From positions 310,001 through 374,000 of the forward strand of contig JBODTK010000119.1 in the NCBI GenBank assembly GCA_050613775.1: DNA of 64,000 nucleotides, given 5' to 3'. This document shows positions 1 through 64,000 of the stretch, one piece after another. The notes beneath the pieces were generated by a model that saw only the letters and a program-made list of their open reading frames with translations, did not search any database and was not told the DNA's origin. Both the position numbers and the translations under genes were made by a program. Position 1 is the first letter of the stretch. Each line of letters opens with the position of its first letter. This DNA is from Neocallimastix sp. 'constans' (taxonomy: Eukaryota).

Positions 1-1253
1 ATCATGTCGGAATCAGCAATATCATTATCTCTTGTCATATTATAGATTCTCGTTAAGGTATCCTGAATAAACTCGATCATAATTGCACCGTTTTTAAACG
101 AACGAATATTATTGGCAATGTTCAATTTTTCTTTTAATTCTTTTTTAGCTTCATCGCCGGGAAGCCAGAAAATGTTCATTTCATCCCCATCAAAATCGGC
201 TTGGAAAACGCTAGCAATGAGTGGATTGATTTGAATGGTACGACAATTACATGGACAAGAACGAACTGCCAGTAACGAGGTAGCTTGCAATGTCGGTTGT
301 CGATTAATAATAACAAAATCATAAGGTTTATATCCAAATGGAATCAGTTGGTCAGTGAATTCCTTAGGAATTAAAACCGTATCCAGTGGAGTATCAATAT
401 TTGGTACGATGACACTCCGAAGACAAAAGTTTTGTCGTTTTGCCAAACACATACCTCTAAAGATTCCTGTTTTTCCTGATAACATTTGTTTAATATAGAT
501 TTTTTCTGAATCTTCTGCCGTATCGGTTTATACCATGAATTCCTAGAATTTTTCGAAATAAATTAAATGCTCTTAAGACATAGGTCGATTGCATAATGTA
601 AAAATTTTCATTTCGATACTGATAATTCAAATCTAACAATCTAATGTAGAGAGTGGTAAGATTATTATGAATAGTAATATTACTAGAATCTTTTATAGAT
701 GATCGTAAATTAATTGGTAATACTTGGATATTCTTTATAAATGCCTTTTTCATTTTCTTTTGCATCGATGTATCATCCGTAAAATCTGATAAACAAATCA
801 ACTCGTACAATTCATCAATAGTTAATTTTTGATTCCCAAAAGAAAATCCATATTCTGAATACGTTTTCTTATCATTCTTTTTCTAACTTCTTATTTTAAT
901 TTCCGAACTATTTGCTACGCTTTTCTTCTGAATGAAAACGAAGTATGAATTATTCGCTTTTTACAACAAACGGACTTTGTATTATTTAATTTTTTATATT
1001 TGTTACATACAGGGCAAATATGCGTAATTTCTTTGCATAGGGTACTTGCAAATAATGGATGTACAATTCTATATTAAATTGTTATTCTTCCTAAATGTCC
1101 TGGACATTCCATAATTTTCTTACATTGTTTACAAGGTAATTATGGTTCCAATGTATATGCAGTAGTATTATTCACTAATTCATGAATTTCGGATATTAAG
1201 ACAGAATTATTTTCCAAATCTTTATTGTCATATAATTCAAACTTAAGATGCAT
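1..1253 (-). pseudogene. DNA-directed RNA polymerase largest subunit (beta'/RPB1-type), compact and divergent, disrupted; runs off the left window edge
   Basis: Manual minus-strand translation from ATG at 1253 gives MHLKFELY...LEP*LPCKQCKKIMECPGHLGRITI*YRIVHPLF...ICPVC (clamp Zn motif), FIKNIQVLPINLRS...NNLTTLY (ORF 490..810), then LSGKTGIFRGMCLAKRQNFCLRSVIVPNIDTPLDTVLIP...VIINRQPTL...TIQINPLIASVFQADFDGDEMNIF (catalytic motif at 177-203) ...NIRSFKNG...FIQDTL. In-frame stops at 1140-1142, 1074-1076 and 883-885; frameshifts near 960 and 530; no introns seen. Confidence 0.93.
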
Positions 1254-1389
1254 TTTTTTTTATCTAATAAATCAATAATTTTTAATTTACTTTGCTTAAG
1301 ACAAAATATTAAAAGAAAATCATTTTATCATTTTACTTTTATTATTTCAAAAGGTATTATTTACAAATCTTGATCTATTTAAAGTTTTA

Positions 1390-1761
1390 AAATAATATAG
1401 AAGCACTCTTCTGGTATCTTAGATTCTCCGATTATATTGGCTTATTGTGATTACTCTATCTATTCTCTGTGGGATATTCCTTACACTCATAATGGACATT
1501 TCCACTTGAAATTCGATAACATGCACTTTATCATGCTTTCTGATGATGAATCGCTAGTTTTGGGTGAATGTGGTGATAATAGTACTATTACTATTCTATC
1601 GTGATGGTAATTTCATTAAATTACCAATTTATACGGACAAGTGTGTTGGTTTGGTAGATACTTACACTTTAGGTTTAACTGAATGTAATGAATTTGACAT
1701 TAATCAAATCTTCTACTTCAATCTCTGGATTGATGAACCTCTTGAACCTATTGATAACTAA
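1390..1761 (+). pseudogene. Ricin-B (beta-trefoil)-like domain fragment, frameshifted
   Basis: Joined frames read ...SPIILAYCDYSIYSLWDIP...LVLGECGDNS/FYRDGNFIKLPIYTDKCVGLVDTYTLGLTECNEFDINQIF. The Cys/Trp spacing resembles the ricin-like module at 2940-3340; no intact start. Confidence 0.5.
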
Positions 1762-2686
1762 AGCAAATCTAGTCAATAAATAAATTAAACTAACAATATA
1801 ATAAATAAAACAAAAAAAAATAGTAAAATAAAATAAAAATTATTATAAATAAACAAAAAAAATAGATAATAAAGAATTATAGTAAAATAAAAGGTAAAAT
1901 AAAAGTTTAGAATAAAGAAATATAATATTATCTAAGTATTAAATATAAAATATATTAAATATTATTATATTTTTTTAAAAGTTTATTCAACTACCTAATC
2001 GTAATACTCAAAGTGTTTCTCATTTTGAATATAATAAGAATATATATTTGTTTTTTATAATCATAATATTAATAATAATTATATGATAAAACTTTGAATT
2101 CTATCCATTCAAGCTTATACACAAATAGATAAATATGATAAAATTATATAAATGTTTTAACAGCATCTAATGAAACATAGATTTTTTTAAAATAAATAAA
2201 TTAAACATCATCATAAAAATAATTTGATTGATATATCAAATATAATATAATCATCAATAATCAATATTATATGGATTATTACAATAAGCCAAAGTATATT
2301 TTAAATTCTTCTATCTGTTGAATATACATATATTTTTAACTTTCTTAATTATTATTTTATATTAGTATATATATCAATTAACGTATTTAAATTATGATAT
2401 GGATTAATAAAATTTATATTTAATCCTATATCTTTGCTTTCCTATTATTAATTTTAATTTTAAATTATCCTTATATATTTGTTTTTGATATATCTATTTG
2501 AATTTATTATACATGTAAAATAAAACAAAAAATAATAAATAAAAACATTTAACTTTATTTAAAAATTATGATTAATATAATACGAATTAAACATTTATTT
2601 TATTATTATTAATTTTTTTTAATTTATTAATTTTATAATTAATAAATTTAATTTATATTAATTAAACTTAGTATATAATAATTTTA

Positions 2687-5600
2687 TCAAAAACTGTTAT
2701 GCGTAACCAAATATTTGTTGTTTTTAGTAAAGTGTATACAATTATTACTTGCTGAGTTGTACAAGTAATAAGTTTCAGTGTTGATAGTTGGAGTAAGTGT
2801 ATGGACAGTGGTTTCAGAGCCGAGTATACCACACCATTCATTATTTTCAATACCCCAATGACCAAACTCATCGGTAGTAACAACAGCAGCGTTTGAATCA
2901 GAGCAACATGGATAACCTAAAGCTTCAGAGAAGCAAACAGTGATTGGAGTTAGATTATGATCCCAGTTGAAGAACTTTTCATCATCATTTTTAGCACATG
3001 CATTTAAGTTTATTTTTATTTCATTGTTGTACATATCATTCACATCTAAGAAACCAATACATTTATAAGTTGAACCAATTAATTCGAAGAAACCATCATC
3101 AGTGTGTTCTAATTTGGCTTGCTCATCACATTTACCCAATTCAAGTGAGCCTGTATCAACATTAGAAACACGCAAACAATAATTAGGTTGAGCCATAGAA
3201 TAGAAGTAACCTTTACGAGAAGGTAATACTATCCACTTGGAATAATCAGTATCATCACAAGGTTTAACTGTAATTGAATTGTTTGGCTCTTATGGTGCAT
3301 ATAAACACTTGTTGGTAAAAGCATGATAGAACCAATAGACGGTATGACCACTCTTGATAGTAGGGGTGGCTTTACTACTAGTAGAAACTGTAGAACTTAC
3401 AGTTGTAGTAGTTGTATTAACAGTTGTGGTTGGTTCGCTGGATTTTGGAGTAGATGTCGAACCAGATATAAGACACCATTCATCATTTTCAACTCCCCAA
3501 GTACCTATTTCATCCGTGTATGGAACTTCAATTATTTCTGGAGAACAACATGGATAATCGTCTACTGGACAATCAGATGTTGAAGTATTATCTGGAGAAT
3601 TTTTTGGAAGATCATTGTTTCTGTCTGGATTATATGAATCAGTTTCTTTACGAGTAATAACACCACCATCTATATCTTGAATTTCCCATTGGAAAGACTG
3701 ATCATTTTTATCATAAGTTTCTTCGAAATTAAGTGTTTTGTTACTTAAACAATTATATTTCTGATTTCTATTATTCTTAAAGCATAGATAATTATCTTCT
3801 ACAAATTCAAAATGCATATAACGATCTTTAATATTCATAACATTTTCACAAACTTCTGAACCTGAGGTACATGCATTAGCTGCATATAAACATTTTCCAT
3901 TCTTATCAGATGTAATTCTCTTGTTGTTATATTCATCAACATTAGTAACATGCCATAAACTATGATTTGAAGTGGTACATTCTCATAAATCAATTAAGTT
4001 ACCATCACTGTTATTAACTAATATACATTATTTAGTTTTAACATTACGGATTCTGAAAAGAATTACTCTGTTCATTTCACCGATACCACATAATTCTCCA
4101 TCTTCTTGGCCCCATTTTCCATATGAATCTTCTTTGATTACCTTTGGATTAATAGATGAGCAACAATGATATCCTAAAACTTCAAATGAGCATCTTTCAT
4201 ATCCAATACCACGCCATTCTCCATTTTCTTTAGCCCAGTTAACCTATTTCATCAACTTTTTCAACTTTAACATATTGATTACGACAACATTTATATCCAG
4301 CTTTAAGATAGTTTGAGGAGCAAGTCAAGTGTTCATATCTGGATGATTATATAATTGTAGGACTACGTGAACAAATTTGTTTATTCCTGAAACTAAATTG
4401 ATGATTTGAATTATTATTACAATAATTCATGAATAATTTATTATTAGAATAAGTTAAACATTTGGCATCATAGGATGATATGATATTGTAAAAATTACCT
4501 TTGGATATTATACGCCATTTATTCTTTTTGTTGTTGACACATTTATAGTCATATTTAATCATTTCTTCTTCATGTCCTTGTTGGTTAATTATTATTCTAC
4601 GTTGTAAACATGCATTTTCTGTTGATGTAATATAATAATCGAAATCTGTATATGCAACAAAACCATCTATTTGAATAACATCGCTGGATTCGCTTCGTTT
4701 AGTTTTTGAAGATGTATTTAAGGTAGATTTACACTATCACGTATTTTACGTACTAAATCGTTAGTAGGGAAATCTAGAACAAACCAGTGATTATAAAGTA
4801 TTTTATTATTATCAAGATATTTTGATAAATTATTGTTCATTGCTTCTGCCTCAGCAGCTACTCCCATAAAATTAGCAGCTCCTTGTATATTCATAAAATC
4901 AATAGTGAGAACATCCGTGTTAGTTGAATCATAAAAAGAATTAGTTAAACTAGAATATGGTGAATATTTAGTATTTTGACTTACAATTGGGATTTCGTGG
5001 TTTAGGAATTCTTCAACAAGTTCCCATTTTCCTTGTCCTAAATTGTAATTATCTTGTACAAGTTTCTGCAGTATCAGATACATGAGGGCAGCATTCCTTT
5101 AAATAACTTTGATCCTTCACTGGATAGATAGTACAACTACCCAGCTACATGACCTATCAGCTTACTAATTATTTCATTTATTTCATTCTTAGTTTTATAA
5201 TACCATTTCTTATGTGCTAACAAAACTATCTTACCTCGAACATTTTTAAGTATAGGATATATTTCTTCACCAGTATAGAAAAATTATTTGTATTTTTTAT
5301 CATATTATGCTGCCTCTTTTAATACACTACTATTAGCTATTGCTTGGATCAAATCAGCTATAGTGTCGAACCCTCCGGGAATATTTACTTTTATAGCGTC
5401 ATCCTTTAAATGCGTAATAACAGTTTCTTTTTCGTAAAGATGTAAAAAATCAATAGCTTCATTAAATACATCGCTTAAATAATATTTCTTTCCTGTATTT
5501 CTATTCATACAATCCAGTAAGATATATCTCCTTTTTTTGATACTCGGAATTGTTGTTTGGTAGTGAGGTGTTAATGTTTATTGGAATTTCGATAAATGGG

Positions 5601-5815
5601 AACTTAATTTCTTTATCGGCTTTAAAACAGTATAAGCCTTTACATAAACTCGCCCGACAAAATTCGCATTCTTCAATGGAATTAGTAGTTGTTTTTACGT
5701 GGTAGCCAAATTCGTAAGGAAGATCATCTGATTCAACGTCATATACCTTAAAGTAACCTCACTGAAAATATAATGCAAAAAATATATATATTACTAAAAC
5801 AAAGCAAAGGGACAT
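2687..5815 (-). pseudogene. Secreted PI-PLC X-domain protein with ricin-B-like domains and three fungal dockerins (CBM10), fragmented
   Basis: Signal-peptide-like MSLCFVLVIYIFFALYF from ATG 5815. PI-PLC X motifs LSDVFNEAIDFL..EKETVITHLKD, YPILKNVRGKIV, VQDNYNL..KWELV, WFVLDFP. Dockerins CSFEVLGYHCC..GKWGQEDGELCGI (~4085-4195), YPCC..WGVENDEWCLI and [22 protein letters not shown] alternate with KCL..C..W ricin-like repeats. Multiple stops and frameshifts split it over the ORF-track pieces. Confidence 0.8.
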
Positions 5816-6685
5816 TGCAGTTACTTATAAAGTTTTATATATTTAAATTGTAATATGGTTATTATGTATTTGTTTAATGTTGTTCAAATATTTATATATA
5901 ATTTTATTGTATTTTTATTTATATATATTTATTTTTAATATAATATTACAAATCAATTTATTTATACTATAGTATTATATTCTGAGTTATATATAATTAT
6001 ATTTTAAATTTAATATCTATATTTATTTAATTTTAGTTTTTTGTATATTATTATATTATACAAGTTTATCTGTGCAAATAGACATAGTTGTAAAATATTT
6101 ATAGACACTGTATATTTAAATTTTTACGTAATAAAATATAAAATATCTACTTAACAAATTAATAAGTCAGTACATATTGAAATTAATAATATATTATTTA
6201 TATTATTTATTTTGTAAATATAAAATAGTAGAATATGTCATTTTTTATTTTAAAAAAAAAAAAAAAAAAAATTAAATTAATTTGATTTTTAGAATATGTC
6301 TAAAAAAAAATACTGTAATATATTATATTACTTAAATTACTTATAATTAATGTATATTTTAAATATAATTTAACAATTATTAGATATAATAAAATATATT
6401 GTACTATGAAATATATTATATTAAATAATATATATTAAATTATTTTTTATAATTTATTATAAATTAAATATTATAAATACTAATTTAATTTAATATTTTA
6501 CAGATTAGGTTAAAATATTTTAAAGTATAAATATAAATAAGAATTTTTCACAAAAAATTATATTAAATTTATATTTAATTAAATATTTTAATAATTTTCA
6601 ATTTTCCACATTTATATTGCTTATACAAGTAAAAAACTTATAACCTAACTAGGCGTGTTAGATTTGATATAATATAAAAAGAGTA

Positions 6686-7159
6686 ATGAATTTTGCTGTT
6701 GTAGCTCCATTAGGGATAAAAATTTGTACAATGAGTCCTGAATCTGTATTGTCTGAAACAAAAATATACGACTGGAACAAAATAGCGATTATGTCACCAT
6801 TAATGGAAGAGCTGGAGGCAAAGGATTCTTCAACGTATGCATTTAGTGATAAATCTAAAGCAAATTTCGCCCTTGTTGAGTTGAGTGCTATAAATGGAGG
6901 AACTATTTCTCAGTACTGCATGTATGATGCTTTAATAGATTTAGCCAGAAGAAGTACTAATGAAGTTCGACGAGCATATAATAGACAAGCTATATATTTC
7001 CTTATCCTTTCTGCTTGCAAAGGAGGATTTTGGAAAAGTGAAGAAGACCTGGAGTTCTATCTGCGCGAATCAGGAACTGGAATAACGAAGGAAGAAATAG
7101 ATGTTAACAAATGTGGACCCATTGTTGAGCAAATAGTCACATATCTCTCAGGTGCGTAA
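6686..7159 (+). CDS. Hypothetical 157-aa protein, intronless
   Basis: Clean ATG..TAA ORF, markedly more GC-rich than its flanks, ordinary globular composition; no motif recognised. Confidence 0.6.
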   Translation: MNFAVVAPLGIKICTMSPESVLSETKIYDWNKIAIMSPLMEELEAKDSSTYAFSDKSKANFALVELSAINGGTISQYCMYDALIDLARRSTNEVRRAYNRQAIYFLILSACKGGFWKSEEDLEFYLRESGTGITKEEIDVNKCGPIVEQIVTYLSGA

Positions 7160-7989
7160 TATTAAGCTACTGTGCCTGACATGTTGTGTCAATACCAATG
7201 ACTTGTAATACATTGAAAACTAATAAAAGATATATATATATATTTCATAAAGATAAATTATTTAAAGTTAATATCTAAGTCTTTTCAATATTAATACTGT
7301 TATATATTTTTATTTTTATTAATAAAGTGTTACTAGTACCTAATTATTCTGAATTAAGATATTACATTGTGGCTTGTTGTTCATTTTATATATAATATGA
7401 TTCAATGCATTATAAGCTTATTTTTCATATATATCATCTATTCTAACAAATTTTTATATGTATAAAAAAAATTTAATAAAAAATTTTTATTTATTTTTAG
7501 TTCATTATATTCAATTATTAAAATATATTATTTATATTTATAAAATTAATACTATATATTATGTATTGCATTATTAACACATAATTTATAAGTTATAATC
7601 TATATCAATTCTCTTTCTATATCAATTTTACTTATATTAATATTCTTTTTTTTTTTTAATATAAATAGTTGTAATATAATATATAATTATTTTATTGTAT
7701 ATATTAAATTAATTTTTTATATTAAAAGTTTATTATTTAAATTAAAAAAATGAATAGATAAATAAATATAGATGTATAATTTAAGTATAAACATTTTAAA
7801 TAACTGTGAAATTGATTGGTTAATTATAAAATTTTTTTATTGTAAATTTTACAAAGAAATTATTTGCTAAAAAAAATAAATTTAAGATTTTTGGACATGA
7901 AAATTATTTGTTAAAAATAACAAATTCAAAATTTTTGGACATGAAAATTACTTGCTAAAAAAAAAAATTTAAAATTTTTGGACATACAT

Positions 7990-8210
7990 ATAATAATAAA
8001 TAATAAATAATAAATAATAAATTATAAATAATAAATAATAAATAATAAATAATAAATAATAAATAATAAATAATAAATAATAAATAATAAATAATAAATA
8101 ATAAATAATAAATAATAAATAATAAATAATAAATAATAAATAATAAATAATAAATAATAAATAATAAATAATAAATAATAAATAATAAATAATAAATAAT
8201 AATAATAAAT
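7990..8210. repeat. Heptamer tandem repeat (AATAATA)n
   Basis: About 30 near-perfect copies read directly. Confidence 0.95.
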
Positions 8211-9862
8211 ATTTATTATCTAATAATATAATTACTATTTATTTTTATAAATATATGTTGTAATGAAATTTTATTATGAATATATTTTCTTTTTATAAAG
8301 AGAAGTAAAACAAATGTCATTATATGTAAAATCATAATTGATAGATAATAAATTGTAAACAATAATATAATAAAAATGCAACTACTACTAATACAACTAA
8401 TAATAATAAAAATAAAAATAAAACAGTTATTATACTGCTAATAATATAACTAATAACAATATAATAATTAATAATAAATAATAAAAGTTTTAATAATAAA
8501 AATAATAAAAATAGTGAAAAATCTATAAAATCAGTTAAGAAATAACATAAATAACATAAATGTATACAAATGTTGCTAATACATTAACCACATAAAAAAA
8601 AGTTTTATAGGTTATTAAAGTTTTAAAAGTTTTCTATTCTTGCCAATGATATAATTTATTTTAATAAATATAAATATATTATTCTCTTTATTGAAAACTT
8701 AAATATTGTTTAAACTATTAGTATATATTAAATTTTTGATAATAAATATTAATAATATTTTCTTTCCTTGTCTAAAATAAAAAAAAAATAAATATTAATA
8801 TATTATTTTATAATATATAAGCTAATAAATTAAAGTTTAAACAATATTAAAGGAAAAATGATGAAATTATTTTATTAATTTAATAAAAAATTATTCCCTT
8901 TTTTTTTCTTATAAAATATAAAATTATTATATAATAAAAAAAATGATATTATATAGTTTATATCTATTTGGAACCATTACTTCTTTTTTTTTTTTTTTTT
9001 AAATTAATACAAAAGGGATTTTTTTTTTTTTTTTTTTTAAATCTAATAATAAAATTAATTCATAAAGATATTCTTTATATATTTTAATAATTTATTTTTC
9101 TTTTCATTACATTCTATGTCTTATGTACCATATTTTTGAATATAATATTATAGATAATATCAATTTAACAAATTATTAAACCAGTTCTTGAATTAAATAA
9201 TAAATTTATTCATATATTTTATTTTGAAAATAAAAAAAAGTAGAATCAATTTTTTTTTTTATAATTTATATTTTTTTATTTATAAGTATGTATTTAAAAA
9301 AAAAAAAAGATAAAATGATTTGATTTTTATTACTATTTGAATAATCTAAAAATTCTTAAAATTTAAAAAATATAATATATATATTGTATACTATATAATA
9401 TATATTATGTAACTTTAATTATTTATAATTAAAATATATGCTTTATATTTATTATACAATATATTTTTTATATTTGTAATATATTATATCTAATAACTAA
9501 TATAAATTTGAATTTAATAATTATTTGATATAAAAAATATATTGTACTATAGAATAAATTGTATTAAATAATATATATACATGTAATTTTTGATTGAATA
9601 GGATATATTGTTTTTTTTATAAAATAATAAATTATATAAATAATATTTTTTTATAATTTATTATAATAAAAAATATATTTTAACCTAATCTATAAAATAT
9701 TAAATAAAGTATAAATACTTTAGTTTTTCACATAATTTTATACAATCATATTATATTTAATTAAATATTAAAAATTTCTATAATTATAAATAATTTTAAA
9801 TAGTTCGTAGTTTTTAAATGTTATAGTTATAATATTAAAAAAATAATTTTTTTAATTAAAAA

Positions 9863-11590
9863 ATGGATATTAATGAAGAAATTTTTACAAAATTATCATC
9901 ATACTATGAAGATCAAGGGGATTTTCAAATAATGTGTAGTTCTTGTTCTACTGTTATGGAAAAGAAAAAAGTAATAAGCCGAAGTAAGAATGAAAAATAT
10001 GTAGATAAGCTAAGGGATTTATTACGAGAGCTGAATAAATTTAAATTTGATAAAGTTAGAGAGAATTCAAAATCGAAGTATATAAAGCGAATTTTGTATA
10101 AGGATAATGAATCAAATGAAGGAAGAATCACAAAAATATTTAATTTAAGTAGACGACTTAGTAAGGATAGCAAATTATATGTAGCAATGACGACAATAGG
10201 AAATAAAAATGATAAAACAACTGAAGATATATTAAAAAAAATTAAAGAAGGAGGAGACATAAGCAAAAGTTTTGATTTGAAAAGAATATGTACATTAGGG
10301 GAAGAAACAAAGTTTAATATTACCTTAAATCTAAATAATAAGTTCCATAAGTATTTATATCATTTCATAATTGTGGAAGGAGATAATGTAATGATTGGGG
10401 ATTTATTTTCATTTATAAGTCAGAAACAAATGATAAAAAGAGATTTTTTACAAAAGAAGTATATGGAATATAAGGAAGGCAAGAAGAATGATGTTTATTA
10501 TTACTATAGAATTCTATACAATACTGAATTGAATGATTTTAATGATCAATTTGTCAGTTGTATAAATTTTTATTGTAGTAATGAAAAAAATAATGCATTT
10601 AAAGAAGTTAAATCTAAAAATATAAATAGAAATAATGAATTGGAAGAAGCTGAATATATAATTGGAAATGATGATTTATTGATGGGGGTTGATGAAATAT
10701 ATTCATCACCTGAAACTGAATACCAAAGTGAAAGTTGCGGTTCAATAATAGAAGATAAAATATTTTTATCTCCTGGAATGATAGATGATAGCTCAATACT
10801 GAAAGAAAGTAGTTCATATCAATATTTAAAAAATGCATATCCTTCACAGGATATCATGGAGGAAAAATATTTATCACCATTGTTACCAGAAGTTCAATAT
10901 GAATCATCAATGAAAGATGATTTATATTTATCCTCTATGTCATCGTTCGGTTATTCTCAGAATAACAATGATATCAACGTGAAAGGTCAAAATGAAAGTA
11001 TATTTGATGGTCCTATGTTTGTAGGTGAAATAAAGTGTAAATTGAATAAAGAGATATTGAATCTTGGAGGAATATATTTGGAGAATAATGAATATAATAT
11101 TAAATCTTATAATAATGATATAGTTGGTAAAATAGTGACTATTGATAGTACTGATTGTATAGTAACAACAAAAATAGTGACCTGTAATGGCAGTTGTTAT
11201 TTAATACCAACTAATATTGTCGGTAGAATTGTTTTAAATGGAAAAAAGGCATTTCTTTTGGACGTTAAAGATAATATAATTGGTGAATTTTATTCATCTA
11301 ATGATAATCTTAATCTCTATTTGAGTGATATGAACAATTTGTTGGTAGGCAATTTAATTGAAAATGTGAATGTACCTCTATATCTTGACAGCTTAAAAAA
11401 TGATAGTAATCTTTATTTAAGAAATATGAATTATATATTAGCGGAATATTTGGAGGATAATGTAAATGTACCAGTATCTTTAGTGGATTACATTAGTAAT
11501 CCTTACTTAAGAGAAACGAACAATTTATTTGAAAAACAATTAATGGCAAATATGAATGCAAATTTATATTTAGATAACATTAATAATTAG
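9863..11590 (+). CDS. Hypothetical 575-aa protein, intronless, with a Lys-rich N-terminal half and short C-terminal repeats
   Basis: 1.7-kb uninterrupted ORF in very AT-rich DNA; CxxC near the N-terminus; C-terminal NLYL..MN..L...L.xNVNVP repeated about three times. Confidence 0.75.
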   Translation: MDINEEIFTKLSSYYEDQGDFQIMCSSCSTVMEKKKVISRSKNEKYVDKLRDLLRELNKFKFDKVRENSKSKYIKRILYKDNESNEGRITKIFNLSRRLSKDSKLYVAMTTIGNKNDKTTEDILKKIKEGGDISKSFDLKRICTLGEETKFNITLNLNNKFHKYLYHFIIVEGDNVMIGDLFSFISQKQMIKRDFLQKKYMEYKEGKKNDVYYYYRILYNTELNDFNDQFVSCINFYCSNEKNNAFKEVKSKNINRNNELEEAEYIIGNDDLLMGVDEIYSSPETEYQSESCGSIIEDKIFLSPGMIDDSSILKESSSYQYLKNAYPSQDIMEEKYLSPLLPEVQYESSMKDDLYLSSMSSFGYSQNNNDINVKGQNESIFDGPMFVGEIKCKLNKEILNLGGIYLENNEYNIKSYNNDIVGKIVTIDSTDCIVTTKIVTCNGSCYLIPTNIVGRIVLNGKKAFLLDVKDNIIGEFYSSNDNLNLYLSDMNNLLVGNLIENVNVPLYLDSLKNDSNLYLRNMNYILAEYLEDNVNVPVSLVDYISNPYLRETNNLFEKQLMANMNANLYLDNINN

Positions 11591-12359
11591 CCGAATGAAA
11601 TTAACTATTTATATTCATTAAATTATGTATGATATATATAATTGAATGGATTTTAAGTTGAATTGTAAAAAAATTCAAGTATTATAAATATTATATTCTG
11701 GAAAGGTTTAATTATTATGGTTTGTTTAGTTTAATGTATATATAAGTATATATATATTAGACAATCAAAACTTAATTAATTAAAAGACAGAGTGTATTAT
11801 TTTATACTTTGTAATTTTTTAACATTTTGGATAATAAGAATGTATAAATTATAATATTTTAGTTTATCAATATTTAATATTTTATTATATATTTTAGTTT
11901 ATTTGTATAATTAATTTTAAGATTTCTATTTAAAATGTGTTTTACATATATATATACATTTTTTATATATTTAATTGAAATAAAAAATAGGATGTAATAT
12001 TAATTAATTAAATAATAATTAGTTAAATAAAATGAAAATTTTAAAAAATTGAATTGTGTATTTAATATATATATATATATATTTTAATTATTTAAATTTT
12101 TATATAATAATTTAATTTATGTATTAAAAATTATGAATTTACTATAGATATAAATAATATTTAAAATAAATATTCATATTTAATTAAATACTAAAATAAT
12201 CCTAACTGGTTGGTATTGCATCTAAAATCTCACCAAAACACTTAGGTGTTGTTAATAATAGTATTAGTATTGATAGTGAGAATAGGAATATTAATATTAG
12301 TGATAGTGAAAATAATTTTTTTTTTTTTTTTTATTTCTTATTTATAAATCTATTCCTCT

Positions 12360-13530
12360 CTCATTGAAGAAATATGCTTTTAATTTCCTTTATTCTTAGT
12401 CTCGTTTTATATTATACTCCTCTCTTTGGTTCAAATAAAAACAGGTGCTCTAAAGATCAAAAAATTATTAATAGGGGACTATATTGGAGTTATGGATTTA
12501 AATCCCATAATTTTTATGTTAGTCTCTACGATATTACTCGTGAATTGAGAATACCTCCTCTTTCAGCTATCTGTGCTCTATTTCAATTACGATGCGGATG
12601 CTATAGAAAATAGAAAAAACTCATCACGTATTATTAATTATCTCACTAATAATATTCCTACTATGTCGCATTACTCATGGACTAAAGAATCAAGGACTTT
12701 GGATAAGAAATTAAATGGTAAAAAATCAAGTGAAATAAAAAAGTTTTATTGGGAATGAGATGTCTTCAAACCCTCAAAAGATAAAAAAGCAATTATTTAC
12801 AAGGAGAATGATTTTGAATTTATTTCAGAAATCAAAAACTTAACATTTCAATATCCTAAGTATCAATTAGGATTCTTTTGGATTTCTCGAATTAGGAGCG
12901 GTTTTAAATTTGACATTAAGTATTTCCATTAAAAGAAAAATCGTCTCAGAAGATTGCCCTAAATGTTACCCATGTTGTGGTGTTAGTGTACCGGTAAAGA
13001 ATTGGGAAAATTACAGAAATAAACCTTTACCTTTTCTAGATAATCTCTTTTTGAAGTTTGTAATGATAATTGAACAAAAATCCTTGGATGATTCTTTAGA
13101 TTCAGAAAAGGATTATGATAAAAATATTTATTATTTTATATTGAGTGCTCTTCTTAGCGAGCATTCAATATATTCAAAAATTAAAGTTAATGATGGGGAA
13201 CAAAGAAAATTAGTTGACAATATTTTTAAACAAAGTTCAACTTCGTCGACTGTTCCGCATTTTGTGGGGATTGAGGAGTTTCTAACAAACGTAATATCAT
13301 TAATTTGTCGATCTTTCAGATTGATGATGAAATAGTATTCCGTTGAATCTACCGTTGCTAAGAGCGTTGACGTCAAAATAATAAGGTATGGATTTTCACC
13401 TCCTGGTGAAAGATCTGATACAGATTCGTTTGACAAACACTAATACTGAAATTATTACTCGTAATAATGGCTTGGTGTTATCATCGATGAATGGGAAAAG
13501 TTAGAAACTATTGCTTCTAATACATTTTTA
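12360..13530 (+). mobile_element. 5'-truncated, degraded non-LTR retrotransposon (LINE) ORF2 C-terminal region
   Basis: Fragmented frames ...SLYDITRELRIPPLSAICA...YSWTKESRTLDKK...LGFFWISRIRSGFKFD...EDCPKCYPCCG resemble the post-RT region and Cys-rich C-terminal knuckle of LINE ORF2; stops and frameshifts throughout. The RT core is not present. Confidence 0.6.
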
Positions 13531-14200
13531 TAATTATATAATATATTATATTTCATTTCATGTATTTTATTTTTTTATTTTTCATTTAAATCATGTAATG
13601 TTATTATTATTATAAATTAAATAAAGTTATTATCGAAGTCTAAAAAAAAAGAAATCTTAACTTTTTTTTTTTTTTTTTATTTTTAATAATTTAATTAAAT
13701 TTACAAGATTATATATTTAAATAATCAAAATAATCAAAAAAAAAAAAAAAAAAAAATTTATTTATTTTAAAACAATAACTTTAATTAACAAAATCTTTGA
13801 AAATATCATTTTATTTTTAAATATTTCTTTAATAATTTATATTTTATATTTATTATATATATTTAATAGTATAAATTTAGCTTTTTATTTATAAATTTTT
13901 TTTTTTTTTTTTCAAATAGTTTATATAGTTAATAGTTTACTGATAAATTTTACTTTTTATTTATAAAAAATTTTTTCAAATGGTTTATATAGTTATTGTT
14001 AAATTTAATTTAAATGAATGTATACAATTAATAAAAAACTTCTTTTTTCTTATTAAATTAAATTAAATAAGTTTTTAATTATGAAATTGTTAAAAATATT
14101 ATTTTTCTTCGATCAAATATTTTTTTTTTCTTCCTATTTATTTAAAATAGTTTTAATTGAATTATCTAGAAAGTTTAATATTTAATTAACATAATAAGTT

Positions 14201-16170
14201 TCAGGTGCTCCAAGAATAACTTTCTGGCAATTTATAGTTTTCAGGACGAATAATTATTTTTTCAAGAACAATATTTGGTGTTACTAGATAAAATTTAAAA
14301 GTATTTAATCCCATCTTACATTCAAAATTAACTGTGGAAATTCTAATTTCATTGGTAACATCATTATTCCATAGTTGTTTAGTATCTCTAACTGCGAATG
14401 TTTTACTATCAACAACATCATGAATAATAATTTTACCATTAACTTCTACTACAAATTGTAATTTATTATTCATAAATGCTGGATTAGATAGATTTTGATA
14501 GAAATCAAATGACCATTTTCCTCCTTCATTAAGAATAAAGTCATATTCAACATATGATGCTTCATTAATATCATCATATACGTTAATAACTGGATATGAT
14601 TTAATTGCGCTTAAAGTTTTTCCATATCCTTCAATGACCTTGCATGAACTATTAGTACCATTCTTTTGAGAAATGAAATGTTCCGCTTCAATACTAATAT
14701 AAGATGTGGTTTGAACAAAGAGCTAACATTCTTTGAACTGACATGATATCCTCATTAATATATTCCTTAATTAGTCGATTTTGAGTCGTTAAAACATCAC
14801 GAAGTAATTGAATATTTTCTGCAAAAGTGTCATCACCAGCAATAGCTGTATCTGCTTCACCACGCATACCAACTATAATAACATTATCAAATTTACCACT
14901 ACGTTTTAAACCATCTTCCCAGAATTTAGTTATACTTTGCTCATTTGTACGGAAATTCCATGCATCTCCATAAATAAAATCTTTACCAAGAAGATTCTTA
15001 TATTCTTCTCCTGCACGACAACATGGTTCGTAATGACTTGTTCCCATAACAACTCCAAGCTCATCAGCAAGTTCAGCATTAGCTAATATTGGTCCATTAT
15101 CACTAAATATTCCTGACCACATCACTGGCCACATATAATTTCCCTTAAGACGAATAAGAAGTTCAAAAACATGAATATACATCTTAACATTGAATCCACC
15201 ATAATTATGGAATGTCCAATTACCAAATTTTGGCCATTCATCATTAATAAATAAACCATGATAACGAACACTTGGTTCCTTTGAAATCATATTATCTTCT
15301 TCATTAATTTCATTTAAATCTTTGTGAACTAAAAGACCATAAATTGTACCTCGTTTATCACTACCAATAAAATATAATTTATTACCAAGAACTCTAAAAG
15401 ATATAACATTCATATTTATCTTTAATTGGTGAACTATTAATTTCATTAAATAAATTTGATTTTCCAATAGTACCGAAAATAATAGCAGTTTCTTCAGCAG
15501 TTTCTTCAGCAATGGTAATAATAATAGAATAATTAAATTCTGGTAAAGCACCGGTAGCAAGTTTAGCATCATTTCTAACCATATCGACAATTTTCTTTAC
15601 ACCTGAAAATTCATTTTCTTCACAATAAAAAGAAATACTTGATTTATCATCTTTACTGAAAATCTTGAATAAACCAGTAGAAATGGTTGAAGTAGAAATT
15701 AAGGATTCAGTTTCAATTTCTGTTTTAGTTTCAGTTTCAGTAACTTCAATATTAATAGATTTAGTTTCAATAGTTTCTGTTATAGATATTTCAATTTTTT
15801 GAAGTTTCAATTTCAGAATTTTTAGCTATAGTAATTATTTTAGTTTTAGTTTTAGTTTTAGTTTTGGTTTTAGTTCTGGTTTTAGTAGTTGTTTTTTCTT
15901 TAGATTTTTCATCCTTCATTTTCACATTTATATGGAATAGAACACCATTTTCCATTTTCATAACCCAAAGCTTTACCAGATTTAGTAAATTTTTTAACTT
16001 TATAAGTTTTACTACAACATTTATATTTACCATAATCTGGACAACGTTGACGATCAGTAATACCATACCATCTTCCATGTTCATATCCATATTCTTTTCC
16101 AGAATCTGAAACACGCTTTACTTTTGTTCTTTTTCTCTCACAACATGGATAACCTTCAGCTAAGGACCAT
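14201..16170 (-). pseudogene. GH115 alpha-glucuronidase with N-terminal double fungal dockerin and Thr/Lys/Glu linker, disrupted
   Basis: GSDKRGTIYG, PSVRYHGLFINDEWP, GGFN..MY.HVFELLIRLKGNYMWP.MW, GVVMGTSHYEPCCR, VGMRGEAD are GH115 motifs. N-terminus WSLAEGYPCC..YGYEHGRWYGI / YKCC..GYENGKWCSI is two dockerins. Frameshifts, and an abrupt jump from QRMLAL to the C-terminal ISIEAEHF domain near 14700. Confidence 0.9.
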
Positions 16171-16342
16171 CTAAACTAATAGTACCTAAGAGAACTAAAA
16201 TTATTTATTAAAGTATAAATATTAAGTATAATTAAGTTTTATTTAAAAAATAAATAATAGCTTTAATACTAAATGTTATTTAATTATTTCTTACAAGCAA
16301 ATAAAAGTAAAGCTGACTTCTTTATTGTTATTTCCTATTTCA

Positions 16343-16383
<41 letters not shown>

Positions 16384-16583
16384 TTTACTAAAAATAAAAA
16401 AAATTATATTTTATATTTTTTTCATTAATTTAAATTACAATTTGAAAATAAATTAAATATTTTTTTCAAGTAAATTTGTAATTTTATCTTTAATAAAAGT
16501 AAAAAACATGTAAAATTATTTTCTATTTATACTTTTTTAACTATTAATGAACTAATATTAATTTTACGTTATATTATAATTAA

Positions 16584-16765
<182 letters not shown>

Positions 16766-17389
16766 TTTATTACTTTTTAATAATTTGAACAAAAGAAAAT
16801 ATTTATATTAATTCAAACAATAAAAACAATTTACTTATGAGGCAAATATATATAATCTCTAAATTAACAATCACCATTATTAATATATAAAATCCCAATA
16901 CAGTCTTGTCGATGGTTTTATAAAATATTTGAACGGACCTCTAGCAAAATATTATGTGTATATGATATAAAGTAGTTTAATAATGTAATAATTTAGTAAA
17001 TGATCTTCTCAAAAAATTTTAATATAATTAAATAAACCACCTCTACAAAACAACATGGGACAATTAAAACTAAAGAGTAACTATTCTAAACGAAATATTA
17101 TAAATAGTATAATATTGATTATATTATTTTTTAATCGCCTATGTATTATTATTATTATTATTATTATTGTTAAATTATTGTTTTTTTAAATGTTATGATT
17201 TATAATAATATCAAAATTTTTTTTAAAAAAATAAAAATTTTTATTATTGTCATTTTAATATTTCAATTGAATATATGATTATAGACTTTAATTTTTTTAA
17301 TTAAATAAGAAATATATATACCAATATATATAAGAATTTCTAATATTTAAAAAAAAATATAAATTTTATTTATAGTAAAAAGTTTTTTT

Positions 17390-17475
17390 TTTTTTTTTAC
17401 ATATAAAAAGAAAAATAATAATAATAATAATAATAATAAATTTTTTTGTAATTAAAAAAAAAGTATACATATAAA

Positions 17476-17512
<37 letters not shown>

Positions 17513-17604
17513 TTTTTTTTTTTTTCTTTTTACATATAAAAAGAAAAATAATAATAATAATAATAAATTTTTTTATAATTAAAAAAAAAAAGTATACATA
17601 TAAA

Positions 17605-17638
<34 letters not shown>

Positions 17639-18550
17639 TTTTTTTTTTTTTTCTTTTTACATATAAAAAGAAAAATAATAATAATAATAATAAATTTTTT
17701 TTATAATTAAAAAAAAAGTATACATATAAAAATAATAATAATAATAATAATAATTTTTTTTTTCTTTTTACATATAAAAAGAAAAATAATAATAATAATA
17801 ATAATAAATTTTTTTATAATTAAAAAAAACAAGTATACATATAAAAAGAAAAATAATAATAATAAAATTTTTTATAATTAAAATTAACTTTAAGTTTTAT
17901 GATAATTTTTATAAAACGAAATTAATTTTTTTTTTTTTTTATAATTTTATTTTTATTTTTATTTATTTTTGACATTTTTGAAAAGAAATATCTTTTTTAT
18001 ATATATACTATATATATTAGTTTCGATTAGTATTATAAGTATTATAATACTAATCGAAACTAACTTAATTCTATAAATAATAGATTGTAATGGTAATAAT
18101 ATGGTTAAGATTATATATTACATTTTATAATATTATATATTTCATTCAAAACCATAATATATATATATAAAACTTTAAATATTAGAAAATCTTATATATT
18201 TTGATATATATATTTCTTATTTAATTAAAAATTTTGATATATATATTTCTTATTTAATTAAAAAAAATTGAAGTTATTTCTTTTCAAAATTGTACAAAAT
18301 AAATAAAAATAAAAATACAAAAAAAAAAAAAAAAAATTAATTTCGTTTTATAAAAATTATCATAAAACTTAAAGTTAATTTTAATTATAAAAAATTTTAT
18401 TATTATTATTTTTCTTTTTATATGTATACTTGTTTTTTTTAATTATAAAAAAATTTATTATTATTTTATTATTATTATTATTATTATTTTTCTTTTTATA
18501 TGTAAAAAGAAAAAAAAAATTATTATTATTATTATTATTATTTTTATAAA
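17390..18550. repeat. Foldback structure: ~120-bp tandem units plus long inverted arms around a spacer holding a perfect hairpin
   Basis: About 17730-17990 is the reverse complement of about 18275-18547 (e.g. AATTAACTTTAAGTTTTATGATAATTTTTATAAAACGAAATT versus its complement); 22-bp perfect stem at 18017-18063. Confidence 0.85.
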
Positions 18551-18577
18551 ACTTTAAATTTATTAATTATAAAAAAC

Positions 18578-18610
<33 letters not shown>

Positions 18611-18642
18611 TTTATATATATATTTCTTTTTTATTATTGATA

Positions 18643-18673
<31 letters not shown>

Positions 18674-18705
18674 TTTATATATATATTTCTTTTTTATTAT
18701 TGATA

Positions 18706-18757
<52 letters not shown>

Positions 18758-18840
18758 TTTATATATATATTTCTTTTTTATTATCGATAAAGAATTATTT
18801 AAAATTATTTTAAAGTTATTTACTAGTAAACAATGAAATT

Positions 18841-19412
18841 GTTGAACCAGGCTCTCTCCTAGTTGTTAGTTCGCGGACTATTATATATAAAGCCCCTGGT
18901 TTGACCCCGCCCTTTGACCATTTTTCGGTTTTTCCTGAACAAAATGTTTTACAGTAGATGGTGGTTAGGGTTTCCGTTAAAAGGTCCCTCCCCTTGTATA
19001 TAATATTCTTAAATTCCGGAGTAATATAGACTAGATACTGTCCTAACAGTGAGCCTGAGAGGATTGCGCTAGTAAATGTTGTTAATATACTTATATGTAC
19101 GTAGCTAAACTACGAATAATCAATCTGCTAACTAAATATTATTACCAAGTGGACTAGCACGTGACTCAACGGGTTAGGTTACTCTAGTCTCGCTTTTAGG
19201 GAGTTAGATACCGAAAAAGCATTCCGAAAAAAATAGTGCTGGAAAATCTTAGTAATAATACGTATGGTTAAAGCGCCAATGCTGAATTAACAGTAAGGCT
19301 GTCTAGTAGGGACTATATCTACCTGTGCAAAAGCACACCGAAGTGTTGTGACTACCTTAATATTCCCATGTCTTGAGGGCATAGGCGGTACATACGGAAA
19401 TAAAAAAAAAAA
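18841..19412 (+). mobile_element. Retroposed non-coding insertion (SINE-like or LINE 3' end) with poly(A) tail and 13-bp target-site duplication
   Basis: AAACAATGAAATT at 18828-18840 and 19413-19425 flanks a ~570-bp GC-enriched block ending in an A-run; no long ORF. Confidence 0.85.
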
Positions 19413-19868
19413 AAACAATGAAATTAAATATAAATGATATAAATGTAAAAATTAATGTTTTAAAAAATTTATATTAAATTATATTTTTATATTCTTTAAA
19501 GTTATATTAAAATTAGATTTTATTTATTTATTCTTAATTAGTATAATATATTACCTTAAATCTTATTATATATTATTTTATATTTTAATTATATTATATT
19601 ATTAAAAATATATTAAATTAAGTTATGAACTATATTAATCTAAAAAGAATAATAATTCATAAAAAGAAAATGTAAATAAACATTTAGAAGGGGACTTTTT
19701 ATGAAGAAGAAATAATTAGTCCATTATATTTGACTAATTATTTCTTCTCTTTAAGTGTTATTAATAAATTAAATAATAATAATCAATATTTTTAAGTTAT
19801 ATTATTGAAAGTATAACTTCTTTGAATGATAAATAATTTTTGTGTAATTATTTATAAAATTAATTTTT

Positions 19869-20062
19869 ATGTAAAATTAATAGTTTATATTTTTTATAAA
19901 AAAAAATAAACTAAACTTTCTTTAAAATTTTTTATTATTATAAGTTGTAAAATAAATTCTTTCATAAAAGTTAGAAATTAAATACAACTTATAATAATAA
20001 AAAAATTATAAAGAAAGTTTAGTTTATTTTTTTTTATAAAATATAAACTATTAATTTTACAT
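19869..20062. repeat. Imperfect inverted repeat (~80-bp arms), MITE-like
   Basis: ATGTAAAATTAATAGTTTATATTTT...TAAACTAAACTTTCTTTA...TATAAGTTGTA mirrored by TACAACTTATA...TAAAGAAAGTTTAGTTTA...ATAAACTATTAATTTTACAT. Confidence 0.85.
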
Positions 20063-20218
20063 TCTTTCTTAAAAGTTAGAAATTAAATACAACTTTAGAA
20101 TAAAATTATAATATTAATAAATATATTATATTGTTATCAATTATTATTATTATTTTTCTTTTTATATCTATATTTCTTTTTATTATTATTATTATTATTA
20201 TTTTTATATGTATACTTC

Positions 20219-20281
<63 letters not shown>

Positions 20282-20637
20282 CTTCTTTTTTATTATTTTT
20301 ATTACTATTTTTCTTTTTATATATATACTTTTTTTTTTTAATTTATTAAAAATGTTTATTATTAATAAATCTATTACCAAAATAATTATTTAATAAAATT
20401 TAAAATATAAATTTATATTTTATAGTTGAATTATCCAATAAAAATATCGAAAAAAACCATTAAAAACACATGGAGCATAATTGGCCAAATAATTTTTGGT
20501 TAATAATAAATTAAAAATATGGTAAATACAAATTTATGATGTTTTAATTAATAATATTAATAATTAACTAATAGTAATAATAAGTAGTAGTAATAATAGG
20601 TAATAATAGTAGTAATAACAGTTAATAGTATACTATT

Positions 20638-21112
20638 ATAAGTAATATGTTTTGAATAAATAGTATACTATTATAAGTAATATGTTTCGAATAAATAGTA
20701 GTTATTGTAAGTAATATGTTTTGAATAAATAGTAGTTATTGTAAGTAATATGTTTTGAATAAATAGTAGTTATTATAAGTAATATGTTTTGAATAAATAG
20801 TAGTTATTGTAAGTAATATGTTTTGAATAAATAGTAGTTATTATAAGTAATATGTTTTGAATAAATAGTAGTTATTGTAAGTAATATGTTTTGAATAAAT
20901 AGTAGTTATTGTAAGTAATATGTTTTGAATAAATAGTAGTTATTGTAAGTAATATGTTTTGAATAAATAGTAGTTATTGTAAGTAATATGTTTTGAATAA
21001 ATAGTAGTTATTGTAAGTAATATGTTTTGAATAAATAGTAGTTATTGTAAGTAATATGTTTTGAATAAATAGTAGTTATTGTAAGTAATATGTTTTGAAT
21101 AAGTAGTAGTTG
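20638..21112. repeat. 34-bp minisatellite, about 14 copies
   Basis: Unit GTAATATGTTTTGAATAAATAGTAGTTATTGTAA head-to-tail without spacers. Confidence 0.95.
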
Positions 21113-23313
21113 TACTATTATATGTATAAATAATAATAGTACTATAATAATAATAATAAATAATATTTATAGGCTTTTTTTCTTTGTTTTTATATAATAA
21201 AAATAGTGAATAGTATTAATAAAAATAATTAAAAAGTAAATATTATTTGTAATATTAATAGACATAATAATATTAAATAATTATATTTGTAAATATTAAT
21301 AGAAACAATAATATTCATTAATAAAAAAAATGTTAATAATATTAAGGAATGGTAATTTTAATTGAAAAGGTTAATAAAACTTTATTATATTAATAGTATC
21401 AATGGTAATATTAATAATAATATAAAAATTAGTAAATAATGATAAATATAATAGCAGAATAACAAATATATAACAATGTTAATTATTAAGCAGCAATTAA
21501 TATATTTACAATATACAATATTCATTAGAAATTAAGTACAATGTGATAAATATAATTAATTAAATAATTCTCCTAATATATGAAAAATATATATTCATAT
21601 TAATCAAGAGGTTTATATAATAATATAATAATAATATATAAATATAATAAATAAAAAAAAATAATTTATATATTATTATCTCAATTTAGTCTAAAAAAAA
21701 ATTAAAATTAAATTATATAAATTATTTTTTTATTTTTTTATTTTTTTTTATGAAAATTAAATTATATGAATTATTTTTTTATTTTTTTATGAAATTATAT
21801 GAATTATTTTTTTATTTTTTTATTTATTATATGAGAAGTTTTATTAATAAATTAATAGAACTATAATAAATTTAGAGTATTTTTAATAGTTTAAAAAAAA
21901 AAAAAAAAAAAACTAAAATTAAAATCAATTTATACTTATAAATACAATAATAAAAATAAGAATTATAGTATATTCTTTTTATTTTTTTTTAAAAAAAAAG
22001 ATGAAATAATAAAAATAAGAATTATAGTATTTTTTTTTATTTGTTTAAAAAAGAATTATACAATTATTATTTCTTAATAATAAAAAAAAGATGAAATAAT
22101 AATAATAATTATAGTATTTTTTATATTTTTTTTTAAAAAATTACATTGTAAAGTTATTACTACTACTATTATAACTACTACTTTTGTCCTTAAATAATTA
22201 TATTGTTACTTTTTATTTTTACATTGTTACTTTTTATTTTTATTTAAAAAAATAAACTTAATAGTTACTTTTTATTTTTACATTGTTACTTTTTATTTTT
22301 ATTTAAAAAAATATACTTAATACTATAATACTTTATAAATAAAAAATATATATAAATTTTTTACATTGTTACTTTTTATTTTTATTTAAAAAAATAACTT
22401 AATACTATAATACTTTATAAATAAAAAATATATATAATTTTATTTTATTTTTTTTTAATAAAATTATAAATAAAAAATATATATAATTTTATTTTATTTT
22501 TTTTTTATATAAAATTAACATATAAATGATAAATTTATAAATATTACTATAAAAATAATAATATTATATATTCATACATAAAAAAAAATATATATATATA
22601 TAGAAATATAAAAATATATATAAAATAATAATAAAAATAAATAAAAAATATTGGTTATATATTATAATATATTATTTATTAAAATTAGTTATTTTTACAT
22701 AAATCAAATAATTATATAAAAATTAATTTTTAAATTCAATATTATTGGAGGATCATAAATATTGAATAATTAGTCTAGAATACAAGGTTACACAAAAAGT
22801 ATTTTAATATACTTATATAGAAATATTTTAAAAATTACCTATCTATAATAGAATATAATAATAAGTTCTAAAATATATACTTTTAATCTTTTTTTTTTTT
22901 ATATGAATTAAAATTTATTTACGGTATATAGATTAATATAATACAATAAAATTTATGTTACATATAAATTAAAATAGTAAAATTTTTTTTTTCTTAAATT
23001 TTAATTGCTATTGAAATATATTTGTTGGTTTATAATTCCTAATCTATTTTAATATTTTTTTGTTTTTATGTTATATATATTATGTTTATTAAAAAATAAA
23101 TAAATAAATATAAATTTTAATAATATTATATGATAAATAATAATAAAAAATTAATAAAATGTATATTATTTAATTAATAATAATTAAATAATTAATAAAA
23201 TAATTTAAATTTTATAAATTTTATAAATTTTTTTTATTAAAATTTTTTATTAATACTGAATTATAATTTAAATAATCATATTAAAATGAATAAATTATAA
23301 ACTCTATTGTTCA

Positions 23314-23350
<37 letters not shown>

Positions 23351-23680
23351 TTTTAATTTGTATTAAATTAAAAGTACAAAAATAATAATAAATAAATTTT
23401 ATATATAAATAGAAAATATTCTTAAATATATATAAAAAATTTTTATTTTTTTATTTAAATTTAAAAAAGAATTATTTAATAATTATTGAAATAAAAAAAA
23501 AAATAAAAATAAAAAAAAAAATTAAAAAATAAAAAAAAAAAAAAAAAAAATACAATAGTATTTAGAAAAAATAACAAAATAACAAAAATTATTTAATAAA
23601 TTTATATATAAAAATTTAAAAAGAAATAAAATTATAAAAAAATTTTTTATAGAAAACATATATATAGAATAAATAGCAAG

Positions 23681-25403
23681 ATGTTCAAGAGATTTGGTTT
23701 ATCATTATTAATTGCTGCTGGTAAAATATAAAATAAATTAAATTATTTTTAAAGAATAAATATATATTTATATTTATTTTTTTTTTTGTTTTTGTTATAG
23801 TTTTATAAATATTTATATTAAGATATCGTATTTGTTTTATAATTATTTATAATAAGATAAATATAAAATATTATTATAATATGAAAATTAGTAAATGATT
23901 AAATTTTTTTTTAAATGAAAAATTTATAGAAAATACTTAAAAATAGAATAAAGCATAAAATAAATAATATATTTGTTATAATTGTGATATTAAGATTATA
24001 CGATATTGAAAAATAATAAATTATTTAGAATTCAAAAAATTTTCTAAAAATAAAGGGCAAAAATTAAAATAACAAATTATGAAATATATAAAAAAAATTA
24101 ATAATAAGAAATTTTTTATGTAATATATGAAATAATGTATAGTAATTTGAAATTAATTGCTTTGTTAATAATTAAATTTATGTAGCCATGGTTTCTGGTG
24201 CCGCTATTAAATCAGCTGGTTCTGCTGATGCTGCTGCCGCTGGTACAGCTGCTGCCGATACTACTGCCGCAGCTACTGGTGCCACAGCTGCTGGTGCCAC
24301 AACAGCTGCTGCTGCTGCTCCATACACTCCAAAAATTAGTGAAGCTGAATTAGCTACAGCTCAAAGAGCAAAGGTTTACACTCAATGTCAACAACCAGGA
24401 CAAATCGCTTTAACTTGTAAGTTTTTTTTTTTAAAAGAAAAAAAAAAAACATTATTAAAAAAAAAATGCTATTATTAAATTTTAAATATCTATTATTTTT
24501 AGAATAAAAAAATTTTTTTAAAAAAAATTTGCTTTATTAAGTTATTTAATACATTTCTGAATAATATTATTAATAGTTGATGATGGACCAAACCCAGAGA
24601 CCACACCAATTGTTTTGCAATACTTAAAATCTAAGAATCTTCATGCTACTTTCTTCGTTAATGGTATTAACTGGAGTGATCTTGAAAAACAACCAGAAGC
24701 AGCTGAAGTTTTAAAACAAATCAAACAAGAAGGATTTGATATTGGTTCTCACACATATTATCATAAGGATTTATTCGAAGCTATTGACGAAGGTACCATG
24801 GAGCAAAATGTTGATAAAATGACTGATAAAATTGTTGAAATAACAGGTGTAAAGCCAGCTTTCTTCAGACCACCATGTGGTAATGGTGGTTATCCAGATA
24901 CCCCAGATACTCAAGTTAAGAATGAAAGGGTTCAAAAGTACTTAGGTGCTTCTGGATATAGTGTCATTATGTGGGGTGCTGATACTAGAGATTGGGAATT
25001 TAAAGAAAACATTGATGCTGAAATTGCTGAATTAAATAAGGACTTAAAAAAACAAGGTGCTTCACCACAAACCAGTAGTTTCATTATTTTAATGCACGAT
25101 GTTCACCCAACTACTGCTAATTTAGTTCTTCCAAAGGTTGTTGACTATGTTACTGGTCTTGGTTACAAGATTGTTCCACTTACTGAATGTATTGGTGTTC
25201 AATCTGCCTACCAAGTTGAAGGTAATAGTGGATTAGTTAGTAACTTAAATGCTTCTACTACTAACTCAACCATTGGTGCTGCCGCTTCTTCAACACAATC
25301 TAGTCAAACTGGAGAACTCACAAGGTCTTCTGCTTCCGCTGTCGAAGTTAAAATGGTTTACTCTGTTCTTGCTATTATTCTCTCATTCTTCTTTTTATTT
25401 TAA
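23681..25403 (+). CDS. Polysaccharide (chitin) deacetylase, CE4/NodB domain, secreted, probably GPI-anchored; exons 23681-23720, 24186-24416, 24577-25403
   Basis: GT-AG splicing restores the signal peptide MFKRFGLSLLIAAA and motif TFDDGP; also HTYYH, FRPPCG, DTRDW, LMHDVH, an Ala/Thr linker and a Ser/Thr-rich plus hydrophobic C-terminus. Confidence 0.93.
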
Positions 25404-25459
25404 AGTGATATAATAAATCTGAATTAAAAATTAAATAATTAAAAATAATTAATAAATTC

Positions 25460-25490
<31 letters not shown>

Positions 25491-25764
25491 TATAGAATAT
25501 AATATTATTTTTTTATTTTTTTTTAAAAAAAAAAATAATAATAATAATAATAATAAATATAATTATAAAAAAAAGTAATTATATAAAAAAAAATAATATA
25601 AAAAAAAGTAAAAAATATTAAATAATTATAATAGAATATAAAAATTAAAAAAAAAATAATATAATTGTAATAAAAATATATATAATATATATATATAATT
25701 AATAAATAATTGTTAATAATAGAAAAAAAAAAGTATTTAAATAAATAAAATAAAAAGCCAAAAC

Positions 25765-25814
<50 letters not shown>

Positions 25815-26438
25815 ATTTAAAAAACAATATAATTTTGTCTTATCTTATTTATTTTTATGCATAATTTAATAAAAGAAAAATTATCTGTATTACAAATTAT
25901 AAGAAAAGAAATTTTTGCATTAAAATTAATATAAAAAGTTTGTTTTAATATTAGAAAAAATTTTATTTTTTTTTTTTTTTTTACTATAGTTTTTATTTTA
26001 AAATTTTTATATATAATAATATATATATAAATAATAATTTTCATATATAATATAATCAATCTTTATGTAAAAATTGATTATATTAATAAATAAATTACAA
26101 TAAAAACGAAAAAAAGTAGTAAAACAAAAAGTAATTTTATCTTATTTACTATTATACATAATTTAAAAATTATAAGAATTATTATACATAATTTAATAAA
26201 TTATAAGAAAAGAAGTTTTTGCATTAAAATTAATATAAAAAGCTTATTTTTTTATTATTTTTTTCTTTTTACAAAAATTCCCGCATAGTACAACTTGCCG
26301 AAATACATAGTATTTTCGAGCTTTTTTATTTTTTATTTTTTAATTTTTTTATTTTTAATTTCAAATGTACTTTTCACCTACATGTATTTTTTAAAATAAA
26401 ATTAATAAAGTTTTGGAAGTGTATTCTCTTCCCTGTCT

Positions 26439-26469
<31 letters not shown>

Positions 26470-28023
26470 TCTTTTTACAATAGTTTTATTTTAAAATTTT
26501 TTCATTAAAATTAATATAAAAAGTTTATTTTTTTTTTATTTTTTTCTAATATAATCAATCTTTATGTAAAAATTGATTATATTAATAAATAAATAATAAT
26601 AAAAGCAAAAACGTAGTAAAACAAAAATCAAATTTAAATAAATAGATAAATGGTATCTTTCATTATTATTTCATATTATGCAAATAATGTAATGAATAGG
26701 TTATTTATCGAAAATCATGTTAATATAAGTAATTTTCTGAATAATGAGTGTGTAAATATATATGTGACGTGGGAACGATTATATAACTTCCTTCTTGGTT
26801 GAAGAGATGTAAAAATTATTGATTTAAATTATAAAAAGGAAATGGGATGTTTTGTTTAATAACCAAATCATTTCTGGTGATTATTCTAAAACGCCATTCT
26901 TGGTACGATCTGAGGCTCTCTTTACAGAAATTATCCCAAGAACTAGTACTCGTCAAAGGTTACAAAGATTACTATTCCGACGGTATAAGCGCAAACTAGC
27001 CAGGAACGTCAGTGCTGAAAATACAGTAAGACAGACTAGCAGGGCCAATGCCTCTGAAAGAAAAGGCCAATAAATTTCTTTCAGATAGTCAATTTAAACC
27101 CTAATTCGGAATAATAGTTACTTTCTTAAAACAGAAATATTATAATTTGGAGACTCTGAACTTTTTTTCGGAATTTATTTATGCACATTACTTTTGAATA
27201 TTACTTTTTTTTTTTCACATTACTATTTAAATATTATTTGTACAATTAGAACACAATAATATTTTGAATAATAATGTGAAATAAAAAGTAATATTCAAAA
27301 ATAAAGTTTAAAGTTGTAATAATTGACGCAATAAAAAAAAAAAAGAAATATTTAAATGACTTTTATTGAATAATGAGACTGGCATTTACTATTAAATTAA
27401 ATTTTATAAAATTCAAATCATAATAATAAACCTCAAAATGTATAAAATATGATATGGTATGGTATAGTACGTTGGTTTGCAAAGTAAATTTAAAATAAAA
27501 TAAATATCATCCATTTCTTCTTTATCCATAACTTCTTCTTATAATAATAATTTTTGAATAAATAACTAATATATACATATATATATATTAAAGGTCATAT
27601 AACTAAAAAATTGAAATAATAATCCTTTCTATAATCAATAAAAACAAAAATCATCTTAAATAATCAATAAAAACAAAAATCATCTTAAAAATAATTATGA
27701 ATAAAAAAAATAAATAATAATATTTTTCTAATCCTTTCTATAAAAAAAAAACCTTTTAAAAATAATTATTCATAAAAAAAAAAAAAGTAAAATCTTTTAT
27801 ATCTTTTATTATTAATGGATACTATAATTATAATATCTTAAGTTCAAAATCTTACTAAATAAAGTTTATAGATTATTCTAATAAATCTTTTAATATAATA
27901 ATAATAAAAATAAAAATAATATAATATTAATATTTCAATAATAATAATTATTTATTATTATTATGGTAATATTAATTTATATTTAAAGCTTTATAAAAAA
28001 AAATTATAACTTTTCTTTCTTTC

Positions 28024-28054
<31 letters not shown>

Positions 28055-28121
28055 TAAAAAGAAAGTTAATATTAAATTATTTATTATATAATTATAATAT
28101 AATAATAATAATAATTATAAC

Positions 28122-28156
<35 letters not shown>

Positions 28157-28335
28157 CAATATAAACTTCTAAAAAAAAAAGTAAATTTCAATTACAAAGA
28201 AAAAAAAAAGTATTTCTTTTATTGACTTTTTATGAAATATTAAGAAAAAAATAAATAAATAAATAAATACCAACGCATAAAAACCATTAAAAATTAATCG
28301 ATTTTTTTCAAAAAATATTATAAATATATTTTTAA

Positions 28336-29154
28336 ATGGGTATTAAAGTATCTTTTTCCAGAATAAATAAACAATTTCAAAATGACGTTTCAAGATTAAT
28401 CACTGATAATCAATTACCAGTTCAAAATGAAGTTTTTTCGGAAAACGAATTCTCACACTTGCCTTCAACCATTCAAAAATATATAAAAAACTGTGGGTAT
28501 ATTGGAACTCCTAAGATGTCCTATCTTACTATGGAGTATCACAAAGTAGATTTTGCTCAAAGTAAGAAAGGACCAAATTTGAAAATTAATTATACCCAAT
28601 TTAATTTTATAAAAGAACCATGCCGTATGGCCTTTATTGATAGTAGTATGTTTGGCATTCCTTTTGAAGGATATGATTACTATGAAAATGGTATTGGTGG
28701 TATGAAAGGTGTCATTGCAAAAATAATAACCCTATTCGACCAAAAAGGGGAAGAAATGGATAAGGCTTGTTTAGCAACTTTTTTGGCAGAATGTTTCTTT
28801 GCCCCAACCATTTTATTACAAAAATATATTAAATTTGAAGAAATAAATGATTTCCAAGTTCGTGGAACCATTAAATTCCATGAACAAACAGCTACGGGTA
28901 TCTTCACTTTTAATGAACAGTATGAAATGATTTCCTTTACCACCAAAGATAGAGCAGCAACGTCAGGTGATGGTAAAATAGAATATATAGCATGGTCGGC
29001 TCTTTGTAGTAATTATCAAGTGGGAGAAAACGGTATTAAATATCCTACTAAATTTCAAGCCGTCTGGAATTATCCTGAAACAGATGGAGGTGATTTTATT
29101 TATTTTGATGGAGCTATCAGTAAAATATTATACGGCTTTGAACAAAAAAAATAA
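28336..29154 (+). CDS. DUF6544-like protein, intronless, bacterial-type
   Basis: 272-aa clean ORF; LPSTIQKYIKNCGYIGTP, FGIPFEGYDYY..G.G.MKG, LATFLAECFFAP..L, G.FTFNEQ.EM..F...R resemble my recollection of this bacterial family. Family call unverified. Confidence 0.7.
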   Translation: MGIKVSFSRINKQFQNDVSRLITDNQLPVQNEVFSENEFSHLPSTIQKYIKNCGYIGTPKMSYLTMEYHKVDFAQSKKGPNLKINYTQFNFIKEPCRMAFIDSSMFGIPFEGYDYYENGIGGMKGVIAKIITLFDQKGEEMDKACLATFLAECFFAPTILLQKYIKFEEINDFQVRGTIKFHEQTATGIFTFNEQYEMISFTTKDRAATSGDGKIEYIAWSALCSNYQVGENGIKYPTKFQAVWNYPETDGGDFIYFDGAISKILYGFEQKK

Positions 29155-29997
29155 AAATAAAAATAAATAAATAAATAAATAATTGATGTTTAACTTTGTT
29201 TTAAAAAAAAAAAAAAAAAAAAAAATTTGAAGCTTTTTAATATTTTTTTTTTTATTTTGAAAATCAAAAAATTTGAATTCAATAACAGAATATTATTAAT
29301 TATTATATTATTATATCTTTTTATTGTTATTATTATTACTATATTAATTTTTATTTATTATCCATTATTTTTTGAATTAATAAATATTACTAACTATTAT
29401 ATTAAATATAAATATCGTATCTAAAACGATAATATAATTTCATTTCAATAAATATAATTTTCATAATTATTATTATAACTAAAAATAAATAAAAAAAAAA
29501 AAAACATTAAGTTACTCCACAAAAATTCTTTATATATGTTATAATTTATATTAATTTTTATTTTTCTTATGTTTATTTGCTTATTTCCTTTTTTGGTTAA
29601 TTTTTTAATGGTAATGTTAATTAATATTTAAATTTAAAATAAAGATTTATATCAATTATTCCATTGAATAAAAAAAATATATATATATGTATATAATTTA
29701 CTAAATTTATTAAGTTAGTGGTAAAGATATGTTGTTAAATAACCACTTTTATTAATATATCAGTATTTGTTTTATTTTTATTTGTATACAAAAATATATA
29801 AATTAATAATAATAATAATAATAATTGATACAAAAATTTATATTATTTTAAGTTTATAAATTTTGTATTCTAAAGTTGCCTTTAATTCTTATTTTTAAAA
29901 GAGAATTATTTTACAACTTTTTATAAAATAAAAATAAATAATATTTGATTATTTATTTTTTTATAAATAACACAAAACAAATATAACAAAAATATAA

Positions 29998-30133
29998 AAT
30001 AAATATTTAAAACTTTTATTTATTTTATTTTTGTTAATACATCAAAAATACCATAAAAGTAGTTAAAGTATATTTTATTAAAAAAATATAACTTTTATTT
30101 ATTAACTAAGTAGCCTTTGTAACTTTTCTCTCT

Positions 30134-30177
<44 letters not shown>

Positions 30178-30315
30178 AATATTTAAAACTTTTATTTATT
30201 TTATTTTTGTTAATACATTAAAAATACCATAAAAGTAGTTTAAAGTATATTTTATTAAAAAATATAACTTTTATTTATTAACTAAGTAGCCTTTGTAACT
30301 TTTCTCTCTAATTTT
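29998..30315. repeat. Direct duplication of ~140 bp separated by a poly(T) run
   Basis: AAATATTTAAAACTTTT...AAGTAGCCTTTGTAACTTTTCTCTCTAATTTT occurs twice. Confidence 0.9.
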
Positions 30316-30545
30316 AAAAGTTCCTTTTTTTTTTTTTTTTTTTTATTTATTTATTTAATAAATTTCATTTTTTTAAGAATAATAAAGTTTTTAATATTTA
30401 TATATTTTTAGAAATATAATATATTTTAATATATTATATTATATCATAAAAATATAATTTTAATATATACATTTAATAATTTGTGTACAATTTGTATTTG
30501 TTTATTTTTTTATAAAAATTCATGACATTTTTATAATTCTTTATC

Positions 30546-30609
<64 letters not shown>

Positions 30610-30855
30610 GTAAAATTAGTTTTTGAATCATTTAATATCAAAAAATTTAAAGCAATATTATGTGAATTGAGTTCTATTTAATATATATTTTTCCTTATTA
30701 TTATAAATAATAATAATGTTATTTTTCTTGTTATATAAAAATTAAGTTTTAATGAAAATAAAAAAAAAAAATAAAGATTTTTTAGTAAAATAGATTTAAT
30801 ATTTTTTAAAATTCAAATATAAATAAAATCTTAAAAAGGTTTCATATAATATTAA

Positions 30856-30905
<50 letters not shown>

Positions 30906-30928
30906 AAAATAAAAATAAAAAAAATTTT

Positions 30929-30967
<39 letters not shown>

Positions 30968-31319
30968 TAAGTTGGCTTTATTTTATTATTTAAAAAAAAA
31001 ATTTATAAAGTTTCTCATTTTATTTATATATTATTTCTTATTCATATGCATTAATGTACTTTATTATTAATTTTTTTTTATTTAATTATTATATATATAT
31101 TATTATTGTATATATTAAAATTAATAATTAGAATGAATATTATTTTATTGTAAATAATATTTATATTAAAATATTTATTAGAACTAAAGCTTAATATTAA
31201 TATATAAATTGGTATATTCGAAAATATAATTATTTTATATCTTCTATTAAATTTAATAATAATATATATTTATTAAAAAGTAAAATTATGGTATATTTAA
31301 TATTTATAATTTAATAAAT

Positions 31320-31975
31320 TTAAAGGGCTTCATGGAAAGTTCTTGCTATAACTTTTGTTGACTTGGTGATAACAAACAAAGTGAATGGCATATCCAGGAA
31401 CACGAAATAGTTAAATTTGGATAGTTTTCTGGATGAATCATTGCATCTTCTAATGTTTCTCATAATAAAACATTAATAATTATATGGAAACCTACTTGAG
31501 CAAAAAATCAACAATAACTGAAATCCATCTTCATTTAACTTAATATCTCCGTTCAATTTGTTATTATTCTACTCTTTCATCATTTCCATGATTGAAAACA
31601 TAAAGCAAAGGTTTTAGCTATTTTATATCGTACTCTGAAGAACTACATATCATTATCAACTCTCATTTGAGAAACATAACAAGCATAGGAAAATCATCCT
31701 CTAATATATTGTTCATGAGATTTTTCACTTTGATATTGAATTGAAGATGTATCAATAAAAAAATTTTATTATACAAAATTCTTAAATGATGTTGGAAACA
31801 CATTATTCTATAAAAACTATTATATTTTATTCTGGTGTAGCTTCAATATGTTCAAAGAATATTAACAATACGATATGATGCTTTTTTAACTAATGCTCTT
31901 TCATAACCTAATTTTAATTAATTAATTTTTGAGCTTCACCTTCATTTAAAAAGTCCTTTCTTCATATGATACTGT
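31320..31975 (-). pseudogene. pflB: Pyruvate formate-lyase (glycyl radical enzyme) relic with large internal deletions
   Basis: Minus-strand fragments in PFL order: EGEAQKLI, RALVKKASYRI, IDTSSIQYQS...FSYACYVSQMRV..DM*FF (cf. IACCVSAM..GK.MQFF), LYVFNHGNDER, then ETLEDAMIHPENYPNLT(I)RVPGYAIHF...QQKVIARTFHEAL* (glycyl-radical loop at 31387-31404). Absent from the ORF track. Confidence 0.9.
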
Positions 31976-32006
31976 ATCAATTTTTATTTTTAACATTTAT
32001 TTCATT

Positions 32007-34616
32007 TTAAATTAAATATTTTATTATATTTTTATTTCTACTATTACATGCATAAAATAATGGTGTTTTACCATAACAATTTTCAATATTTATATTAGCT
32101 CCAAGCTCAATTAAATATTTTATTACTTTTTCATTTCCACTTTTACATGCATAAAATAATGATGTCTCACCATTTTTGTTTTCTTTATTCACATCAGCTC
32201 CAAGTTCAATTAAATATTTTATTACAATTCCATTTTTATTTTCACACGCATTAATTAATGGTGTTTTACCAATATTATTATATTTATTTACATTGGCTCC
32301 AAGTTCAATTAAATATTTTATTACATTTTTATTTCCACTTTTACAGGCATAAAATAATGGTGTTTCACCGCTTTTGCTTTCTTTATTAACATCAGCTCCA
32401 AGTTCAATTAAATATTTTATTATATTTTCATTTCCACTTTTACAGGCATAAAATAAAGGTGTTTCACCATTCTTGTTTTCTTTATTAATATCAGCTCCAA
32501 GTTCAATTAAATATTTTATTATATTTTCATTTCCACTTTTACAGGCATAAAATAAAGGTGTTTCACCATTCTTGTTTTCTTTATTAATATCAGCTCCAAG
32601 TTCAATTAAATATTTTATTATATTTTCATTTCCTCTTTCACACGTATGAAATAATGCTGTCTTATGATAACGATTTTCTTTATTTATATTTGCTCCTAGT
32701 TCAACTAAATATTTTATTACATATTCATTTCCACTTTCACATGCATAAATTAATGGTGTTTTACCATTATTATTTTCTTTATTTACATCAGCTCCATGTT
32801 CAACTAAATATTTTATTATATTTCCATTTCTACTTTTACAAGCATAAAATAAAGGTGTTTCACCATTCTTGTTTTCTTTATTTATATCGGCTCCAAGTTC
32901 AATTAAATATTTAATTATATTTTCATTTCCTTTTTCACATGTACTAATTAATGGCGTTTTACCATTATTACTTTCTTTATTTATATCTGATCCATGCTCA
33001 ATTAAATATTTTATTATATTTTCATTTCCACTTTCACATGCATAAAATAATGGTGTTTCATGACGATAGTTTTCTTTATATATATCTGCTCCAAGTTCAA
33101 TTAAACATTTTACTATGTTTTTATTTCCACTTTTACATGCATAAAACAATGATGTTTCATCACAATAGTTTCCTTTATTTATATCTGCTCCAAGTTCAAT
33201 TAAATATTTTATGATATTTTCATTTCCACTTTCACATACATAAATTAATGGTGTTTTATCGAAATGATTTTCTTTATTTATATCGGCTCCTAATTCAGTT
33301 AAATATTTTATTATATTTAAATTTTCACTTTTACAAGCATAAATTAATGGTGTTTTACCATAACGATTTTCTTTATTTACATCAGCTCCGAGTTCAATTA
33401 AATATTTTATTATATTTTTATTTCCACTTTCACATGCATAAATTAATGGTGTTTTTCCATTGTTACTTTCTTTATTTATATCAGCTCCAAGTTCAATTAA
33501 ATATTTTATTAGATTTTCAGTTCCACTTTCACATACATAAATTAATGGTGTTTTATGGTAACAGTCCTCCTTATTTATATCAGCTCCATGTTCAACAAGA
33601 TATCTTATTACATATTCATTTCCATTTTTACATGCATAAAATAATGGTGTTTCACCAACATTATTTACTTTATTTACATCAGCTCTAAGTTCAATTAAAT
33701 ATTTTATTATATTTTCATTTCCACTTTCACATGCATAAAATAATGGTGTTTCATGACGACAATTTTCTTTACATATATCTGCTCCAAGTTCAATTAAATA
33801 TTTTACTATGTTTTTATTTCCACTTTTACATGCATAAAATAATGATGTTTCATCACAGTAATTCTCAATATTTATATCAGCTCCAAGTTTAATTAAATAT
33901 TTTATTATATTTTCACTTCCATTTTCACATGAATAAAATAATGGGGTATTTCCTTTTTTATTTCTTATATTTAAATTTACTCCATTTTTAATTAAATATT
34001 TTACTATATTTTCGCTTCCACTTTCACATGCATAAAATAACGGGGTTTTACAATCTACTTCATCTTTATTGATATTCGATCCATGCTCTTTTAAATATTT
34101 AAGTAAATGTATATTATCATCATGGCATACCTTAAATAAATATGGATTTTTAGATTTGTAATAAACTTTATCAAGTTTTGAAATACTATATTTTTTATTG
34201 GAAATTTGTTGATTTAAATAGATTAAAGGTATTATTGTTTGATTTCTATATTGAAAAAGTAGCCATTTAATGAATTCATTATCATAAAATTTAAAATTAT
34301 TAAAAATAATTTCTAATAGGTCATTATTATTATCTTTTATTAATGCTTTCATTAAAGAGGATGATATATATAAAGAATTGTTATAATTTTCAATAATAAA
34401 ACTTAGTTTCTCAGAAGTAAGCAATTTTTTATTATAAATTTCAAATACAATATCTCTTTTATTAATGCATTTGCTATTATCATTGTTCATAAAATTTGTT
34501 ATGGTATCAAGATTTCTAGTATCAATAGCTTTTATAAATAAATTCAGTTGAAAATCAACATTTGACTTTTTTATATCATACATATTTAATTTGTATTTAT
34601 TTTCTTGATAATTCAT
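32007..34616 (-). CDS. Ankyrin-repeat protein, about 21 tandem 33-aa repeats, intronless
   Basis: Repeated GETPLFYACKSGNENIIKYLIELGADINKE units; first ATG at 34616; ends mid-repeat. Confidence 0.92.
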   Translation of the reverse strand: MNYQENKYKLNMYDIKKSNVDFQLNLFIKAIDTRNLDTITNFMNNDNSKCINKRDIVFEIYNKKLLTSEKLSFIIENYNNSLYISSSLMKALIKDNNNDLLEIIFNNFKFYDNEFIKWLLFQYRNQTIIPLIYLNQQISNKKYSISKLDKVYYKSKNPYLFKVCHDDNIHLLKYLKEHGSNINKDEVDCKTPLFYACESGSENIVKYLIKNGVNLNIRNKKGNTPLFYSCENGSENIIKYLIKLGADINIENYCDETSLFYACKSGNKNIVKYLIELGADICKENCRHETPLFYACESGNENIIKYLIELRADVNKVNNVGETPLFYACKNGNEYVIRYLVEHGADINKEDCYHKTPLIYVCESGTENLIKYLIELGADINKESNNGKTPLIYACESGNKNIIKYLIELGADVNKENRYGKTPLIYACKSENLNIIKYLTELGADINKENHFDKTPLIYVCESGNENIIKYLIELGADINKGNYCDETSLFYACKSGNKNIVKCLIELGADIYKENYRHETPLFYACESGNENIIKYLIEHGSDINKESNNGKTPLISTCEKGNENIIKYLIELGADINKENKNGETPLFYACKSRNGNIIKYLVEHGADVNKENNNGKTPLIYACESGNEYVIKYLVELGANINKENRYHKTALFHTCERGNENIIKYLIELGADINKENKNGETPLFYACKSGNENIIKYLIELGADINKENKNGETPLFYACKSGNENIIKYLIELGADVNKESKSGETPLFYACKSGNKNVIKYLIELGANVNKYNNIGKTPLINACENKNGIVIKYLIELGADVNKENKNGETSLFYACKSGNEKVIKYLIELGANINIENCYGKTPLFYACNSRNKNIIKYLI

Positions 34617-34943
34617 TAGAAAATTCAAACAGTATAATTATTTGATAATCTATTCAAATTTAAAATTGTATATATATATATAGAGAGAGAAATTAACTGC
34701 TTTTAACAAAAAACTTACTATTTATTATAAATTATTATTTTTTTTTTTTTTTTTTTATTTTTTCATATTTTTTTTTAAGTGATTATGATTGATTGAATAA
34801 ATAAATAAATAAATTTTCTTTTCAATAATATATATACTAAAAAAAAAATTTATGTCCATAACTCAAATTTTTAGAAAAAATTAATAATCTAATTATATAT
34901 AGAAATATCATATACATAATTTGAATATTTTTACTTTAGTTCC

Positions 34944-34974
<31 letters not shown>

Positions 34975-36504
34975 TTTATAGATATTCAATAAAGACCTAA
35001 TATTTTTCTAATAAAATTTTCATTAATTAGAAATATAAAATATAATGAATTATTTTTAATGTAATAAAATTAAATAAGAAAAAAATACCTTCAATAAAAA
35101 TTAAATATATAATTTTTATTAGTTATATAAATAAAAATATTTTAATAATTAAAATTTAATAATTATTTCAATATTAAAATATTTTAACTCAAAATTAATA
35201 ATTATATAATTTAAATTTTTATTTACATTATTAACAAATAATTTTTTTAAATAAATCATGCAGAATTTTTTTTTTTTTATTTTTAGTTCCACTTTTATAT
35301 GTATATTTAAATTTATTTTAATTTAATTTAATTTTATTTTATTTTTCTTTTTTTTATTTTATTTTATTGTATCTATGCTTTTCTTATATTCTACTATTTA
35401 TTTTATTTTATATTTTATCTGTACTTTTCTTATATTCTACTATTTATTTTATTTTTTATTATTATTTAATTTTTTTATAGTCATTACTTTAATATTTTAA
35501 TCTCTTTAATTCTATTTCCTTTATTAAAAAAAATTAATATTATAATGTTTTATTAATAATGAATTTTTTTTTTTACCTCAGTATTATATTGCTTGAAACC
35601 TTTTTATTTATAATCTAAATAATTATTTTAATTAAAATAAAAATTATTAATGAATAAAAAACTTTAATCACATTTAAGAACAATTTTTATTAGGATTAAT
35701 TTTAATTTAAATAAAAATCATTAATGAGTAAAAAAGTTTAAATTATAAATAAAAACAATTTTTATAAGGATTAATTTTAAATAAAATAAAAAGAATAAAC
35801 AAATAAAAGAATGAAAAAATGAAGTAATGAAAAAAAAAAAATGTAGTTACACATTTTTTTAGATCGATCTATTTTTTGCATTTTAATTTTATTTATAATT
35901 TTTTTTTTTTTTTTTTGTACTATAATATGAATATATAAATACGTAATAAAAATATATAATAAGCTTTTTTGAAATTTGATAAATTAAAATTTATATATAA
36001 TAAATTACATATATAATAAGATATTAAAACTTTATATTCTATTAATGTAATATTTAATATTATATATTTTAAAATATTATAAGTTATTTTTATATAAATA
36101 TCTGTACTAAAATTTAATATATACAAATTTACAATAATTATTTATGACTTTTAAAGTTGAGGAATAAATGAACATAATTATTAATATTATGAATTACTCA
36201 ATATATAATATATAAAAGTTATTCATAAAATTTTTCTTATTCTGTATCTTAAATGATCTTATTTTAGATTTTATTGAACAATGTGGATTAAATCATAAAT
36301 ATAAGTTTTATATTCCTTTTAATTTATTTTAGTTTTTCTATTCAACAATAAGTAATTGAATATAATTAAATAAATAATATAAAAAATAAATTGCGTAAAA
36401 TAAATTGAATTGTGGAATACGATAAAGAAGCATAATATTAATAAATATAAAATTAAAATAAATACTAATAAATAAGAATAAAATATATAAAATATTATTA
36501 AAAT

Positions 36505-36820
36505 AATAAATAAATAATAAATAATAAGAAATAAGAAATAAAAAATAAAAATAAGAAATAAGATATAAGATATAAGAAATAAATAAGAAATAAGATATAA
36601 GATATAAGATATAAGATATAAGATATAAGAAATAAATAAGAAATAAAAAATAAAAAATAAGAAATAAGAAATAAGAAATAAGAAATAAGAAATAAGAAAT
36701 AAATAAGAAATAAAAAATAAAAAATAAGAAATAAATAAGAAATAAATAATAAATAATAAATAATAAATAATAAATAATAAATAATAAATAATAAATAATA
36801 AATAATAAATAATAATAATA
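36505..36820. repeat. Compound heptamer satellite (AAATAAG / GATATAA / AAATAAT)
   Basis: Blocks of 7-mer variants differing by single substitutions. Confidence 0.9.
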
Positions 36821-37793
36821 TAGTAATTACATGTTAATAGTGGATAATAACAAAATAATTGTAAACAAAAATAGTAGTTGATTTTTAATATATAATATTT
36901 ATAACTTTTGATAATAGTTGTATATGTATATATATTTTTTTACTGCACTCCATATATTAATAATATATTAATCAATACTTTAATTATTTTAAATAATATC
37001 ATTTTATTAAAGCAAAACGTTTTATTTTAAATAACTAAATAAATTAATATAAATAAATAATAATTATAAAATACTCTATTTCATGTTATAACGAAATAAT
37101 AATAATAAAATAATAAGAATTGAATATTTAATATAAATAAAAAAAATAATAAATATTTTTGTTATTAAAATATAAATAATTTATATTATAATTTTAGTAT
37201 TAAATATTTTTATATATTTTTTATATTATTATATTTGTTATTACTTCTTTTATATTTTCTTTGAAATTTTTATATCTGTATATAATTTGAATATAATTAT
37301 GTATTGATAATTTTGTTAATATCATCATAATTCATTTATATAATAAAATTGTGTAATATTAAATATAATTAATTATTAATATTACATATATAATTCTATT
37401 TATATTATTAGAATTTCATATTTCATGCAATTGATTTTGATATTACTAATTGAGTTAGACGTGTATTTATTTTTTATTATAAATGAACACTATAATTAGT
37501 TTTTATATGAATCATTGAATTTTTTAAAAAGCAACTAATTAGTTAAATTATTTTTATTTATTATTTTATTTTATATTATTTTACTTTATTTTAATATTAT
37601 CATAATAAGCATAATTAAAAAAAATAATAATAATAAAGCTAAAAAAAAAAAAAATACCAATAAAATGAAGTTTATAGATCACAGTCAAAATATATATTCA
37701 ATTAATTATTTTATAAATGTAATATAATTTTACACATTTTTATTTTTTTATTTTTTTTTATTCAATTTTGTATATTTATATATATATATATAT

Positions 37794-37824
<31 letters not shown>

Positions 37825-39893
37825 TTATATATGTATCTCTTTTTTTTAAAAAAATTTTTTTTACTAAAAAAAAAAAAAAAGAAATGGATAAATTTAATAT
37901 AATCAATTCTTCATTAATATTTTGACTTTATTGATTTTTAATTTAGAGATGAATTCTTAATTAAATGTTTCTATAAAAAGAAATTCAATTAAATAAAAAA
38001 ACACTTTTACAGAAAATTTACATGTAATTAAATAATTTTAGCCAATAAAATTAAATTTGATTACTGATACATTAACTATATATATAAATTTTAAATATAT
38101 ATATAATATATAGATATAATATATTAGCATATATTAAATTATTTAAAATTTTCATTTTTTTTTTTTAAGAAATTATTATAAAAAATTATTAAAAAATTAT
38201 TATTATTATTATAAAATTATTACTATAAAACTATTACTATAAAATGACCAAAATTTTTATTCTTTTTTTTTTTTTTTTTTGAACAATAATTTATAATATA
38301 TACATTATTTAATATATACAAGATTTACGATAAATTTCTTTAATATAATACTTTTTTTGAGAATATGAATTGTATTATACAAAATTAATTAGAAAAAAGT
38401 TATAGTTATCATTATTTATTGAAAGAAAATAACATTGTATATTATTTTCTTAAAGAATCATTAAAATTTTAATTGTTTTTTATTCAAATATCATTGATTC
38501 TTTATTATAGTTACTATTTTATTTATTATCATACCTTTAAATAAGAAATTAAATTATTACAGTAAAAATAAAACTGAATGATGAAGAACTGTAACTTTTA
38601 TTTATATTTTAATTGTAAATACTAATTAACTTTTACTTTATTGCACATATATTTAAAAATGAACTTTTTTTTATATTTTCCTGACTAGTGATTTTTACTT
38701 AATATTTAATTATACTAAAAATTAAAAAATTAATATAAATTTCTGTATTATATTTAAATAATATGACATTTAAATATATTTAAAAAAAAAATTTTTTTAA
38801 TTTAAATACAATGTTTAGGGAAAAAAATACAAATTATTTATTATATATATATAATAAAAATGTTATACATAAGTATTTATAAAGTCTTTTTTTATGGAAC
38901 ATTTTTACATTTATATATATGTTGTATTAATTTAAATCTGAATTGTATTAATATTATAATAATATTAATTTATAGATTATGTTCCATTAAATATTATAAC
39001 TTTATTGTGTGACCATCTTAACTTTTTTTATTTTACTTAAATGATTTTTTTTTAAAAAAAAAAAAAAAAAAAAATTCAATATATTTAATTTCTATTAAAT
39101 AAAATATATTGTAATATATTGTAATATAATATATAGTATATTAATAAAATTTTTTTTAAAAAAAAAAAATTTTTTTAAATAGAACAAAAGATTTTTATCT
39201 TTTATTCTTCTCTTTACTTCAAAATAATAAAATAAAATAAAATAAAAAATTTTAAACATAATATTATTATTTATTATTTATTTTTAATTATTTCTTTATA
39301 TAATAAGTTTAATATAAAAAAATAAAAACTATTTAAAATAATATATCCAAAAAACTAATATATAATACAATTTTGATGTTTAAAGCAACTTATCTTTTAT
39401 AATAAACTAATTCAAATAACTCTATCTGTTTCAACTATTATAAAAGATTAGTTATAATTCAATATTTAAAATCATAATAAAATAAACAAATATTAATTAA
39501 TATAAAGTAATATTCAAATTTTGGAATTTCTTTAAAGAAAAAAATTTTTTTTTTCATTTTTTAAGCAACAAACAAAAAATATAATAATTAAATTTATACT
39601 ATAAAATAATTTAAATTTATTTTCAATAATATTTGTAAGTTTTATATGTTTTATATCTTAATATTAATATTTTAATTTTTTTTTTTTTCATTTATGGAAC
39701 AATTATAAATATTACAACAATAAAAAATTATAACGAAATAGTTTTTCTTTTGTTGTTTTCTAGCTGAATTAATAAATACAATAAATATTTCTATTAAAAG
39801 TTTTAAATTATATATATAATATTAATATTAATATATATATATATATTTTCATTTTGAAATGATAGGTGATAATAAAATAAATAAAAAAAAAAA

Positions 39894-40366
39894 ATGTCTA
39901 CTGAACAAGAAATTATTAGAAAGAATTCTAAATTCATTTCTTATACTATTGATTTCCCAATTATCGCAGGAAAAATTCCAGAAGAAATTAAAACTATTCG
40001 TGTAGTTGGTGATTTTGGTTCATGGAGTGGTTGGCTTGATATGAAAAAAGCTAATGATGGCAGCAAGTATAGTGCTGATGTTAGTGTTCGTCCAGGAACT
40101 ACCATCAGTTATAAATTTTTAATTAATGGTAATATTTGGACTTCTATTGACGCTGATAAAACAGTTGTTGATCAAGATGGTCATACTATGATTGTAAAAA
40201 AAGTTTTAGATACTGATGATTCCTCTCTTAAGAGTAAAAAATCAGAAGTGAAAGTTACTGAGAAAGAAGTTACTAAAAAAGTTCAAACTCCAGCTACTAC
40301 TGTTACCAGTACTACTAAGGATACAAACCAAAAGAAAGAAAAGAAACAAAAGAAATCTTGTAAGTT

Positions 40367-40397
<31 letters not shown>

Positions 40398-40553
40398 GTT
40401 ATTTTAATTTTAGTAACCTAATAATGATAAAAAAAAAAAAAAAAAAAAAAATAGAAAATAAAATTATTAATGGGAATATAAAATTAATTAATCTTTATAA
40501 AATTTTATTTCAATTTATTAGTCTTTAAGAAACTTTTTAGCTGTTGCTGTTAA
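39894..40553 (+). CDS. CBM48/AMPK-beta-type glycogen-binding domain protein with polybasic-CCC C-terminus; exons 39894-40359, 40522-40553
   Basis: IRVVGDFGSW...MKK...Y......PG....YKFLINGNIW matches the glycogen-binding domain; the GTAAGT..TAG intron gives C-terminus KKEKKQKKSFFKKLFSCCC*. Confidence 0.85.
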
Positions 40554-41353
40554 AAAAAGTATATATTCTATCTAACATGATAGTTAAAGCTATAAACTTA
40601 TATATATTATATAAAGAAATAATGTTAAATAATATAATTAATATATTAATATAATAAATAAATATTTAGGAATATATATAATATATAGATTAAAAAAATA
40701 AAAAAAAATAAAAAAAAATTGGAAAAATAATTAATTATTAATTAGTCACCCCATAATTAACAAAAAAAACCAACAAACAAATAAACAATATATATATAAC
40801 AAATAGAAAAATCAAAATAAACAATATATATATAACAAAAAGAAAAATCAAAATAAACAAAAAATATTAAAAGAAAATATAAAATAAAATAATAAATAAT
40901 AATAAATAATAATATTAGTAAAAATAATAATAAATTTAAAATAAAATAAAAATAAATTAATAAAATTTGAAATAAAATAAAAAAAAAAAAATTAAAAAAA
41001 CTAACAAAAAATAAAATAAGAAATTATAAACCAAAAAAAAAAAATACAAATGAAAAAATAAAGATAAAAATTAAAATAAAAAAAACAAATAATAATAATA
41101 ATAATAGTAGTAAATAAAATGAAATTAAATAAAAATAAAGAAAAAATAAAATCATTATATATAATATATAATATATAATAAATTTACTATTTAAAAAATT
41201 TTTTATAAAAGTACTTGATTTTTGCATATTTACTATTATTATTAATATCATTATATTAAAATAGCCTTTATTAATTTATATTATTTACAGTTTTAAAAAA
41301 TTGAATTTTATATTTTTGAATAAATGCTAATAATATATGATGATCATCATACA

Positions 41354-41393
<40 letters not shown>

Positions 41394-41566
41394 GAATTTA
41401 AAAAATAATAAAAAAAAATAAATAAATAAATAAAAAAAAAATTAAATTTTATATCCAATAATATTATTAATAATAATTTATAATTTATAATTTATAACAG
41501 TTAATAATTAATACAATTATAGAATTTTTAATTTTTCTTTTTTATTAAAAAATTTAATATGTGTAA

Positions 41567-41597
<31 letters not shown>

Positions 41598-41851
41598 GAT
41601 ATTTTATGAATAAAAGTACTTTAATAAATATTATATTTACATAAAATTATCCCAGTTGTATTGGTAATTAGTAGTTCTATTAAGTTAACTCTTTGATAGA
41701 TATAGTAAAAAATCTTTTATACAATATATATATATTTTTTATTTTAATATATTAATAATATATTTTTCATTTATAATATTATGATATTATGTTTTAATAC
41801 TTATAAGAATAAATAATTTAAGCAATGGAAGTGTATTCTCTTCCTAATATA

Positions 41852-41889
<38 letters not shown>

Positions 41890-41972
41890 CTTCTCACAAC
41901 TTTATCAATATAACAAAGAAAAAGTAATTATTTCCTATTATTCCTTCAATTTCGTCAAACACGAATAAACAT

Positions 41973-42008
<36 letters not shown>

Positions 42009-42445
42009 TTAGCATATAATAAATAAATTAAAATTACAAAAATTGAATCTTATGATATTTATTTATTTTTTCCTTTTTTATTTTTAGATTTTACTTCATT
42101 ATTTTAAATTGTATTTTTATTATGAATAATATATGAATAAAAAAAAATAAATATAAAAATTAAAAAAAGATAAACTATTATTTTAACTATATAATATACA
42201 ATATATATTATATTTATTTACATATTATATTAATTATACAATTATTTTTATTTTTTATATGAATTGTTGGAATATAAAGTTGATGGGCATATAGAAATTT
42301 AAATAAAATATGAAACAAAGGATAATAAAAATTTTAATTTATTTTTTATTTTTTATAAATTAATTAATATATAAAAATATATATATTTTAAAGTTACACA
42401 TTTAAAATGTTTGCATAAAAAAAAATTTTTTTATTAACAAAATTT

Positions 42446-42483
<38 letters not shown>

Positions 42484-42994
42484 ATTATCTTATTTGCATT
42501 AATTTTTTTTTCTATATTTGTAAATTTTTAAAAAATAAAGTTAAATTTTAATGTTTAATAAGAATTTTAATTACTTTAATATAAATTATATATATTTTTT
42601 TGTTATTCATTATATTATTATAATTCAATAGTAAAAAAAAATATAATTATTTATCTTATTATAATTCAACTAAATGAAAAGTTAAAATGGATTTTATGAG
42701 AAACATTCATTAATCTAACCCATATAGCTAATATATTTAATTAATGCTTTAATTAAATATTACAAAATGATGGAAATTTTATTAAAAAAAAAAAAAAAAG
42801 TAATAAAAATAATTTCGTCAAATTATGTTTAAAATGTTTAAATATTAATAAGTATTATTACGTAAAATATTATATATTATAAATATTATTAAATATTATT
42901 AAGTATTATTAAATAAAATACTAAAATATTATAAATATTATTAAATATTATTAAGTATTATTAAGTATTATTAAATATTATTAAATATTATTTA

Positions 42995-43975
42995 CGTCTT
43001 TAATATAATAAGTTCCTTTTACATAAATGGTTTGTTTAACTAGTTTCATTTTTGTTTTTCAACCCAAGATGGTCAATTTTATTATCAGTATAATTTATAT
43101 TATTGATAGGAATATTATGTGAGATGTTTTTCTGAAAATTATTATTATTTTTTATTAATATTGTATATTCTTTTAAATTATTAATTTCTTTATTGTTCGA
43201 AATGTTAATTTTTTTGAATTAATTTCTTCATTTAAATTATCTTTTTCGACTCTATTACTTTCTTCTGATAAAATAATGCTTTTCTTCATTTATTTTATTA
43301 TTTTCAATAAAATTCTCATTTATATTATTCCTGGCATTTAAATTATTATCGTTCAAATTATTATTATTTCGTCGTTAATTTCATTGTTGTCTTCATTTAA
43401 TATATTGTCCTGGTTTAAATTATTATTCTTATTAATGTTTTTTTCCTCATTAATGTTATTATCTTCATTTATGTTATTATCTTTATTCATGTTATTATCG
43501 TAGTTTTAAAATTTTATTTTCATTTAAATTAATATTTTCATATAAATAAATAAGAATTGACATTTATATTATTATCATTGTCATTTAAATTTTTATTTCT
43601 GATATTTTCCCAATCAGTTTCCATTTTCATAAAAGAGAAGCAGGAGCCTTGAAAACTATTGTTTATATATATTCAAATTTTTCTGGCTCTTCTTCAAAAC
43701 ATTCAAATATTATTAATATAACCCTATTTTTCAATTTTCTGTATCTATAATAATATATGATTATTTCTTTTTATTGAATCCAAGAAAAATATTTGGAAGA
43801 GTTTTTATATTATGTATTTAGGTAAATTACTATGGTAAAAAAAAAAAAAAGACCTAATCTTCTATGCTTTATTTCAATATTTTTATCATCTAATTTTCCT
43901 ATGTACAACATATCTTAGTGATACAAAATTAAAATATATATTTGAACGTTACATCCAGGGTTATGATATCAATAA
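42995..43975 (-). mobile_element. Highly degraded Ty1/copia-like pol remnant
   Basis: Minus-strand fragments NIEIKHRRLG (cf. WHRRLGH pre-integrase) and IFLGFN...YIIIDTEN...CFEEEP (post-integrase region), followed by an Asn-rich linker; many stops. Confidence 0.55.
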
Positions 43976-44194
43976 TTCATGTAATTATGCTATAAAACAA
44001 TTATGTGTAGTAATATATTTGATTTATATCAAATAAGATAAGATAAAATAAGAAAATAAGATTTTTGCACTGAGACTTGTGCAACATAAAAGTCATGTAA
44101 ATATTATTTTTATAACTTAATTATATATAATATACAAAATGTATGAAATAGAAATATAGTAGAAATTTAAAAAACATGTATGTTTGCTTAAATT

Positions 44195-44398
<204 letters not shown>

Positions 44399-45686
44399 TG
44401 TTATTAAAGAAAATTTAAAAGTATTAAATTACAATAAATGTTTTTCCACTCATTTTTTCAAATAAATAGGACAAAAAAAAAAAAAAAGGTAAGCTTAAAA
44501 TAAAAATAAAAATAAACCATTTTTGATAAATTAAATTAATTTAATATGGAAATTATTTACTTTATAATATCGTAAAATATAAAATGTATATGTATTCTTA
44601 AGAAAAAAAAAAAAAAAAAAAAAAAAAAATAATCAGGTTTAATATTTCTCAATGATCTTTTATAACAAATAATAAAGATTAAAATATAATAAAATATTTC
44701 TTTATTAATAGTATCATTTATTCATTTTATTATATGAACAAAAAAAAAAAAAAAAAAAAGTATTAAAAAAATTAAAATAATTAAACATTTTGACTAAAGA
44801 TTAATTATTTTAATGAAAGAATTATTTGCATTATAATGTATTAATGTAATAATATATATATAATATTAAGAAAAAAAAAAAATAACAATTATATAGTTAA
44901 TATTTTCTATTGAAAATATATTGTTATTTCTTAACAATAATACATTAGTCAATTAGTTTACATTTATATTTATTGCTTTTTTAAGTTTTCTTTATTATTA
45001 TTATTATTATTATTTTATGAACTTTTTATTTATTTATTTATTTATTTATATATTTATTTATCATTATTATTATTATTATTAATACTATTTTAAAAAGTAA
45101 AAATAATAATAATAATAATAAATTAGGTAATATTTTATGGTTATTATTTATTATTGTAATTATATTACATAAGATGAAAAACGAAAAAGATATTATTATT
45201 ATTATTATATTTAACTATTTCATTTAATATTTTAACATTATGGTGGAGTAAAAATGAAATTAATTATGTAATCAATAAAGTATTATATAATTCTACTATT
45301 TTAATAATTTGGTTTTTGGTTATTGTAACTATTTTTACATAAATATATATATTAATTTTTTAAAATTTGCATTAATAAATTTCTTTAATTATAATATATA
45401 ATTCTTTTATTTTAATTATATTTATAAAATATTTACCTTTCTTCACTATATGTCATGTCACAAATATTTTAAAACAAATTTCAAAATAATTTAATATTTA
45501 ATAATTAATAATAATAGTAATAATAATAATAATAATAAAATAGATTAATTTTCAAATTATATTATTCAAAATATTATTATATATTAAAACTAATTTCATA
45601 TTATTTTTTTTATTTTATTTTTTTTTTGTAGTATTAATAAAATAATAATAAAAAAAAATTTTTTTTTTGCCAATATATATTTTATA

Positions 45687-45986
45687 TTACTTTTCATCCA
45701 TTGTTGGATAATAGGCCATTCGATTATACATTGCTGGACGATATACATTATCATCTTGAGAAACATTTTGATTATTTTTTTCTTTGTTATGATGATGACT
45801 ACGTACTCTGCCTCCAGAAGGATAACTAGAATATGAAGTGCTACTATTTACAGGATAATCCTGTTCATTATCATCTTCATATAAATAATTTACATAATTA
45901 GAATGCTTAACTCTTCTTTTAGTATATTTACCTAATTTCCATTGGGTATATAAATAGGAGCCCTTTATTTTACTTTTTAAACCCAT
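45687..45986 (-). CDS. Small hypothetical protein (99 aa)
   Basis: Clean ATG..TAA ORF, GC-enriched against its flanks; basic N-terminus MGLKSKIKGSYLYTQWKLGKYTKRR and a low-complexity tail. Confidence 0.7.
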   Translation of the reverse strand: MGLKSKIKGSYLYTQWKLGKYTKRRVKHSNYVNYLYEDDNEQDYPVNSSTSYSSYPSGGRVRSHHHNKEKNNQNVSQDDNVYRPAMYNRMAYYPTMDEK

Positions 45987-46218
45987 TGTTTATTATTCTA
46001 TAAAATACGATTCCATTATTAATAAAGTTTTGAATATATATTATTTTTTTTATTAATTATTGTTAAATATAATAAAATTGCATATATAAATAATATATTT
46101 CAATAAAAAAAAAAAAGTTAATATAATTAATATAATTAATAACATAATTCATAAATTCATGAACAATTAAAATGAGAATAATTACAAGTTTATCCTTAAG
46201 TTAATATTCTTTTTTCTT

Positions 46219-46258
<40 letters not shown>

Positions 46259-48184
46259 TTATTTATTAATTGCGTTTATTTGTTGAAGTTATTCTTTCAC
46301 GAATTATGTATTATATATATATATATATTTATTTTCTTTTTTATATATAAGTTTTTTTTTATTTTTTTTATCTATTTATTTTCGATTGTAATTGATTCTT
46401 TATTAATAAAAAATAAAAAAAAAGCATTTAAAAATATATATATATATTAAATATAATAATAAAATTTTAATTATAAATATATATATTTACATTTAAATTT
46501 ATATATATATATTATTTTCTTAATTATTTTCAATACTACATTCAATTATTGCTTCAAAAATAATTATTTTTCATAATATTAATTAATTATATATAGATTA
46601 TATTATTTTTAATTTTATTTCCTACTTACTTTGTATTTTATTATGTTGTATAATTATTCGAAATTTATAAATTTAATAATTTATAGATTAAATTTTCTTT
46701 TAATTTTATTTTATTATTTCTCGCTTTTTATTTTAATTTAATTTTTACGATATAAAAGATAATTTAAGAAAAATTTTATGTACACTAATTATTTAGTTAA
46801 AATTTATTTATTTATAAATAATAATTTTTTTATTTTTTCTTAAATTATATTTTAAAGATGTTTTTTAACTCTTATAATGATTATTATTATTATTTTATTT
46901 CAAATAAAATATATTGTTATTAGAGAAACTATTTATTAGAAGCTTATTTTATTTTTTTTTAAATTGAATTTTATAAAAAAAAAAAAAAAAAAGTCACAAA
47001 GTATTTCTTTGTTACTGAATGAAAATTATATAAAAAAAATATACGATAAGTATAACTTTAATTAAAATAATATATCATTCATTAAATATTTGAAAATTTA
47101 ATCCTTCTTACATTCAATTTTTTTAAATAATAAAAAGAAATTAAATATATGAGTAAGAAAAGAAGTAAAAAGAAAAAAAAAAATTACTTAATAATATATA
47201 TACTTAAGAAAAATGGAAAAAAAAGAACAAAAAAAAATGAATGAATGAAAAAATTATTAGATACAAAATTAATTAATTAATTAATTAATTAATTGTTAGA
47301 GTTTAGTGTATTTCGAATAATTTAATGAACTTTATTAATTATTGATATTAATGTTTTATATTTATATGGTTATATTATTACACAATATCAATTAAAGAAA
47401 AATTTTTTATAATTAATGAAAAAAATTGCAAAAAAAAAAAATAATAATAATCATAGATTATCTAATGTTTTATAATTTAACTAAAAATTTAAGAATCTTG
47501 ATAATTTTCCTATTTGGTACTATATTATTTATTTACTAATAATAATGTTAATAATTAAGCTGACATTGAATATAAAGTTAATAAATAAATTACAAGAGTA
47601 TTAAGAAGTGAAGCTTAATAAATAATTATTTTCAAAGAAGATTATTTGCTATTGTTTATTTTATATTACAACTAATTATAAGATAGATAATTATCTAATT
47701 TTTACATTTATATTTATGATAAAATAATAGTAACTAATAAAAATTATAATAAAAATATATAAAACAGAGCTTTTTTTTTTTTTTTTTTTTTAAGAAAAAA
47801 ACTAATTATAATATAATTATTATTATTATTATTTATTATTTATAAGTAAATACTCTATTTCTATTATTTATTATTTATTATATATTTATTTATTTTCTTA
47901 CTCTACATATTATAATTATATATTAGTTTTCCTTTAGCACTATTTATAAATGAATAAGAACATGACTAATTAATTAAATTTTAATTAAACACATAATCCT
48001 AGTAAATAATTATCCATATAAAACAAAGAATATATTAAAGAATTCTTAAAATATATTTTATCATATATATAATATATAATAATATATATTACTTTTTTTG
48101 TCCTACCAGTTTAAAAAAAAAAAAGTTATATTTTAATAATCATAAATTTATTATTATTATTATTAATTATTATTATTATTATTA

Positions 48185-48215
<31 letters not shown>

Positions 48216-48228
48216 ATTATTATTATTA

Positions 48229-48284
<56 letters not shown>

Positions 48285-48349
48285 ATTATTATTATTAATT
48301 ATTATTATTATTATTTTTACTAAGAGTCAAGAATATAGAGTTTTTAATT

Positions 48350-48935
48350 ATGTTAACTTTATTAGTATAGTTTATGATATTTTATTATTAGTTACTAATA
48401 CTTTATTATTCTAAATGTTTTTATACTATTATATATCAATTATATCAATATATGTTTTAATACATTTGAAGCTTATTTTTCATGTATCTCATAATTCTAA
48501 CATTCTCCCTTAAACTAAGTTATTTTATAATGAATAAATTTGTTTACTGGTGAATATATGTATATAAAATTATCCTATTTAATAATGTTAACTTGATATT
48601 AATGAATAAAATAATTTTTATATTATATTAATTCTTTAATTCGATTTAATATTGTTAAAATAATTTCTTAAATATATTTGTAAAATAATAGCTTTCCCCT
48701 AAAACTAAATATGTAATATTAACATTATTACTCCATTAATATTGGACATCTCTTATAATATTTGGATTATATATACCATTTATATGATAGAAGCCTTTCT
48801 CTTGAAAGGTGATATTATACCATCTCAATTAGTGTGAATGCCTCTATCACTTTCAGTTATTATTCGCTTTGAATATTAGGGCTAATTTTTATATATATTT
48901 TGATTTACTATGTAGTCTTAGCGATAACTGTTAAT
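48350..48935 (-). mobile_element. Possible copia-like 3' end (RNase H remnant, polypurine tract, LTR)
   Basis: Minus strand shows an RCPIL/WS-like fragment, then AAGGGAGAA directly followed by TGTTAG...TTAACA (~165 bp). Very decayed. Confidence 0.4.
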
Positions 48936-50339
48936 ATTTTTAATATGTTATGTTTTAAATTCGAAATTAAATAATATGTTTTATTATTAAAGGTTTACTA
49001 AGTCGATATGTCTATATAGTAATGTGCTAAATAGATATATAAATGATAAAATAAATATATTTATATGATTTGATTTAATACAAAAAATTTATTTATTAAA
49101 ATTAATTGTATTTAAAATTCTATTAAAATAATTTTTACAATAACTTTACAAAGAATATAAAAATTAAATATTTATATCTCTCTTTTATAAGTTGAATAAT
49201 AATAACACTTTAATTTTAAGATATTAATAAAATATTAATATTTATATGTTTAAAATATTTAATTTTGGATTAATTTAATATAATAATATAAATAATTATA
49301 CAATTGATATATATGTTGTAAAAATATATAAAAGTATATGATATAAATAAATGGGTATTTATTTAGTGATGTCATATATAAATAATTTGAATTAATTATT
49401 AATAAAAATCTTAATTATTAATATTCTCAGAATTATTATGTGTAAGATAATTCCTTAAATATTAAATGAGTTTATATTAATTATTAATTATTAAAGTATA
49501 CATTATTTATTTTTAAAAAAATAATATTATTAATTATTGAAATGGGAAATGTAAATAACTGAAATTGAGATTTCAATTCAGTCGTAATTTCAATATATAT
49601 CAGTGTACTTCATAACTTATAATCTTGGAGTATTGTAACGAATCCTAAAATTAATAATATTAATAATAATTATTTTAATAAATAATTATTTATTTCATAT
49701 TATAATATTATAAAATATTTATTATTAATATAACCAATAATATAATAATATAAGAAATTTATCTTCTTATTTTTACAGAAATATTAGTAATAGAAAGTTA
49801 AGTAGGAATACGAACATTTTGGAATATTTGAGTTATTATTTAAATTGTTAAATTTCATATTATTTATCTTATTGCATAATATAAAAATAATTTATCAATA
49901 TTTTAATTAATTATGTTTTAATGAAATTTTTACAGAAAATAGTGAATAATTAGGGCGTAGTTGCTGAAGTAATGTTAAAAATATGGGATTTACTTGTTAA
50001 TCATGAGATTCAGATAATTCTTATATTGAAAAGTAAGATAATATATTGAAAAGTATAATAATATTATAAAAAATTTAATAGAAATAAAAAATAATAATAT
50101 AATTTTGATATTAATATTAATATAGTACCTTTGTAAGTAATAATATATTGATTATTGATAAAAAGACTAAGATGTTAATAATAAAAATAGAATATTTGTA
50201 ATATAATTAATTACAATAAAAAAAATTAGATTATTATCGATGAATAATACATGAATTGCTTTAAAAGATATTAATAATTATTAATAATTTTTATAATGTA
50301 GGAAAGTTATATGAGATAAAAAAAAAAAAAAAATAACTT

Positions 50340-51250
50340 TATTTTGAGGGTTAAGTTGCTTTAGATAAACATAACTAAAATAATAATTTCTGTTTATTTT
50401 GTATCAATATACCCCTACTGAGATTAAATCTACATAGTAGCTGAGATAAGCTTTATTATATTCTTTAAATGAACATTGCGATTCATTTGAATTCCGGACT
50501 TCAGATCAGCAAGAGTATACTCTATTAAACTGCTTTTTAATTACTTGCGGAGGACCTACAAAGCAATGTAAGATTCAAGCTTGGTTCTAGAGAAGGTCCT
50601 TACTAAAACTAAATCACCAGGTTTAATTCTTTTGGCTTGGTTCATACTATTCTTTTCTTCTCTTCTAATGGCCCAATACTTGTTCCAATTTTTAAAATTT
50701 GTGACAGCTTCAACAGTCCATAGATAATGATTAACAAATTTTTTGTGGAGTATTTTATAGGTAGATTTGTTAATTTTTTTAGTTGGTCTAACAGTATTAT
50801 CAAATAGTTACTGATCTTAGCAACTATACACAAGCTCAAAGCTAGAATGATTAGTAACAGAATATATAGTAGTACGGAGAGCCCAAAGAGCAAAGGGTAA
50901 TACCCCATCCATTCTTTATATTTTTTCACTTAATAATCTAAGCAATTTACCAATTTCTTTATTACGGAATTCATTAAAACCATTTGTTTCACAATGATAA
51001 GTAGTACTAAATTTTACGTAAACATCATAAAAGCCAAGAAATATTTTGGTCATATAAGATGTAAATTGGACACTGTTATCCGTAGTAATTACTCGTGGTA
51101 TATCATTTCTTTCAAAAACATATATAAAAAATTTTGTAACATATTGTGAGGTTATATTCTTGATAGGAGTAGCTTCTACTTATTTGGTAAAATAATTTAA
51201 AACTACTATAATGTACTGATAATTATAATGAAACCAAGAGTTAATAAAGT
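50340..51250 (-). mobile_element. Ty3/gypsy integrase remnant
   Basis: QYIIVVLNYFTK*VEATPI, IPRVITTDNSVQFTS, STTYHCETNG..E..NKEI..LLR, LPFALWALRT, IKPGDLVLVR...KLE...GP (GPY/F domain), then a purine tract AGTAGGGG; stops and frameshifts. Confidence 0.88.
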
Positions 51251-53367
51251 AATTACCATGGTCTGGTGGTAAGTCACCATGATCACCAAGCCAGACCACT
51301 TGGGTTTGACTCTTACCTTCCCCAAATCTATATTAATTTTAGTTTAATTAGCGAGATTGTTATAGAAGTTATTATAATTTCTTCGGTTAAATAGTTAAAT
51401 CGAATGAAACTAGAATATTATAATAATTATTTTTATCATTTTTTCCATAAGATTCATTTTCAAGAAAGAAGTCTTGATTTCTCTAACTTTCATTAAATCA
51501 AACTTTTTCAGAAACTGTTTTTTCCGAAAAATATATATATAAATATTAATTCTGTTTCTAAAAAATAATTTTGTTTGTGCTTTTATTAATTAATTAATTA
51601 ATAAGTAATTTGAGATATTACAATGACCAATTATTTATAAATAATATTTTATATTTTATTAAATTAATAAAACATTTTTCTAATAAAAAGAATTACTTTC
51701 TATTTAATGTAGGAGTATTGGTTGTAAAAAAAAAAAAAAAACGTTAAAATAAAAGCACTGAAAGGAATAATATCGTATAACCCTGTTTATGGACTAGTTG
51801 AAGTTGTAAATCAAGATGTGGCTTATAATTATAAGAGTACTATTAAACTACCTTACTCTTGGAAAACTATTACCAGATTCTATTATTTTGAAGAATTTTA
51901 TACTAATTTAAAGAATGAAAATAATAATAGCATATTGGAGGAAGTGAATGATTCCCGTTCCGATGCTCGTTATCAATGGAGATATATGTAGGAATGTATA
52001 GGTAATTCGGCCCCTGGTGGACATATAACGAGGTGTTGTGAGCGGCGACGCTGTACTGGTATGCCATATATCATAACTGTTGGGGTACCTATTATGTGTG
52101 TCTCTGTATTTTTTAATTTTTTTTCAAAAACCAAATTATTATAATATATTTTAACATTAAATTTTAGTTCATAATATTTTTTCCAAAATCAAATTTTTAT
52201 AATAAATTTTAAAATTAAATTTTAGTTCTTAATTTTTTTCAAAGACTAAATCTTTATAATTAAATTTTATCATATTTATATTTGATTTTATTAAAAAAAA
52301 ATTTTATATAATAATATATGAAAAAAATAGCAGAAAAATAAATAAATAGTATTTATTTATTATTTATTTATTTATTATTTATTTATTTATTATTTATTTA
52401 TTTATTTATTATTTATTTATTATTTATTATTTATTTATTTATTTATTATTTATTTATTTATATATTTATTCTTTTATTTATTCTTTTATTTATTCTTTTG
52501 ATACTTTATAATTATAACAAAAAAAATATATTTTTAATAAATAAATTTATTATAATTTTATTCAAATATATTACTTTCAGATCTATTGTATTATTTTTAA
52601 TTTAATTTTTCAATAATAATTAATTTTGAGCTAATCAATGAACAGATTTAATATATATTCAAACAAATTTTTTAGTGCTAAATAAATAATTATAATTATA
52701 TTTCATATAATTATATAAATATAGAAGAAACTAAAAAGTTTAATAATAATTATAAAATATTTATATGCAATAATTAATATTATTAATCTTTTTTTTTTAA
52801 ATACTATATTAATATATTAAAAATACTAATATTTTTTTAATATATTAAAATTTTAAAAAATAAGGAAAAATTATAATATATTCATATATTATTATTGTTA
52901 TTTTTTTTTTTATTTTTGAACTTTTTTTTATTAATAAATTGTCATAAAATTGTAATAAATAAAATAAATAAAGCCATTTAAAAGTACAGTATTGAAGTGT
53001 TGTAATATAATAATAATACTAATATAAACAAAAATTTTGATTTTTTTTTTTAAAAAAAAGTATATATATAAGAACAAACAAATATAATTTAATTTTCATT
53101 AAAAAAAAGTATATAAAAATTTAAAAAAATATACAATTTAAAGAAAAAATAAACAAATAAAATAATGAATTAATGGTATCTTTAAAATTTTGGATTAATT
53201 TTTCAGAACTAAATATTTAAATATTTTTTAGTTTATAGTAAATAAATCATAAAATTAATTGGTAAACATACTAACACAAAATTGAATATTATTAAATCAT
53301 TTATTAAAAACAAATTATATCTTTTTATTTTAATTTAATAATAATACGAAACATTAAAATATCAAAA

Positions 53368-53399
<32 letters not shown>

Positions 53400-53886
53400 G
53401 ATAAAAATATTAATAATAACAATAAAATTGTTATAATAGTAATAACAATAATATATAAAAGATTAAATAAATTATATGTTCAATTGTATTTATTATAGGA
53501 GAATTTTAAAATAAATTTCAAATAATTGAAAATAAACATTTTCAAATATTTTTAATAATTATTCTTTATAAATATTTATTTATTCTTTACAAATATTTAT
53601 TTATTCTTTATAAATATTTATTTATTTTTTATTAATATATATATATCATATATACATTCAACAAATTAAATCTTTGAATATTATAAAGGAAAAAAGTGGT
53701 TCCTTCATTTTGATTACATCCAAGAAGCTTAGGCTTTTATTATTTATATTAAAATTAATTATAGGTTTAAAATAATAAAAGATTTTTTTTTTTTTTTAAA
53801 AAAAAAAAAATTATATATAAATAATTATATATATAATAGAATATTTATTTTTAAATAAATTTAGAATTTCTTAATTTAATTTAATA

Positions 53887-56800
53887 ATGCAATCATTCCA
53901 ACCTTTAAAAGAAGAAAAAATAATTAAAATTAATCAAGAAAGTATAAACAATGAAGACAATATGGAATTAATAAATGAAAAAGTTTCAATATCAAAAAAA
54001 GAAAAAAAAATAAATCATCTTAATGAAAGAAAAAGAAAAAGAATACCAGTTCAAAATGTAGGCATAATTCAAAATTTAGATGAAAAATATAAAATTCAAG
54101 AAAATGAGTCTTCTTTAGGAAAGTCAATTCTAAAAGAATCAGAAACAAACAATATATCGAAGCCAAAAAAATATTATGATCAAGAAGAGATAAAAAAAAT
54201 TATAAAAGAAAAAAAATTAAGTAGAAAAGCGAGTCAGGAAGAAATGGATCAAGTTGTACCAGAAAAACCAAAAAGCAAATTTTATGATGTTAACGAAGTA
54301 AGAGATTTTATGCGTAAAAGATTAAAGGCACGTGAAGAACAGCATAAAAAAAATATAATCGATAAAGAGAAAAAAAGAATTGAAATAAAAGAGCGTCTTG
54401 AAAAATTAAGAGAATTTCAAAAAAAGCAATTAAATAATAGTAATAATAATAATAAGGAAAAATTAAATAATAATAATGAAACAATTATATCCGAAAAAAA
54501 TAATCAAAAAACAAAAGGAAAAATGCCTTTAATTCAAAAAAATAATTATATCGATACATTATTTTCTAAAAATGAAAATGATATAATTATTATAAATAAG
54601 TTAAATGATGATAATAAAATTACAACAAGCGATACCTTTACCTATCCATCAGATAATTCAAATATATATTCCTCTCTTGATAATTCAGAATATAGAAATA
54701 TACCAACAAAAATGATTGACTATTCTTATGATGAATTATCAAATAATAATCCTAATACAACAAACAATTACTTAAAAAATACTTCAGTAATAAATATTGA
54801 TAATGAGGATTATTCAGTTGAGTCATTACAATCACAAGCTAAACGAATTCAAGAATTAATTAAAAATGCTGAAGTTTTAGCTCAAAAAATTGAACAACAC
54901 ACTACAAAATCTCCAAAATCTAAAGTAAATTCAACTAATAAATCGAATACTTACGAAAGAGAGCTTTTATTAAATAATTATCCCAATTCGTTAAAAGAAA
55001 GTAAGAGTTCTTCTTCTTCATTATCTTATAGTCAAAATTTTATACCATCCAAAAGTTATAGTTTAAATATTAGTAACAATTCAAATATAAATGTTTCAAC
55101 ATCCCCAAAGCAATATAGAAAGTTATTTAGTTATCATGAATCTTCTGCATCAAAATCAATTCCGTCAGAGATAAAAAACATTTCTAATGAAGATTTATTA
55201 TTAAAACAACCCCAATCACCCAAATCTACAACAAATAAATTGAAAGAAAAAGAGCCATACTATCAAACTCAAAATCAAATACATATGGATATATTCATTA
55301 ATAATGGTATATCTGTTGATGATACTAAGGATAAATTTTCTAAAATAATATCAACAGAATTAAACGGAAATACATGGTTATCGGAAAACCAGTTATATAA
55401 CGATTTGGACAGAAGTTTTACCAATTCAGAACATAAAAATAATTTTGAATATAATAATGATTTCACAAACATGTCAAATTATACATCATTAGATGATTCA
55501 AGTCATTCTTCTGATTATTACCATGATCATCTTTCCCATCATTCTTTATCAGGAAAATTAATGAGTGAAGTAAATTATTTAAATTCTTTGGACGAAACAA
55601 ATCGTCATTTAGATGAAATAGAAAATGACAGAAAATCACCAATCGCTGAACAAGAAATGACAACAGTAATTCAAGACTTTGTTATAAAACAAAAAAAACA
55701 CGAAAAAGATATTGAAAATGCCAAAAAATTTAGAGAGAATCAATTAAAAAGTATTGGTATTCATTCATTTTTAGATGATAATGAAAAAAGTGTAATAGTC
55801 GAAAATTCAAGAGATAATACAATAAATAATCCAGAAAACACTGGAAAATCATCTAATAAAAAGGAATCAATTCCTTCTTTATTAATTCAACATGATCAAA
55901 TTATGGAAAAAGATGCAAAGTTAATTAGCAGTCTTGACAATGATTTCATTCATAATGCAAATAAATCCTCAATAAACAAAGAAAATGTTTATTCAGAAAG
56001 AAAAATATCTGATTCAGAAAGTAGTATAGAAAATAGAAGCATTAAAATTAATACAAATAAAGTTCCAAATAAAACTCATATATCTTTTTCAAATGAACAA
56101 AATCAAACTCCAAATGGAAATAAGAATGAATCAGAAATAGAGAAGGATATTGATTTTATTTCTGTTAAAAATCAAGATTCATCGAATATGACAATTAGTC
56201 CAAGGTATAGTTCACCAAAAAGTATTAAGTCAGAAGAAGATTTACGAAGAATTAGTCGCTTCCTTGAAAAAGAAAAATATCCTAATACACAAAGAAGTAG
56301 AAGTAAAAGTCCTAATCCAGGAAATCATTACTATGAAAGTGTGAATCTTTTTGAAAATGAAAATGAAATCGAAAAAGAAAAAGAAAATAATGTTGAACTT
56401 GAAAAACTAAAAATACATGATTTAAATTTAACTAATTCATCATCATTACAAAATATAAATGATAAAATTGAAATTGTTAAATCAAAACTTCTTGACAATC
56501 ATATAGGTAAAAAAGAATATAGATTATCAATTTCTAAAGAAATAGCAGATAATTTATTGAAAAAACGTCAAAAAGCTATCAAATGGGAAGAAAAATTAAA
56601 AAGGGAAGAAAAAGAAATTCATGAAATTTTAAATAAGGCTTTAAGTATACAATCTAAAGACTCAGTAGCTTCAAGTGCTTCCAGTTCTTATTCACTTAAT
56701 AATGATAATGACTATTTAGAAAGTCCATATAGAATAAAAGAAGAAAATAAAAGAAAGTATGGATATGTAAATAGTCCTTTATCTAATGGGCCTCTTAAAG

Positions 56801-59800
56801 CTGAACCAGAAGAAATAGTTTCAGAAAATGAAATTAAAAATGTTAAAGAACAAAAAGATTCCTTCGAGGATTATATGGAAGATGATGGTGAAGATGATGA
56901 AATTATTGATGAAGATTTCAATGATGATAAATATTCGACTTATTTGTCACAAAATAAATATAAAACTGAAGAAAAAATAATTGAAAAAATGATTAATTCA
57001 TCAATTAAAAATGATAATAATTCTACAACACAAGGTATTGAAGAAATTATTGACTCTAAAATAGCAGTAGCATCTCAGTCTAGTTCATATGAACTTAATA
57101 GTTATAATAATGATTTTGAAAATAATATTGAATCAAATTTTAGATCGAACTCTCTTCCAATAACAAATATAAATTCAAATTTAAATTCAAATTTTATAAT
57201 TAAACGTTCAAAATCAGAGAATAGAAAGAATATATATTCAAATATATTAGAAAATGATTTAAAATCAAATGAATTTTCTAATTTTATTATGTATGATGAA
57301 AATAGTTTAAATGAAGAAGAAAATAAATTAAAAGAACGTATTGATTCCTTAAGGATTCAAATTGAAAAACAAAAAGTTATTGCAAAACAGTTATTCCTTG
57401 AAAAGAAAAAACAACGTCAATTAATTCATAAAAAATTATTAGAGAAAGAATCCCACTTTAGAGAACAATTAGAACGTATTAATTTAATTGTAAAAAAGAC
57501 TGAAAATGAGTTAAATGAAATAATGCAAGGAGGATCTGTTGTTGCTACACCTGATGTTTCAATTTTAAAAGATCAAGAAGATCATTTTACTGAATCAACA
57601 GAACAATATTCATCATTAGAATCTAAAGTGGATGAATTAATAAACATGAATGTTAAAAATAATACATTTACCCAATATCAACATTCAGATTCATATGAAA
57701 TAGATCAAGATACTTCAGAATCTTTTTCTAAAGAAAATGATTCATTTAAAAAAGAAGATATTGATAATTATTCTTCTTCCATCAATGAAAATTTACAAAA
57801 TGAAAGTTTAAAGAGTTCTATAAATGAAAACGAAGGTATCAAAGATATTAAAATAAAATTATCAGTTCATCATGATGATGATCAAAATGTTAAAATGAAA
57901 GTTCAAATAGGAAAAGATCAAAGAATAAAAGATGAAATTTCTGAACAAAAAAAGTCAATTCACGCTTCAATTTCTCCCCCAGTATCTAATAAAATGAATG
58001 AAAAAACAGATATTCATTCTGAAACTTCAATTAAAGCAGTGAGCATAGAAAAAAAGGAATTTGTTCCATCAATTAAAGAAGAAATAAATCATGATTATTC
58101 AGTACCATCTGAATCTGAAACTGAATCATCAAAAATATTTATTGAAGGAAATGTAATAGATTCTTCTAAACAAAAAGATAATAATGCAATTAAATCAGAA
58201 ATTTCAATAGAAGAAAATATTGATGAATTTATTATAGCCGAAAACAACCAAATCAATAAAGAATTTACTCAATCCAAAAATAGAATGGCCGCAAAGAGTA
58301 ATGAAAGTAATGAAAGTGAAAAGGTACTTTCAGCTCTAGAAATGGTAGATGTAAACGTCGATGAATCAAACAAAGATATGAGAAATGAAGAAATTCAAAG
58401 TCATTCTGCAGATCTTGTTGAAGAAAAAATAAAAATAGAAAAATCACCTGAAGAAAGAATAAAAATAGAAGAATCTCTTAAAGAAAATATAAAAGTAGAA
58501 GAATCTTCTGAAGAAAGTATAAAAATAGAAGAATTTCTTGAAGAAAGTATAAAAGTAAACGAATCTCTTAAAGAAAGTATAAAAGTAGAAGAACCTCATG
58601 AAAAAAGTAATAAAGCTGAGGAATCTAATGAAGAAAGTAGTAAAATAGAAGAATCTCAAGAAGAATTTATAATAGTAGAAAAGCAGCAATATGATGAGAG
58701 TAAAAGCCAATCAACAAAAGAAAATAGTGAACAACAAGATGATTCTCAAAGTATTAAAGACATTCGCGAAGAACTAAATGAAAATGTTGAAAATGTTGAA
58801 GAAAATATTAAAGAAAACATCGAAGTAAAATCTTTAAAAATAATAAATTTAACTGAATCATCAGAAATTATGAATACGAAACAGAAATTACATATCTCAG
58901 AATCAAAATCAAAGGATATTGGAAATGATAGTGATAATGGATATAATGACGTACTTATAGAAGATCAAATTTCGAATTTATCTTCAAAAATAAATTCTCT
59001 TTCCTCAAACATAGAAGAAAATCAGAAAATTCATGATGATATTGAGAAAAGTATGAGGGAAATTTTAAAGAATAGTATAGAAGAAGAAATTGATGATAAT
59101 ATTGTCATTCAAGAAAAGGATAAATCACTTAATGAATTATCAAAAAAATCAGAAGATATAGTTGAATCGATTAAAAGTCCAAAAAGTATTACTGAAAATG
59201 AAATTAAAAACGATAAATCTGAAGAAATTATGACAGAAAATATTTCAAAGAAATCTGAAAATGAAAATGAAAATGATAAACTTGAGGAAATTCCAATAGA
59301 TGATATTTCAAAGAAATCTGAAAATGAAATTGAAAATGATAAATTTGAGGAAATCCCAACGGAAAATATTTTAGAAAAACCTGAGAATGAAATAAGTGTA
59401 ATTAGTGAGGAAATGAATACTTTGAATAGTAAAGAAAAAGAAACAATGAATGATGAAGATATTGATAAAGCTCTCGCTATATTACAAGAAGCATCCGATA
59501 TTATTAAGAGAGATTGGACTAAACCAGAAGAAATTCAAAAAGAAAAAGAAGAAGAAAGTGAAAAACAAGAAATTATTACAGATATAACACAGCAAATATT
59601 TAATGAATTACTTACTGATACTATGAATAGTAAGTTTATATATATATAATTAATTATTAATTGTTTTATTTATTTATTTATTTATTTATTTTACTTTATT
59701 CAACATTAATATTTTTTATATATTAAAATTTATATATTTAATTTTTTTATTCATAATTTTTAATATAAATTTTATTAACTTTTATTTTAATTCAAATTAT

Positions 59801-60608
59801 TATTATTTATAATGTAGTGGTGGATGAAATTACGGAATTAAAGAATAATCAACAAAAATTATTAAATGAAGAACTTATTGCTCAACCTATTGATGAAAGT
59901 ACTGATACTGATCTTGAAACAGATATAGCTGTAAATGATATTACTGACAGTATGATGGAAGGATTAATTGAAGAAATTTTAAAGGATGTAGAATTAAAAG
60001 AAAAACTTGAAAATGATCTATCAATTAAAGAAAATGGTATATTAAAACCAGAGGATAATACATCACAAAGAATTACGTCAAAAGTTTTCGAAAAAATTGA
60101 TATTGGTACAGTTGATAGAATAGCGACTTCATTCTTAGAAAAGATACCTGAAGCAGATTATATTGAACCACCATTTATTTCTGCTTCAACTTTAAGCATG
60201 TTTGATGAATATCCATTAGATTTTGATGAAAGAATGAGAATTAGAATTATTTTTGATATGGTTAATGAAGCTATAACAGATATATTTAAAAATATTACTT
60301 ACGCATCAAATCCAAATAATTGGTTAAGAGTAAAACAATCTCTTCCACCAAGAGCAATAAAAGCTCAAGAAATTAGAAATAAAGTATTAGAATTATTAAA
60401 TAAATGGACCAAAAATCGTGAAGATTATAATTTAGAACCTCAACCAGTACTTGAATTGCAATTAAAAGAAGAAGAAAAACCATTTGTAGATTATGATGAT
60501 AGAAATATTCAAATTCAAAATCAAGTAACAGAAATGATTTGGAATGATTTATTAGAAGATTCAGTAAATTGGTTAAATAAAATAGAAGAATCAAAAAATA
60601 AAAATTAA
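53887..60608 (+). CDS. CEP350-like centrosomal/basal-body coiled-coil protein; exons 53887-59629, 59818-60608
   Basis: A GTAAGT..TAG intron joins the two ORFs in frame. Blocks FYDVNEVRDFMRKR, LSGKLMSEVNYLNSLDETNRHLDEIE, KKRQKAIKWEEKLKREEKEI, LKERIDSLRIQIEK and C-terminal IQNQVTEMIWNDLLEDSV follow the order of conserved CEP350 segments as I recall them. The gene is certain; the identity needs a search. Confidence 0.75.
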
Positions 60609-61032
60609 TTTAATAATATTATAGTTTTGAATATTTTATAAATTTTATAAAAATCTAATATAAATTATAAAAATATAAATGAAATATATATAAATATAAT
60701 AATAATAATAATAGTAATAGTAATAGTGATGGTAATGAATAGTAATGTATTAATTTATATATAATTATATGATAAGTTATTAGTATTTTTTTGTTTTTGT
60801 TTTTTGTTTTTGTTTTTTTCTATTTTTCTTTTTCGTTCATAAATAATCTTATTTATCTATTTATAATAATAGTATGTAATAATTAACCTAATTTAAAATT
60901 ATATTAAAATATTCAATAATTGTTTATAGTAAAATAATATATATATATATATATAATAGTAATAATAAAAATTAAAAAAAAAAAAAAAAAATTAATAATA
61001 ATAATAATAATAATAATACAAAAAACTATCCA

Positions 61033-61221
<189 letters not shown>

Positions 61222-61334
61222 CCATATTTCAATAAATATTTTTTAAAAAAATTAAAAATAAAATAAAATAAAATAAAATAAAAAATAAAAAATTAAATAA
61301 ATAGTAGATTAATAAATTAAAAATAATTTAATTT

Positions 61335-61374
<40 letters not shown>

Positions 61375-61466
61375 TTGAAATATGAAATAATTTAACAATA
61401 AATTTATATTTAAACGCACAAAAAAAAATTTTTTTTTAACATAATTTTTCTTATTTTTATTAATTT

Positions 61467-61517
<51 letters not shown>

Positions 61518-61916
61518 AAATATAATACATACTTTTTTTTTTTAAATAAATTTAATAAATAATTTTTTTTTTTTGTTTTATTTGTTAAAAAAACAAAAAT
61601 ATAATAATTAATTAAAAAATTATTATTTATACTTTTTTTTTTACTGAAAATAATGATTAAAATCGTTATACTTTTTTTTTTATATTATTAATAATTCATA
61701 TTAATCCTACGAATAAACATATTCACTAAATAAAAAAAAAAAATTTTTTTAATTTTCTTTTTTTTAATATTTATTAAAAATAATAATTCTTAATAATATT
61801 AAAATTAAAAATTAAAACTAATAAAAATAAGATTATATTAAAAAAAAGCTTTCCAAGACCTTAATTCTTTAGTCTTTCTTTTTTTATTTTTTCTTTCTTT
61901 CAGTTACTTTCCTTAC

Positions 61917-62527
61917 TTAAAGAAATAATACAGCAATTAAGGCTAAAGCAATAAGAGTAAACTTACTAACATTACTGGCATGAGTAGAATCGTTAGTAAT
62001 ATCGTTAGTTGGTCTGTAGGAAGTAATAGTTGAAGTAAGGGTAGCAGTAACAGTTGGAAGATTAGAAACTACTCTTTCAGAAGTAGCAGTAATAGTTCTA
62101 GTTGAAGTAGAAGATGTAATAAAAACAGTAGTAGTAACATCATTGGATTTTGTGTAACAACCATCACCATCAATATCAGAATCAGATCCATTGCTACTAC
62201 CACTGGTATTACCATTAGCAACAGCTTCATCCTTTAAACTCTTTTTTTCATGATTCATTCTTTTTTCATTATTAACACCAAGAACAGCTTCCATACCTCT
62301 TTCACCATCTGAATCACTAAGGCAGTCACATTCCTTCTTATTAACACCATTGTCATTGAAGTTTGCTTTTTTTTTTTATAATATTAAATATATATTAATA
62401 TTAATATTTAATTTAATTATCTATATAATATAGCATCTAAAATATTTTATATTATAATACCGTTAACATTAGCAACGAAACAGAAAAAAATAGAAACTAA
62501 TAAGCAGAAGAAAGTGAACTTGTTCAT
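61917..62527 (-). CDS. Small secreted Ser/Thr-rich, probably GPI-anchored surface protein; exons 62527-62461, 62365-61917
   Basis: Signal peptide MNKFTFFCLLVSIFFCFVANVN, GT..AG intron 62460-62366 in frame with the ORF, Thr-rich stalk, hydrophobic C-terminus. Confidence 0.85.
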
Positions 62528-63114
62528 GGTGTTTGTTTGATCCTTAACTTATAAAAAATTTATTTAAATAGATTGAATTTTTTTTTTATTTGATGTATAG
62601 TTGTTTTAATAGTTATTATTTTAGATTTCTTTTTTTTAAATAATAAAGTATTTATTAGTTAAATTAAATTAAAAATAAAACTAATAATAAAAAATAAAAA
62701 TGCTTTAAAAGATATTTTTCTCCTTTTTATATTTTTTTAATAACTGTAATTATTATTCTTAATTTATTGGTATTTTCTTTTTACTAAAAGTATTATACTT
62801 TGTTGTTATTATTAATAATAATAATTTCAAGATTGTTATAATCACACTTTCATAAAAAAGTTAATATTACAATAATAATATATATATTTACAAAAAAAAA
62901 AAAAAAGTCAAATAAACTATATAAATAAATAATATTATAATATTACACATTTAGATATATTAATTGTAATATCAATTAATAAAATAAATAATAAAAAATC
63001 AAATAATAAATTACTAAATGATTATAATAGATAAATTATAAATAATAATAATAATATAGTCTAAATTTAATATACAATCATTTAAAAGTTAGTATGTAAT
63101 AATTAATAATTAGT

Positions 63115-63270
63115 TTTTTATTATAATTTATCTTAAAAAAAAAGTCAAAAAATAAGATTTCTGTATGAAGAAAATAATTATATATATTTAATTTTTTATT
63201 ATAATTTATCTTAAAAAAAAAGTCAAAAAATAAGATTTCTATATGAAGAAAATAATTATATATATTTAAG
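63115..63270. repeat. Tandem duplication of ~80 bp
   Basis: TTATAATTTATCTTAAAAAAAAAGTCAAAAAATAAGATTTCT.TATGAAG occurs twice. Confidence 0.9.
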
Positions 63271-63754
63271 TCAAATTATGAATTAATAAACAATTAATAA
63301 ATAATAGATAATAATAATAAAAATAATAGTATTAATAATAATAGTAGTATTAATAATAATAAAAGCTTAAATTTAATATAAAAAATCTGGAAGTAATAAT
63401 TTTTTATTGAATTTTATCTTTTATAAGTCACCATAAATTATTATAATATTTCAATATGAAGAAATAATAAAAAATACAGAAAGCACAGTTAAGTTTAAAA
63501 TTTTTAATAAATTAAATAATTATTAATAAAAAAAATGAAATAAGAAAAAATTATTATACAAAACTTTATAATCACAGATAATATTTATATCTATTTATGA
63601 TTATAAATTTTAATCATAAAATAAAATTCCAAATGAATTGGTTAAAAAAAAAATAAATTTTAAAAAATTAAATGAAATAATATTAATAATAAAAATAGAA
63701 AGTTTAATAATTATATTAAATGAACACATTTATATAATTTTAATTGAATATTAA

Positions 63755-63994
63755 TCTTTTATAGATTTAATTTCTATCAAAAGATTATTATTTTTTTTTT
63801 TCTTATTATAATGTTAATATTACAATAATTTTTATTATTAATAATAATAAGATACAATAACGCAACACTATATTCTTTTATAGATTTAATTTCTATCAAA
63901 AGATTATTATTTTTTTTTTCTTATTATAATGTTAATATTACAATAATTTTTATTATTAATAATAATAAGATACAATAACGCAACACTATATTCT
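63755..63994. repeat. Tandem duplication of ~118 bp
   Basis: TCTTTTATAGATTTAATTTCTATCAAAAG...GATACAATAACGCAACACTATAT occurs twice. Confidence 0.92.
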
Positions 63995-64000
63995 GAAAAC

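What the first reader, a model, noticed from the sequence alone, without database searches (positions are those of the whole stretch)
1..1253. Hidden, minimal non-host RNA polymerase beta'-type gene: likely relic of an endogenised virus or linear plasmid
Seen: a near-complete N-terminal half of a multisubunit RNAP largest subunit (CxxC..CPGH clamp, GK.G.FR, RSVI, NRQPTL, ADFDGDEMN, QDTL), mostly missed by the ORF track. It is intronless and has QADFDGD instead of NADFDGD. Only ~17 residues separate VLIP from IINRQP. Known: cellular RPB1/RPA1/RPC1 carry NADFDGD and a much longer segment there; reduced two-barrel RNAPs occur in large DNA viruses and yeast cytoplasmic linear plasmids (pGKL2-type). 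Inference: this derives from a self-transcribing cytoplasmic element of anaerobic fungi, possibly an undescribed lineage.
Basis: partly seen in the sequence, partly recalled or inferred. Interest (0 to 1): 0.9.

Follow-up and report, generated by a model that had tools for sequence, protein, structure and literature searches.

The report
Decayed giant-virus polymerase in gut fungus
This is a broken copy of an RNA polymerase gene from a giant-virus-related DNA element already reported in anaerobic gut fungi in 2020; it and its intact sister copies lack the segment that likely recruits the start factor TFIIB, and the element may still be active.

Summary
Window 1253→1 (minus) is an intronless, decayed gene (3 stops, 2 frameshifts) for the first 417 residues of a 748-aa RNA polymerase largest-subunit half. 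It is 87–96% identical to an intact protein and belongs to a multicopy family in Neocallimastix, Piromyces, Anaeromyces and Orpinomyces. The lineage is not undescribed. Four family members lie on contigs whose species and exact length match those Gong, Zhang & Han (2020, PMC7017919) mapped as 'RP1n' of endogenous Pithovirus/Pimascovirales-related 'fundsalphaviruses'. My tree groups the family with iridoviruses; AU tests reject nesting in Pol II or Pol III. It is not pGKL2-type: it is a stand-alone A′-like half with clamp zinc sites. Additions I did not find in print: the short segment is loss of the whole TFIIB-docking domain, shared by a wider clade from chytrids, a moss assembly and metagenomes; Q in QADFDGD is family-wide; variants without the window's frameshifts occur at high contig depth in two DNA runs and in one RNA run; a broken phospholipase–lectin–dockerin gene next door is probably cargo. 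Whether the element is a capsid-less, still-amplifying element is open.

The parts
1..1253 (-). Decayed RP1n gene: N-terminal (A'-like) half of a split RNA polymerase largest subunit, codons 1-417 of a 748-aa protein; cut by the window edge
   Evidence: tblastn with P0001; Pfam; stops at 1142, 1076, 885; frameshifts near 932 and 527
1005..1133 (-). Clamp zinc-binding motifs CKQC, CPGH, CPVC
   Evidence: aligned to yeast RPB1 clamp cysteines
312..365 (-). 18-residue linker in place of yeast RPB1 about 375-437 (the dock domain; name recalled)
   Evidence: profile match stops at RPB1 374 and resumes at 438; 20 residues between anchor columns versus 71-92 in Pol II, Pol III and archaeal rows
174..203 (-). 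Catalytic motif QADFDGDEMN; three aspartates intact, Q for N is family-wide
   Evidence: 58 of 68 stored family proteins have QADFDGDE, 1 QGDFDGDE, 1 QASFERDE, 8 no match; none has N
1404..2730 (.). Segment inverted relative to related copies, with a 4-bp inverted microhomology at the two ends
   Evidence: opposite-strand joints 1403 to 2730/2734 in 3 of 4 runs laid, contig depth 351-362 in two; microhomology
1404..1760 (+). Displaced, frameshifted last repeat (ricin-type by eye) of the neighbouring cargo gene
   Evidence: frame read; no Pfam hit on its own; assignment inferred from the inversion joint
2731..5815 (-). Decayed gene for a likely secreted protein: bacterial-type PI-phospholipase C-like domain, ricin-type lectin repeats, CBM10 (fungal dockerin) repeats; probable cargo; start position approximate
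   Evidence: CBM_10 E 1e-15 and 2e-10, Ricin_B_lectin E 4e-4, below cut-off; 13 of 13 PDB hits are PI-PLC, best E 0.003; PI-PLC lies beside POL/RP1n or between POL and RPB2 in two published maps

Best explanation
This is a pseudogenised copy of RP1n, the N-terminal half of the split RNA polymerase largest subunit of the fundsalphavirus element, a likely Pimascovirales-related DNA element present in many copies in anaerobic gut fungi. Shown: the window copy is broken, and intact 712-776-aa sister proteins keep the clamp, the catalytic aspartates and the bridge helix but lack the dock segment. Inferred: in intact elements RP1n would pair with the separately encoded RP1c and RPB2 to form the element's own polymerase, with its own cap methyltransferase, D6/D11-like helicase, PolB, D5 primase-helicase and UDG. 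Without a dock it would start transcription without a TFIIB-type B-ribbon, most likely through the D6/D11-like helicase acting as an early-factor-type recruiter. This copy sits in host DNA, has decayed and carries an inversion that breaks its cargo gene. The helicase, RP1c and PolB are predicted to lie left of the window.
For: Family: 29 hits at E<=4e-46 and 62-96% identity, next hit E 5e-22; every named one is Neocallimastigomycota. All four are listed as fundsalphaviruses in the RPB1 tree. My tree (43 rows, 509 columns, C20 model): family 100/100, inside a 16-row dock-less clade 100/99, inside a 27-row clade with five named iridoviruses 100/100. AU tests reject family+Pol II (p 0.00015) and family+Pol III (p 0.00016). 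Top Foldseek viral hit is Pithovirus LCPAC104. A Neocallimastix lanati gene model of the window's subfamily runs from RP1n into a Helicase_C domain (P0283), as in the published gene order. dN/dS 0.17-0.32 among three long-ORF copies. Dock role: PMC10881513 and PMC7111264 passages.
Against: The DNA left of the window could not be read (no genome held), so the partner genes are not shown for this copy. The family sits on a long branch (1.77), so long-branch attraction is possible and the AU test shares it. My trees hold no named Pithovirus, Marseillevirus, poxvirus, asfarvirus or pGKL row and no Neocallimastigomycota host subunit; the one Pol I-like row is a poor, repeated sequence used only in the FastTree run. 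By plain sequence score against PDB the profile is closest to Pol II. Foldseek ranks 1-8 are nearly tied and include Imitervirales. The initiation mechanism is inference only.
Confidence: 0.92

Rival explanations
1. Decayed duplicate of a host Pol I, II or III largest subunit.
For: Best PDB sequence scores are Pol II, then archaeal A', Pol III, Pol I; best VIA structural matches are Pol IV and Pol II, tied with ASFV (Z 24.5-23.5). Pol I was poorly sampled in my trees.
Against: AU rejection for Pol II and Pol III; intronless, split after the bridge helix, dock-less; published linkage to PolB, D5 and RPB2; not joined to the Pol I-like row.
Confidence: 0.02
2. Relic of a pGKL2-type cytoplasmic linear plasmid (yeast virus-like element).
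For: Reduced, split polymerase; AT-rich; helicase and cap methyltransferase in the element; a zymocin-alpha-like GH18 gene beside one Zancudomyces copy in the published map.
Against: K2ORF6p joins beta and beta' regions, lacks almost the entire clamp and is placed near poxviruses. This gene has its own start and clamp motifs. The published element carries an NCLDV-type PolB and D5. No pGKL row was in my trees.
Confidence: 0.03
3. The breaks are assembly errors and this copy is intact, or the stretch is a contaminant.
For: The frameshift base at 527 is absent from the contig covering it in each of the 4 runs laid; no listed contig carries the window's exact version, and none spans the junction to host genes.
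Against: Three nonsense substitutions, an inversion with microhomology and many stops in the neighbouring gene; long host-type ORFs in the same window are open (1,924 aa, 876 aa); the family is on contigs of up to 829 kb-1.8 Mb in named Neocallimastix assemblies.
Confidence: 0.03

Closest known systems
Fundsalphavirus endogenous elements of Neocallimastigomycota (Gong, Zhang & Han 2020, PMC7017919)
   Same: Same gene (RP1n), same host phylum, same contigs for four relatives, same Pimascovirales affinity, PI-PLC/CBM10 gene nearby, copies with stops and frameshifts.
   Different: The text I read (abstract, introduction, results, methods, whole supplement text) does not mention dock loss, the Q-for-N motif, transcription, depth or cargo status; it labels the methyltransferase only as SAM.
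Pimascovirales (Pithoviridae-like, Iridoviridae, Marseilleviridae) RPB1
   Same: Grouped together in my tree; top Foldseek viral hit is a 905-aa Pithovirus subunit.
   Different: Iridovirus rows keep 62-131 residues at the dock position versus 20 here. Capsid and A32 hits from Neocallimastigomycota are absent from Gong's Figs S9-S10 leaf lists.
Yeast virus-like elements pGKL2 ORF6/ORF7 (PMC6211774)
   Same: Reduced, split two-barrel polymerase; a helicase is proposed to recruit it.
   Different: ORF6 holds beta and beta' regions in one chain and lacks most of the clamp; placed near poxviruses.
Mycodnaviridae (PMC13533422)
   Same: Nucleocytoviricota of zoosporic fungi, with endogenous forms.
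   Different: Related to Imitervirales/Algavirales and found through capsid genes; no mention of Neocallimastigomycota in main text or readable supplements (6 files unreadable).
Archaeal RNA polymerase subunit A' (Rpo1N)
   Same: Same split point after the bridge helix.
   Different: Only 21-35% identity; keeps the dock; far below NCBIfam cut-off (174 versus 819 bits).

Membership tests
Fundsalphavirus | RP1n homologous to the published copies | tested here: met
   Four family members share species and exact contig length with mapped RP1n contigs; window falls in that family 100/100 with P0022
Fundsalphavirus | RPB1 split into RP1n and RP1c | tested here: met
   Family proteins end after the bridge helix; RP1c itself not seen for this copy
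Fundsalphavirus | Groups with NCLDVs (Pimascovirales), not host polymerases | tested here: met
   long-branch caveat, thin Pol I sampling
Fundsalphavirus | Linked family B DNA polymerase (the paper's defining marker), D5, RPB2, helicase, methyltransferase | not testable with these tools
   Window ends inside the gene; no genome held. Helicase linkage seen only in a relative's gene model (P0283)
Nucleocytoviricota (virion-forming) | Major capsid protein and packaging ATPase | tested here: inconclusive
   None in the window ORFs scanned; none among 27 ORFs scanned from an incomplete 40-kb dock-less relative; no Neocallimastigomycota leaf in Gong Figs S9-S10; divergent capsids could be missed
pGKL2-type virus-like element | Beta and beta' regions in one chain, clamp mostly absent | tested here: not met
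   Own ATG at 1253, clamp zinc motifs present
pGKL2-type virus-like element | Protein-primed PolB, terminal inverted repeats (recalled) | not testable with these tools
   Element ends not in hand; repeat scan of 1-14000 showed nothing assignable
Host Pol II / Pol III largest subunit | Monophyly with RPB1 or RPC1; dock present; full length | tested here: not met
Host Pol I largest subunit | Monophyly with RPA1 | tested here: inconclusive
   One poor Pol I-like row, not joined in FastTree; Pol I ranks lowest among eukaryotic PDB hits

The most novel reading that the evidence does not exclude
Fundsalphaviruses of gut fungi are not fossils but a living, capsid-less, compact (roughly 20-40 kb) descendant of giant viruses that still copies itself, as new insertions or as free DNA. 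It transcribes and caps its own mRNA with a dock-less, TFIIB-independent polymerase and carries secreted cargo (phospholipase-lectin-dockerin, chitin-binding proteins). It would be a second route, independent of yeast killer plasmids, from a giant virus to a plasmid- or transposon-like life, in a clade reaching chytrids, moss-associated hosts and metagenomes.
Probability: 0.35. Interest if true: 0.78.

Novelty: new member of a known kind. Interest (0 to 1): 0.4.

Why it matters
The locus itself is one more broken copy of a published element, so it is not a discovery. The family is little studied: the name occurs in one paper of the library searched. Its intact copies offer a naturally minimal multisubunit polymerase without the TFIIB docking site, in culturable fungi. 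If the element is active and has no capsid, it is a tractable case of a giant virus turned mobile element, and a possible route by which lectin and dockerin genes spread in gut fungi.

Tried and rejected
No whole genome was held, and the 40-kb relative's record had no handle; I read it in overlapping loci instead. Among 159 viral loci, 152 measurable, only L011/L091 (one contig) was a short dock-less protein; three long proteins with short distances are probably a second motif match and were not followed up. The metagenome scan gave 4 loci of 1.9-2.6 kb with no neighbours. The prokaryote scan (5 of 64 parts) gave only archaeal A' at 21-35%. Pfam and NCBIfam gave no PI-PLC hit on the broken frames. 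The Atlas gave only weak scores (0.78-0.82) for ORF 6698-7156 and was unreachable for P0001. Egoviruses: no mention of fungi in passages searched. Two rows first labelled dock-less (P0328, P0331) have 66-74 residues there; P0328 falls outside the clade. Runs with a word share under 0.2 were not used. Read depth was not taken as copy number. Literature searches for later work; none showed a follow-up on these elements in gut fungi.

Full report
Observation. The 175-aa open piece 3-527 matches Pfam RNA_pol_Rpb1_2 (E 2.6e-20) and PDB largest subunits. An intact 748-aa relative, P0001, aligns colinearly over residues 1-417 at 87-96% identity. The window copy is therefore intronless and decayed, with stops at 1142, 1076 and 885 and frameshifts near 932 and 527. 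The host context is an AT-rich genome (17.8% GC) with CBM10 repeats, consistent with an anaerobic gut fungus.

The family. The fragment found 29 proteins at E<=4e-46 and 62-96% identity, then a gap to E 5e-22. All named ones come from Neocallimastix, Piromyces, Anaeromyces or Orpinomyces. Of 68 stored proteins with the family motifs, 41 are 712-776 aa; these include near-identical cluster members. One cluster lists 12 N. lanati accessions for 719-aa proteins among 15 members shown of 75; a protein almost identical to P0001 was seen on 9 contigs, the longest 829 kb. The family ends just after the bridge helix, like archaeal A'. An AlphaFold model of P0001 (pLDDT 76) matches Pol IV, Pol II and ASFV subunits about equally (Z 24.5-23.5, rmsd 5-7 A over about 560 residues).

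Identity with a published lineage. Gong, Zhang & Han 2020 (PMC7017919; I read text parts 1-2 of 3, from abstract to methods, and all 7 parts of the supplement as extracted text, not the figures) describe 'fundsalphaviruses': endogenous NCLDV-like elements close to Pithovirus, with PolB, D5, a D6/D11-like helicase, a SAM methyltransferase, RPB2, RPB5 and RPB1 split into RP1n and RP1c. They list 26 PolB copies in N. californiae. Four of my family members lie on contigs with the same species and exact length as contigs mapped there with RP1n (68,043; 168,386; 127,315; 246,453 bp), and those contigs are leaves of their RPB1 tree. In N. californiae the usual order is methyltransferase, UDG, RPB2, D5, DnaJ, PolB, RP1c, helicase, RP1n, chitin-binding gene. 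A N. lanati gene model of the window's own subfamily runs from RP1n into Helicase_C (P0283), so the helicase should lie left of the window.

My phylogeny. A FastTree of 80 rows and an IQ-TREE C20 tree of 43 of them (509 columns filled in at least 90% of rows, which drops the dock columns) agree. The family is one clade (100/100). It lies in a clade with 11 other dock-less proteins (100/99), and that lies in a clade with five named iridoviruses and environmental viral rows (100/100), apart from Pol II and Pol III. AU tests reject joining it to Pol II (p 0.00015) or Pol III (p 0.00016). Limits: a long stem (1.77); no named Pithovirus, pox, asfar or pGKL row; no host subunit; the single Pol I-like row left out of the careful tree; most Pol II/III labels come from recalled motifs, with P0051 checked against PDB. 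The top Foldseek viral hit is Pithovirus LCPAC104, nearly tied with other NCLDVs.

The short segment. The profile matches yeast RPB1 to residue 374 and again from 438. Between two anchor columns the family has 20 residues, against 71-92 in Pol II, Pol III and archaeal rows and 62-131 in iridoviruses. That stretch is the dock domain (name and limits recalled). [quoted passage not shown] I infer TFIIB-independent initiation, most likely through the element's D6/D11-like helicase, as proposed for yeast virus-like elements (PMC6211774, passages). The same loss (17-36 residues) marks 22 other proteins and one IMG/VR ORF. Named ones come from assemblies of Sphagnum troendelagicum, Boothiomyces, Geranomyces and Gaertneriomyces. 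One, P0133, fell among iridoviruses instead. Q replaces N in the catalytic motif throughout the family. The equivalent E. coli residue N458 touches the ribose, and N458S lowers selectivity less than 5-fold (PMC7862312, passages), so Q is likely tolerated.

Capping. The N. californiae methyltransferase P0297 is 37% identical over 114 residues to the C-terminal domain of a capping enzyme on the 40-kb dock-less relative (E 5e-23, pairwise). That contig (IMGVR_UViG_3300036715_003133) also holds RP1c next to PolB, D5, a flap nuclease, MutS, DUF2738, DUF5757, dUTPase and a GH18 chitinase. No capsid family was hit among 27 ORFs scanned, but RPB2 was not seen either, so the contig is incomplete.

Neighbour. 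Window 5815→2731 (minus) is a broken gene with CBM10 and ricin-type repeats and a PI-PLC-like part (13 of 13 PDB hits, best E 0.003). Contigs from 3 of 4 runs join 1403 to 2730/2734 on opposite strands, with a 4-bp inverted microhomology. So 1404-2730 is inverted in the window and carries the gene's last repeat. PI-PLC genes lie beside or inside two published copies, so it is probably cargo. In the two deep runs, summed depth over the PI-PLC part is several-fold lower than over RP1n, so not all copies carry a close version.

Signs of life, with limits. dN/dS is 0.17-0.32 among L007, L008 and L009, and 0.07-0.11 for the window piece against the four loci; synonymous sites are near saturation in most pairs, and the nearly identical pair L009-L010 gave 0.94. 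In DNA runs X8 and X4 one RP1n variant lacking the window's frameshifts has contig depth 358-451, against 22-90 for the other listed contigs; run X1 shows no such variant. X4 and X8 share contig lengths and may not be independent. Depth is not copy number, and collapsed nuclear copies explain it as well as free DNA. RNA run X13 holds a 1,267-nt contig over 1-922 (depth 21.5, no frameshift at 527) and contigs over the cargo gene, with zero depth at positions 1522, 1528 and 1622; DNA in the library is not excluded. Three assemblies of one distant relative's contig measure 24,739, 24,754 and 24,857 bp, which hints at a discrete unit. No Neocallimastigomycota leaf appears in Gong's capsid or A32 trees, but divergent capsids can be missed.

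Verdict. A real, decayed RP1n of a known but little-studied endogenous NCLDV-related element (0.92). The open and interesting question is whether the intact copies form a capsid-less, active element (0.35). Papers seen only as search listings were not used. Unreadable supplements of PMC13533422 (6 files) and subscription papers outside the library could hold related work.

Noticed in passing
window 6698-7156 (+): 153-aa ORF with no Pfam or NCBIfam hit; Atlas scores only 0.78-0.82 (primase C-terminal-like leads). A 37-nt, 92% inverted repeat pair at 6485-6521 and 9672-9708 brackets it. Relation to the element unknown.
   Followed up: partly
window 9863-11587 (+): 575-aa intronless ORF with no Pfam hit and no credible NCBIfam hit.
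   Followed up: partly
window 14201-15825 (-): Fragmented gene resembling a GH115 glycoside hydrolase (label recalled, not tested), next to a dockerin-like piece.
   Followed up: no
window 24176-25403 (+), 28336-29154 (+), 32007-34637 (-), 53875-60608 (+): Host-type genes: polysaccharide-deacetylase-like (recalled), a 272-aa intronless ORF, an 876-aa ankyrin-like repeat ORF and a long coiled-coil gene.
   Followed up: no
L011, L164, L165, L166 (one 40,098-bp IMG/VR contig): Dock-less relative with RP1c-PolB adjacency, D5, capping enzyme, MutS-HNH, flap nuclease, dUTPase, globin and GH18; no capsid or RPB2 seen; incomplete.
   Followed up: yes
P0134, P0135, P0165, P0139, P0131: Dock-less RP1n on contigs of 106,603 (Sphagnum), 105,589 (Gaertneriomyces), 106,157 (Geranomyces) and 60,751 bp (Boothiomyces), and three times about 24.8 kb; similar lengths may mark complete units.
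   Followed up: partly
P0030, P0031, P0036: Compact split subunits (739-747 aa) that keep a dock-length segment yet fell inside the dock-less clade in the FastTree run; placement unsure.
   Followed up: no
L008, L009: Metagenome-collection contigs that cover little more than the intact RP1n ORF, as transcript contigs would; library type unknown.
   Followed up: partly
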